Source of the DNA: Vitrella brassicaformis CCMP3155
Taxonomy: Eukaryota > Protista > Chromerida
NCBI GenBank assembly: GCA_001179505.1
Contig: CDMY01000275.1
Location: 372,001 to 436,000 of the forward strand
DNA: 64,000 nucleotides
Direction of reading: 5' to 3'
This document shows positions 1-64,000 of this stretch, one piece after another; within the stretch, counting starts at the first letter, position 1, and each line of letters begins with the position of its first letter. The position numbers were made by a program, and so were the translations under genes. The notes under the pieces were generated by a model. It was not told where the DNA came from, searched no databases, and saw only the letters and a list, made by a program, of their open reading frames with translations.

Positions 1-120
1 GACATCACACACACAGACACACGCGCCACAGTCAGTATACATCGCGGCGAGAGGAGAGCATCTGCCTCTGTGCGTGCGTAGGTCGTGTGTGTGTGTGGTG
101 GGGTGCTCTGCTCACTGACT

Positions 121-1121
121 TCAGTGTGCAGAGTGACGTGCAGTGCAGTAATGAGAGCCGTCTGCACCCCCAGCAGGTAGAGCGTTGTGAACCGATGGAA
201 GAGGCAGCTCTTGAGTATCTCATCCACCAGCACGGGGATGATGACGGCGAGCCCCTCGGCCTCCCTCTCGTCCCGCATTGGCTCCAAGAGCCGCAGCAGC
301 TGCACTGTGATGGGCTCCAGGTTTCCCTCCGACACACGGTTGACCAGACCCACCACCTTGGTACGCACACGGCCCACAGTGTCCTCGCCCTTCCCCTGCA
401 CCGACCGCAAGTGCGGCGGCACGTACTTGCTGCTGTTGCCGGGGGCAGACGGCTCGGCCTCTTGCTGCTGCTCTTCCTCTGCTGACGAATCACTCGCCTC
501 GCCCTCGCCTGACTCATCGTCCTCCGCTTGCACAGGGACTGCTCTTGGCCTTGGGTGCTCGTTGCTGACTTTGGTGGCGAGGATTTGGTCGGCGATGTCG
601 AAGCACTCCTCGAGGCCCTCGTCGGCGAGTGTCTGGTGCATCTTGCGCTCCGCCTTGACGCGGCTCTTGTCTGTGGCAGATGCGCCTAAGCCCAACTTAG
701 CCTCCAGATAAGCCATCTCGGTGAGGTCAGGATCATCATCGCCGCTGTACGCCGCCTCTTCGTGATCATTCTCCCCCTCGTCCTCTTCCTCGTCGATAAC
801 ATCATCTGACGCAATGTCGTCTTCACAGTCTTCAGGCTCATGCTTGCTCTCATCTTCCTTCACCGCAGCATGGTTCCGTGCGGCGCTCTTGTGCTGCCGG
901 TGTGACTCATAGTGCTGCTGTTTCTTCTGCTTGGCCTCCTGACGCTGCTGCTTCCGGAGTGCCTTGCGCCCGAGGGGAGCCCTGGCGCGTCGCTTGGCTG
1001 AGGGCCGCTCGCGGAGGGTGCGGAACAGCACTGATGTGGCTGATGGAGGGCCCCTTGACGTGCCTCTCTGGTCGGACTGATGGTTGGTCTTGCTGTGTCG
1101 GCCTTTCATCTGTCCCTTCAT
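121..1121 (-). CDS. NOM1: Nucleolar MIF4G-domain protein NOM1/Sgd1-like, first exon only; gene runs off the left edge of the window
   Basis: The open frame from ATG 1121 (MKGQMKGRHSK...) has a basic N-terminus, an acidic tract, then SKYVPPHLR...VVGLVNRVSEGNLEPI, matching the KYVPP/LNRLSE start of the NOM1/Sgd1 MIF4G domain. GTCAGT donor near 120. It is absent from the ORF track, probably because the frame has no stop before the edge. Confidence 0.8.
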
Positions 1122-1166
1122 TCAACAGGGGAAGAACCTCTTTATCCCCTCTTCAGCTCGCCGCTT

Positions 1167-1177
1167 CTAAGCTCGCA
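1167..1177 (-). promoter_or_regulatory. Candidate promoter motif TGCGAGCTTAG between the divergent NOM1 and DPYS starts
   Basis: CTAAGCTCGCA on + strand, midway in the 99-bp intergenic region. Confidence 0.6.
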
Positions 1178-1220
1178 CCTTTCCTCATCGCTCACACCCA
1201 TTTCCCCCCTCTTTTCCCCA

Positions 1221-4177
1221 ATGGCCGTCGCAAGGCTCTTGTCGCTGGTTTGTGTGGCTGCCGTGCTGTGCCCACCCTCGGTGGTGAGCCAGACATGCAA
1301 GGAAGGCGACAAGTGCAGCGAGGGCGGGGGCGGGAAGCTGCTGATCAAGGGCGGCATCGTGGTCAACGAGGACGTCGAGATGATCTCTGACATCCTCATC
1401 GACAATGGACACATCCAGGTGGGTACATGCGGACAGATCAGCACTGGTGCCTTTGCCTTGCCTTGGCTGCCTTGCAATGTGTCAACCAACGGCGCAACGC
1501 AGCAGCATGCATGGCGCCATGCACACATGTGTGGTGTGCGGGATGGCGTGTGCAGCTGATAGCGACTGAGATCGCCGCTGACAGCGAGACACGAGTGGTG
1601 GACGCCAGGGGCAAGTACGTCATGCCGGGAGGTGAGTGACTGAGTGAATGAGTGAGACGATTGACAACACCACACCGCAGACAGACAGAGGAGATGCGCT
1701 TATGCATGGTGGCATGCATGGGTCTGTGTGTGCGTGTGGTGTCCACGTGTTGGCTTGGCAGGCATCGACCCTCACACCCACCTGGAGATGCCCTTCATGG
1801 GGGAGGTGGCATGCGACACATTCGCCACTGGACACCAGGTGAGTGAGTGAGCATGTGGGCGACAAACACACGCCACACAGGGAGGGGACGACACAAACCA
1901 TGCTCCCCGTTCATTCGGTGTCATCTATCTGATCTGCCAGGCTGCGCTTGCCGGCGGGACGACGATGCACATCGATTTCGCCCTGCCTGTTGACGGGTCG
2001 TTGGTCAAGGGCTGGGAGGAGTGGCGGAAGAAGGCCGCCAAGGCCAACATGGACTACGGATTCCACATGGCCGTCACCGCATGGAATGACAAAGTCGCAG
2101 AGGTACCGCACCTACCGTCACGCTCCCTCCCTCACGCACACACGCATCATATCCGTGTGAGTGCATCGGTCGGTGTGTGGTGTATGCAGGAGATGGAGTA
2201 CTTGGCCAAGAACAAGGGCGTCAACTCGTACAAGTTCTTCATGGCCTACAAGGGGGCGCTCATGGTCACCGATGAGCAGCTCGTCGAGGGATTCAGGCAC
2301 TGCAAGAAGATCGGCGCACTCGCACAAGTCCACGGTAGGTACGCTCACAGCTTCACACGCTGCCACTGATCATCCGAATGGATGGATGGCTTGTGTGTGT
2401 GATCCATCCATCAGCTGAGAATGGTGACGCCGTGGCTGCTGGCCAGAAGTACATCGCAGAGGAGCTGCAAATCCTCGGACCAGAGGTAACGAAGAAAGGA
2501 ACACCACGCCAGCCACAAACCCCAACCAACCAGCTCCACACCCTTGACTGACTTATGCCCGTGTATGTGTGTGTGTTGCATAGGGTCACGCACTGAGCCG
2601 TCCAGCCATTCTAGAGGTGGAGGCCACGGAGCGGGCCATCAACCTCGCCGCGTGGGTCAACACACCGCTGTACGTGGTACGCATCCATCCATCCATCCAT
2701 CCATACTCGATATCAAAGCCCCTACACATACTCGTCCCCTCCGTGTGTGTGTGTGTGTGTGATGTGTGGCCAGGTGCACGTGATGAGCAAGGGTGCGATG
2801 GAGGCGGTTGCGCGTGCCCGGCAGGCGGGCTACCGCATCATCGGCGAGCCCACGGCGGCCGGCCTCACCCTTGACGAGAGCAAGATGTGGGACCCCGACT
2901 TCAAGACCGCTGCTGCCCACGTCATGTCGCCACCCATCAGGAAGCACGATGTCGACGGCATTGCCCTCCAAAACGCTCTCAAGAATCGTGTCCTCTCGGT
3001 AAGTGTGTGAGCATGACAACATGAATACTCGTTCCATCACGGCGTCCATCCCATCCACACACACGTGTTGCATATATGGTTGCTGTCCGTCGGTCTGCCT
3101 GCCTGTCTGTCTGTCTGTCTGTCTGTCTGACCCTGCCTGCAGCTGGTGGCGACCGACCACGCGGTGTTCAACTCCACTCAGAAGGCCAAGGGCAAACACG
3201 ACTTCCGCGTGCTGCCCAATGGAGTCAACGGTCGGTCAGCTTCGCACACAATGCACAACATACACAACATGCACAACTAGCTTGCCATCCGTCCATCTGC
3301 CTGTGGGCTGGATAATGACTAATTTCCTTCCTTGTGTGTGTGATGTGTGCAGGTCTTGAGGAGCGCATCCCGGTGCTGTGGACGACCATGGTCAACACGG
3401 GCAAGATCACGCCGATGGACTTCGTCCGCATCACCTCCACCGAGGCGGCACGAATCTTCAACGTCTACCCTCAAAAGGTAGGTCACGTCACCCACACACA
3501 TCACTGACGCACTCACGGACGGACGGACGGACGGACGGACGGACGCGCAAAGGCGTGGGCTGAAATGCACCCACCCACTGTTTGTGTTGTGTTGTGTGTG
3601 TATGGATGGTATGTGGGTGTCTCACTCAGGGTGTGATTCGCGAGGGTTCTGACGCCGACTTGTATGTGCTTGACCCGACTGTGGAGTACACCATCTCACC
3701 CCAGACACACCACTCGGCCCTCGATACCAACGTCTTCGAAGGGTAAGAGTAAGTCGCCGCAATGCACCGCACCAGACCGCATGGATGTCTACGCGTGTCT
3801 GTGTGTCTGTGTGTTTGTGGTGTGTGTGGTCTGTTTGTTTGTTCCAGCATCAAGTGTCGGGGCAAGGTGGTGACGACCATCAGCCGCGGCGACATCGTGT
3901 GGGACAACAATCAGCTCTTCACCAAAGACGGTCGCGGACAGTAAGAACACACCAATACACACAATACAGCCATAAATAAAGATGGCATCCCCCTGCCCTG
4001 CCCATCTCACTCACATTCGCTGGCGGTGTGGTGGGCTTCGTCTCACGTTCATTCAGGTACATCGAGACGAAGCCCTTCTCGCCCTATCTGTTTGGCGGCC
4101 TGGAGCAGGAGGAGGCCCTCAAGCGGGCCGAGATGAACGCACCCGTCAAGCGCAACCTCGACAAGATCTACGCATGA
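1221..4177 (+). CDS. DPYS: Dihydropyrimidinase (amidohydrolase superfamily), multi-exon, with N-terminal signal peptide
   Basis: Spliced exons give KLLIKGGIVVN, GGIDPHTHLEMPFMG (HxH metal motif), GVNSYKFFMAYKG (carboxylated Lys), QVHAENGD, YVVHVMSKG, VATDHAVFN, PNGVNGLEER and the terminal YIETKPFSPYLFGG...APVKRNLDKIYA* (TGA 4175-4177). Confidence 0.95.
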
Positions 4178-6441
4178 GGGACGGTGATCCCATTGTGGCC
4201 CAGCCCGTACCACCCTGTCCTACCAATTTTGCAAGGAGAGCTGCACACACTTACACACACAACACATACACACCCGAACCTTTATTGCGTTGAGAGACGG
4301 GGCGCGGCGAGGGGTGCGGTGCATGGGGGCGTGTGCATGTGTGTGTGTGTGTGTGTGTGCGTGTGTGCTATGCCACGGGGGAATGTTGGCGTGTGTCTGG
4401 GGGCGGTGAATGTTTGTGTGTTTCAAGCACTGGGAATCGATCGCAAGACGAGCTAAGGCAGCTTTGGGGCATTTTGGGCCTGCTGTGTTGAATTCTATTG
4501 CAATGCATTGCAAACCACTGCATCAATCTGAATGGTTTCTTTTCCTTCCCCCATCACCCCCTACCCTACGCACACCAAGGCACGCCGATGGATGTTGTCT
4601 GGTGTTGTGTTGTGTTGTGGTGTGGTGTGGTGTGTTGTCTGCGTCTTTTTCCATTCTTCCGAGAGAGTACCAGCTAGGTTTTTTCGTCGGACGATTTGCG
4701 ACAAAGGCAAGGGAGCTGCGTCCGTCGATCAGTGTGGGTGGATTGTGTCGGTCCACTTGCTGCACGTCAACGTGGAGGGCATCCATCCATCAGGACATGC
4801 CGGATGTTCCCACTGTTGCCCATGAGGGTGTCGAGACGTGCAGCAAGCGCTCAACACATGACATGACACACACCAGCCCAGCACTAAGGCAATGTATAGC
4901 TACCAAGATATGTGCAAGCAGAGAGGCAAAGTGACACGCGACGCGTATCGTGCGAGTGCGAGTCCCCGATCGATTCGATAAGTGGCTGGGCTGCCGTGTT
5001 GCTCAGCCTGACTGTATGTATGTAACGGACGAGCGAATGTATGTTCTATGTGGATAGCATTCAAGGCAGCCACAGCCAGGAAGGAAGGCCTGCCTTTATG
5101 GCCAGACGGATGGATGCATCGCATCAGTGGGTTGACTGACGGCTGCCTCGAGGCTGTCACCGTGCGATGGATCCGAGGCAAGTTGAACATGGTCTGAGAC
5201 AACATGCATGAGTCAGAGCAGAGCCCTCGTCACGTTTTATCTGTCTGTCCTCACTGCACGCGCTGGACGTGACTGTCGTGCAGGAGAGAGCACGAGAGAG
5301 GGAGCGAGGCGCCGTCTTTTTTGGCTCTCTCTTGCCGCTGCGTTGGGGAAGAGAGGAGGGAGGGCATGACGGACAGGACAGGGGGTGGTGTGAGAGTGAT
5401 GTGATTTCATGTGAGTTAGTGCGCGGCTTCGTCTTGTCGTCACCATGCCGGCGCTCAAGGAGTGCAGACAGGCGCGAAACTTGCGTCTACGCATTCCTTG
5501 AGCTCCGGTTTGGTGACGACAAGGTGTAGCTGCGCCACATGGAAGCGAGCACACACGGGACCGTCAGCGTTGATGCGTGAGGATTGATCAGTCGACCGAT
5601 GGATGCTCCGTGGAGGAACAGCAGGATAGGATGCAGCCAGCCCTCTGGGAACAAACACGTTTTGCGCCATGGTGGGCTGCCTCTCTCTATCTGCACATGC
5701 AATGCAAAAGGTGCGTCCCGTCGAGAGAATCCCATCCATCGCATCGATCACTCGCTCACACGCACTTGCATCGCTGAGAGAGACAGGCAGATTCATGCAA
5801 TCAGTCCAGCCGGCTTGTTATCTCGTCCGCCGTGCATGCCTGAAAGAGACACAGCCCAATCACTGCAGAACATGAATCGACGACATGTGAACGTACGCGC
5901 CTTAGGCCTCATCGAAGTCGTTCGTGACGTGCTCGCCCGCCTTTGAGACACGAGGCTGGGCTACCCTGTGTCCGAAGGCTCCCCTGACATGACGGGCGAG
6001 TCATACGTCCGTGGGCACGCACGGCACGTTTGTGAGAAGCTTCAAGTTGTCCCCACCAAACAAACAGAGTCACACAAAGATCGACAAGACATACAAGGTC
6101 TGTCATGCATTGCATCTGATCCCTGAACACATGCATGCCAGGTAGAACAAGAGATGTCGACTGACCGACGCTGCCTGTCAAGTACAACACTAAAACCACA
6201 CTAACCGGCAGGTTGAACAAATCCCAAATGTACTGACCCACCCCTAGCGACAGCCAGCAATGGCCAGCAGCACAGTTGAGAGCCATGCAGGCAGGCAGGC
6301 AGGCACATCAGATCTGTCTCACTTCGTGCAGGGAGGAAGTCGCCCGTCGAGGCAGCACTTCGTTCACCAAACCAAAACACACAAACACACACACAGACAA
6401 AGCAGCCGAGAGACATGCACAGCAAACAAGACGACAGGCTG

Positions 6442-9400
6442 TCATCTCCACACCACCGAGACAGCCATCCCCAGCGCCAAGGCTGCAGCAGTCCGAGCAA
6501 CTTCTGCCCCCCTCCTGGCGGCTCGCCCCGTCGTGTCTCCCCCGCCCCAGTCAACCTTATCGTCGCCCCCCCCCGATGGCTTCGGTGTCGTCGACACTTC
6601 ACACTCGTTGCCAATGCACACCCCCGGGCCGCCTGGGTCGATAATGCCATCGTCAGGAGGGGCTATGGTGGGTGGCGGGGTGGGGAGGTCTGCTGGCGGG
6701 TCGACCCCTTCCAGAAAGACAGGGCAGTCTTCCCAGGGGTCAGTTGGGGCGTCTGCGGCGCTGCTGACGACACGGATGAGGACAACAGCTCGTGCTTCCT
6801 CGTTAGCAGTGCCGCCAATGGCCTTCACCGTGTACACCTTGCAGTCTGAAAAGACGAGAGCAGTAGGAAGTCAAGGAAGGCACACGAGCGAGACACGAAG
6901 TCTGTGCCCAGTGAGCCGACCGCTCTGTGCTGTGGGGACGCCCCTCACAATGCCGGTCTCTGGCTCTATCCACATGCCGTCGGGAAGGTTCACAACGCGC
7001 GCATAGGAGCTCACGGGACCCTGAATGGTCGGTGACAACTCATAGTATTTGCCAACTGCATGAGTGAGTGAGACACACAAAGAAAGTGCCGGCAGGACAC
7101 GAGATGGCGTCTGTCTTTGTGTGTAGGATGAAATGCTGACCGAGGAGAGTGACATCCTGCGGGTCATAGAAGTAGCCATTGGGTACCTGCTCCCTCACGG
7201 AGTGCTGGTCAAGCAGCTCACAGTGTTTTCCGATGAACCCCGGAGGGCACACGCAGCGGTTGTACTTCCACACGCCTCCCTGTTCACACGGCGAGCCGAA
7301 GCAGACGGTGTTGATCCTGGGGCACTGCAGGCTCCCACTCATGTTCGGCACGGTCTTCTGCACGCCGGCCTCAGACGCGGTGCATGTGACAACATATTGG
7401 AGAACTCCGTTGTTCACTGTGATTTCCACTGCGCCGTACACGGGCGTTCCGTCGGCAAGTGTGCCGCTCTGGATGCACTTGCGGGGGAAACACTGGCCTG
7501 CGCAGACATGCTCAAGACATGGGTTCACATGGAGAAATGAGTGGGTGTCTTGTCGCATGTGTTGTCTTGTCGCATGTGGAGACGTACCCCTGAGCATCGG
7601 CGAGGGCTCGCCGACAAACTGGAATCCCGTGCGGATCAAATCGCTGTGGAAACACCTCGAAGTCGGGCTATGTGCTTGGCCTTCCTGGGCCCACTCGGCA
7701 AGGAAGCTGGCTTCGTCGGTGCAGTGGCCATCACTATACGCCTCCCTGGCCGGACAATAGTCCATGAAGATTCCAGAGCCCCCCACAGTCGGATCGCTAA
7801 AATACGAGAAGGCCTCTGGCAATGGCCCGCTCGCAACGCCGATTGTGCAATACCCTCTTGCCATCCTGTTCTGCGTGCACAGGGAGAGGTCTCTTGCAAG
7901 GCACCAGGGGGATGTGGATGTGGTAGACTCGATCTCCGCCTGCTGCGAGGCCGAGACACATGGGCCGCTAACGAATTTGCAGCCGTCGCCGGTGAACTCG
8001 TCGCGACCCCTGACAAGACATGGATAGGTGGATATGCGGAGACACATGCGTTGTGAGCCGTTCTGTGAGTACCACATCATTTCGCCCGCAGTGCTAAAGT
8101 CACTTCTGTACCTACATTTGCCGATAGTCGTGGGCGACAAGAATGTGTGTCTCAAAGGTGTATTCGCCGCTCGCTCACCAGCCGCTGTCGTGAAAGTATG
8201 CGAGAGTGAGGGGGCTGAGCACAGGATACTCTGAAGTAACCGGTGACATGACCTCAAAGGGGCCGAGACGCCTCTCCCAATGCTGATACTTTGAACCTTG
8301 ACCAACACGCACCCACACACACCAACAAGTCAACACACGTGCAGACCGCTGTCAGCCTCCAAGAAGCTGTACCTTGCTCGCCTTCGTTCTCCAGGTAAAC
8401 ACCGTCGAGCGTGTCGCACCCAAAGTACTTTCGCGCCTTCTCAACCACCTTGGGCGTCTTCAGTTTGGCATTCGTAATGCCCTTACTCGTCTCTAGCACA
8501 AGCACAGAGTCAGGGGCCTGGTAGCGCAGGTTTTCATCCGAGGATCTCGGAGGCCTAGCAGACGAAAGATTGAAAGGCTGGAGTGCGAAGGAAACAGGAC
8601 AGGCCATGTGTCTCGCATACCGGCCATTTGACTCTCTCGGGCTGAGTGGCGTGCCATCCTGGGCACGAAAGAAGGCCACGTCGACGCCGCTCCAGCCGAG
8701 GCTGTGGTATATCTCGTGTAGGATGAAGCCAACCTCCTCCCTCCATAGAAAGGGGTCGTTGTTGCCGTTTATGCGGCTCGGGCAGATGTTGATGTATCCT
8801 GCTACCGGGCGATCGAACTGGTCCCGCATGCACGCACCGGCATAGCCGACTGTGCCGAACCCACACACTTGTGTGTCCTTGGCCGTGGCATAGAGCACGA
8901 AATCGGTTTGTTTCAGACCGGTGCCCGCTGCGATGACTTGACACTGCGAAGGCGTGATGGGGCACCGGAATGTCTTGCTGAGCAAGAGACACATGGGGGA
9001 CAGAGAGACATGAGCCCCCACAAATCGCCCGGTTCCCGATTGAGTCCTCTCTCGCCTCACTTACCCAAAGTGGTCCTCCGGTATTCCAGTCTTCTCCCCA
9101 CATGTGTTGTAGTTGAGGGAAATGGTCTGGCACAGGTCAGGGTCGGACGGATCAGCCCCTTCAACTGAACTCCACCGGAACCCACACGCCCGGGGAAGCA
9201 AAAGGTTCCCCTCGACAGGGATGACTCTCAGTGACCGCTTCACGATGTTCACGGCGGCCGGCAACAGGTCATTCACCGCATAGTCCAGCAGTGCAGGGGA
9301 AAAGGCGTAGTCATCACGCAATTCGGAGTCATCAACTAAGACGCGGATGGGCTCGAACTGCGATGAGGCGATCTGCAGCCGCCTCCCGGTCCTGTAGTGG

Positions 9401-9726
9401 GGATGGCCTTGGGGGTAAGCAACGCTGCCGAACTTGGTGTCGTCCCAGTCCTTTTGCAGACGCTCCTTCTCGTGGGCCTGATGAGAAGAAAACACAAACA
9501 ACCACATACAAGCACAAGAGGTAGATGACCCGCGGGCATCGTGATCGATGTATGGATAGGCGTGTACGTGCAGCCTTCGCCGTGAGGGCGGTGTTGGCAA
9601 TGGAAAGGCGCTGCCCGTGTTGGTTTGGTGAGGGAAGCCGTGATGGTCATGACTATGGAGATCGTCACATTGTATGAGCCTCAGCGGTGCCAAGAATGTG
9701 AAGATGAAGAAGAGGGGCGCCTGCAT
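6442..9726 (-). CDS. Leishmanolysin/GP63-like (M8) zinc metalloprotease with EGF-like and Ig-like domains and a hydrophobic C-terminus
   Basis: Signal peptide MQAPLFFIFTFLAPL. Motifs: DFVLYAT, RPVAGYINICP, HEIYHSLGW (HExxH), LENEGEQG, HWERR (third Zn ligand), EVMS Met-turn, LSPLTLAYFHDSGWY. EGF CVCPPGFIGKHCE, Ig-like LPDGMWIEPETGIVRGVPT. Stop at 6442. Confidence 0.9.
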
Positions 9727-9775
9727 GGCAAGTCGCGGTCGGGGTCTGAGACAGGGTTTCGAGTTTCGGGTTTCT

Positions 9776-9784
9776 TGCGAGCTT
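9776..9784 (+). promoter_or_regulatory. Candidate promoter motif TGCGAGCTT between the divergent GP63-like and VTC starts
   Basis: Exact 9-mer, 50 bp from the GP63-like ATG. Confidence 0.55.
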
Positions 9785-10054
9785 GGCTGAAAATCAATCC
9801 TGTTGAGGGAGGCGCCTCCACATCCATCTGTGCTTCTTTTTGATCACTGGCAAAGATCCCATCGAGCGCAGACGCCCGCAGCAGAGGTCTGCAGGGCACT
9901 CATCATCACCACGCTGGCGGGCGGTGCATGACTGAGCGGCTGATGCGCAGATCCACCCTCGAGACGCGAAGCGGCCATCTCACTGATTGAGATTTTCCCT
10001 TTGAATCGGCTTCCGTGCTCCCGCCTTTTTCCCTGCGGCTGATTGATTGTCGTG

Positions 10055-13000
10055 ATGAAGTTCGCGAAGCGTCTGCAGGAGCTGGCCGAGCCCAAGTACC
10101 GTCAGTTTTACATCTCTTACAAGGAGCTCAAGAAGGCCATCAAGCTCATCACGGGCAGCGATGTGTCCTCCTACACCATCAAGGAAGTCACCGAGTCTTT
10201 CGGCAACATTCGGGCGCTCGGAGGATCCATCTACAGGTCGGTGGCTGACTCGGCAGGCAGGCAGGCACAGAGGCACAGAGGCACAGAGGCAGGCAGGCAG
10301 GCAGGGAGGATCCTTGACACACACAGCGTGACAGCTCGGTGTTTGTTGTGTGCGTTGGTGTGGTGCAGGCCTCCCGAGTCGCGTTTTCAGGATTTGCTGA
10401 ATCATGAGCTGGACAAGATCAACAAGTTCGCGGGCATCACTGCAACGGCCATCGTCGGCAGCCTCAGGTAAGAGGGACAGACAGCTCACCTCAGGCGGAC
10501 TGCATGACTGACTGACCACTCTGCATGTACGTACGTTTATGCGTGGTGATGAAGGCAAGCGCTGAAGGACATCCGTCAGCTGATGGATCAGCACCAGTCT
10601 GGCGAGCCTCCAGACCCGTCCCACTTCATCCACGAGCTCGAGTCCATCGAAAACGCCATCGACTCACAGGTCACGGACGGAGGGAGGGAGGGAGTGGGTG
10701 ACTGCCTGTACACTGGAGAATGAGGGCAGGGACACCTACCTCGTGCTGTGTTGGTTGCGTGTGTGCAGGCTGAGGAGATAGTGATATTGGATGCGTACAA
10801 GTCGCTCAACTTCACCGGCTTCCGGAAGATCACCAAGAAATACGACAAGAACAACAGATCCGCCGCTGCATCGTGGTACGTATGTATGTGTGTGTACCTG
10901 GACAAACATGGGCCTGCTGCCCTCACTCTGTGTCGCCTGTGCATTGCACTACTCTCTCCGCGTGTGTGCAGGTTCATGTCGCGTTTGACCAAGGAGCAGT
11001 TCATGTTGATCGACTTCGACTACCTGCTGTCCATCCTCAGCGTCTGCTACTCTGAACTCAGAAGGCTCCACGCCATGGAGGCCTCGGAGAGTGACCCACA
11101 AAGGTACGTCAATCAATCGAGACAGGCTCATCCCTTCCACTCCACAAGTCTTGTGAGTCGGTGTCATTCATGTGAGTCAGTCGAGGTGTGTCTGGGACCG
11201 TGGGTGCGAGTGCGTTTGGTGAGCCGGTGGGCGAGAACGAAATCCGAAGCGTCAAGTACTGGATCAACGCCGAGAGCATGAGGTGGGCACATGGACACAC
11301 AGGGGCGGCCCCGCCACATCTGGTGTGGTGCGTGACGTGTGTATAGGGTAAAGGTCAAGATCATCAAGCACGTGCCACTGCTCGCGCAGGGCGGCAAGAA
11401 ACTAGAATACGTGAGTGACACCAGCCTACACCATGCCATGCAGCCCAGCCAGCCACCCAATGTGTGTGTTTCTCACCCATCAACCGGTCAGCCTTCGATC
11501 CAGCACGAGGTGCTGAATCCCCTCACCCAGCCGCTGCAGACCGCATTCGTGCAGCCCGGAGCGTAAGCACACACACAATCCCTGCCTACCTACCCACCTG
11601 CCTGCACGTTCGGATACATACACACATGTGTGTATCTCTGTGTGTCTGTCAGTGACCTCCGGAGCTTCACCAGCTACATCTACTTTGACAACGAAACACT
11701 CGGTAGGTCACGCACAACTCACTGCAAGCGACCGGCGGTACGACTGTCTGTGTGTGTGTGTGTGTCAGATTCGTATTACGAGGTGCTGGATCAGCGTCAG
11801 GACGGTCGCGGGCAGCCCACCCAGATCATCCGATTCCAGTGGCAGGGCGAAAACGACAACCAACCAGACAAAGGTATGTTTTCACAACCTCTCACACGGA
11901 TCAGACCGGCCGCTCTTGTGTGTGCTTCCGCTGCCATGCATGGCACGCACGTCAGACATAGCGATGGTGCTGCAGAACCCCTTCGAGCCAGCACACGATG
12001 CACTCGAGTGGCCCGAGAAAGTCACACACGAGGTGAGCGCGGAAAGATTCTCACTCAATGAATGAATGAATGCATTTTGGTGTGTTGTGTGTGGTCAGGA
12101 GAGTGGCTTGCCTCGCTGTGCGACGGTGAAGCAGCGGCACATCAAGAGCATCCTCGACGGCACCTTCGACATGGACGCATGGTGAGTGAGTCAGGGGGAC
12201 CACACTCGAGACAGACAGACAGATGGGAGAGCAAACAACATGACATCATTCGATGTCGCATGAATGAACGAACGAATAAGTGTATGTGTGCCTTGGCTGG
12301 CTTGTGTCTCAGGTTGGGTCGCAAGCGTGAGCTGGGTATGTCTGACGTCAACCTGACCCTCAAGAAGCAGCACATAGACAACATCATCGCCAGGTACCTA
12401 CCGACAATCAACATAAGACAGACACCACACGACGAACGCGACAGCCACACCAATTCACCCGCCGCATCATGACATGACTCACACGCATGTGTTTGTGTTT
12501 GGCTCCAGGTTGCGTGACAAGAAGGCCAAGCCCATGGTGCGGGCCACCTTTCACCGATCATCATTCCGGTGGGCAAAACCAGCCCAGCATATGATTTCTG
12601 GTGTCATTACTGATGTCTGTCTGTCCGCCCCTCTCTCTCTGATTGCCGGTGTCTGTCTTGCAGCGGTGAGCACGGCAACATCTTCATCAACTTGGACGAG
12701 GAAGTGCGCTTCATGAACGAAGACGTCCCGGCAAAAGACGCTGCCAGTCAGACACACACACACACACACTCACAGAGAGACTCACATGCCATCCACAGCA
12801 CAGCACAGCACAGCACAGCACACACGCAACGTCCACGTTTCCTATATATTCAGACTGGGTTCGTGCCAGCACAGAGGCCCGTGCGTCAGAGGTAACAAGC
12901 CTATGACGCCCAAACCCTCCATCCGTCCCCTGCAGTGATTGCAAAAACCACCCCTCTCTGTGTGGGCTGCTCGTGTGTGTGTGTGTGTGTGCGCGACTGT

Positions 13001-15270
13001 TCATTCAGGAGATCGTGGGTTTGAATTTCGCCGTTTTGGACGTGTCGATCCGGGGCAGAGACGGCACCGAGTGGGAATGGCTCTCAGAACTCACCGGTGC
13101 GGTACACACACATGACGGCCGGGATCGGGATAAGCGGATGCACCGCATCTGTGGGTGGCTGGGTGCCTGCGTGCCAGGTATGGCGTACGTGACGGAGGTG
13201 TGGGGCTTCTCCTGCTTCATCCACAGCATGGCCTTCCTCCACAGCAAGCAGCTGGGCACCGGGCGATACCCACACTGGTTCAAGCATGCTGTCCAGGTAG
13301 GCATGCATGGCTTGACACGACACACCTGCTACACATCGGCACGACACATGCACACGTGCAATAAATACACACACACTTTCCTTCACAGGAGGAGGATGAC
13401 CGCGAGGAGCATGAGTCGGAGGAGCAGGGGCCGTCCGCTAGACCCACGCTCGTTGAGGTGAGTGAGGGAAATGTGAGATTGGACAAGAAACCACCCACCC
13501 ACACACAGCGCTCATTCATTCTTCTGTGTCCACGTCTTTGTTGTGTACGGCTCCTCTACCTTTGTCTCAGCATCCTCAGCACCAGGTTGATGTCATCGGT
13601 GTCGGCGAGAGCGCCCGACTGATGCACGAAAACACTTCATTCCATGTCAGTCAGCGCCTCACCCACCAACAAACCATCAAATCGCATCCATCTCCCATGT
13701 CATTCATCTGTCTATCTATGTTTCCATCGTCTGTCTTCAGGAGATGGCCGACCACATCAATCGCTTTGCGTCCGGCGACAGGGGTGGCGCGAGTGCGTCC
13801 GCGAGCGGCGTGGCCCATGCGGACCAGTCACCCGAGGCACTCATGGCGCGGCCACTCCCCCCACCACCACCCAGATCTGTCGACGTGGGCGGCGAACTCT
13901 CAGAGCCTCTGCTCAGGGGAGAACGTAAGCACAGCACGAGCAGCAAGGCTACCAGCCGACCGATAGATAACACACCAGACAGACGCACTCACTTGTCTGA
14001 GTGCTTCGGATCGGCATCAGGTGCTGCGTTCCCTCCGAAGGCTGCCCGTCCAGCAGCAGCGACCGCTGCTGCTGCGGGCGGAGGGGGCGAGCAGCGGCCC
14101 CCGAGACGGCCTACACGCGAGAGGGACGCTCGCGAGCTACACAGCCCGGCCAGGAGCCGATGGTGTCCGGATTTTTGGACGAGGCGGCGGCCACGCATCG
14201 AGGGCAGGCCGGGTGGGCCGCCTGGACCTGGCGGCCCGGGAGTGGGTGGTGGTGGTGGTGGAGGGCCGAGGGGTGTGCCGACGCCCCAGCAGGCGGCGGT
14301 GCGTGTGGAGCCCAAGGTGTTTTTCGCCAACGAACGGACATTCCTCCAAGTGGGCTGGGCTGCGACGGGCTGGGCGGGCCAGGGAGGGAGGGAGGGAGCA
14401 ACGAGAGCATCACACCTGTGTGTGTGTGTGTGTGTGTGTTAGTGGATGAATGTGGCTGTGTTGCTGTCGACCATATCGATCACCATCCTGAACCTGGGCA
14501 CATCCACCTCATTCATTGCAGGTGCGTGCGGGGGTGCGTGGGAGATCGTCCGTGATGGATTGATGGAATTGATTGCGTGCAGGTTTGATCATGGCCCCCG
14601 TTGGGATATTCTTCATCATCTACTCGTACTCGGTCGGCCCACCGCACGTACATTCCAGACATTTCTTCGCCTGTTATAACATTCGTATGTATGTCAGGTG
14701 TATGTGCGTCGCGCCCGTGCCCTGGAGCGGAAAGAGCCCCTCAACTATAACGACCAGCTCGGTAGGTCAGTCAGTCAGGGCCAAGACAGACAGACAGACA
14801 GACACACAGACAAACAAGACATACACTCCTCGACTCGATCCCTTGCTCCTTCCTTGTTTGTTTCAGGTCCCACAGTGTTGGTGGTGACACTGGTCGTGGC
14901 CCTCAGCGCCATTCTGTACGTCAACGTCACCGCACACCTCAAGGAGGCCGGCGACTTCCCGCCACTTGCACACACGCCCAAGCACCAAGTCAAACACGAG
15001 AACCACCCCGTCGCCCCGCCACCCAAGGAGGCCGAGAGTGCCAGCGCCCACGATGAGCACAAGAACCACGACAAGAAGGACAAGGGCGACAAGGGCGACA
15101 ACAGCACGTCACTCGTGCAGGCGTTCGGGCCGCTCAGGTCGGGTGTGTTCGACAAACAGGGTGACGGCGGTGTCATGAGGGAGACGGTCTTCCGACGGCG
15201 CATGAATATGAACCGGCCGGCGGCTGCGGCTGAGCCAGGGCAAGACGAGCAGCCTGTGGAGTTTGTCTAG
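10055..15270 (+). CDS. VTC2: Vacuolar transporter chaperone subunit (SPX + VTC + DUF202 TM), VTC2/3-like, probably non-catalytic
   Basis: SPX start MKFAKRLQE...YISYKELKK and NFTGFRKITKKYDK. VTC motifs SVKYWI, SYIYFDNETL, IIRFQWQG, PMVRATFHRSSF, FAVLDVSI, GFSCFIHS. TM segment [20 protein letters not shown]. Stop TAG 15268-15270. Confidence 0.88.
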
Positions 15271-15285
15271 TGGGGAGGGCGGGTG

Positions 15286-15585
15286 NNNNNNNNNNNNNNN
15301 NNNNNNNNNNNNNNNNNNNNNNNNNNNNNNNNNNNNNNNNNNNNNNNNNNNNNNNNNNNNNNNNNNNNNNNNNNNNNNNNNNNNNNNNNNNNNNNNNNNN
15401 NNNNNNNNNNNNNNNNNNNNNNNNNNNNNNNNNNNNNNNNNNNNNNNNNNNNNNNNNNNNNNNNNNNNNNNNNNNNNNNNNNNNNNNNNNNNNNNNNNNN
15501 NNNNNNNNNNNNNNNNNNNNNNNNNNNNNNNNNNNNNNNNNNNNNNNNNNNNNNNNNNNNNNNNNNNNNNNNNNNNNNNNNNNNN
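15286..15585. other. Assembly gap (300 N)
   Basis: Run of N. The ~26 nt before the gap (AGTTTGTCTAGTGGGGAGGGCGGGTG) reappears immediately after it. Confidence 1.
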
Positions 15586-15911
15586 AGTTTGTCTAGTGGG
15601 GAGGGCGGGTGGGTGGGTGGGGGTTTTCTATCTACACACACACACACACATGACGTTTTTCGTGGCGGCATGACCCGGCGACACCGTTTGTTTCTCGTAG
15701 GGGAGGGTTCACTCACTCATCCACCTGCTGGTGAATGGTGTGCAGGAGGGGTAGGTTGATACGTACGATGAATGAATGAATGAATGAATGGGTGTGGCTG
15801 GTGGAAGGGCTGATCAGCCCTCGGGTGGCTGCATGATGGGACTGCGGTGGTTGAATCAGGCAGGGGCTTCATTTCGTCTCTATCGCTGACGCTCACTCAC
15901 TCACTCACTCC

Positions 15912-16058
15912 CTCCCTGGCTGTCTGTCTGTCTGTCTGTCTGTATACACACGAGTTTCGATGGACGGGTGCCTCCCTCCCTCCCTCACTCCCTGGCTGTC
16001 TGTCTGTCTGTCTGTATACACACGAGTTTCGATGGACGGGTGCCTCCCTCCCTCCCTC
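15912..16058. repeat. Two-copy local direct repeat (~72-75 bp) built around (CTGT)n and TATACACACGAGTTTCGATGGACGGGTGCCTCCC
   Basis: Copies at about 15912-15986 and 15988-16058, read directly from the sequence. Confidence 0.85.
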
Positions 16059-16752
16059 CCCGGCTGCCTGCCTGCCTGCCTGGTGGGTGGGGTGGGGTGG
16101 CTGTGGTGCCCACGCCTCACGTATTTTTCCGTCAGTTGGTATGTGTCACGTCACAATGAATGCATGAGTGAGTGAGTGAGTGAGTGAGTGGAGCTGTCTG
16201 GTGTCTGGCTGTCTCACTCGCTCTTCTCCTCATTACCCTGGCTGGCTTGCGTCAGACAGGAGAGAGAAACGCAGGCGAGGCGAGGCGAGGTAGGTGGTGT
16301 GTCGTGACAGGTAGGTGTATGCGCAATCCCACCACCGTTGGATGCATTGCTGTCCGGGTGTTCGTCCTCTCACGTTGCCACCATATCCGCAGAGTTCTGC
16401 TGGTGTCTTCACTGGCAGAGGTCTTGGGGTGCGGCGGCAGCGACGAAAAACGACACTCCGAGCGGAATGTGCCGGCGTGCGATGTCCATCCATCCACCTG
16501 TCCAATTTTCCTATATATTCATGTGTAGCTAGTGTCGGTGCATGTGAGTGACCTGTGGACCCTTCCGTACACATTTGTTGAATGCATACACTCTCACACA
16601 TGCTATGCTTCAAATCCCACACACGCAGCTGCCACGTCCTTCACCTGAGATCAGTGAGCCCTTTCATCACTGCAAATGCACGTCTAATGGAGCCATCTCG
16701 CCAAGATCAGATCTGCGCATGCGAGTGCTATGCCTACGCACGCCGCGACACC

Positions 16753-16780
16753 TGCGAGCTTAGATGGGAATGCGAGCTAA
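16753..16780 (+). promoter_or_regulatory. Two candidate promoter motifs (TGCGAGCTTAG, TGCGAGCTAA) upstream of SWEET
   Basis: At 16753-16763 and 16771-16780, about 100-125 bp before ATG 16879. Confidence 0.6.
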
Positions 16781-16878
16781 CAAAAAGGCAAAGGACGATA
16801 TTTCACGGTTCCTGGGTCCGTCCTTGCTTTGCTTCGCTTCGGTCGTCGATCAGCTTAAAGTTTCTGTCAAGTGCAGCA

Positions 16879-18730
16879 ATGGCAGAGGACAGCGGCAACA
16901 CGGTAGCGAAGCACGTGGGCATCCTGACGGACGGCTTCCAGTCGTCGCCCCTCGCCGTCATCGCCAACATCGCCACCTTCTGCTCGGTCATCGTGTACCT
17001 CTCCCCCGTCAACGAAATGTACAACATATGCGTCAGGGGATACGCCGGCACCACTCGCTGCACCCCCTACGCCCTCATGTTCGCATCCGCCGCACTCTGG
17101 ACAACCTACGGGCTCCTCAGGCACGATGTGGGCATCCTCAGGATCAATGGCGTCGGTAAGTCAGTGAGGGAGGGAGTGACACAGACCGCACCGGACCGAC
17201 ACACACGGGGCAGTCAGTCAGCCAGGGGGGAGAGATGCGCGTCAGGTCATTCAGTGTTGGTGTATGGTGTGTGTCAGGTGCGCTGACAAGTTTGGTGTTC
17301 TGCGGGATTCTGGGTGTGTTTGCCAACCCTGAGGAACGCAAGAAGACCTGGCTGCTCTACCTGGGAGGTAAGTAGGGCACACAGGCAGCCAGCCAGGCGT
17401 CGCTGTCACGTACGTCACGTACGTACCTTTGTGACATTGGTTGTGTTGTGTTGTATTTTGCTGCTTGCCTGCCGCTGGCGTGGCAGTGTGTGCGAGTGTG
17501 TTTGGGTTTCTGTATTGTTCGCTGACCTACGTCCCGGCGGGGGACGTGCAGCTCAACCTCGTGGGATACACTGCCACGGTGAGCCGCCTGCCTCCCTGCC
17601 AAAATAATCAAACATCCCGTCTGCGCTGCTGTGTGTGTGCCTCGTCAGGTGCTTTCTGTCTCTATCTCGCTATCTCCTCTTGTCATGGTGGTAAGTAAGG
17701 CAGCACATCGGCTGGCTGCACGTGGGCTGCATTGTCATCTGTGTGTGCACGTGTGTGTGTGTGTGTGTGTGTGTGGTGTCAGGCGCGTGTGTTGCGTACC
17801 AAGAACCTGGAGGGCGTGCCCATCACCCTCATCGCCTGCTGCTTCCTATCCGCGTAAGACAAAATACGTACCTGCCTGTCAGTCAAGCAATGAATGGATG
17901 GATGTGATGTGTTGTGGTGTGTGCCTGCAGGCTGTTGTGGGGTCAGTACTCTCTGATGATAGACTCGATCCCCTTCCTGATACCCAACATACTGAGCATC
18001 GTCCTAAACGGACTCCAGCTCGTACTCATCGCCTACACCTACCTCACTGCCAGAAAAGCTCGAAGCGTAAGGCCGACCAGCCAACCACCGACGCACCGTC
18101 CACCTCGCACTGCATTATGTATGTCAATGTGTGTGTGTGTGTGTGTGTGTGTCAGGCTGTGAGTGGTCCTGAGCGGCTGCCGCTTCTGAGCCAGACGGGC
18201 ATCGTAGACCTACCCATAGGTATCTACAATCTAGCTAGCTGCACACACGCATTGCATTCACATTCCTTCCCACCCACTCTCATCTGATCTCTGGTTCGGT
18301 CTTCTCTCTCGATGCAGATGAGGTCAAAGCGTCCTACAGGCCGACCCAGCCGCAGCCATCCGCCTCGCCCGAAGTCATCGGCCCCCACCATCGGCCGCCG
18401 ATCGACCCACCAGACCAGCCAGAGACCATCGACCAGCACATTCACAACCACACTCACCACACGCAAGCCAGCGGCAGCAGCAGCAGCAGCGGAGCATCGA
18501 GCTTCGAGTGTGTGGATCTGGCGACCGGTTCGTCGGCAAGCGACCGGAATTCTTTGTCTTCTTCTGAGGGCGGCGGTGCTGGTGCGTCCCCGTCGTCGGC
18601 CAACCGGATGGAGCAGGGCCGGAGGGCCAACAGGGCGCGAGATCGGGCTGGGGAGAGGGATCGGGGGAGGGCCGGTGTGGGTGGGGGTGAGATGGAAATG
18701 AGCACTGTCAGGGGGAGGGAACTCAGGTGA
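16879..18730 (+). CDS. SWEET: SWEET/MtN3 sugar transporter with long cytosolic C-terminal tail (3' end uncertain)
   Basis: MtN3 repeat 1: FCSVIVYLSPVNEMYNIC...TTRCTPYALMFASAALWTTYG...ILRINGVG. Repeat 2: ISLSPLVMV, RTKNLEGVP, LLWGQYSLMIDSIPFLIPNILSIVLNGLQL. Confidence 0.9.
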
Positions 18731-20869
18731 GAGAGGAGAGGTGTGCCGCATGCGTAAGTGTCGGATGGGGATTGTTTTGTCGGCCTTGGGGGTGGGGGGC
18801 GTGGTGCTCTTATCTTTCTCAACCATCGCTGGGCGGGCAACGTCGGACTCTCTCTCTCTCTCTCTCTCGGTCTTTCGTATGTATGTATGTCTGGATGGCT
18901 GTCCGTCTGTCTGTCTGTATGTGTGTACCCCACTGCTCTGCTTTTCTAGTAAGCGTAGCAGAGGATGCGATGCCATTGATTGGGTGGAAGAGAAGGAAGC
19001 AATGAAGGAAGAATTGCAGGCAGACAGCGAGGCAGCCAGCTGTCCACTCACTCACTCACTCAGTCACTCACTATGTGTGTGCGAGGCAAGATGTACCCCT
19101 GTGTTCCCACGAACTGCGGGAGTAAACTTTCTTTTTTCGCATCGATGACTGACTGACTGCATTCACTCACTCTCACTTTTGTCTCCTGCATCCCTCGGAC
19201 CTCATTGGTGGATTTTCTTCCTCGCTCATGGACGGGCCGTGGTCCATCTGCACAATGGCTGGATGACGGAACGTCCTAGGTTGCTGGGGAAAGTCCGCCA
19301 GGCCAGGGAGGTCCGGACCAGATGGAACAAACAACACGGACGAAGACAGCCACAGGTCTTTCTATCTATCTGAGAAAGGAGACAGACAAGGAAGGAAGAG
19401 AGGACGTCGGTCGGTTGTGCTGTATGTATCTGTCTGTTGATTGCTCTGTGGCTGTGGGGTGGGGTGGGTTGGGTTGGTGCCTGCACCCAACTCTCCGTCG
19501 CTTGCTGGATGCGATGTCGTCGATGGTAAGCTCCCGCTGTGCCCGTCACGAGGGCAGTGCAGGTGCCGATCCTCGTCGACAAGTGAATCCACAGACAGCG
19601 GCAGGAGGGTGAGGTGACATGAGAGAGCGGCCCACCCCCCACCCCCCCCAATACGTTGACTGCCTTACAGCTGGTGGCTGCAGCGAGAGAGAGTGTGTAT
19701 GTGATACGCTCCACTACTTCCCCCTAACTCCCTCCCTCCCTCCCTCCCTCCCCTGGCCTGAAAGAACCCGCGAGGCAGGTGTGTGCGACTTTTGTGCTGT
19801 TGGTCGGTCGGTCCTTTTTTCTACAGCGGCACACCACGCCATCCATCCACGGGACGCACCGATGCATCCGTCTACCTACCCGCCCCTCCCACTGACTGCC
19901 ATGTCTAAAGGTGTGCATGTGGTGTGTGTGCGCGTGGGCGTGGTGTGTGTCATGCATGTGTGGCTGGCGGTTTTTGTCAGTCCATCTGGTGGGTGTGCGG
20001 TCCCGCTCCCTGGTCTTGGTTCGTGTCGGTCGGTCGGTCAATTCATTGAGTCTGCTGGGTGGCTGTGGCTGTGGCTGACTGCATGGGTGGTGGGTGGTGC
20101 TGCAGAGAGGGCGAGAGAGAGAGCAGGGTACGTCAGTCAGGTGTAAGTGTAAGTAGAGGTGACGATGACATACATATGAGTGACTGATGGATGACTGACA
20201 GTGACCGACTGATTATGATTACTGAGTATTGGAGTGTCACTTTCCTCCCTCTCTGGCAGTGCGGACTCACTCGCGCACTGACTGATTGCCGGGTGAGTGC
20301 AGCGGGTGGGATGGAATACAGCGGACGGCACTCTTCTTCTCTCGTATATATGTGTGTGTGCCGCATGTCTACTGGGTTTGTGTCGCACCCGAAGATGATA
20401 TATCGGTTCGGTCAGACCCACAGCTCGATATGATGCGAACCTTGCTCCACACGCACGCTTGTGTAGGTGTGGACGAGGGGGCTGAGCTGATCGGGCAGAG
20501 GCCGCCCACCCTGCCTGCACTCACAGACGGATGGATGGATGAAACGCCTGACCCACCCCCACCTAACTGACAGACCTTACTTACACTTTCTCTCTTTCCT
20601 TACTCATGCGAGTTACAACACTCACTCATCGACCCGGTGCACTGCGCACACGTGGAGCCGATTGTTGATCGCTCCGCTCACGGCAATATAATATGGTCGG
20701 GTGATCGATGTCTATCTATGGCATGCATCCGAACAGAAAACGGTCCGTCCGTCCATCCCATCCGTCTGCATCTGAACAGTAAGTACATAGTCTCCCCTCC
20801 TTCCCTCCCTCCCTCCCTCTGTGTCTACAGGCGTCTGGTGTGTCGTGTCACTCCATCAAGTCAGTCTTT

Positions 20870-22897
20870 CTACCCCATGCTGCCGCCGGCCTTCCTCTTG
20901 AGATCCTTGAGGGCGTCCCAGTTCTCATCCACCCACACACCCGTCTCTATCAGCGCCTCGTGCAATCGCTGCACACACACACATACACATACAGCCAGCC
21001 CGCCGAAGACAGAGAACAAAACTAACTAGACTGAGGCAGGCGTGTGTGTTTGTGTGCAGCTCATTGTCTCACTCACCTTGAGTTCGTCTGTGAGAGCGCT
21101 TTCAGCCGTCTGGAACAGCTGGAGGGCTGCGTCCAAATCATCGGGGTTGGCTGCACACCACACCACACCACACCACACCACCACATGCTCGTCCCCCCCC
21201 CCCATCCATCCACCTATCCCACCTACCGGCTTCCAGTGCGGCGTCTCGTTTCTTGACGGCCTCCTCCCACAACGGATGACCCATCGCCTGCACACAATAG
21301 ATACAAATACACATCACATCCACACACACCAACAATGGCCGGCCGTGTTGGGCGATCCGATCCCAATGGCTCTGCTCTGCATGCCCTGCCCACCTCTTTG
21401 ACAACCCCACTGCTGGAGCGACTCTGCGCAGTGCAGACGGCACACATACAAACCAAATATACACGCAAAAGGGAGCGGCATGGCTGGCTGGCTGGCAGGC
21501 AGGCAGCGCCCGTTGTGTGTGGTTGTGTTGTGTCACACACATACATTGTACAGCCGCCTGAGTGCCTGCAGCATCGGGTGGTCCTTGGCTCTGTTGATGG
21601 TCTCGAGAGTGTTGTCGGGCCCCGACCCCACACCGCCCCTCCCGCCATACCCGTAAGCATCCATCGGCTGACATGACCACCATCACACGAGCACAAACAC
21701 AAACACTCGAGTGAGTCAGTTTGAGATGAGCTTGTCTGCTCTGCTCTGTGTGTGGCTGGGTGTGTGTGCGCAGGTACGTACCATCATGACCGGTGGCGGC
21801 AGGCCCATTTGTTCGCGCAGTATCCCGCACCGCCGCTCGCTGTAGACCATGAAGAGGGGGTGCATCCAAGTGTCCACACAGCTGCCGTACATGGCCCTCT
21901 GCTCATCAGCCATACTGAATGACATGACACACACACACACGTGTGTGTGTGGTGGCACAGACAGACAGAACAGACACAAAAGCACTCGTGTTGTGTGTTG
22001 TGTGCATCCCATACGGCCGTGCCATGCATCGAATCGACGGAGGTGCTGTGCTGTTTTGGGTGTCGTGTTGTCGTGTGGTCGTGTGGTGGTCCCTCACTTA
22101 CGCTTTGACGGTGGGTCCGACTTTCATGAGGAACTGTTCGAGGACGGCCTTGCACCAGTCGGTGTGGATCTTGATCTGGGCCTCGTCAGCCGGGTAGCCC
22201 TGCTGGGTCATCTGACATGCATGACACCCACACACACATACATGGCTGGCCACAGATGAGATGAGATGTGTGGGCGAATGAAGCGGACAGACAGACAGAC
22301 GGAAGAGCCCCCGCCAGCACAGCACAGCACGGGAGCACTAACAAGCAGCCGGCTCACTCACCTCACCCACCTTTGGCTGCTGAGTGAGGATCTCGTGAAC
22401 CGTGAAGAAGAGGATGTCCCTCAGCACAGGATTGGCCTTGGCGATGAATGCCTGCGCCAACTCCGCACACAGGGCGTCGGGGAACTGCGAATAGATCTGA
22501 CGAAACCGCTGTGCCAGGTCTGACAGACCACGGAGGGTAGCATAGATAGCATCCAACCATTGCAATGCAGGCAGGCATGATGAGCGAGCGACTGCCGGTC
22601 GGGTCTTCTTGTCGTCTGTCTTGTGCTGTGTGTGCTGACTGACGGTCGGGGTTGTATGCGTTGATGTCGGCATTCGCAGCGTACGCCTCTGATTGCACAC
22701 AATCATACCAACCAACCAACCAACCAAGCAAGCGGCCACAGAGCACCCATGCCATGTGCTGACTGTATCCATGTATGAGTGCCTCCCCTGTTGCTGGCAG
22801 ATCAGTCAGTCGCCTTACCGAGTTCCTGTCTGAGGTTGAGTGCTTGGGTCGGTGGCAGCGGCGGGAACGCTGGCGCCGCTGGCCTCGCCGGATGCAT
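20870..22897 (-). CDS. Probable CID (RNA polymerase II CTD-interacting domain, RPRD/Rtt103-like) protein
   Basis: In-frame spliced model MHPARPAAP...LRDILFFTVHEILTQQPK...RAMYGSCVDTWMHPLFMVYSE...LKDLKRKAGGSMG*. The helical segments resemble the CID motifs KLxxLYLANDV and LxxLLxIWEER. The domain call rests on motif resemblance only. Confidence 0.5.
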
Positions 22898-22929
22898 TTG
22901 CTTCTCTTCTCTTCACCAGCAGCGGTTTC

Positions 22930-24664
22930 ATGGAGCACCCTAGGCGGCCCCTCGAGCTTGCATGGATGCGGAAAGGAATGACCGAGAGCGGGGAACAGCA
23001 GCAGCACAGCACATTGGTGCGCTTCGGCTGGAAGATTTTGAACTTTTGTGATGCCCATTTCCTTCCATTGGGTGAGGCAGGCCATCACTTCATCCCTCGA
23101 AAAGGACAGAATGTGGCACACCGCTGTGTTCGTTTGTTCAGGCCTCGTGGTCTTTGTTGTCTTTGGAGCACTGGTAAGGAACCGCAACAAACGGGTGGAC
23201 ACGGATCTCATGCATGGTGTTTGTGTCTGCTGTTCACTTCAGGTTCCTCTGCCCGGCAAATGGCTGTCTGGCGTCGACAGCCCAGTTCCCAAGGGGCTGG
23301 TCTCACAGCTATGTGTGTGCATCATCTTCCTCTTATCCGGCCTGAAGCTGCAATTTTCTGAGGTGAAAGAGGGCCTTCGTTGCTGGCGTGGGGCGGTGTA
23401 CGGCACTCTGTCGATTTTGCTGCTGACGCCCCTGGCTGGCTTCGGGCTGGTGTTTGTGCCGCTGGAGCCGCCCGACTTATCGCTCGGCCTGGCGCTGTTT
23501 GCTCTGATGCCGATGACACTCACGAGTGGCGTGATACTGACCAAACAGGCGGAGGGCAACACGCCGCTGGCACTCCTCTTCACCGTCGCCACCAACTTCA
23601 TCGCTATCTTCACTCTACCAGCTACGGTGCCGCTGCTCGTCGACACACTACAGCAGCAGGGGCAGCATGGTTCGAGCAAGAAAGACATCAACGTCTCCAT
23701 CAACGGCACACAGATGCTGCTCAACCTGACCTATTCCATCCTTATTCCCTTGATCGTGGGCAAGCTGCTGTCGCTGTGGCGGCCGGTCTCGGCGTTTGCG
23801 AATGGTCACAGTCGTCTGATGAAGCATGCGTCGGCCTTCTTCCTTATCGTCATTGTGTGGATGAGCGTGTCGAAGGCCGTCGAGCAGGTCAGACCAGCCG
23901 CACAAGTCAGGCAGGACACTCGAGGTGGTCATCCAGTCGGTCAAGTCATCCGCCTTGCTCTGCTCTCGTGTATCGTTGTCGGTGTGTGCCTGTCTATCAG
24001 ATATCGACGCTTCATGTGGAGATGGTGGTTGCCACAGCTGCGTTGGGTGTGGGGCTGCACCTGGCTTACCTCGCACTAAACGCATCATTTTCCATCATAC
24101 TGCGGCTGCCCACACGTGAGCACACACACACACACACACGCACTCTGCAATGCTCATGTCGCCACTGGGTGCCTTTGTCTGCTGTGATTGTCTGTGTGCA
24201 GCGATAATGAAGGCCGTGGTGGTGTGCGCGTCTCAGAAGACACTGCCCGTGTGTGTGACGGTCATTGAGTTCCTGCCAACCGAGCTGGGCAGCCGCGGCA
24301 TTATGGTCATCGGGGCGATCCTCGGCCACTTCACACAAATACTCATCGACGCCTTCCTAGCCTCATGGTGGGCACAGCGGGGCCGCCGATTGAGCAATAG
24401 CGAGGAGAAAGATCTCACAGGTGCGTATTCCACACACGCAACACCAGCACTCGTGCCGCCTTAGTGGCCAAGGGCCTCGCTGCCTCTTTGTATAGCCCAT
24501 CTGTCTGTTTCTGTGTGTCAGGTGTCAGCGACAGTGTGGGAACCGACCATCCTGCCTTGAGGGCAGGAGACCTGACCGATGGGACGACTGACTATCGTCG
24601 GATGGCGAGGGAGGACGCCCCCGGGCAGAAGACGCAATTGGACGTCACTGCGAATACTGTGTGA
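22930..24664 (+). CDS. BASS4: Sodium/metabolite symporter, SBF-like (BASS4/SLC10A7-like), copy 1; start may be a downstream ATG near 22966-22978
   Basis: HFLPLG, IIFLLSGLKL, LGLALFALMPMTLTSGVILT, GNTPLALLFTVATN, SQKTLPV, GHFTQILIDAFLA. Stop at 24664. Confidence 0.88.
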
Positions 24665-25233
24665 TGAATGTAATGTCTGTCTGCATCGTTGAGTGAGTGA
24701 GTGTATGGTTTGTGTGAGTGGGTGTGGTGTTTTTTCTTGATGTATGTTGATAGATACGCACCTCACTCACGTCCATCCACATGGATGTCAATTGTCTATA
24801 CGTACGGTGCAGCCAGGTGATGGGATATATGTGATGGATGACACCCACTCCACTTTTGTGAGTATTTCTGTTTGCCACAGGCCCGCTGCATGAATTGCAT
24901 GCGTGCGTGCGTGTGTGTAGGTCACCTGCCTTTATCAGTGCGTGGCCGGCGACCTTTCGTCCACCGGAATACAAGTGGCCGGCCATTCATTGTGCATGGG
25001 TGACATGACGCCCGAACAGGACGTCGATATATTGCCTGCCGGTTTCGCGTACGTACGTACGTGTGTGGACAGAGGCATATATATTCACATCACCTCACAA
25101 CACACACGGCCTCTCGCGTCAGAGAGAGATGACTCCAGTGTACACAGAGATAGATACTACAAAAAACGCCCTCGAAAGCTCACACACATCCACACACACA
25201 CACGCACACACACACGCGCGTACCCGCCCAGCA

Positions 25234-26840
25234 CTAGACGACATTCGATTTGTGCCCGGCCTCGCGATTGGCTGAGCTGTCTTCGCACCCACTCACGTCC
25301 CCCGGTGGCCCGACGGCATCCGCCGTCGCATCAGCCACTTTGCCATCGGTGGCGTCGTGTGGTGCCTTGGGCTCTGAAGACATACACAGCACCCCATCAC
25401 TTGCAGGCATACACACGTGGCTCTCTCTTCTATCAACTTTATCATACCTGCCGCGTATGTCTCCCTCCGTTGCCTCTGTGTCCGCTGTGCCCACCATGAG
25501 GCTAGGAAGGCGTCGATGAGTATTTGTGTGAAGTGGCCGAGGATCGCCCCGATGACCATAATGCCGCGGCTGCCCAGCTCGGTTGGCAGGAACTCAATGA
25601 CCGTCACACACACGGGCAGTGTCTTCTGAGACGCGCACACCACCACGGCCTTCATTATCGCTGCATGCAGCGAGACACAAGACACGAGACGTGTGTGGGT
25701 CAGTCAGCTTCCACATCTGGTCTTCTTACGTGGCGGCAGGCGAAGGAGGAGCGAGGACAGTGCATTGAGGACGAGAAAGACGATATGCATGGCTATGGCC
25801 ACCGCCGCTGCTGCCAGCACCATCTCAGGGTCCAACTTGGCTATCTGAGACAGATACAAACAAAGCCGTCCGGACAGATGTGCCGGTGAAGGAAGGCATG
25901 CATGTCTCACTCACTCACTCACGAACCTTGGCCACAGACCCGCTGACTTTCATCCACACGATCAAGATGATGCACTGCGCCGGCACATGCTTCATCAGCC
26001 GCTTGTGAGAGTTCGCAAACTTGAGAACAGGTGGCCAGAAGGACAAAACTTTGCCCACGACCAGAGGGATAAGGATGGAATAGGTCAGCGACAGCAGCAT
26101 CCCCGCCCCATCAATAGACACATCCACACCCTCATCACTCTCCTGTTGCCCGCCCTCTTGTGCGGCGTCGACGAGCAGCGGCACCGTAGCTGGTAGAGTG
26201 AAGATAGCGATGAAGTTGGTGGCGACGGTGAAGAGGAGTGCCAGCGGTGTGTTGCCCTCCGCCTGTTTGGTCAGTATCACGCCACTCGTGAGTGTCATCG
26301 GCATCAGAGCAAACAGCGCCAGGCCGAGCGATAAGTCGGGCGGCTCCAGCGGCACAAACACCAGCCCGAAGCCAGCCAGGGGCGTCAGCAACAAAATCGA
26401 CAAAGTGCCGTACACCGCCCCACGCCAGCAGCTGAGGCCCTCCTTCACCTCTGCAAACTGCAGCTTGATACCCGAGAGCACGAACACGATGCACACACAC
26501 AGCTGCCCCATCAGACCCTCCGGAAGGGGGCCGTCGATGCCGGCCACCCATTTGCCAGGGACTGGCACCTGATTGTGAACAGAAGGAGTGATGCCGGTGC
26601 GCTCTTTGCCTGCATGTCGATGCTGCGTACCAGGGCACCGAAAATCACGAAGACCACGAGCCCTGAACAAACGAACACAGCGGTGTGCCACAGTCCACAC
26701 ATTCCCGAGGGATGAAGGTGATGGCCTGCCTCACCCAATGGAAGGTAGTGTGTGTCGCAGAACTTGAGCAGGGCCGACCATCGCTTTGCCCAGGGGCCGT
26801 CTTCTTTCACTCCTGTCCCTTCTTTCTCTTGGTTTGCCAT
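25234..26840 (-). CDS. BASS4: Sodium/metabolite symporter, SBF-like (BASS4/SLC10A7-like), copy 2, an inverted (tail-to-tail) paralog of copy 1
   Basis: MANQEKEG...HYLPLG. Same motifs and matching intron positions as copy 1. Stop at 25234 (...HKSNVV*). Confidence 0.88.
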
Positions 26841-26952
26841 CGATTCGGATTGAAGGGATTTTCTGCTCGAGCTTGCACGATGGGGCTGGCCGCCCGTCTC
26901 GCATTGCCGTCTCGATTCCCGCTTCCAGCCCCCTTCTGCTGGTGGTGAGGGT

Positions 26953-27960
26953 ATGGCCACGGACAGCCGCTATCGTGGTCGTTTCCCCTTCCCCCAGGCT
27001 GCAGTCGGTCTTGCCAGCCGTCTCTGCTCTGCGGGCATTCAGCGGTCCAAGGAAATTGCCGAAGGGAGCCAGGACGTTACCCAAGAGACTACCATCAGCC
27101 ACACCACTGCCGAGGCCAGCCCGGTCGAAAACGCAACGATTTTGACAGATTTTCGTACCGCCAAGATGCAGCCCCGCGGCTGCACCACGCCGTCTGAGGA
27201 TCTCAATTTCGTTGAGAGTGTGATTCGGATGGAGGTCAGTGCTGACCTCGCATACACACAAGGAGAAGGACAGGAAACGCAGAGATGTTTGCTGTCATTG
27301 CAAACAATCGCAGTGTCTCATCGAGGATCGGTACGACGCCATCACCGACGAGCTGCAAGAGGACGAGGACCTCGACGAAAGCAGCCCGGGGCCGCTCAAG
27401 AAGGCGGAGATACCCACCAAGGACGAGGATTCAGCTGGCACTGAGCCGCCCAAGACGTTGAACAGGGAGCACAAAGACGAGAAGACCAAACGAGAAGTGG
27501 AGAGGGAGCGGGCGGAGGTGGAGAGGGAGGAGGTACTTCAGGCGATGGAAGCCGATGGTACAATCGCATACTTCAAGCAATTGACTTCTGGAGACCGTCG
27601 GTTCATCCATAAGGTACGCTTTTGAGTCTTTCATGTCGGCTGGATGCACTCATTCATGGGAAACGCAGTTGGTTCCTTCATAAGGTGGTCAAAGGGGAGG
27701 GGGGCTGGACGCCACAACGGAGTGACTGGGCCGGTTTGGTCGACGAGCTGGACCTAGTCACATGGCAGAAGAGGGCCCCGAAGAGCAAGAGGGCCCCTCG
27801 ATTGATTCGCACTCTCAAGGGTGTCGTGGAGCGAGTGGTAAGAAGGCAACTGATTGTGCGTGCCGGCAAAGACTTAAATGGATGCGAGATTGTGCTGTGT
27901 GTCGTGCAGGCTGGTGGGAAGACGAGGAGAAAGGGACAATGAGCTGGAACACTCACTCCT
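26953..27960 (+). CDS. Hypothetical protein, charged/acidic middle exon; 3' end unresolved, abuts the foldback element
   Basis: ATG 26953 frame open to a GTCAGT donor near 27235. Acceptor near 27313 opens CLIEDRYDAITDELQEDED...FIHK, with further GT-AG bounded exons at about 27668-27835 and from 27910. No family recognised. Confidence 0.4.
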
Positions 27961-27986
27961 TTGCCCCTTGGAAATCTGCAGTACAA

Positions 27987-28522
27987 GCGACTTGCGCTCC
28001 AAAGCTGGCCCTGTCCCCGCAAGGCTGGCATGTCTGCCCGTAGGGCCAGCCCTACAACCACAGGGCCAGCCCTACAACCACAGGGCCAGCCCTACAACCG
28101 CAGGGCTAGCCCTACAACGGCAGGGCCAGCCCTGCAGATGGAATGCTAGCCCTGCAGCCGTAGGGCTGGCCCTGCAGCCACAGGGCCAGCCCTGCAGTCG
28201 CAGGGCTAGCCCTACAATCACAGGGCTAGCCCTACAACCACAGGGCTAGCCCTGCAGCCACAGGGCTGGCCTCTGCGGGACGACTTAAGTGCTTCTGGAG
28301 GGTTTTGACTCACTGCAAGGCTATCCCTGTGTCTGCAGGGCTGGCCCTGTGGCTGCAGGGCCGGCCCTGTGGCTGCAGGGCCAGCCCTACGGCTGCAGGG
28401 CTAGCCTTCCATCTGCAGGGCTAGCCCTGTGGTTGTAGGGCTGGACATCCACCTGCAGGGTGGGCCCCACGGCATACATACTAGCCTTCCGGCCACAGGG
28501 CCAGCTTTGGAGCGCAAGTCGC
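27987..28522. mobile_element. Non-autonomous foldback/MITE-like element with perfect 28-bp terminal inverted repeats and internal 20-bp tandem subrepeats
   Basis: 27987-28014 GCGACTTGCGCTCCAAAGCTGGCCCTGT is the exact reverse complement of 28495-28522. The arms carry CAGGGC(C/T)AGCCCT(ACAACCA/GCAGCCA) units in opposite orientations around a ~60-bp spacer. No coding capacity and no clear TSD. Confidence 0.8.
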
Positions 28523-28911
28523 GCCTATTGTGTGTGCGTGAGATGACGTGAGCTGAGCACAAGACGGTTTGTTTGTGTATGTGTATGTGGACGGGACACG
28601 AAGACACAACAGTGGGAGACTCGACTCGTCAATATATATGCGAGAGAGGAGAGACGGTGAGGTCAGGTGAGGTTGAATACACATGCCATGCACGCACGGA
28701 ATGACGACAACATGTCAGTCATTGTCATCCGACGGATCCGCACAGAGTGAGTGTCGCCTCACTCACTGCGTCGAGAAACATCCACGGAAGTGCCCTGCCC
28801 CCTCCTATCCGCCCCGCCCGCTGTACAACCGTTAGCCACCGACAGAAAAATCTGGATAAAGGAAGGAACCCCCAGTCACTCATTCAGCACACAGGATACA
28901 TGACCTCGACA

Positions 28912-30640
28912 TCAGTCGTCGTCATCTTCACCCTGCTCCCCCGCCTCGTCCCTGCCGCCCTCCCCCTCCCCCTCCCCCGCGTCAGCTTGTGCAGCTGCAG
29001 CTGCACCGGCATCCGCTCCATCCGCTCCCGCGTCAGCCTGTTTCTTCTGCAGCTTCTCCAGGATCTTGTCTGCACTGTTGAAGATGCCGTTGGTCGGCCG
29101 CTGACACACAGCACACCTGAGTGAGACAGGCAAAGCACCAAGGCAGGACAGGACAGGTCAGGTCGGCTGCCGTGAGCAGCAAGGGAGGCCCCGTCGGTGC
29201 GCGTGGGCGTCTTACTTGCTGCTCTTCGAGTAGTGCTCGAATGCACATTTCTCGCAGAAGTAGTGCTTGCACCTGAGCGACCGACCAACGACACAAACAC
29301 AACAGAAGATGCGCAAGGCAAGGCAAGGTCGTCGTCGACTCTCTCTGGTCTGTCTGTCTGTCCATCCACTTATTCCCACTCCCCCCACTCACAGTGTGAC
29401 GACCGGTCTTGACTCAAGTGACCACGGTGTGCGACAGAGCAGGCACGCGAATGGCAGCCCCTCGTCGTCGTCATCGTCGTCGTCATCGTCAGAATCGTCG
29501 TCGTCCTCATCGACTGCACACACAGAGGTAGGTAGGTACTTATTGGCCATGGTGCACAGCACAAATGCTGGTGTGTGGCTCGCTCACGTACGTGTGATTT
29601 TGTCTCCCCTAATCAGCTTCTGGAGCTTCTCCTGCTTTTTCTTCTGCTGCTCGTCCCACTCCCTGACCGAAGCGACCAAACAACAGCACAGCACAGCACA
29701 GCACAGCACACATATGGTGTCGGGTCGGAGTGGATGTGATGGTGTATGTATGTACCGATGCTCCCCTCCCATGCTCACTCACTTTTCGAGCTGCCAGCCG
29801 CTCTTGTAGTCACCACGGTCGTGGATGAACTTGCAGGTATCTGACAGACAGACAGACAGACAGACAGACAGCAGAGGGGTGCGGTGCATTCGTGTCTGTT
29901 CCGGCTGGCTGCACATGTGACTGACATACGCACTCACGTACCTCCAAAACCGCAGTAGCCCGTCTCTTTGTAGTCCTTGCAGATGTCCGGCTGGTAGTCG
30001 AACCGGGCTGAGATGCGAATGTGGGCTTGAGACCGAACCGGCCCCATCAGGCCAGTGTATTTGCCGGCTCTGATGGCGCCCTCGCTTTGGTTGGCGATGG
30101 GTTTGTAGGCGTGAAGGCCTCGGTAGACGTTCTCCTCCAGGCTGCCTTTCTTGAGCTCCTGGCCGATCTGATAGTTGCGCTCGAGGATGGCCCGGTGGTC
30201 GCGGTCTCTCTCGGTGTCGATCTCAGACACAGCAAAGGCCTTCTGGTCTTGGTGCAGATTCTGACACACAGACACCAAGCACACGCATACACAGGCCGGT
30301 TGAGGGTGGGTGGTGAGGCTACATACGATGTCTGTGTAACAGTTACCAGTTCTCGTGTTGTCTTGTATCCTCCAACCACGATGTCATCCTCAATCCACGC
30401 CTTCTTGTTGCTGTCCTTCGTCGTCTTCGACACCACACACACACACACACAGAGGGTGCGCATATAGCGGTACGAGGTTTGATCATGCATCTGCTTACTT
30501 ACCGCTGACACTGTGCTCTTCTTGGCCGCCTTGGAAGCCCTCTCGAGCTCGGCGCGCTCCTCATCTCCCTCGCCATCATGCTCATCTTCCTCCTCAACAG
30601 CTCTCTTCTTGAAATTCGCTTTTCCTCTCTTGGCAAACAT
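28912..30640 (-). CDS. CWC24: Pre-mRNA splicing factor CWC24/RNF113A (CCCH zinc finger + RING)
   Basis: [41 protein letters not shown] (CCCH). LPFACLLCR...HYFCEKCA...CAVCQRPTNGIFN (RING). Confidence 0.96.
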
Positions 30641-30694
30641 CGAAGACACCTCAACACACCTGATCCTGTGCGATGTTTGCGAGTCGATCACATT

Positions 30695-30703
30695 TGCGAG
30701 CTC
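30695..30703 (+). promoter_or_regulatory. Motif variant TGCGAGCTC between the divergent CWC24 and TRPML starts
   Basis: Centre of the 125-bp intergenic region, flanked by the partial copies TGCGAGTC and TGCAAGCTC. Confidence 0.5.
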
Positions 30704-30765
30704 AAATCTGCAAGCTCAGAGGAGATGGGATGGGGCGGATCTGAGCATATATCCCCCGGCGGACG

Positions 30766-33700
30766 ATGCCCACGGGTGCAGCAGGTGGCGTGACGATGCT
30801 GACGAATATCTCTCGGTTCGTGACGTCGCTGCGGCGGCGTGGGGATGGCGATGGAGGTGGAGGTCGGCGCATGAGGCGGCAGAGCGCGCGGATGAGTCTG
30901 TCGGACCAGCTGTTTTTGAATCCGTTTGAGAAGTGGCGGCGGCACGGCAAGTTCCCCTGGAAGTTCTTCATCCACTGCCTGCTGGCCATACTCACCGCAC
31001 TGCAGGTAGGTATCTTGGGGTGGGTGGGTGGGTCACTGAGGCGGGACTGAACGGACACGCAGGAGTGTGGCATCGCGACACAAGCATCGTCTGTGGACTG
31101 CATGTGTGGACGGCATGGTTGTCTGTCTGTCTGTAGGTGGTTGTGTTCATCACTCAGGAGACGGGTCACGCCAAGATGACCCTCCGGCATTTTTACACCA
31201 TCTTCCTGGGAGAAGACGTCACCGGCGCTTTTGGAAGCAGAACGTATGTATGGTTAATGCGACATCACATGTTGCAACACAGACACACACATGCAAGCCA
31301 AGCAGACCGACATGCACAGACAGAGGTTCCCTTCCCTTCCTGTGTCCGTCTGTCTGTTTGTGTTAACGACCAGGTTTACGATAAGCAACGAGAAGGACTT
31401 CAAGGACACGCTGTACAGCACGATAGAGCACTACTTCCACATCAACAGCCAGTCCATGTCCATCGACAAGTACGCGTACCCCAATGAACACCCCACCGCC
31501 ATCGTCGAGGTCACCTGGCGAGACGGCGTCACCAACGAATTCCCACTCGACGCCAAATTCCGAAAGGACCACAAGTAAGTAGACAGACAGACAGACGGGG
31601 GACAGAAGTGTGTGTGTGTTTAGGTACATGGATATCATCGACCGCGTGCAGGACTTGTATGAGGTGAGGATCCGGCTGGTGGTGCTGGAGCTGTTTAAGG
31701 GGCCGCTGTGGACCAGCTGCTTCGAGTGGCACCTCTCGCCAACATTCAACTACCAAATGACCGGACAAATTGAGGTACGTACTTACGTCAGCCACCCCTC
31801 AGCTCAATCAACAACATAGACGCGCACACACGCATCTCCTGTCTGTCTGTCTGTCTGTTATCAACAAATCGGTCTGACTGACAGGTGTTATTGGGTTGGA
31901 ACATCTACGAGTGTTCTGCGGCCGACATGCGTCACCCGGCACCCTACCACAAGCTCAACATTCGGGGCAAGCTCAAGTTCCCATACTCGTTCCTCCACGC
32001 AGTCGTCGCGGTGCTCGCCGCCCTCTCCTTCATCCTGGCCTGGAAGGCCATCAGGGACTCGGTGCTCGTGCTCAGGAAGATACGGCAGTCCACAAGATCA
32101 CCCGCACCACCCAGCACTTACCAGATCACGCCGCTGCGGTCAGCACACACACACATACACACACGCGTCGAACCATGGGCGCACCACTCCATGTCTGTTG
32201 CAGTCATGTGAGCCGGCCTGAAGAGGCCGACGACCTGGGTCCCCCAGGCCAAGATGCAGAAGAGGCCTCGCGAGGCGGCCTCCACCACGACTCTACAGAG
32301 GACCGGCCACCACCGCCGAACCGGCTGCAGCGGACGGGGGCCAACGCCATGATCGGGGGATCCTTCGCCGACGGGCGTGTGGAGGAGCTGCTCTGCCGGT
32401 CCATGAGTGTGCGGTCGATGGACACGGCCTACTTTCTTGACCAGCATGACGTCATCACGTGGGAGCATTTGACGTGGCGCGAGAAGCTCAGTTTCTTCAA
32501 TTTGTGGTTCTGCATCACCATCGTCGGCAACCTCATCCAGTTTATAGCCACGGTCGGGTCGGACAGCAGTGCTGGGCTTGTGTGGTGGTGCATACATATT
32601 GGGTGCGGTGCGGCCATTTGTGTGTGTGTCTGTGCTGCAGATAACGTGTTTTCTCCCTGGCGGCAGTGTGACGGGTCGTTTGGTCTGTCTGGGAGTGGCA
32701 TGCTTCTTCGGTATGTCAACAGCAGCGCAACCAAGCGTCTTTGTCTGTTAAAGGTCCTTCCAGCCACGTGTCGCTGTATTTGTGTGTGTGTGTGTGTGTG
32801 TGTTCAGCGTGGCTGAATTTGCTGCGTTATTTGGAGTACTTCTCCACATATTACCTCCTCATCCGCACACTCCAAATGGGTTAGTGAGTGGGGGACACTC
32901 CCCCCACAGAGAGGGCAGAGCAAAGGAGGCATCCCAGCCATTGCATTGCACTGGTCAGGTCATGTACCGCTGTTGTTATACCTCTGTTTGGCATGCAGGT
33001 GTTCCTCGTGTGGGTGAGTTTCTGGTTGGCGTCGTGCCGGTGTTCTTCGGCTTTGCCGTCATGGGCGTCTGCCTCTTCTGGCCCACAGACAACTTCTCCA
33101 CCCTCACACAAGTAAACACACACACACATGGAAGTGAGAGGCTCCATCTGTGTGGGGTCGGTTCCGTCCTTCCCTCCCATCAGGCCTCAATGTCACTGTT
33201 TGCCGTGTTGAACGGCGACATGATCCACGACACCTTCGCCAATCTGGGCGACATCTCGCCCATCTTCTCCCAGATCTACCTATACTCCTTCCTCTGCCTG
33301 TTCATCTACGTCGTACTCAACGTCTTTATCTCCATCATCGAAGACTCGTTCTTCTCGGAGAAGATCAGAGACATGGAGCTCTCAGCCGCACCTGGCGGCA
33401 CACAGCCGGGGTACGCTTCGATTGGGTCCGTCCACCCACCTGTGATGCTCGAGCCAAGGGGAGGAAACGGGGGGCCTATGGGTGGGGCGCTGGTGGCTGG
33501 CGAAGACAACGTGCGCTTCAGGGATAGGCGGCAGGAGGGACCCGACGTGACGCTCACTGCAGGGCCGCACTATCAGCCGTCCGCTCCGCCAGGCAGCCCC
33601 TACCCCCGCGGCCCGCCATCACACCCATCCACCGAGACGCCCCGGGCCGAGCGCACCGACGACCGTCGGTCGGCCCCCCTGGTCTACCCGCCCGGCGGGG

Positions 33701-34461
33701 GCTACTCAGACTCGTCCCTGTCAGCGCCCCTGCTGCAGGAGCGGCAGCAGCAGCGGTCGGGCCGCGTGGTCAACCCGAAGATCGAGGCCCTCATCAAAAC
33801 GGCTGAGATGGTGCAGGAGCAGGAGGGCCGCGATGGCTCCCCGTCTGCTCGATCCGCTGCCGGGTCGGCGCACGGAGGGCTGGGCAGGGTCATGCCGACC
33901 CCTCAATCGGCGCCCCGCAGGCCCCCTCCCTCGCCCGCACAGGCGACTCGGAAAGGCGCTCCTGAAGCGCTGCTCCCCGAGGAGGAGCCCAGAGTCGGAG
34001 ACGAGAGGAGGGGCATCGCAGCCTCCATGGAGATCATGGGCAGACAACAGGCACAGCAGGCGGCTGCCGCTGGCGGTGGGGCTGGGCAGGGTGAGGGCGG
34101 CAGTGGTCAGGTGAGGCGTGGGGTGCAGTACCTGCACACGTTCAGCCAGACGGCCCAGTCGAAGGGGTATGGTCTCCGTCCCGGCGTCAAGATGGACATC
34201 GAGGGCTGGAGCGACGCTATGCACGAGCTGCTGGCTGCACTGCCCAGCCTCATCCCGCCAACCAACGCATTCCAATCCTACATGGCCACCGCACTCCTCA
34301 GGTACCTGAAAAGCGAGAGGCGAGTGTAAATGGGGCGACCATGGAATGGGGGGAGAGTGAGTGCTTTGTGTGTGTTGTGTGTGGTGTGTGATTGCAGGCA
34401 GAAGGTTCGTGACGCGCGTCGAATGTTGGATGAGTTCCTGAAGCAGGCGCCGCTCCACTGA
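30766..34461 (+). CDS. MCOLN: Mucolipin/TRPML-like cation channel
   Basis: FLNPFEKWRRHGKFPWKFFIH (pre-S1), large lumenal linker, FNLWFCITIVGNLI, WLNLLRYLEYFSTYYLLIRTL (S4), pore SLFAVLNGDMIHDTF, S6 SQIYLYSFLCLFIYVVLNVFISIIEDSF. Last exon ends ...KQAPLH* at 34459-34461. Confidence 0.9.
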
Positions 34462-35594
34462 TGAATAGATCGGACCGACCGGTGGGGCATGACAGCCGTT
34501 AGTCATTTAATTAATGGTGCATGCGGTGCATGTCTGTCTGTGTGTCTGTATGAGTGCAGAAAAGTCGGTTGGCAACACACACAGAGCAACAACAAACAGG
34601 GAGGGAGGGAGGGAGGGGTCAGTGAGTGCACATCAACCACATCAATGAATGCCATGCCATACCTCTATATGGTCACATACATTACACGCAGCACAGCACA
34701 GCACGGCACGCCACGCCCGTCGACCCGACCCGGCCTGTCCTTATCATTTGTTTGTCTCGCGGTCGCCTACTTATTTGTCGTACATACATACATACCATGC
34801 ACGCACGGCGTTGTGTTTATCGACCATCACTATCTGTCATCCATCAGCCAGTCAGTCAGTCATGCCATGCTATGCCATGCTCCCTCCTCTCTATCAAATC
34901 TTTGATTGATGTGCGCGATGGCCCATCCCATCCATTATGTCGTAGCTCTTTTTATACACTCAGTCAGTCATTGTCACTCCACGAAAGTCCACGAAAGTGC
35001 TGGTTCAGTCATTCACTCGGTGCATGGTTGCATGTTTGTGTGTGCGTGTGTGAGTGAGTGTGCATGTGTGGTCTCTTGTTAAATTGCATGGATGCCTGTG
35101 GGGGTGGGGTGGGGTGGGTGGGTGATTTAAGCGGCTGCTGTGCGTGATTTAAACAGCAGGCCGTTCGGACGGGAGGAGAATTAGGCCCTGTGCGCGGGCC
35201 GTGCCGTGCCGTGTGTACTCGCGAACGAGTCGATGTGAGCCTTGCACCCGTACATGTGAAACCGCCATCCATGTTTTGCTGATCGACAGACAAGGAGGGA
35301 AAGGTAGTGAGTGAGTTGTGACGACGAGAGAGAGGAATGCAGCCGAGCTGACTGGCATATGTAGTGACTTTGGATGAAGGCGATGCATGGTGATGTGATG
35401 TTCTTTCTTATAGCGCTTGTGTAGTGTACACACACATATACACAGACATTCAATACATTGATGCCATGCCCATCCCATCATACAGACAGACACCCTCGTT
35501 TGTCCTGTCCACCCTCACACACATTGACTTGACTGGCATATAAGTATCTTTTTCGCCCATCAAGCTGCCTGCCCCTCGGGAACTGAATTGTCCC

Positions 35595-38208
35595 TCACTG
35601 AATCTGTGACTGAGCGGCCGCAATCCTCTCCTGCAGTGCCTGCAGAAGCCTCGTCAGCTCCCCACGCACCAGTCTGTACAACGGCTCGCTATCCTCTGAC
35701 TCGCCACCCATCCTGTCACTCGACTTGAAGGCCTCCCATGCGAATGTCCGCCGCTCGCCAGCGGGCACCTCAAGCAACTGACCACACACATCCACATGCA
35801 GCGGCTGAAACTGTCCCTGGTGTGTGTGCTTACCTCCCATAGTGTGGTTAGTCGTGTCTTGGGGGTCTTGCTGTGCCTGTCCGCCGCTCCGTCCGCCGCC
35901 TGTTCCTCAGCTTCCACTACGTCTATGGGGCTGGCTTGTGATGGTGGTGGTGGAGGTGACGTAAGTCGTGGGATCAGCATGGGTGCTACGGATGCCTCCT
36001 CGTACAGGCACTCCTGAACGAGAGGCAGCGTGTCTCATCACTTAGCACGCGGAACAGTGCATGTGTGTGGTTCTGTCAGCGCTCACGAGAAAGGTGCGCT
36101 TGAGTCGTTTGTCGAACGTGGCGTCTGTGTGGGCCCGCTCGTCATGGCACCTGCAGTCAGTCAACCAGACAGCGGGGAAAGGTAAGGAAGCCAGCCAAGC
36201 CCAGACCTACCTCTTGTGCAGCATCAGTTTGGTCCTTCGGAGGGTGTCCTTCAGCGCCTCACGCTCCTGCATACGCCACACCCTTGTCCAGACGCTCCTC
36301 CTGCGTGCCTGCCTGCCGTGACGCACTATCCTACTTACTTGTGTAGTGGATTTCTTGGTCTCTTCCAACGTCCAGTCGCGCTGTGTCTTCTGCGAGTCGC
36401 CATACACCTGGTAGGCCTCCTGCACACCTCCAAACATCCTCATACGGGTGAGACAAACAAGCAAACAAAGAGGATATAGGTACCCTTAGGTGTGCTATTT
36501 TGCCGTCGGCCTGCTTCCTGAGGGCCTGCAGCATGTGCTCACGCATCGACTTGACGCTCTCATACTGAAGCGATACAGCCCACAATACGTCTGTCTGTCA
36601 GAAAGCGATGTTCCTCAGCCACCCACCCTCTGACGGGCGATCTCTCTGATCCTCGCCTGCTTCGCCAACACGAGCCCCTTAATCGCCCGCATATACGCAG
36701 CCTGAATGAGACATGGAAGCGCCGCATCTTTGAGATTCTTGTCATGAGGATATTCCCCTCCTACTTGGATCTTGAGTGGGTGCGGTGGGCCATCCGCGTC
36801 TTGGTTCTCTTCAACTGATCCGTCCAAGACGGCCCTGATTGAAGGCGGCAAGCCGGGCAACTCGGAAGCGGACGTCAGGAAGCCGCGGAACTCCTCTGAC
36901 TGGCCCCACTCACCAGGCTGATGGATCCGATCCATCACATCAATCCACAGGTGCGTATGCATTCCGTCAGCAATGTTTGGGCTATTATGATGTGTGTATA
37001 CCTCTGTCCGCATCGACCGGCCCGACTGCGATGACTGCGCTTCGTCTGCTGCTGGCGGCGGGCTGGCCTTCATCTCACTCTCAACCTGCACATGCACATG
37101 CAGCAGCAGCCGCCACGGCCGTGTGCAGTGCCTATATTTCGCTGCCTGACCTGGTTGGCGATGTCCCTGATGGTCATGTGTTGGTCGAGGATCCTCTCGT
37201 ACATGCCCTCCACGTCGCACTGACACCCGGACAGCCGCTGCATCCCCTCCATCTCTTCCAACACGCTGACTTGCGCACTCCGAAGCTCAGCCAGCCTCGA
37301 CTTGAAGTCCTCCATCTACACCGACAGATCGACACGGCGATGGGATGCACACAGCAATCAGCCACCCATCCTGGGCCATCCATCCATCCATCCATCCATC
37401 AGTTTTCCATACCTGTGCATTGCTCTGCGTGAGCAGCTTCTCGTGCATGGCGCGTGATGTGTCCTCGAAGGACTGGTGTAGCCGAGATGCCGCCATCGCC
37501 CTGTGCTCCAACAGCTCGTCAAACTGGAGCAGCACCTGACAATCCATGCAGTGCACCACACGAGGAGTAAGGCGTGCAGTGAGGGCCCTGTTGGTCTGTC
37601 TGTCTGTGTAGCTACTGACCTGCTGGGGATCAGAGTTGAGTGGCGCGCCCATCTCCTTCACCTCACTGTAGATGCGATGCAGCACAGCCTCAAACCTCTC
37701 CCGGACAGTATCATCATCTATAGCAGGGGCAGCATCTGTGGCCGTCCTTTGCGACTTGGATGCTGCAGACACCATCTGACAAGCAGATCGAGAGAATAGA
37801 GTGAGAGAGAGCCACCCGGTGCACGCGTATGTACCTACCTGGACTTCCATCTGCAGCATGTATCGCTTGACCACCTCTGTGAATCTGTGGATGAGCCGCT
37901 CGCCCTCCAACACCTTCTGCCGGTAGCGCAGCTCCTCATCACTCCTGGAACAAAGGAAGCAGCATCCATCCATCCATGCACATTCCCCATCGTCCTCGAT
38001 CTTTACTTCTTCTCGTCTGTCATGCGTCTGTACGCTGCATCGGTCGCCTCCAGCAGCAGCTCCAAATCCTCCACACACACACACAAGAGAATGACACCAT
38101 GAATGTGAGCATAAGGCGTGACCCCTCGCTCACCTGACGTTTGGCCTCTCGGCTCTGCAGCAGCTCCTCCTCGATAGATCTGGCCAGATGCTGGGCCTCA
38201 CTCTCCAT
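35595..38208 (-). CDS. Hypothetical coiled-coil protein, multi-exon
   Basis: MESEAQHLARSIEEELLQSREAK followed by GT-AG bounded exons rich in E/K/R/L/Q heptads (MEDFKSRLAELRSAQVSVLEEME, LQALQERIAAAQSQIQ*). No family recognised. Confidence 0.6.
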
Positions 38209-38287
38209 TGCGGATGATTTCGACCACCGTCTCGCGGTGCGCTTGTCCTCCACACACACACACACAAATCCGAAACCGCCGGCTGGA

Positions 38288-38456
38288 AAGCTGGCTTGAA
38301 AGCTGGCGTCCATCCGGAGAGCTGCCTTTCCGTTTGGAAAGCTGGCCTTCTGCCTGCAAAGCTGGCTTTCCGTAGCGCTGGCTGGCTTTCTGTGTGTCTG
38401 GCCAGCTTTCTAGTGGAGGGCCAGCTTGCCGGCCGAAGCACCAGCGCACCAGCTTT
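38288..38456. repeat. Cluster of AAAGCTGGC 9-mers (four direct, then inverted copies) upstream of the coiled-coil gene
   Basis: Direct copies at 38288, 38299, 38338 and 38358. Inverted GCCAGCTTT at 38401, GCCAGCTTG at ~38420 and ACCAGCTTT at ~38448. Confidence 0.75.
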
Positions 38457-39240
38457 TCGCCGCACCTCGTCGGGTAGTGTGCAGAGGTCCTCCAGTGGAT
38501 CGGACAACCATTCACTTAAGACAGACAGCAGGCTGACTGACGAGTGATCAGATTTAGATGGGGGAGGGGGGTTGCATGGCTGTGGTGCGCGTGGGAGAGA
38601 GCTTGTGATAGCGAGTGGGTAGACACACACACCACAGATACATACATCGATGGCTGTTTTATGCTAGTCGAATTGAGACCCATCAATTGCATGTCTGCAA
38701 AAGGGTCGTTCACGCACACACCCACACACTTGCAAAGCCACGCCACGAGCACCATGAGAATTACTCTCAGACCAGCACTTCTCATGCAGAGCACTGAGTG
38801 GCGGGCAGATTGCCCTCATGGCCAAGCCAAGCAACCGACACACACGCACACACCACACCCATCCAATGAATGACACACATGCACCCACCCAGTCACAAAT
38901 ACACATCAACAACCGAACGGAGGACAGCCTCCTCTCTCCCCCTCGCCATGCCGCCGGCAAAATCTCGTGCAGCTGAGAGGACACACACGCCTCACACACG
39001 CCTAGCGTGCCTCGACAGGCAGACAGACCGACAGACCGACAGACCGACAGACCGACAGACCGACAGGCATTCATTCATTCATTCAGACGAAACTGACAAA
39101 AAGACACACTAACGAATGAATGACCTATCTATCTATCCTATCTCTCTCTCTTCCGGCCCGGCCCGCCCCACCACCACAGCAATACGATGACTGACTGAGC
39201 ACACAGACACTTTAGCGGCCACTAGGACGGACACCTTCAT

Positions 39241-42200
39241 TCAGGTAAGAAAGTCGTCACGGGCATTGTCTGTGGCGTTAGCCGACTGGATGACGACCGT
39301 CTCTCGCGCAGCGTCGTGACACTTGATATCGAGGCTGGTCTCAAAGCCCGTTTGGCAGATGTTACTGACCAGAACTACGTACAGCCCCGGCTCAGGCACC
39401 ATGACAGCTCCGTCATGGACCCCGAAGTCGGCGTTCTTCCAGCTCTCCCCGCGCCAGACGGACGGCTCACGGTACATGCCCGTCTCGCAGCCGCGAAAGA
39501 CGAACACTCCCGTGTTGGCGGCGGTGGACTGGCTGTTGTGGGTGACCGAGAGGAACGTTGGCTTGTCAAACTCAGCGAATAGCATCCGTTGGGACATCGA
39601 GACGCCGAGAGAGCAGGAGAGGTGGAAGGCCGACTGGAGACCCTGCACGAAATCAGCCTGGAAGGCGATGTGCCTGCCGCAGATGGCCTGGGGGCCTTCC
39701 GGGATCAGATTGGTGACATGCGCCTCGTTCAGGAGGCTTGCTGCACACCCAGCTGCACACACACGGACAGACAGAGACAAAAGGAGTAGACCCAGATGAG
39801 ATGCTTTCTTGCCGCCATCCATCCAGGCAGGCAGGCAGGCAGGCAGGAAAGCCGGGAGAGGAGACTGTTCCTTTGCTTACGTATGGGCAGGTCACGGGTG
39901 CCCGGCTCCAGTCCGATGAACGGGACGGACTCGGCCCCCACACGACTTGTGGTGGGCGGCAGCTGCACAGCCGGCCGCTGTTGAAGTTCAGGCACTGCAC
40001 ACAACACAAATCACACACACCAGAGGAGAGGTGGGTGTATACTATACGGAGCCGAGCTGTCATCTCTGCGTGGCTCACTTACCGGTGAAACTGCATGTGC
40101 GTGTGACGGTGCTGCCCTGAATGGTCAGGGCATCCTTCGGCAGCGGTGGGTAGATCATGGCCACCAGCTTATCGCCCGCCCTGACCTCTCCCCTGGAGTC
40201 ATCGTAACTCAATTGTGATGAGCCTCGGCTGTCGACCTTGATCACATCAGCACGGCACTTCTCGTCCTTGGTCACACCGAAGTTAAGGATCATATCGGTG
40301 GTGGAAGGGGTGCCCTCGCCCGAGCTGGTGACGGTCACCTCCACTCCCCTGCCGTCACTCCCGGCGTCGATCCTGAGCAGGATGGTGTCTCGCGAACCAT
40401 CGTCTCCGTCGCTTGATGCCCCGGTGACCTCCACTTTGGCTTTGGATGGCACTTTGCCGTCAATGACGAGGTAGTCGCTGCCCCGGCCACCCACCGCTTT
40501 GACGAGGTCGAGGTCGTCGGCGTCTTCGCTGATAGTCACGGAGATGCAGTCGTTGCCATCCTCGCCATCAGCTGTCAGGCTGCCTTTCCCATCCTCCACA
40601 GACAGAACCAGCGCGTTGTCGGCCGACGTGCCTTTGCAATGCCCGTCAGTGGCGCTGCAGGCCACTTCAGCTGCAGGGGCCTTGGTCAGACAGGTTGGCA
40701 TGTTGTCTGACAGACAAACAGACACGCGGGGCAGACAAACAAACGATGAGACAGACGTGCACACACTTTCTCATTTAAGTGACTGACGTACCGAGCGACG
40801 TGACGGCAGCGTATGCGTCCATGAGGCCGTGTCCCGTCTGATAGTCGTGGCCTTCATCGAAGTCTCCTGGGCCCTGCTGGCTCAGGTCGATGTAGTCGTC
40901 CAGATCAAGCGCGGTCTCGAACAGGATGTCTCGGATTTCTTTGGGCGTCATGCCTGGCTTCCATTCATTCAGGAGGGCTATGACGGCGGCCACGTGCGGG
41001 GCGGCGGCAGATGTACCGAAGAAGTTAGGGGCCACTGATTGCATTCCGACAATGCAATGCAGACAGACGTTGTGGAACGGTAAGGGCTTGGTGGGGCCGC
41101 TCTCTGCCTTACCTTTGTTGTCCACCGGTGTGCCAAAGAATGTGGTGTGGGTCCCGTCAGCAGCGGTGATGTCTGGTTTGGCGCGTATGTCCCCGCCCGC
41201 CGGCTTCTTGTTGCCTTGTGTGTCGTAGAATATGGGTGTGGGCCCGTGCGATGTCGTTGGCTCCGCAGTGGGATACTGTGAACCGTATCGCGGTGTATCG
41301 GCATACTGCATGGGAAACACAACACAAGACCGCCAGGGAAGCCTACGATCGGTCCGCTGTTTCTTTGGCTTACGTAGATGGCCGCTGCAGCGAGGGTATC
41401 CTTCATGTTGGGATGGCCCCAGAGGGTGGGTGCGCCGGTGAAGTGTGTGAGTGGGAAGCCCCACGAGTTGGACCAGATCAAGTAGCGCATCATCTCGGGG
41501 TCAGGCCCCTCCCACTTGACGATCTTGAGCTTGAACACTGTATCGGCACCCGGCACGCCATCCACGTCGATCCCGCCTCGATTCTCAAAGGCAAACATTT
41601 CGTACGCGTCTTTGCCGACGTTCTGGTCGAGCCCGCCTGTCGCCATTTTGGTGTTGAGGAGGTTGTCGGCCATGTCGTACATCAAGATGTCCAGGTCTGA
41701 GCGTGAGCCAACTCCTGGAGCATCTGACGCCGAGGCCCATGGCTCCGACCTGATACCAGAGAGAGTGGCCAGATTAGCATCGCACCATACACTTGATGTC
41801 GTGGAATGTCTCCTTCCCACTGACCACTGCAAGATGATCTGGAAGTCGTTTCCCACCGGCACCGATATGAGCTGCACACAACGTCCAACGATATACGGTG
41901 CAGAGGGGATGGAGCGGTGATTGGGTTGCGTGGATACCTACCTGGTAGTCAGCAACCCTCTCGTCAGACGGGTCGAAATCGTGTGTGACGAGCGAGTTGG
42001 TTCGGCCTCCGAAATCCACGACAGTGGGCTTGCCCGAGTCCCTGAAGGGGGCCTGGTAGGCGTTGATCCCATCACTATACACAGACACAACAAACACACG
42101 AGGGAGGGCGAGGCGAGGCAAGGTGAGGCAGCAGGAGGGAGGGATGAGACGGACGGACGGAGGGCTGCCCTGCCCTGCCCTAGCTACAGTGCGGTGCGGT

Positions 42201-43641
42201 GCGGTGCGCTGACTTACTTGCCAGCCGCTGAGATGTACGGTGTGCCCTCCTCGGCAGCTTTCTGGGCTGCCCGACCCACGATGCCATCCTGCGCACACCA
42301 CACCAGCAACACACTCCGTGTCCGTGTGTGTTGCTTTGCTTTGCTGGCACGTACCTGGAAGAAGGGCTCGCTGCCGTAGCCAATCTAATCAAGGCACGCA
42401 GAATCAATCAATGCCACACCGTGTCACGGGTGGGTCGTCTGTTCAGCCACTCCCCACTCTCTTTGTGTCTGTCTTACGTCATCCACGACGATGTCGCACT
42501 CTTTGGCTAGACGGAGGATGTTGTTTGCAAAGGAGGCTGCTCCCTTGAATGCAGTGGCGAAGGATAGGTCCGCACCGGGAGCCAGGTCGTATACCAGCTG
42601 AGCCATCGCTGAATGAATGAATGAATGATCACATACAGACAGACAGAAACAGACAAAAGTCCCCCCCTCCGCCTCCGTCTGCCCTGACGCCCTGCCCACG
42701 CACCTCTGCCCTCGTCGATGCTCTCTGCACACACGCAAACACACACACACACAGACACACACACACACACACAGAGACAGAGAGAGAGAGAGAGCAATGG
42801 GTCGAGTCGACACGTTTGGTCCCTCCCTCCCTCCCTTCCTTGGCGTGGCGTATGTTTTGTATTTGCGTGCGTCCGTACCTTGGCCATTGAAGTCATCGAG
42901 GATATGGACACCGTCCCTGGGCAAGTCGCCGGTGCTGATGTCGCTGGCCGCAGAGCCAGGAGCGCTCCTCGATGTGTCGAACGAGTCCGAGATGATCCCT
43001 ATCCTCTGCCTCCGACCCGTCACTCCCAGCGTTGTCCTCACCACATCCACATGGTGCGCCGCATCGGCTTGGCTGGTCGTCTGGCCGGTCGCCACATCAT
43101 GGCTGCCAAGTAAGTCAAATGCCCCCCGGTGGACGATAAAGCTCCGAGATGCATAGTGGAGCCTCGGCAGCGACGGCAGCTTGTCGATGGCCGACACGGG
43201 CAGCCGCCCAGACACCACCTTGTGGAACGCCTCACCGTCTTCCATGCCCACCTGCTGCAGCTCCTCCAGCAGCCGAGGGGCGTCGTCCAGGCTCGTGGCA
43301 GCAACATCGACCGTCACCAGGTCAGTTGCGCGGATGGTGGTGAAGCTGCTCACGGCCTCGAGCGGCGCCTGCTGCTCTCCGCCCACCTCATCGCGGCGGC
43401 TGCGAGCAGTTGGCTGTTGCCTCTGCCGGCGGGGTCGCTGGACAGTGGCTGGTGCGCGTACGCCCTCGCCTTCAGGCTGTATGCCGATGAGTGACGAGAG
43501 CGTCCAGCTGATCTTGGCATCCACTGCAGCCTCCTCTGCACTCACGGTTTCGCCCCTGTACTTGGCCACAGACCTGCCGTCCGCCGGGTGCAGACATAGC
43601 AGGGCAACCGAGAGGGCCAAGATGGCAGCTGCTCGCCGCAT
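39241..43641 (-). CDS. Secreted S53-like/S8 subtilase (bacterial type) with prodomain and long C-terminal extension
   Basis: Signal peptide MRRAAAILALSVALLCLHPADG (an alternative ATG is at 43656). Motifs IGIISDSF, DEGRAMAQLVYDLAPGA, IVVDDVGYGSEPFFQDG, YISAAGN, KPDITAADG, FFGTSAAAPHVAA, GHGLMDA. Stop at 39241. Confidence 0.9.
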
Positions 43642-43736
43642 CCTGCCAATTACCATTTTTCCCTCCTGCTCGCTTTCAACCGTTAACGGCCGGAAAGAGG
43701 AAGGAGCGGTTTCACGGAATGTTTTAGAGCAACCTC

Positions 43737-43747
43737 TGCGAGCTTAG
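43737..43747 (+). promoter_or_regulatory. Candidate promoter motif TGCGAGCTTAG between the divergent S53-like protease and LRR-CRMP starts
   Basis: Exact 11-mer in the ~300-bp intergenic region. Confidence 0.6.
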
Positions 43748-43942
43748 CTCAAAGACTTGGGGAAAGGCTGCCTGTTTTTTTGCCATCTATTGCAGCACAG
43801 CTTCAGACTGGCGCAGACCGAGCAGCCGCCAGCTATATCAGCGCAGCAAGCCGGGAGTGGCTGGTGGCATCTAAGGAGAGAGGGAGAGACGGTCATGCCG
43901 TGTGGTGACTGACTGGCTTGGCTGCCTGAGGAGCGCACAGCA

Positions 43943-46900
43943 ATGGCTGCCTCGATCAGTCTCGTCGGCGCGGCGGTTTTGCTATCTTTGGGTGCCGCTG
44001 CCCTTCCGCCTCTCTCTCGACTTGACCGGCGCCAGCTGCAGGTGGATCCAAGGAACGTCACACTACCAGGTGAGCACCTGCACTGAGACCACAAGACGCA
44101 CACGTATGCAATAATCCTATTTATCTGTGCCTCCCTGTGTTTATCTGCTGTGTGACTGTGCACTTTGTCTTTGTGTGTTCCCCCCTCCCAAGGCTGCCCG
44201 CCGCCGCCTGCCCCGGAGGGCTGGTCGTCCATGTGGAAGTACTGCACCTTCGCCCGCAACCCGGTGTTCCGCAGAGATGTGCCGTTCGACCAGGTCAGGA
44301 GTGACCCGTCATCCATCCCCAAGATGCCCGTGGGCGGCGACCAGCTCATTCCACTCGACAGAATGAAGGAGCTCTCCGAGTGCGCCAAGTGCCAGGAGGA
44401 CGCACCGGCTCTCTCCCGGATCTTCCGCGAGGTGGGCATGGCCAGCGACTACGTCGAGGAGTGGCTCAAGAAGAACGTCTGCCAGGTGCCGGGCGTCCTG
44501 TGTGTGGAGATTGACGAGAAGTTCGCCGCCGGCGGAGACAAGCAGGGCTACTTCATCTTCCTCACCGGGCGGGACATCCCCGACGTGCCTGTGCTGCTGG
44601 TCCATGGGCCGCGGGACCAGGAGGTGCAGGTGGACGTGACGCGACTCAAGGCGGCCAATGGGATGGGGCGGGGGCGGCGGAGGTACACACCGCTGCCCAA
44701 GTCCTTCTATGACCTGCGGGCTGTGATGGGCCTGGTGGTGCAAAGCTTTTCGCTGGCGGGGCGGCTGGATGAGGCCATTGGGAAGGTCCAGTCACTTCGG
44801 CTGCTCTACTTCGAAAGGGTGGGCCACACAGATAGATCAGATGAACGAACGCACGCAGAAAGCGACGACAGTGTGTTGACTGACTCCTTCCTTTTCTTTC
44901 TCTTTTTCTTCGTTCGTCAGACGAGTCTGATGGGTCCTCTGCCGGCCAACCTGACGACCCTTTCCCACCTGCAAGGCCTGTACCTCATGGAATCCAACTT
45001 CAGCGGCCCCCTACCGCCCTCACTGCCTGACCTCAAGAACCTGCAGGTGCTCAAGATCGACAAGACGCGCATCGAGGGGTCGCTTCCATACGACATGGGT
45101 CGGCTAAAGAACCTCCGCATCCTCACCGTCACCCACAACCCGCACATGGACGGGCCCGCCCTCCCCCAGTCGCTCACCGAGTGCACCAACCTCACACACA
45201 TCCGCCTTGATGGGTTTCCTGGAGGCCAGGTGCCGCTGTCCATCGGGTCGCTCAAGAGGCTGCGGCTGCTGTCTGTGCCCCGGTGCAACCTCACGGGTGG
45301 TCTGCCGCCGTCTCTGGCCAACATGAGGGCGCTGCGGTACATTGACTTGTCTCAGAATCGGCTGATGGGGAGGGTGCCCGACGAGCTGGGCACCAGAATG
45401 GACCAACTCGTTCACATCAACCTACAAAATAACTCGGTCAGTCAGTCAGTAAGAGAGTAGGCATCTTGTCCTTGTCAGGCACACAAATACGCGACGCGGG
45501 TCTGTGTGTGGTGTGGGATGCCATCCAATACCATCAATGCAGCTGTCTGGCCCGTTGCCAGCCTCTTTGGGTTCGGCGGCCAACCTCAAGTTCATCTTCC
45601 TCAGCCACCAGGCAGACCAGGGCTTCCAGGGCCCCATACCTGAAGCCTGGGGAAACCTGTCAAGACTACGCACACTCGAAGCCAGAAACAACGATGTGCG
45701 TGACCTGACCTCATGACACAATTGCATCGCGAGATATCCACCTGGCCTTTCGCTGTGTGTTGCATGGCGTATTGTGTTGTGTCCTTTAGCTGAGCGGTCC
45801 GCTGCCAGGCAACCTGTCAGGTATGGCGTCTCTGATGCGGCTGGATATTCGTGAGAATCGGCTGTCGGGCACTCTGGATCCCCTCTCACCACTCAAGTCC
45901 CTCATGATCCTACACTTCGATGACAACCAGGTCGGAGACAGACAACACACCCACATAGGCGCACACAAACGTCCACAGAGCGCACGCCGCATGTCGATCC
46001 AACCATTCTTCAGTTTGAGGGCGGCATCCCCTCGGCGTTCGCCAACTTTACCGAGCTGCTGGCGCTCTCAGGAGACAAAAACAAGTGAGGCGGCGCAGAT
46101 GCACAGACACACGCAGGGGCCTGGCACCGGTCGGGAAGATCAAGAGACTCTCCGCCATTGGGGTGTGTTGTGTTGCCGTGCAGGATAAGCAAGATTCCGC
46201 TGTACCTGGACAACCTGCGGTCACTCCGTTCGCTGCGTCTGAGGTCCAACAGTCTGAGTGGCGTGCTGCCGTCCCTGGCGCCCCTGAGGAGCTTGGAGGT
46301 GCTGCAACTCAATGACAACGACATCGAACGATACCAAGACATCGACGACTTCCCCATCAGGTAGGTCAGTCGGGTCGGGCATTCTCAGTGCCTTCCCTGT
46401 GCCCTCTAGGTGAAATGCGTTTGCCTTCCTTGACGTGTGTGTGCAGCTTGAAGGTTCTTGATCTGAGTGGGAATCGGCTCCGCAGCCTGCCGTACAGTTG
46501 GCTGGAGCTGCCGCAGCTGAGGAGTTTGCGGGTGGCCCGCAACCAGGTGTCGCGACTGCCGGCATGGGGACATCGGGGCATTTGCAAAGGCACTGATGGG
46601 GCCATTGTCGGTGAGTGAGTGCAGTGAGGAGCACGGCGCGCGTGTGTAGAAGTCCCTCTTTTAACCACCACCTGTCCTGTGTGTGTGTGTGTGGTATAGA
46701 TGTGTCAGCAGCGAATTATCCCGACCTGGAGAGGGTCAGCAGTTTCTGGCCCAACTTGCGTGAGGTGGACATGTCCGACAACCCCCTTGACATGAGCGTC
46801 AACGACCTCATGGCCGCATTCAAGACAGCATTCAAGTCAGTACTGAATGCATTGACAGACACCAGACTCGTCCATCATCTTCTATCTACTTGTTCTCCTC

Positions 46901-49900
46901 TGTCTGTTACCACACATGGTCGCCCAGTCTGGAGGTGCTTGAGGCGTCCAACTGCGGCCTATCCGGGAGGCTGACGTGCGAGGCGCTCTACTACACCACC
47001 CACTCGTCCATCGCAACCACGACCCCCTCCCTGCAGTCCGTCATGGGCTATACCAACCTCGCAGTCCTGGACCTGCACGGCAACCTCATCCAGTCCCTCG
47101 ACACCTTCCCTGCCCGTCTCCTCAGCCTCTACCGGGCCGACTTCCGCAACAACCGTCTCACCACCATCGTCACGCCATCCAACAGCACATCGGTGTCGCA
47201 GCGGGCCGTGTCGATTCTGGAGCTGGGTGCGGCGCGGAGCCGCCAGCCGTGGTCCTGGAGTTGGCTGTCGATCGACCAGGTGGACCTGACGGGCAACCCG
47301 GAGCTTCGGCTGCCGTCGGTGGAGCGGCTGAACATACAGAGCTGCGAAGAGCTCTACTCGCGAAGAGTCATGATGGAGCGGAGCGGCCAGGTGCGGAAGG
47401 CTTCCGTGGTGGCTGACCCTCTTGGCTATGCTCGGCGCCGGCAGCCCAACGGGGCGGCTGTGTTCGAGTGCACGCACCCGTGCTGGAACTTCAACCTCAT
47501 TCAGGTTGATGACACGGTGAATGAGGCGGCCCTCTGCCGGTGCGAGCGGGGCTACTTCGGGGTGGGGCGAGACTGCGCCAAGTGTCCGGCCAACACGTAC
47601 TCCAACGCACAAGTGGGGACTGAGCGGTGTCTGCCGTGCTCCAGCGGCCAGGTGTCGGTGGCGGGGTCATCCAAGTGCGTCTGCGACCGGGGATTCACAC
47701 TCAGCGGCAGTGTGTGCAGCCCGTGTGGCAAAGGTAGGTCAGGGAGGCAGAAATCGAGACAAGACAGAGTGCGCAATGCACTCACACAATGCGATCGCTG
47801 TTTTGTTTGTTTAGGTTCATACAAGGAGTTGGTGGGTAGCGGCGAGTGCACCCGCTGCCCCGACGACAAGTTCACGTCGCTGCCCAACAGCACCTCGCTC
47901 GACGACTGCTTCTGCCACTCAAACTACATCCGCCACCGCCACCTCACACAGTGCTCAGAGTGCCCCCGCGGCCTCGACTGCGAGGCCCCGATCCGCTTCC
48001 ATCCCCCGGTGCAGAGCGGCTTCTACCAGCTCATGGTAGACCTGGACCTCACGGCCCTCCACGACAGTAGTGACAGCAGCTGGCGGCAGCTGAGGCGCCG
48101 GCAGGGAGGACACTGGAAGGCCACTGGTGCTGGCAATGTGGAGCTGGACAGCCTGGGGGTGCCGCTGGAGCGGGGCGATCAGAAACCGTTCAGGACAATG
48201 TCATCGTAAGGCGTGCACTGCACACGACAGACGAGAGAGGGAGGGAGAATTGGGGAGGGAGTGTATCTGGTGCGTGTGTGTGTGTGTGTGTGTGTAGGTA
48301 CGATGCTGGTGTGACGAGTCTGCCGGTGGTGGTGGAGTGCCCCGTCCGCAAGGCGTGCAAGGGATCAGACCTACACACGGGGCAAAACATATGCATGGTA
48401 GGGTAGGAAAGCGCAGGCCAGGCGCAGCCAGCCAGCAATTCACACCCAACTATAGCTAGCATAGGCACACACATGCATGGCATGGCCATGCATCCCATCC
48501 CATCCCCCGTGTGTCCGTGCCGTGTCTGCAGACCGGTCAGTCCGGCTTCGTGTGTGGTTCCTGCGATGAGGGCTTTGCCCGCATGAGCAACCTCCGTCCC
48601 TGCGGCAAGTGCCCCCCGGCCTGGCAGAACGTCATGACCAACCTCTGCCTCTTCGCCATCACACTTCTCGCCATATTCGGATGGACCATACTCGCACAGA
48701 GGTCACCCACCTCCCCTCCCCTCCCCAAGACACCAAGACATAGCAAGTGCCCGTACGTCACTTACCTGTTGTCGTCGCTTGTTGCTTGTTTCGTCCAACA
48801 GGGGCGCGCATCTGCAGCGTGCGGCGCCCCACTCGATGCTTCTGAAGATGGCCCAGAACCACTTCAGTGCGGTGAGCGGCCTGGCCATGGTCGTGTCCAC
48901 CGACTGGCCAGTGTGGTCAGCAAGCCTCGTGGAAGACGTCTTCGCCTGGGAGGGAGGGGTTCCTGTTGGTACGTGTGTGCAGTCACTCACTGCATGAGCC
49001 AGCAGCAGAGCAGGGGTGACGCACCGCACTGCTCATACATACACCACACCACGGCCGTTGTCTGAGCTGTGCGTGGCGTGTGTGTTGTTATATCAATCTA
49101 TCTCTTTGTCAGCGTATTCTGCGTGGGAGTGTCTGCTGCGGCCGGCGTGGGGTCCTCAGGCGGTCATGTTCCGCCACGCTGTCTGGATCATCCTGCCTCT
49201 CGTCTGGCTCATCATCGTCACTGCCGTCGGTAAGCTAGCTGCAAAGAGGCCTGCCAGTGCACACCACACAAACAGCGTATATCTGACCTATGTATGATAC
49301 TCTCCAACGCTATCCTCCTCTCTATCTGCCTTGCTGTCTGTCTGTCAGCCGCGTTGATCATCGCCATCAAGACGGGCTACCTCAAGAGGCTGTGGCACAC
49401 AGTTCAGCAGTGGGAGGTCTGGCAGCTGTCGACATGGCGACGGTGGCTCAACTGGCTGTACACTCGCCTCACCCGCAACTCCCGCCGGTTCGCGTCCATC
49501 TTCTTCACACGCAACGGCTTCCACAGTCACAGTCCCGACGACCACCTCACCGACGCCACACACAGCACCCACTGCAGCGACCACTATGCCATCAAGCCCG
49601 CACCACCCGTCCGGAAGATGACATCTGACGGGGACATTGGCGGCTCCCACCCGCCATCGCCGCCCCCCGAGCTCAGGCGCAGCGCCAGCAGCTCCTCCCG
49701 GATTATGGGTTTGTTCGACGTGCCCGAGTGGTCGCCGGATGGGCGTGTGACGTGGCAGTCGGTGGGAGTCTTCCTGGCCCAGTGCGCCCCTCTTTGGATA
49801 GCGACCATCACGCTGATCCACCCCACCGTGACCAAGAGCATGCTGGAGCTCCTGCGGTGCCGGCGGATGCCCTACCTGCCCACCGAGTTCGTAGCCGACC

Positions 49901-52900
49901 CCTCCAGATCCCCGCCCGTGGATACCGTCAAGGACACCCTGAGGAGCCGGCTGTTGCTGAGCCCGTCCCTGCTGTGCTTCCAGGACGACCACCGGATCTT
50001 TGCCTGGATGGGGACGTTCGGGCTGTGTTTCTGGGGGATCGCTCCCATCATCCTGTGCTTCGTGGTGCTGTGGGCCAAGCGGGCGTCGCTGTACCGGCCC
50101 TCCACACAGGAGAGATACGGTTTCCTCTACACCGGGCTCCGCAGACCCTTCTTCTTTTGGGATTGCGTATTCGCTGTGGTGAGTGAGTGAACTCAAGGCA
50201 CAGTTAGTTGTACACACAGCTGTCTCCAGTGCAATCAATTACCCCTTTGGTTGATCCGATCCCTCTCTGTGTGCTGTCTGTCTATCAGCGTCGCGTGGCG
50301 GTTCTGACGATTTCTCAGCTGCTAGACACGAGCGCGGCGCTGCTGCTGGGTTCGACGAGCATCGCAGTGCTCTCGCTGGCCCTGCAGCTGCTGTTTCAGC
50401 CGTTTGAAGCGAGGCTGGGCAACACGACCACCATTCTGCATCGGCACTTCGACATGGCCAACCGGCTGGAGTTCCAGGGGCTGGGCATCTGGACGGTCAG
50501 CTGCATCCTCATGCAGGTCGTGGTCCTGTTCGAGTTGTCCCCCAGCATCGCCGGCAGCATCATCTTCCTGGTGGCCATCATGAATATGTACCACTACGCC
50601 TCCCTCCTCTACCACATCTTCCGCCACTCGTTTGCCTTCCTGGCGTACAAGTACATCGACGAGAAGGAGGAAAGATCCCATATATTCAGTCAGTTAAACA
50701 GCCTAGCTAGTGGCACAACCACCTAAACTCACTCACCCAACACAGAGCATACATATGGATGGGGTGTGCTGTGCTGTGCTGTGTTGCTGTGTATGTTTAG
50801 GGTTGTTCCTGCGTGTGTGTCGTCCGATAATGAAGCACATCATCCGTCAGGAGGAGCGGCGCCGCGCGAGCATGCCCAAGGTCTTCCTCGACTACCCCAC
50901 AGGCACGCTCAACCTGCTCGAGCCAGCCGACGCCGGCCGCTCCCCCATATCGTCACACTGCACCAGCCCCCGCAGTGAGGCGCAGCGCTCCAAGACCGCC
51001 ACACCCACCGCCACCCTAACGCCCCCCGCCTTCCCACCCAGAATAATGGGGGGCGATGGCGATGACCACCGGCGGGCATTCATCCGCTACGCCCAGACGG
51101 CGTGGTGTCATGTGGTGTGGGCATGGTACTGGTGTGTGGGCAAGGCCACCGACTATGTGAGGGAGGTCCGGGCCGTGGTCGCCAGGATGAAGCTGCGGGA
51201 GCACCGGGCGAAGGGTCACCGCACCGGGGCGCTGGCGATGCAGATGACGGGCCACGCTATGGCGGACGCGATTGAGCTGCTGTCGATACGGCAGGAGCTG
51301 CCGGGGGACTTTGCAGAGTTTCTGTGGACCACCAGCTTCCTGGTCCACGCCCTCCGTATCAAGACAATGGAGGACCATGACTCAAAGAGTGAGTGAGTGT
51401 GTTGTCACTCACAACACATCAACACCAATCCGTCCCCCCCCCCCCCCCCCCCCCCCCNNNNNNNNNNNNNNNNNNNNNNNNNNNNNNNNNNNNNNNNNNN
51501 NNNNNNNNNNNNNNNNNNNNNNNNNNNNNNNNNNNNNNNNNNNNNNNNNNNNNNNNNNNNNNNNNNNNNNNNNNNNNNNNNNNNNNNNNNNNNNNNNNNN
51601 NNNNNNNNNNNNNNNNNNNNNNNNNNNNNNNNNNNNNNNNNNNNNNNNNNNNNNNNNNNNNNNNNNNNNNNNNNNNNNNNNNNNNNNNNNNNNNNNNNNN
51701 NNNNNNNNNNNNNNNNNNNNNNNNNNNNNNNNNNNNNNNNNNNNNNNNNNNNNNNNNCCCCCCCCCCCCCCCCCCACACACACAGACACACACAAACGGC
51801 AGGCTGCCACACTTGCTGGTCGGTCTTTCTGTGGTGTGGTGGCGATGTCAGTGAATCGCACGATCGTGATGCCGATTCCCGAGTCGGCCACAGCGGTGCC
51901 TGCGCCGCCTTCTCGCATGTCGACGAGGAAGCTGCCCGACGCGGCCCCGTCGATCCCCGAGAACAACCCGGCCGACTTCAAGTCGATGCCCACCATGCGC
52001 AGCACCACCGGCCTCAGCGAGGGCACATCGCTGCCGCCCTTCACATTCGATCGCAGGCTGCGCTCGGCCGGGGTGGCCCTCCATGACTTCCAAGTATGCA
52101 CACCGCAGACATGAGACCATGGTATGTACCAGGGTGTGTGTCCTTCTGTCAGTTGAATCTGAGTTACGTGGTGGACGACCTCCTTCGGCGTCAGCAGATA
52201 GCGGAGGGTCTGCTGCAGCAACAGGACACTGACGGCGGCAGCACGCTAGAAGGGGCCGAGGGAGTGGGTGATTGGCGCACACTGTACGAGTCCTTCAGGA
52301 GAGCCAAGCGATCCCTCATACAGGCGGGAACCAACCCGGTAAGTACGCACACGCATGTGCCAACATACCAACACACACACACACACTCGTGTCAATGTCT
52401 CTGCGTGTGTGTGTGTGTGTGTGTGGTCAGCGAGAGGTGTCCAAGGCCATCCGTCGCATAGCGAGCAACACGGCCTTGACCAGCAGCCGCGCCACCGACG
52501 AGCTGACCGTCGCCACCCCACCGCTAGCCAGCAATATCAGCCGATCCCGCTCCTTCCCCAACCCCCCGTTCACACCTGCACCACACACGGCATCAGCAGG
52601 GGCCGTGCTACCCTCACACACAGAGATCATGGCCGATGTGGAAGTCGACTCTGCGGCTGTGGACACCCTCACGGCCGCTGTGGAGACCTTCGCAGACACA
52701 GCCAGCGGACGGCTCCGTGATCCCTTCGAGTTCGCTCCCCCCGAGACCACCTCCCGCCCCGAGTCGGTGATGGGTTCGATCACACCACCCCGCCCGCCCT
52801 CCCCGCCCCGGCCCCCACCGCTGCGGTCCTTCACATCAACCCCATCCATGCCCTACAGCGACTTCTTTGATTTTGCCAACAGGGTCTACAGAGGGGCATA

Positions 52901-52901
52901 G
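43943..52901 (+). CDS. Large receptor-like membrane protein: signal peptide, plant-type LRRs, Cys-rich TNFR/GCC-like repeats, ~9 TM helices (CRMP-like) and cytosolic tail; continuity across the 51458-51757 gap assumed
   Basis: MAASISLVGAAVLLSLG. LRR cap VCQVPGVLC. More than 12 LxxLxLxxNxLxGxLP repeats. CAKCPANTYS/CLPCSSGQ/CSPCGKGSYK/CTRCPDDKFT repeats, CPVRKACKG...CGSCDEGF...CGKCP, then TMs including RYGFLYTGLRRPFFFWDCV. Confidence 0.8.
51458..51757. other. Assembly gap (300 N) flanked by poly-C on both sides
   Basis: Run of N with C homopolymers directly before and after. Confidence 1.
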
Positions 52902-54630
52902 ATAGCATCGCAGTGAAATAAGTGAGCGACGGGGGTGCAAGTGCAGTGCACAGAGAGAGGGAGCAGGGGAGCCGGATGGTATGGGATGGGTGGGGGTGGG
53001 GTGCATTCATTGCATTCGTTCATTCCTTGTGTATGTAATTGATTGAAGCTTAATGCATCGGTTGTGTTTTGTATCCGTGTGCATGACATGAATTGGTGCG
53101 TCCGTACAGTGAGTACATACGTATGTCTGAGGGTCGGTTGGATTGGGGGCGTGACTGACATGAATGACATTGATTGCATCTGTTCTCTTCCGGATCGTCA
53201 TCGGGCGGGGTGTGTGTCGACACGCCCCGCCTGACAACGACCCGGGAAGGAGCGACTGCAGCCCGGCCCGTCAGCCAACAGCTGACGTCGTGTAATGAAT
53301 CTCCCTATCTATCTCTCTCTGTCTCCAAATTGGTGTCGGTGCGCACACGTGCCGACCTGTGTGCTGTGCGTGTCCATGCTCTCACTTATGGACGAGGAGC
53401 GTCACGTCGGGTTGGTTATTTGCATATTTCTTTGTGGGGGTAACAAATGTTATGGATGGCTTTGTTCGTGCATGTCATGTTATGTCGTGTCGTGTCGTGT
53501 CGTGTGTGCTCTGCTGTGCCCCTAGTCAATTGATTGATTGCGTCGTGGATCGGATCGATAGCCATATTGTCGACCTTCGTGGGGTGCGTGTGCGTGTGTG
53601 CGGTAGTTCATTTGGTTTTCATGTATGGCTGGGGGGTTGGTGGTAGGTAGGTAGGTAGGTCGATGGCTTTGGCCAGTTGGCCGGCGCGGCTCGGTGGGTG
53701 GGTGACGACCACGCATTGTCCGTCATTTTGTAAGTCGGTGCACATAACTGACATGCACACATTACATACACACATGTCTCTAGGACTGATCCTTAGCTAT
53801 CGATGTGGAGGGTGGGTGGTGGTCACTCAACTCACCCTTTTATATATAGGCTGACCGGCTCCCTGTCTTATCTACCTACACACCCACCTACCTGCCCGTC
53901 TGTCTGTCTATCTGTCTGTCTGTCTGTCCGTCTGTCTGTCTGTACGTCTGTCTCTCTGCCTATGTGGTGTGCCGTGCGCTACGTGACCATCCAGCCAGCC
54001 ACCCACCGATGCGATCGATGGATGGATGTTCTGATGGAGGATGCGAGGCGAGGCGATGCGTAGGGAGGTTTTCGTTCGTCCAGTGTGTCGCCCAGAGGGA
54101 TACATACATCCTCCCGCTTTCTCCCCTCCCTCTCTCCCTCCTTTGGCTTTCCCCTCCCCTCCCCTCCTCTCCTCTCTCCCTCTAGCCATGCAGGAGTTGT
54201 TATCATACCAGCTACATGGCCTAGCATACATGTGTGTGTGTGTCTGTCTGTCTGTCTGCATGATGCTCTCGACCAACACGGCTGAGACACCTTGGCTGAC
54301 GTACAGACATCCGTACGATCGTACACGTACCGATGTACTTTTCTGTGAGCGTGTTGTGTGGCTTGGCTTGGGTGGGTGCATGTGTGTGTGCATGTGTGTG
54401 TGTGTGTGTGTGTGTGCGCCATCTATCCTATCGCATGTGCGAGTGACAGACAGACAGACTGACAGAGTGGTCGCGTCGCAAGTGACAGGACTCGTTGATT
54501 CGATTCTCTCTCAACAACATGACATGCCGCTACAAATATGTCCTGAAAACGCCCTACACACTAGCTACTTTCTTTCACAAGCAGAATCTGCCTCACCTAC
54601 ATTATCCACCCATCCATCCATGCCATTCAT

Positions 54631-57600
54631 CTAGACGTGCTTCTCCCACGGCCTCTCGTCTGACTCCCGCCATGCAGCTGCCAAATAATTCCTGTGTCTC
54701 CTGTGATGAGCCGCCGCCGACGAAGGGACCCGCGGCGCTAGCAACAATCCGTGGTTCCGCAACAGCATGTCCTCGGCAGCAAAGTAGCGCCACAGCCCCT
54801 CGGCCACGTGGCCGCTCAACTGCTTGTGGCTCTTGGAGGTCAGGGTGGGGCATGACTCCACCGTCCGCATCAATGCCCGCTTCTCCATGTGCGCGAATGG
54901 GCTGCTGCTGGTCTTCTTTCGCCTGGTGCGGTAGTCGATGGACACGTCCGGCGTGCGCCGCTTGGACTCTTTTGCCTTCTTGTCCTTCTCTGAGTGAGCA
55001 CTGCCGGGGGCCGTCAGCGCCTGCTGCTCAGCTATGGCGGTGAACGGCACCCCCAGACCCTTACGGATTTCCTCCTTGATGTTGGCCACCTCCTGTTGAT
55101 TGACAACACAACACACAGCCCGACGAACGGATAGATAGATGGATGGATGGCGGGGGCAGAGAGGATGTGTACGTCCGTCCGTTGTGTACTCACTCACTCG
55201 TTTAAGCGGGGAAAAATTCTGCGTGATGAGTCTTCTGGTGCTGCTGTCGACGGCGTACATGGCACTGCCTCGCACGGGAGTGGCCTTTGCCGATGCACGC
55301 ACCTCAGGCACTACAACCAACACACCCGACAGGAAACACGGGACACGTTGCATCATGCGGCTGCCATGCATTAAGCGTGGCTACTTACTTCCAGAGTCGA
55401 GCAGAGCGTCCTTTATCTCCTGTATGGTGATGTATCCTTTGAAGTTGTTGTCGATGGCGTGAAACAGCTCGTAGACGTCGCTCTGCTTGATGTCAAGGTC
55501 CAGCGAACTCAGCCAGGCGTCGAAATCCTCTGGCAGCAACTTCCGCTTCAGAGCTGCATCGACAACGCCAAAAGGAAGGTATTATAGGTCTCTACGACAC
55601 GCAGAGGATTCATTCCATGAACCCACCTTGCTGTTTGTCTGCCGTGCCTGCCCATGCGAGCTGGAGCGTGGTGAGGACATTTTGGACGGTGTGGAACTTC
55701 TGTGTCAGTTGCCCCGTCCATTCCGCAACCACAGTGGATGGCGCAAATATCTGCAGAGCATTGAGAAACCTGGGACAGCAAGGGAGGAGAGACATGGCGT
55801 ATTATGGTCTGCAATGAGCGGATTATCTGCACTGTTCGCTCACTCTTCGATGGTTACCTCCCCATTGCCATCCTCGTCCATCACTACATCACACCCACAA
55901 GCCAGAAACGGGTGTCTCCCTCCGTTGCCCAAGCTGCGTGTGTGCCGTACGTACATTCAAAGAGTGTCCTGGATTGCTCGGCGTTGATGTCCATCTGCCT
56001 CATGACCTGCTCGAACTCACTCGCATCAAGAGCCAAATTGCCGTCCTTATTACAAAGAGACAGACACATGGGCCACCAGTCAGGCCATCCATCAACGGGT
56101 GTCCAATGTTTGTTTCTCATCAATGGAAGTGCTCACCCACCTGATCCATTGATTGGAATGCATCCCTCACATGCTTAAAGCGCTTCAGCAAGTCACGATG
56201 GAAGTCCTCGAGAGTGACCGATGGCGCAGCGAGCCTGAGTGTCCTGGCGAGCTCAGCCCCCTGCAGCATCCCCTGTCCCTTGTCGTTTATGACCGAGAAA
56301 ATCCTCCTTAGCGCCTCTGGCTCCAAATTGATGTCACTGAAGCGCTTCTGAAAGTCATCGTAGGCCAAAAGCGTCATCTGACGGCACATATGCAGACGGG
56401 TCGACAGACCGCCCGGGCGCTGTTCCGGAAATGATGGGCCACGTACCGCCTTTATCTTGTGTGCTTTAAGGGCCTCATCAATTGAGCTTGCCCCGTGGAC
56501 CTGAAGCAAATTTGCACGAAACTCCTCCAATAACGTCAGTGCTGAACGAAGGCCAAATGCAGCCGACTGTGGAAACCACTCGTTGTCTCTGGTCATGTGC
56601 ATTTTCACTTACGAGGGACGCGACTAAGCGCAGTAAAGAAGGTGTTGAGTGTGACTTTGATCTTCCGCCCCGCCGCCGATCCGTGGCGTCCAGATGGTGA
56701 GAGGTCGGGGCCCTGTCCTGTCTCGTTCGGAAAAAAGGATGGCGCTGTCATTAGCTGGGAGCTGACGGGTGACCTCTCCAGGTCAGTCTGCAGCAGCTCG
56801 AAGATGATTTGGGTCTCCTGGGAAGTCGCGTTCAGCAAGTATTTGAAGACGACGGAGAACTCATCCGCGGAGAAGTCTTCATTCAAAGGGAACTTGCTGT
56901 TGTGTACGGCCTGGATTGAGAGCGGATGCGTGTACAGCCAAGCCATGTATATTATATTTCCGTGCCCACCTGCACGACACTTCCTTGTCTTTCCAGGAGC
57001 CTCTTTCGACACTCCAGAAATACTTGAGCTGAAAGGAAAAAGTATAAACGAAACGCATTTAGTGTGTCCCAGCCAGCTGTCTCCTGTCTCACCCGGCATC
57101 CTATCCAGTTCTCCAGTCAAGTCTCTCAGAGTCGGCTTTGTCTTCTGGCTGGTCTTCACCAGCATCTCGAAGCACTCTTGAAACAGGTCGACGTTGAGGC
57201 TGCCGGCGGCTTGCGGCACCGCTCGGCGCATCCTTCTCGCCTTTGCCACAGGGCTGGAATCTGGGCTGCCGGATGGGCTGCTGATGGGGGAGGGCAGCAG
57301 CGGCTGCAATAGGGTAGAAAGGGCGGCGATGAACTCGTCCTGCAAAAGACGTGGCAACAGACGACACGTCACATCACATCACATCACATCCATTGCATTC
57401 AGTCTTGTCCTTTCCTTGTTTAGCGGAGCTTCAGGGACAATCTTGGCGGTCTTCAGCACCCAGGACTGCAACGCTTCACCAAGCGTGTTGTACAGATACC
57501 GCAGGGCCCGACGAATCGACCCGAATACAACAGACTCTGAAGGCACCCACGAAATACATTCCCACACGTGGATTTGCAGGCGCCCTCTGCTCTCACCGAG

Positions 57601-58530
57601 ACTGAGGGCGGTTTTACAGCCTTGCCCCTGTGTGCGCTGATCGTCTACCCGGATCGGTCGCTTCCGCTGCGTCCTGTGTTGCCTAGCTTCTCGCAAGGCG
57701 GTAGTGAATTCCTTTGTTCCCATCTTTCTTGTCTGTGCCTGCAAATAAAGAAGAGCCATAAAAAAGGTCTGACTAGTCCCGGTGAAAGTGCTCTTGCCTA
57801 CCAGGCTATCCAGATCCCCTGTCCCGACTCTGCTTGCACTCTGGCCAAGATGTTGCAGCGACGATGGTAGTCTTGAAGGCACTCTCGATAATGTCCCTTT
57901 GGATGATGCCATTCTCGATAGTGTTCCCTTAGACCTTACCGCCTCCCTTGAATCGCTCGGCAGTGCATCAGGCCGCTCTATTTGCACGTCTTTGGTCGTC
58001 GCACGCTCTGCAGGCGGTGCAGGAGGCTCCGTCACCTCCGGCTCCATAATGCGAGTCTTCTTTTTCTCGAGGGGTACGGGGGAGGGGCGTCGGGTCGGCG
58101 AGTGATCGGGTGACCGTCTCCTTGCCGCTTTTGGACTGCTTTCGGGCGTCTCGGCTGGTAACATCTCACCGAGCAAATCCTTCATCTGAGCCTCAAACCT
58201 TGCAAGTGAGGGAAACCCTCTGTCGCCCATAATGCCAACAGTCTTCTTCCTTTCCAGCACCGACCCCTTGGCAGCCCTTGCCTTTCTCGTGGCCATACCG
58301 GGCGGGGTCACCAGCCGGGCTTCGGGCGAGGGAAGAATGTGAGGCGGGAGCTGCGGCTGGGGCGAGAGCGGCTGGATTTGGAAGATGTTGGTCACCCATG
58401 TTGTGGTCTTGGGCATCATCTGTTCGCCCTGCTCCGTGTCCTCTAAGCTCATGTGGAGGTCGGACCGCCGCCGCACCTCACTTTCTCTCCGTTCCTCAGG
58501 AGCCTGCTTCTGAGCGATGGATGGGTCCAT
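54631..58530 (-). CDS. Large multi-EF-hand protein with low-complexity N-terminus; start uncertain (58530 or 58653)
   Basis: EF-hand loops MDEDGNGEVTIEE (~55845-55885), IDNNFKGYITIQE (~55418-55456), KDGNLALDASEF and INDKGQGMLQGAE in GT-AG bounded exons. Confidence 0.7.
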
Positions 58531-58766
58531 ATGGATCTCAACGCCGGCCTGTTGACCGGCTGTTGACAGTATTAGGAAGACAACACGAGAAGAAACTGTT
58601 GTGGGAGACGTGTGAGGCCTTCGTTTGCGTACCAAGCTTGAGAATCTGGTCATGTCGTCTCAACAGGAGCCGCTGAGATACTGTCGGCCTCCTTCTGTTG
58701 ATCTCCATTGACGCTCACTCGACAACGCTCTTCAAAGGCAGCAGGAGACTTGAAAAGCCGTCTGTC

Positions 58767-58777
58767 TGCGAGCTTAG
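58767..58777 (+). promoter_or_regulatory. Candidate promoter motif TGCGAGCTTAG upstream of the EF-hand gene
   Basis: Exact 11-mer, 114-237 bp from the candidate starts. Confidence 0.55.
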
Positions 58778-58865
58778 CGCCGATTGCGCGTGTTTACGAG
58801 GGGCCGGCTGGGATCAGCTGTTTGCTTGTTAGCATGGGTGTTCGTCTTTTCCTGGGGCGAGGTGA

Positions 58866-59114
58866 ATGCTTGGGTGGCTGACATTCGGTTTCGCCGCCAC
58901 AATGCTGCTTCCCGGCTGGCATCTCCCCTCCCCAGCTCAGCCTCGTGTCACCCTCGCACCCAGCCCACAGCCAGCCCCATCGACAGCGTCTGTGCCCCAG
59001 GAAGACGAGTGCGACACGAAGAGTGTCTCGCACGTCGCCGAGACTGTGGAGGGGGCCTCTGCTGCTCCCGACCATCTCACGGGGACCGACCAGAAGGCGG
59101 ATAGCGGGGGCTGA
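58866..59114 (+). CDS. Possible small single-exon protein with hydrophobic N-terminus (82 aa)
   Basis: ORF MLGWLTFGFAATMLLPG...; lies ~90 bp downstream of a TGCGAGCTTAG motif and is divergent from the EF-hand gene. No homology recognised. Confidence 0.25.
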   Translation: MLGWLTFGFAATMLLPGWHLPSPAQPRVTLAPSPQPAPSTASVPQEDECDTKSVSHVAETVEGASAAPDHLTGTDQKADSGG

Positions 59115-59684
59115 GGAAAAGAGAGGGCGTGTTTGCATCTGCGGGTTAATTGGTGGATCATGGTCGATATATGTCTCACCGTGTTTTCTGCAGAGAAGGA
59201 CGCTTTTGGTTGATTCGCCTGGCGTAGATATATGGGTCACTGAATACGTACGTGTACGTGAGAACGGGACATTCGTTTACCGAATACATAGAGCAATGTC
59301 ATTTCTGCCCTGTCTGGTACTCGGTCGCATGTGCGCGCTTCGTGACGTGCTCCTACCCACGCAAAAGGCTGATTGCAGTGAAGTGATTGTAACAGAAATC
59401 AGCTTTTCGGCATGACAGACACGCACGCGACGAAGCGGGCACTTGTGCAATCCCACAGTGCACGTGTCTCGCTTCCATCACACTATCATCCGTCTGTACC
59501 ACATAACCAACCGTCGATGCCTCAACTACCTAAAGTACCTAACACACATAGAAACCTGCCTTCCAACTACAGCTCTTAAGACACGTCATCATCTTGCCAC
59601 AACCCATACCGCCACAGACACGTCGCGTCGCATCACACCGCCCGCTCTCTATCCTGTCTGTCTATCAGTCACGCACTCACTGCA

Positions 59685-61699
59685 TCAGAACTGCACAGGC
59701 ATCCTGGGCGGCATCCTTCTTGAGTTGGACACCGAGCCCGGAAACCCGTAGCCAGCACTGTGTCCAAACAAGTCACCTGCACAAGATGAAAGAAAAACCA
59801 AGTGCGGTGCAGTGCATGACCACCACGATCGCACCGCACGTGGGTGTCTCTTCTGCCCGCTCACTCACTCACTCACCAGGGAAGCCCAAGTTGTCCCTCT
59901 CCTTTTCCACCTCACCGATGCCAGCATGTCTGTGCTGCCCAGTCTGCCCCGAAGGAAACCCCATCAGCCGATCAAGCGGATGACCACCGGCACCACCCTG
60001 ACCAAACAGATCATTCAGTCCACCCCCCGCGCCGTCTGGGCTGCCGAACAGATCGCTCAACGGGTCTCGTCGCCTCCCTGATTGTCCGTGCGGCTGCTGC
60101 CAGAGGCTGTCGAAGCCAGGGAGGGATGCGTCATGCCGCCTTTGCTCCTCGTGTTGCGCTGCCTCCTGTCCGTCCGTGAGTTGAGCCAGGTGGTTCCTCT
60201 TGTCTTTGCCGAGGGATGAGAGGAGCTTCTGCAGCTGGTCTTCTACAGAGCCTGATGACGCTGGCGAGCCGAAGCCCCTGTCATGTGGAGATGAGCGGTC
60301 CCTCCTGCCCCGCCCGAAAAGTCTCTCCAGATCTTCGAGCATATCGGTCTTCTTGTCAGCAGCAGCAGGTCTCCCATCGAGTGGTGTGCGACCAGCCATG
60401 TGCTCCGCATGCACAGCACCAACATCGTCGTGCACAGCCGCATCTGCTGGCCGGGCGCCCTCAGATGGTTGCTGTGGGGGCTGCTGTGCTGATTGTGCCG
60501 CCTGGTCGACAGATGGCTTGTCCACCTGTGCCCTCAGCTCGGCAGCAGGTAGATCGGCGACGGTCGTAGCGGCGCTGGCGGGCTGTTTCTTGCCATCAAC
60601 GGCGGCTGCAGCGTGTTCTTTCTCCTTGGCAGCGTCCACCGGCTGTTCCTTGGATTGGTCGGAAGCAGGGGGAGGGGCAGCATTGACGTCTTGCTCAGGG
60701 TGGTCCGGGGCGACCGGCTCTCCCTCAATGAGCACGGGCACCTCCCCTCCTCCTTTTGTCTCCTCTTGAGCCGCGCCGCCCTTCTCACCCTCAGTCTGAC
60801 TGCTGCCGATCTTGTCGGCTTGTGGCGGCGCGTCATGCTGTGTGTTGCTCTCAACCGCCGCTTCCACAGGTGGGGGTCTCGCGATACTTGGCATCCCGTC
60901 TCGTCGAAACGCCACATCTCCTCGGGCCACTGCTGCTGGTGCAGCTGGCGCTTCGTCGCCTCTGTCGATTGCCTTGCTGCCGTCTTGCTTCACCGGCGCA
61001 CTCGACGACGCCGTGCTGCCGACAGCTCCTGCTGCCGCCTTGTCGTGTGCGGTGGCGCCTGCCGGCTCGTTGGGAAGGTGGGGTGCCGGCCGCCGTCTCA
61101 GAATGCCTTGGAAGGGGATGTGACTGTGGCTGCTGCCCCGCTCGCTGTCACTCTCAGCAGTGACGGATGCATCCTTGTGTGCACCGCGCTCTGACAGGAC
61201 CTGAAGATCTTGGACAGCGGCGGCGGGAGGGGGAGGGGGAGGGGGAGGAGGAGGAGGAGGGGGAGGCTGCTGGGCCACAGGTGGCACGTGGACGCCTTGA
61301 GGGTCCGTCTTGCCGACTGGTGCCTCTGGTTGTTGGGGCGGTGGCAACTGCTGCTCCTCTGGCTGCTGATGTGCTTGTGGTTGTGGTTGTGCTTGCGCGT
61401 TTGGGTCTTCAGGTAGGCTGGCGCCCTTGCGCGCCTGGTGCGTGAGGTCTGTAGCCTTGACTAAGACGGTCCAGCGCTTCTGAGGGACGCCGTCCAGCAT
61501 CTCCAGTGGAAGCTCACGGAAGCTCACGAACAAGTTGTAGTACAGGTACTGCGCACACAGAGCAAGACAACACAAGACAGCAGGGCGGAATGAGGCCGCC
61601 TGCCTTTGTATCTTGCATCACGTGAGTGACGTTGCCTGCCATGCAGAAGAAGAGGAAGCCGACGACGAGGTTCTTGATGGCGAAAGATTTGACTATCAT
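59685..61699 (-). CDS. Hypothetical protein with N-terminal hydrophobic anchor and long Pro/Gln/Ala-rich disordered region
   Basis: MIVKSFAIKNLVVGFLFFCMAGNVTH spliced to a ~560-codon exon (YLYYNLFVSFRELP...), then a last exon GDLFGHSAGYGFPG...MPVQF* (stop 59685-59687). Confidence 0.65.
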
Positions 61700-61890
61700 C
61701 TTGCAGCCCTGATCTTCGCTGGGAGTGGGGCGACGTTTCACACCATTGCTGTTGCGAGCATGGCCGAGGCCGGCGAGGATCGGCGTTTGCTGTTGACTCC
61801 TTTTCCGTCTAGACTGTATCGCATGCAGACTCAAGTTGCATGAAAACACTGATGCAGGTCCACACAGATCACTCCACACACACCACCCCG

Positions 61891-62973
61891 TCATGGCTGC
61901 TCCATGAACACCACCCGCACTCCCTCAGGATCGATCACAGCAAAGGCAGCCGCACCGTACACCGATGTGTCACATTGCTCGCTACACAAGGGCACGCCGC
62001 TGTCCACCAGCCTCCTTTTGACAGCAGCAAGCTCATCTGCGGGAGCGAAGAAGCCGATGCCGACGAAGCCTGCCTCATTGGCCAAGTCGGGAAACGTTAT
62101 AGACGCCATGGACGGGACGTGCTGAAGCTCCAGCTGGGTGTACGGCCTCTTCCTGCAGACACGCCAGCACACCCGCAGAGGATGGAGGATGACACTGGCC
62201 TGAAGTCTCCCGCCCACTTTCCTCCCTTCCTTGATCCCTGCCTACCAGAGCCATTCACGGTTTGCAACGGCATTTATGTCACTGTCGGGCGGCGACTCGC
62301 TAGTGGTTCCGAGGAAGTGCAGCACGAAGCCGTACTCATCCACCGGCTGTCTCGAGAGGTACGCCATACCCAGTACGTCACGATAGAACCGCAGCGTCTC
62401 GTCCAGCTTGGTTACACGAAGAGTGATCTGCCCCACACCGACTGACTGGCCCAGAGGATGGTCACCCTTCACATCGTTGGGCCCGATTCTCCTGACGTGT
62501 TGGTCGAAGTCGTGCTGGAGCAGCTCAATGGTGTAGCGGGCGGGGTCGGAGATGTGTGTCAGATATCCGATATCGAAGAACTGGCTGGCCTTCGACACAG
62601 AAACGCCCGCATTCCGAAGACACTCGGTGGCGAAGTCAACATCTGCACGGCACACAACGGGGGAGTGTGGATTCACGACAATCCATGCATCGTCGTTCAT
62701 CTCACCTCGCAGTGCAAGCCCTATCTTCCAATATGCGTCGCTTCGCTTGTGCTTGTATGGCCCAATGCTCGTCTGACGGCCGAGCTGCAGCTCCAGCCAA
62801 GCCGACTGCGGCTGACCCTCGAAGCCCAGAAACACCGACTCGCTCACATGTGCTGCAGATGAGGTCCTCTCCGCCATAATGGACATGCCGATGCGTTGTC
62901 GATAGAAGACAACCACAGCATCCTTCTCAGCGGCACTGATGCGGAGGCTGACAAAGCCCAGACGGACTGCCAT
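61891..62973 (-). CDS. Two-domain glyoxalase I-like (VOC superfamily) protein, 3 exons
   Basis: Domain 1: GFVSLRI...FYRQRIGMS...WLELQ...YWKIGLAL...DPARYTIELL. Domain 2: GQITLRVTKLDETLRFYRDVLGM...QLELQH...DPEGVRVVFME*. Introns 62643-62705 and 62153-62245. Confidence 0.85.
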
Positions 62974-63060
62974 GAGAGATCTGACAGAGAAGTCGATGTA
63001 ATGCTATCTGCTGAGCCTCAAGAAGCCCTGGACGCGAAGGCGGGCTTTCCCATGGCTTGC

Positions 63061-63069
63061 AAGCTCGCA
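63061..63069 (-). promoter_or_regulatory. Candidate promoter motif TGCGAGCTT between the divergent glyoxalase-like and SnoaL-like starts
   Basis: AAGCTCGCA on + strand in the 144-bp intergenic region. Confidence 0.55.
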
Positions 63070-63117
63070 CCAGAGGGCTGGAGATCTGCCTCGTCTTCCA
63101 TCTGCGCCAATTCCCCG

Positions 63118-63943
63118 ATGCTGGCGCTCGTGGCGTCTCTTTTCACACTCAGCGGCATCTCTGCTGCCCTCTCTGCTGATATCAGCTCAGCAGCAGCCTC
63201 TCTCGGCAGGCCCATCCAGGCGCACCAGAGCGCACCCCCGCCTTCCACTGAGTCATGGCGGCCCTGGGTAGACATCGGTGATCCCAACTCGAGCCCGTGC
63301 CCGCAGCTGAGGGGGGATGCATCGCAGCGGTGCGGCTCACCTGCACTGCCCTCAAACATCGGGGTGGACGAGGATGCTGCTCTCAGGTCAGTCAGACCTG
63401 AACATGCAGTCGCGTATCGTATTGTGACGGCAGCTTCTGATCTTCTGTGCAGGGCGTCGAAGTTCCCCATCCCGCCCGACGAGCTGATCAACCTGGCGAA
63501 GTTCTTTCTCGTTAAGAACCTCTGGAACATCACAGTACCAGGTAAGTGTGTGGCATGCGACGAGTCAGCTGCAAATGCACACGTGGGGAGGGATACTTGC
63601 ACGGCCGCGTGTCGCAAATTCGCTCAGATTTGATAGCGGATGACTTCGTGTTCACCGGCCCGTTTGTGGGTCCGTTGACCAAGTGGGAGTTGGCGGCCGC
63701 CCTCGACGGCTTCCAGCTGATGGCCGCATTCCCAGACCTCCGAACCAACGTGTACAACTTCAGGTCAGGCGGGGCGGCCACCGAGACAGACAGACAGACA
63801 GACAGGCAGACGGATCACTTGATGCGAGCGACTGGCTGGCTGGCTGGTTGGCTGGCTTGCTGGGTGGCCTGGCTTGTGTGTGGCTGTAGGGTTGACCCCC
63901 TGGAGCCGAACAAAGTGTGGTATTTTAGCCGTGCAGTCGGTAA
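63118..63943 (+). CDS. SnoaL/NTF2-like fold protein of an algal family with signal peptide, partial (continues beyond window)
   Basis: MLALVASLFTLSGISAALSA. Exons FPIPPDELINLAKFF, DLIADDFVFTGPFVGPLTK, AAFPDLRTNVYNFRVDPLEPNKVWYFSRAVG. Fold assignment is by motif resemblance. Confidence 0.6.
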
Positions 63944-64000
63944 GTAAGGAGGGGCGAGTCCGCCTGACTGGCCAAATGGGCTGACTGAGTGCGGTTGAAT

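What the first reader, a model, noticed from the sequence alone, without database searches (positions are those of the whole stretch)
43943..52901. LRR-CRMP hybrid: plant-type LRR ectodomain fused to Cys-repeat and ~9-TM modules
Seen: signal peptide, a CxxxGVxC cap, more than 12 plant-type LRRs, several CxxCPxxxY/F repeats, a juxtamembrane CPxxxAC...CxxCxxGF...CxKC knot, about nine TM segments with a YGFLY..FFFWD motif, and a long cytosolic tail with no kinase domain recognised. Established: cysteine repeat modular proteins (CRMPs) with such repeats and a multipass TM domain control rhoptry discharge in apicomplexans and exocytosis in ciliates, and plant LRR ectodomains bind ligands. Inference: a ligand-sensing multipass receptor of a free-living apicomplexan relative that may trigger secretion. 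I do not recognise this architecture as characterised.
Basis: partly seen in the sequence, partly recalled or inferred. Interest (0 to 1): 0.75.

Follow-up and report, generated by a model that had tools for sequence, protein, structure and literature searches.

The report
LRR-headed CRMP-family multipass receptor gene
This is one intact gene of the alga Vitrella brassicaformis, a free-living relative of the malaria and Toxoplasma parasites. It puts a plant-style leucine-rich-repeat sensor on the nine-helix membrane body of the CRMP family, which those parasites need to trigger invasion. It is one of many such genes in this genome, not a one-off.

Summary
Window 43943-52901 (+) holds one 21-exon gene. 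All 20 introns are GT..AG, and the exons add up to the 2192 codons of the public model CEL99184.1 (Vitrella brassicaformis, unnamed). The assembly gap lies in an intron between poly-C runs; three paralogs align across that junction without an indel.

The protein has a signal peptide, an LRR N-cap, about 20 LRRs, ephrin-receptor-like Cys repeats, a CRMP-type Cys knot (DUF7630), nine predicted membrane helices and a 500-residue tail with no recognised domain.

The link to CRMPs is homology, not motif resemblance:
- BLASTP to Plasmodium CRMP2 gives 3e-23 and to the Neospora CRMPA orthologue 5e-25, collinear from the Cys repeats to TM9.
- Profile-profile probability is 99.9%.

The gene sits in a Vitrella-only clade and is not an orthologue of CRMPA. 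At least 45 paralog loci exist, and at least 10 public Vitrella models carry LRRs. This scan has already met the same architecture on other DNA of this genome.

The TM4-9 core is also homologous to Pfam PF06011, the fungal Pkd2/Flc "TRP-like" family. That suggests a channel-like output. Function is untested, and no solved fold matches.

The parts
43943..52901 (+). Whole coding region. The 21 exons are 43943-44069, 44193-44818, 44921-45436, 45543-45695, 45790-45930, 46014-46084, 46184-46360, 46447-46610, 46700-46835, 46928-47733, 47815-48205, 48298-48397, 48532-48701, 48802-48968, 49113-49229, 49349-50178, 50289-50688, 50801-51388, 51852-52093, 52153-52338 and 52431-52901 (stop at 52899-52901).
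   Evidence: All 20 introns are GT..AG and 59-144 nt long, apart from the gap intron. The exons sum to 6579 nt, which is 2192 codons plus the stop. Each exon translation maps exactly onto the public protein P0005 = CEL99184.1. My own junction scan agrees at 18 of the 20 junctions. It missed the small exon 48298-48397, and the junction into 49349 follows the public model.
43943..44017 (+). Signal peptide (aa 1-25)
   Evidence: A hydrophobic N-terminus, MAASISLVGAAVLLSLGAAAL, with a Kyte-Doolittle peak of 2.08. No dedicated signal-peptide predictor was available.
44477..44500 (+). LRR N-terminal cap motif CQVPGVLC (aa 138-145), preceded by WLKKN
   Evidence: Read directly from the sequence. It resembles the CxWxGVxC cap of plant LRR ectodomains. 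Pfam LRRNT_2 did not score.
44780..47321 (+). LRR solenoid, about 20 repeats (aa 239 to about 835), interrupted by 9 introns. The first 12 or so repeats are of the plant-specific 24-residue type.
   Evidence: Pfam LRR_14 1.7e-23, LRR_8 2.2e-22, LRR_4 7.8e-20, LRR_1 1.7e-19. Repeat list. Six of the intron positions fall just after the LxxLxLxxN part, before LSGPLP and its variants. Best PDB sequence hits are plant LRR-RK ectodomains.
47463..47987 (+). Cys-repeat stalk (aa 883-1030), ephrin-receptor-like / GCC2_GCC3 repeats
   Evidence: Pfam Ephrin_rec_like 3.1e-10, two stretches. It lies partly in the same uninterrupted exon (46928-47733) as the last LRRs. It aligns with the Cys repeats of Plasmodium CRMP2 and Neospora CRMPA.
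47988..48205 (+). Poorly conserved linker (aa 1031-1103). Its exact exon end is the least certain part of the model.
   Evidence: It is open in frame up to the GTAAGG donor at 48206. It shows little similarity to CRMPs in this stretch. There is no cDNA to confirm it.
48332..48612 (+). Juxtamembrane Cys knot CPVRKAC...CGSCDEGF...CGKC (aa 1115-1163), the CRMP hallmark domain DUF7630. It is split by the intron 48398-48531.
   Evidence: Pfam DUF7630 5.8e-5 at 23.6 bits, below the cut-off of 27. The same family scores 7e-17 in Plasmodium CRMP2 and 2e-17 in Neospora CRMPA. The knot aligns residue for residue with theirs in BLASTP. The second half of the knot and TM1 share one exon (48532-48701).
48622..49374 (+). 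TM1-TM3 with an extracellular amphipathic segment (aa 1167-1296)
   Evidence: Hydropathy peaks at aa 1167-1194 and 1264-1300, with a weaker helix at about 1205-1224. It is collinear with the same region of CRMP2 and CRMPA. The AF2 model of paralog P0011 shows the matching helices with pLDDT 72-93 by ten-residue block, apart from one loop block at 61.
49375..49740 (+). Cytosolic loop between TM3 and TM4 (aa 1297 to about 1418), Trp/Arg-rich and then Ser/Pro-rich
   Evidence: Read from the sequence. No Pfam hit. The matching loop is disordered in the paralog model.
49741..50666 (+). Conserved TM4-TM9 core (aa 1419-1690). It contains IHPTVTKSML, a Cys-bearing extracellular hairpin, YGFLYTGLRRPFFFWD (50116-50163) and QPFE...ANRLE. 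It is split by the intron 50179-50288.
   Evidence: The two exons align collinearly with single-ORF paralogs. A profile of this core finds 5324 proteins, including Plasmodium CRMP2 at 3.6e-28 and the Neospora CRMPA orthologue at 3.6e-27. An HMM built from apicomplexan cores alone hits this protein at 1.9e-21. hhalign gives 99.9% to the apicomplexan set and 99.5% to proteins that pass the PF06011 cut-off.
50667..52898 (+). Cytosolic tail (aa 1691-2192). It has a juxtamembrane RRRASMPKVFLDY segment shared with CRMPs, and a module at aa 1843-2125 (51235-52697) shared with Vitrella paralogs only.
   Evidence: No Pfam family and no kinase. The ESM Atlas gave nothing above 0.81. BLASTP to P0010, P0170, P0001, P0008 and P0009 ranges from 2e-27 to 2e-7. 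The juxtamembrane part aligns with Neospora CRMPA.
51389..51851 (+). Intron that holds the assembly gap (N at 51458-51757) between two poly-C runs, followed by a CA repeat
   Evidence: GTGAGT donor and TGTCAG acceptor. Only 163 real bases are read, which is close to the size of the other introns. Paralogs align through the exon junction without an indel. The public model also treats it as an intron.

Best explanation
Shown here: this is an intact Vitrella brassicaformis gene for a 2192-residue type-I-oriented multipass membrane protein of the CRMP family in the broad sense. An extracellular plant-type LRR solenoid of about 20 repeats sits on an ephrin-receptor-like Cys-repeat stalk and the CRMP juxtamembrane Cys knot. 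These are followed by nine predicted membrane helices and a roughly 500-residue cytosolic tail. The stalk, the knot and the whole membrane domain are homologous to the apicomplexan CRMPs that are required for rhoptry discharge. The TM4-9 core is also homologous to the Pfam PF06011 'TRP-like' family of fungal Pkd2/Flc proteins.

Inferred: the LRR head binds an external ligand or surface. The paralogs keep the membrane body and swap or diversify the head (LRR, Venus flytrap plus LRR, and other domains), as expected of a sensor family. Binding is passed through the rigid disulfide-rich stalk to the membrane core. The output is most likely a local ion (Ca2+) flux or a conformational signal to partners bound by the tail, and this triggers a fast cortical response such as regulated exocytosis in the flagellate stage.

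The protein is a lineage-specific paralog, not the orthologue of CRMPA.

The confidence of 0.6 is for the whole statement. The identity part alone is about 0.9, and the channel-like output about 0.3-0.4.
For: One gene:
- 21 exons, all introns GT..AG, 6579 nt, equal in length to the public model.
- The last LRRs and the first Cys repeats share one exon, and so do the knot and TM1.
- The same order of parts runs end to end in paralogs: P0007 is 31% identical over aa 100-1699 in a single alignment, and P0170, P0171 and P0002 are collinear too, as is the metagenome protein P0079.

CRMP homology:
- Profile hits to Plasmodium CRMP2 and the Neospora CRMPA orthologue.
- Collinear BLASTP at 3e-23, 5e-21 and 5e-25.
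- DUF7630 knot.
- hhalign 99.9%, E 6.8e-36, and an apicomplexan-only HMM at 1.9e-21.

Sensor-family pattern:
- At least 45 loci with the core.
- Heads include LRR; ANF_receptor plus LRR; Laminin_G_3; beta-helix; and TIG.

PF06011 link:
- 22 six-frame matches in this genome. At least 18 of them lie at places where the window's TM piece also matches, and 8 are over Pfam's cut-off.
- 37 of 81 relatives match PF06011, best 1.4e-15.
- Cut-off-passing members P0064, P0074 and P0130 align to the Vitrella and apicomplexan cores at 99.5% and 99.3%.

From papers:
- Fission-yeast Pkd2, whose membrane domain is labelled TRP-like from Pfam/NCBI domain predictions (PMC6727746), passes Ca2+ on membrane stretch when reconstituted (PMC9727806).
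- CRMPs are needed for rhoptry discharge in Toxoplasma and for mucocyst exocytosis in Tetrahymena (PMC9670195, PMC9815656).
Against: - No functional, expression or localisation data exist for this gene. I could not check cDNA.
- The window's own membrane exons do not hit PF06011 directly. The link rests on profiles and on paralogs.
- PF06011 matches cover only model positions of about 190-405 out of 426.
- That PF06011 is the Pkd2/Flc family is my own knowledge plus the domain figure in PMC6727746. No fungal member was aligned here.
- No solved structure resembles the membrane domain. Foldseek E was 0.4 or worse, and the best VIA Z values were 7.7 and 8.9, within the noise for helical bundles. 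There is therefore no structural support for a pore, and no resemblance to canonical TRP channels or to GPCRs.
- Channel activity in the Pkd2/Flc family itself rests on few experiments.
- The gene sits in a Vitrella-only clade, so function cannot simply be transferred from CRMPA/B.
- Vitrella has no demonstrated rhoptry-type discharge that depends on such proteins.
Confidence: 0.6

Rival explanations
1. It is an adhesion or recognition protein of the cell surface or cyst wall. In this reading the LRR head binds, and the multipass body is only an anchor or scaffold, with no signalling or ion flux.
For: LRR solenoids and Cys-rich repeats are common in adhesins. Apicomplexan CRMPs work inside a complex with adhesin-like partners, MIC15 and TSP1 (PMC9815656). 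No catalytic or signalling domain is found in the tail.
Against: A nine-helix body with invariant polar motifs (GFLY, FWD/YWE, PFD, NRxE) is conserved from chromerids to apicomplexans and green algae. That is far more than an anchor needs. The tail also carries a module conserved among paralogs.
Confidence: 0.2
2. It signals like a G-protein-coupled receptor, as was proposed for TgCRMPa and PfCRMP1. The LRR head would then act as in LGR-type GPCRs.
For: Sparvoli et al. report GPCR-like predictions for TgCRMPa and PfCRMP1 (PMC9670195). The layout of a large ectodomain, a Cys-rich stalk and a helical bundle recalls class C and LGR receptors.
Against: There are nine predicted helices, not seven. 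No 7TM Pfam family is hit. GPCR chains appear only as noise-level partial matches in the fold searches. The one family the core does match is PF06011.
Confidence: 0.05
3. The gene model is an artefact. Two neighbouring genes, an LRR protein and a CRMP-like protein, would have been merged by the annotation and by the first reader.
For: No cDNA was available to me. The join between exon 11 and the knot exons depends on two predicted introns and a poorly conserved linker (47988-48205).
Against: LRRs and Cys repeats lie in one uninterrupted exon, and so do the knot and TM1. There is no in-frame stop, and every junction is canonical. The same end-to-end order occurs in at least 7 other Vitrella proteins and in a metagenome protein. 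A single BLASTP alignment to CRMP2 spans the Cys repeats, the knot and TM1-3.
Confidence: 0.04
4. It is a decaying or redundant copy in a recently expanded family, with no function of its own.
For: The family is large, and some paralog loci carry stop codons.
Against: All 21 exons are open, and the conserved motifs of the core are intact. It is only 31-44% identical to its nearest paralogs, so it is an old copy that has stayed intact.
Confidence: 0.05

Closest known systems
Apicomplexan cysteine repeat modular proteins (TgCRMPA/B, Plasmodium CRMP1-4)
   Same: Signal peptide, ephrin-receptor-like Cys repeats, DUF7630 juxtamembrane knot, nine-helix membrane domain with the same core motifs, a cytosolic juxtamembrane segment, and a long C-terminal tail. 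Homology is shown by profile, BLASTP and hhalign.
   Different: The head is a plant-type LRR solenoid, where the apicomplexan proteins carry Kringle, MAR or the Plasmodium-specific DUF7628-7635 domains. The gene lies in a Vitrella-only clade outside the CRMPA clade. CRMPB/CRMP3-4 and the Tetrahymena CRMPs were not among the sequences I could name, so their relation is untested. The distal tail is shared only with Vitrella paralogs. The organism is a free-living alga.
Chromerid flytrap-LRR CRMP-like proteins (Vitrella CEL96669 and CEM30150, Chromera Cvel_1746)
   Same: The same LRR, ephrin-like repeat, DUF7630 and multipass body.
   Different: They carry an additional N-terminal ANF_receptor (Venus flytrap) domain, which this gene lacks. 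They fall in other branches of the core tree.
Pfam PF06011 'TRP' family (fission-yeast Pkd2, budding-yeast Flc1-3; TRP-like membrane domain)
   Same: The overall plan is a signal peptide, an extracellular domain, a multipass TRP-like domain and a cytosolic tail (PMC6727746). The TM4-9 core is homologous to proteins that pass the PF06011 cut-off.
   Different: There is no ML-like N-terminal domain. Cys-repeat stalk and LRR head are present instead. Only the C-terminal half of the PF06011 model is matched. This gene's own exons do not score against the model directly. No fungal member was aligned here.
Plant LRR receptor kinases and receptor-like proteins (FLS2, PEPR1, GSO1, BRI1)
   Same: 24-residue LxxLxLxxNxLSGxLP repeats and a CxxxGVxC-type N-cap. 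These are the best sequence matches in the PDB.
   Different: Plants have one membrane helix and a kinase, or a short tail. Here there are nine helices and no kinase. The similarity is at the level of repeat type and is not evidence of a shared whole-gene origin.

Membership tests
CRMP family (cysteine repeat modular proteins) | Cys-rich EGF/ephrin-receptor-like repeats N-terminal of the membrane domain | tested here: met
   Pfam Ephrin_rec_like 3.1e-10 with two stretches. The repeats align with those of CRMP2 and CRMPA.
CRMP family (cysteine repeat modular proteins) | Juxtamembrane Cys knot of the 'conserved core' (Pfam DUF7630) | tested here: met
   DUF7630 at aa 1115-1163, E 5.8e-5 and 23.6 bits, just under the cut-off of 27. 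It aligns position for position with the knot of CRMP2 and Neospora CRMPA, where DUF7630 scores about 1e-17.
CRMP family (cysteine repeat modular proteins) | Multipass membrane core homologous to that of named CRMPs | tested here: met
   Profile hits at 3.6e-28 and 3.6e-27. BLASTP 3e-23 and 5e-25. hhalign 99.9%. An apicomplexan-only HMM hits at 1.9e-21.
CRMP family (cysteine repeat modular proteins) | Nine membrane helices, N-terminus outside and C-terminus in the cytosol | tested here: inconclusive
   Hydropathy gives 8 clear helices plus 1 weak one. AF2 models of paralogs P0011 and P0004 fit nine helices. No dedicated topology predictor and no experiment were available.
CRMP family (cysteine repeat modular proteins) | Orthology to the CRMPA or CRMPB clade | tested here: not met
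   The gene sits in an 11-row Vitrella-only clade (SH-aLRT 97). The CRMPA-type apicomplexan proteins form a separate 15-row clade with support 100. CRMPB-type sequences were not sampled.
CRMP family (cysteine repeat modular proteins) | Needed for regulated exocytosis (rhoptry or mucocyst discharge) and sited at the exocytic apex | not testable with these tools
   Known only for Toxoplasma, Plasmodium and Tetrahymena proteins (PMC9670195, PMC9815656).
Pfam PF06011 TRP-like (Pkd2/Flc) family | Match to the family model over its curated cut-off | tested here: not met
   This protein gets no PF06011 hit, either at E<=0.01 or exon by exon at E<=10. Paralog loci reach up to 32.1 bits against the cut-off of 28.5, and 37 of 81 relatives match.
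Pfam PF06011 TRP-like (Pkd2/Flc) family | Profile-level homology of the membrane core to cut-off-passing members | tested here: met
   hhalign of the Vitrella clade (this protein as first row) against P0064, P0074, P0130 and P0103 gives 99.5%, E 8.3e-23, over 219 columns.
Pfam PF06011 TRP-like (Pkd2/Flc) family | Cation (Ca2+) permeation | not testable with these tools
   Shown by reconstitution for fission-yeast Pkd2 only (PMC9727806).
Plant-type LRR receptor kinases | Plant-specific 24-residue LRRs with an N-cap | tested here: met
   Repeat list. Pfam LRR families. Top PDB hits are GSO1, PEPR1 and FLS2.
Plant-type LRR receptor kinases | Single membrane helix followed by a protein kinase domain | tested here: not met
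   There are nine predicted helices, and no kinase family is hit anywhere in the protein.
G-protein-coupled receptors | Seven-helix bundle recognisable by family model or by fold | tested here: not met
   No 7TM Pfam family. GPCR chains appear only at noise level in four fold searches.

The most novel reading that the evidence does not exclude
The membrane core shared by this gene, its many chromerid paralogs and the apicomplexan CRMPs is a Pkd2/Flc-type (PF06011) cation-permeable module. On this reading CRMPs are contact- or ligand-gated channel-receptors, and the chromerid LRR- and flytrap-headed forms show the ancestral job: turning an external cue into a local Ca2+ signal that fires exocytosis. 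That would give a concrete, testable mechanism for how the CRMP complex triggers rhoptry discharge, which a 2026 paper still calls unknown (PMC13672358).
Probability: 0.3. Interest if true: 0.85.

Novelty: new variant of a known kind. Interest (0 to 1): 0.5.

Why it matters
CRMPs are essential for host-cell invasion by Toxoplasma and matter for Plasmodium transmission, yet what their membrane body does is unknown (PMC13672358).

A free-living relative that carries dozens of CRMP-type bodies under interchangeable sensor heads (LRR, flytrap) argues that the body is a general signal-output module and the head is the input.

The profile link to the Pkd2/Flc TRP-like family points to ion flux as the output. 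That can be tested by reconstitution or electrophysiology on these simpler algal proteins or on TgCRMPs.

For this single gene the gain is modest. It is one more member of a family that this scan has met several times in the same genome.

Tried and rejected
- Word-based homolog search with the largest membrane exon found nothing. This is explained by the tool's length filter, not by absence of relatives.
- The same tool with P0005 residues 1100-1740 found only 7 proteins. Identity is too low for shared words.
- A PDB sequence search with the core profile gave 0 hits at E<=10.
- Four fold searches on two AF2 models of paralogs were run: P0011 whole (pLDDT 65, most membrane-region blocks 81-97) and P0004 core (pLDDT 83). 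Foldseek found nothing better than E 0.4. The best VIA Z values were 7.7 and 8.9, on generic helical bundles. I therefore reject any claim of a GPCR fold, a canonical TRP fold or any other known fold. I also do not claim that the fold is new.
- Pfam on the tail and the ESM Atlas on the largest tail exon gave nothing. The first two Atlas calls failed on length.
- Neighbouring ORFs on both strands gave no informative families, apart from a glyoxalase-like piece at 62242-62973. There is no tandem CRMP paralog on this contig.
- Templeton & Pain 2016, the review most likely to mention such architectures, is not held in the library.
- Woo et al. 2015 has no CRMP or LRR text in its main body.
- No held paper combines 'cysteine repeat modular' with 'transient receptor potential'. 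None describes LRR-CRMPs in chromerids.
Searches used single exons by reference, or the public model P0005 that a search returned.

Full report
**What is in the sequence**

The window is contig C275:372001-436000 of a 72.7-Mb, 1064-contig genome. The public protein that matches it names the organism as Vitrella brassicaformis CCMP3155. Three-frame reading of 43500-53500 shows a chain of open segments on the + strand that shift frame every few hundred bases. This is the pattern of a gene with many short introns.

A scan for in-frame GT..AG junctions linked the segments with introns of about 60-140 nt. In the LRR part, six of the introns fall just after the 'LxxLxLxxN' half of a repeat. The next exon then starts with LSGPLP or a variant of it (LMGPLP, FEGGIP).

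The representative-protein search returned a 2192-residue public model, P0005 = CEL99184.1 / UniProt A0A0G4EP32, named 'unnamed protein product' or 'EGF-like domain-containing protein'. Every one of 21 exons translates to an exact stretch of it. The exons add up to 6579 nt, which is 2192 codons plus the stop. All 20 introns begin GT and end AG.

I did not build a joined protein of my own. Searches used single exons by reference, or this public model.

**The assembly gap**

The N run at 51458-51757 has poly-C on both sides. It comes 69 bases after a GTGAGT donor at 51389 and ends 94 bases before a TGTCAG acceptor at 51851. The 163 bases actually read are close to the size of the other introns. 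The gap is therefore most simply an unreadable C homopolymer inside an intron.

The independent test is protein collinearity. The tail module at aa 1843-2125 is conserved in the paralogs P0010, P0170 and P0001. All three align straight through the junction ...MEDHDSK|MNRTIV... with no insertion. Nothing coding seems to be missing, and the frame continues.

**Anatomy**

- Signal peptide, aa 1-25.
- A 200-residue N-terminal region that ends in an LRR cap, WLKKNVCQVPGVLC.
- About 20 LRRs from aa 239 to about 835, of which the first dozen or so are 24-residue plant-specific units. Pfam gives LRR_14 1.7e-23, LRR_8 2.2e-22 and LRR_4 7.8e-20. For one LRR exon, the 40 best PDB sequence hits are all plant LRR-receptor ectodomains, most of them receptor kinases such as GSO1, PEPR1, FLS2, MIK2, HAESA, BRI1 and PSKR.
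- Ephrin-receptor-like Cys repeats (Pfam 3.1e-10).
- A poorly conserved linker.
- A Cys knot, CPVRKAC...CGSCDEGF...CGKC, that matches Pfam DUF7630 (5.8e-5, just under the cut-off).
- The membrane domain, and then a roughly 500-residue tail without any family hit.

Hydropathy and AF2 models of two paralogs fit nine helices with the N-terminus outside. In this layout TM1-3 come first, then a 120-residue cytosolic loop. TM4 and TM5 are joined by a Cys-bearing extracellular hairpin. A short cytosolic helix carries YGFLY...FFFWD, and TM6-9 follow.

**One gene or two**

- The last LRRs and the first Cys repeats lie in one uninterrupted exon (46928-47733). The second half of the knot and TM1 share another (48532-48701).
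- The same order of parts runs end to end in other Vitrella proteins. P0007 is 31% identical over aa 100-1699 in a single alignment, and P0170, P0171, P0002, P0008 and P0009 are collinear too. So is the metagenome protein P0079.
- A single BLASTP alignment to Plasmodium CRMP2 spans Cys repeats, knot and TM1-3.
- The weakest point is the linker at 47988-48205 and the two predicted introns after it. Only cDNA can settle their exact borders.

**Relation to CRMPs**

Pfam has no model for the membrane core, and the word search was blind to long proteins. I therefore searched the genome itself with the TM4-6 exon. It gave 51 six-frame matches at about 45 places, which is a lower bound. I aligned the core from diverse paralogs with the two window exons (A1) and ran the profile against 1.84 billion representatives. 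It found 5324 proteins at E<=1e-3.

The named hits include:
- Plasmodium vinckei and P. berghei CRMP2 (3.6e-28);
- Neospora NCLIV_026200, a Kringle-plus-MAR protein and therefore the CRMPA type (3.6e-27);
- Cardiosporidium, Theileria and Babesia relatives.

Pairwise BLASTP of the window's protein gives 3e-23 (TM4-9) and 5e-21 (Cys repeats to TM3) against CRMP2, and 5e-25 and 3e-17 against the Neospora protein. All of these alignments are collinear. DUF7630 turns out to be a CRMP-derived family, scoring about 1e-17 in both apicomplexan proteins. An HMM built only from 14 apicomplexan cores finds the window's protein at 1.9e-21 when scaled to the whole library. hhalign between the Vitrella and apicomplexan sets gives 99.9%, E 6.8e-36.

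**Place in the family**

In a tree of 72 cores, the window's protein falls in an 11-row clade of Vitrella proteins only (SH-aLRT 97). The CRMPA-type apicomplexan proteins form their own 15-row clade with support 100. The gene is thus a lineage-specific paralog. CRMPB-type and Tetrahymena sequences were not among the hits I could name, so the deeper branching is open.

LRR heads are common in the Vitrella family: P0002, P0003, P0007, P0008, P0009, P0018, P0170 and P0171. Others add a Venus-flytrap (ANF_receptor) domain in front of LRRs: P0024 and P0083, and Chromera Cvel_1746. More distant relatives carry Laminin_G, beta-helix or TIG heads.

Notes of this scan show the same architectures found on other pieces of this genome. 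Published work already says that Chromera has 'many diverse' CRMPs (PMC9815656). I found no held paper that describes an LRR-headed one.

**What the membrane body may do**

Weak Pfam hits of paralogs to PF06011 ('TRP', the fungal Pkd2/Flc family) led me to test that link.
- The model finds 22 places in this genome. At least 18 of them lie at loci where the window's TM piece also matches, and 8 are above Pfam's cut-off.
- 37 of 81 relatives match it, best 1.4e-15.
- Proteins that pass the cut-off (P0064 at 57.5 bits, Chlamydomonas incerta P0074 at 43.8, P0130 at 38.1) align to the apicomplexan cores at 99.3% and to the Vitrella cores at 99.5%.

The window's own exons do not reach the model directly. 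Only the C-terminal half of the model is covered.

Fission-yeast Pkd2 has the same plan: signal peptide, ectodomain, TRP-like multipass domain and cytosolic tail (PMC6727746). It passes Ca2+ when the membrane is stretched in a reconstituted system (PMC9727806). No held paper links CRMPs with TRP.

The structure searches add nothing. Neither the whole paralog model nor the isolated six-helix core has a convincing solved relative. There is thus no fold-level support for a pore, a GPCR or a canonical TRP channel.

**Verdict**

The functional reading, a ligand sensor that triggers secretion, is reasonable but untested. My preferred mechanism adds a channel-like output on the strength of the PF06011 link. 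The gene is annotated but uncharacterised, and it is one of many like it. I rate it a new variant of a known kind, of moderate interest by itself. It has higher interest as part of the family-wide argument about what CRMP bodies do.

Noticed in passing
genome-wide; e.g. G000:C291:126981-127469(-), C751:6444-6785(-), C520:98763-99107(-): Pfam PF06011 (the fungal Pkd2/Flc 'TRP-like' model) matches 22 places in this genome. At least 18 of them are at loci that also match the window's CRMP-type TM piece, and 8 are above the curated cut-off. The 14 prokaryote control genomes gave none.
   Followed up: yes
P0074 (Chlamydomonas incerta KAG2444938.1), P0064, P0130: The CRMP-type six-helix core is not confined to alveolates. 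At least one green-algal protein (P0074, Chlamydomonas incerta, with a beta-helix head) matches both the Vitrella core profile (1e-16 to 1e-19) and PF06011 above its cut-off. P0064 and P0130 do the same, and P0130 has a weak EF-hand match, but their organisms were not looked up.
   Followed up: partly
G000:C291:125784-130441 (L005, L006): Two paralog copies about 1.26 kb apart on one contig have identical 290-residue core translations and an N run just downstream. This may be an assembly duplication and not two genes.
   Followed up: no
window 15286-15585: A second 300-N assembly gap lies elsewhere in the window.
   Followed up: no
window 42424-43656 (-): The upstream neighbour on the opposite strand has long open segments with CA/GT microsatellites in its introns. 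It gave no Pfam hit for the piece tested. Another note of this scan reads it as an S53-like peptidase.
   Followed up: no
window 62242-62973 (-): An open frame with a glyoxalase/dioxygenase-superfamily match (5.6e-8). The other large minus-strand ORFs at 54631-61575 have no family hit.
   Followed up: no
introns of the gene, e.g. 48270-48298, 51775-51795, 52360-52420: Many introns carry (CA)n or (GT)n runs, and one carries a long poly-C tract. The poly-C tract is the likely cause of the assembly gap.
   Followed up: partly
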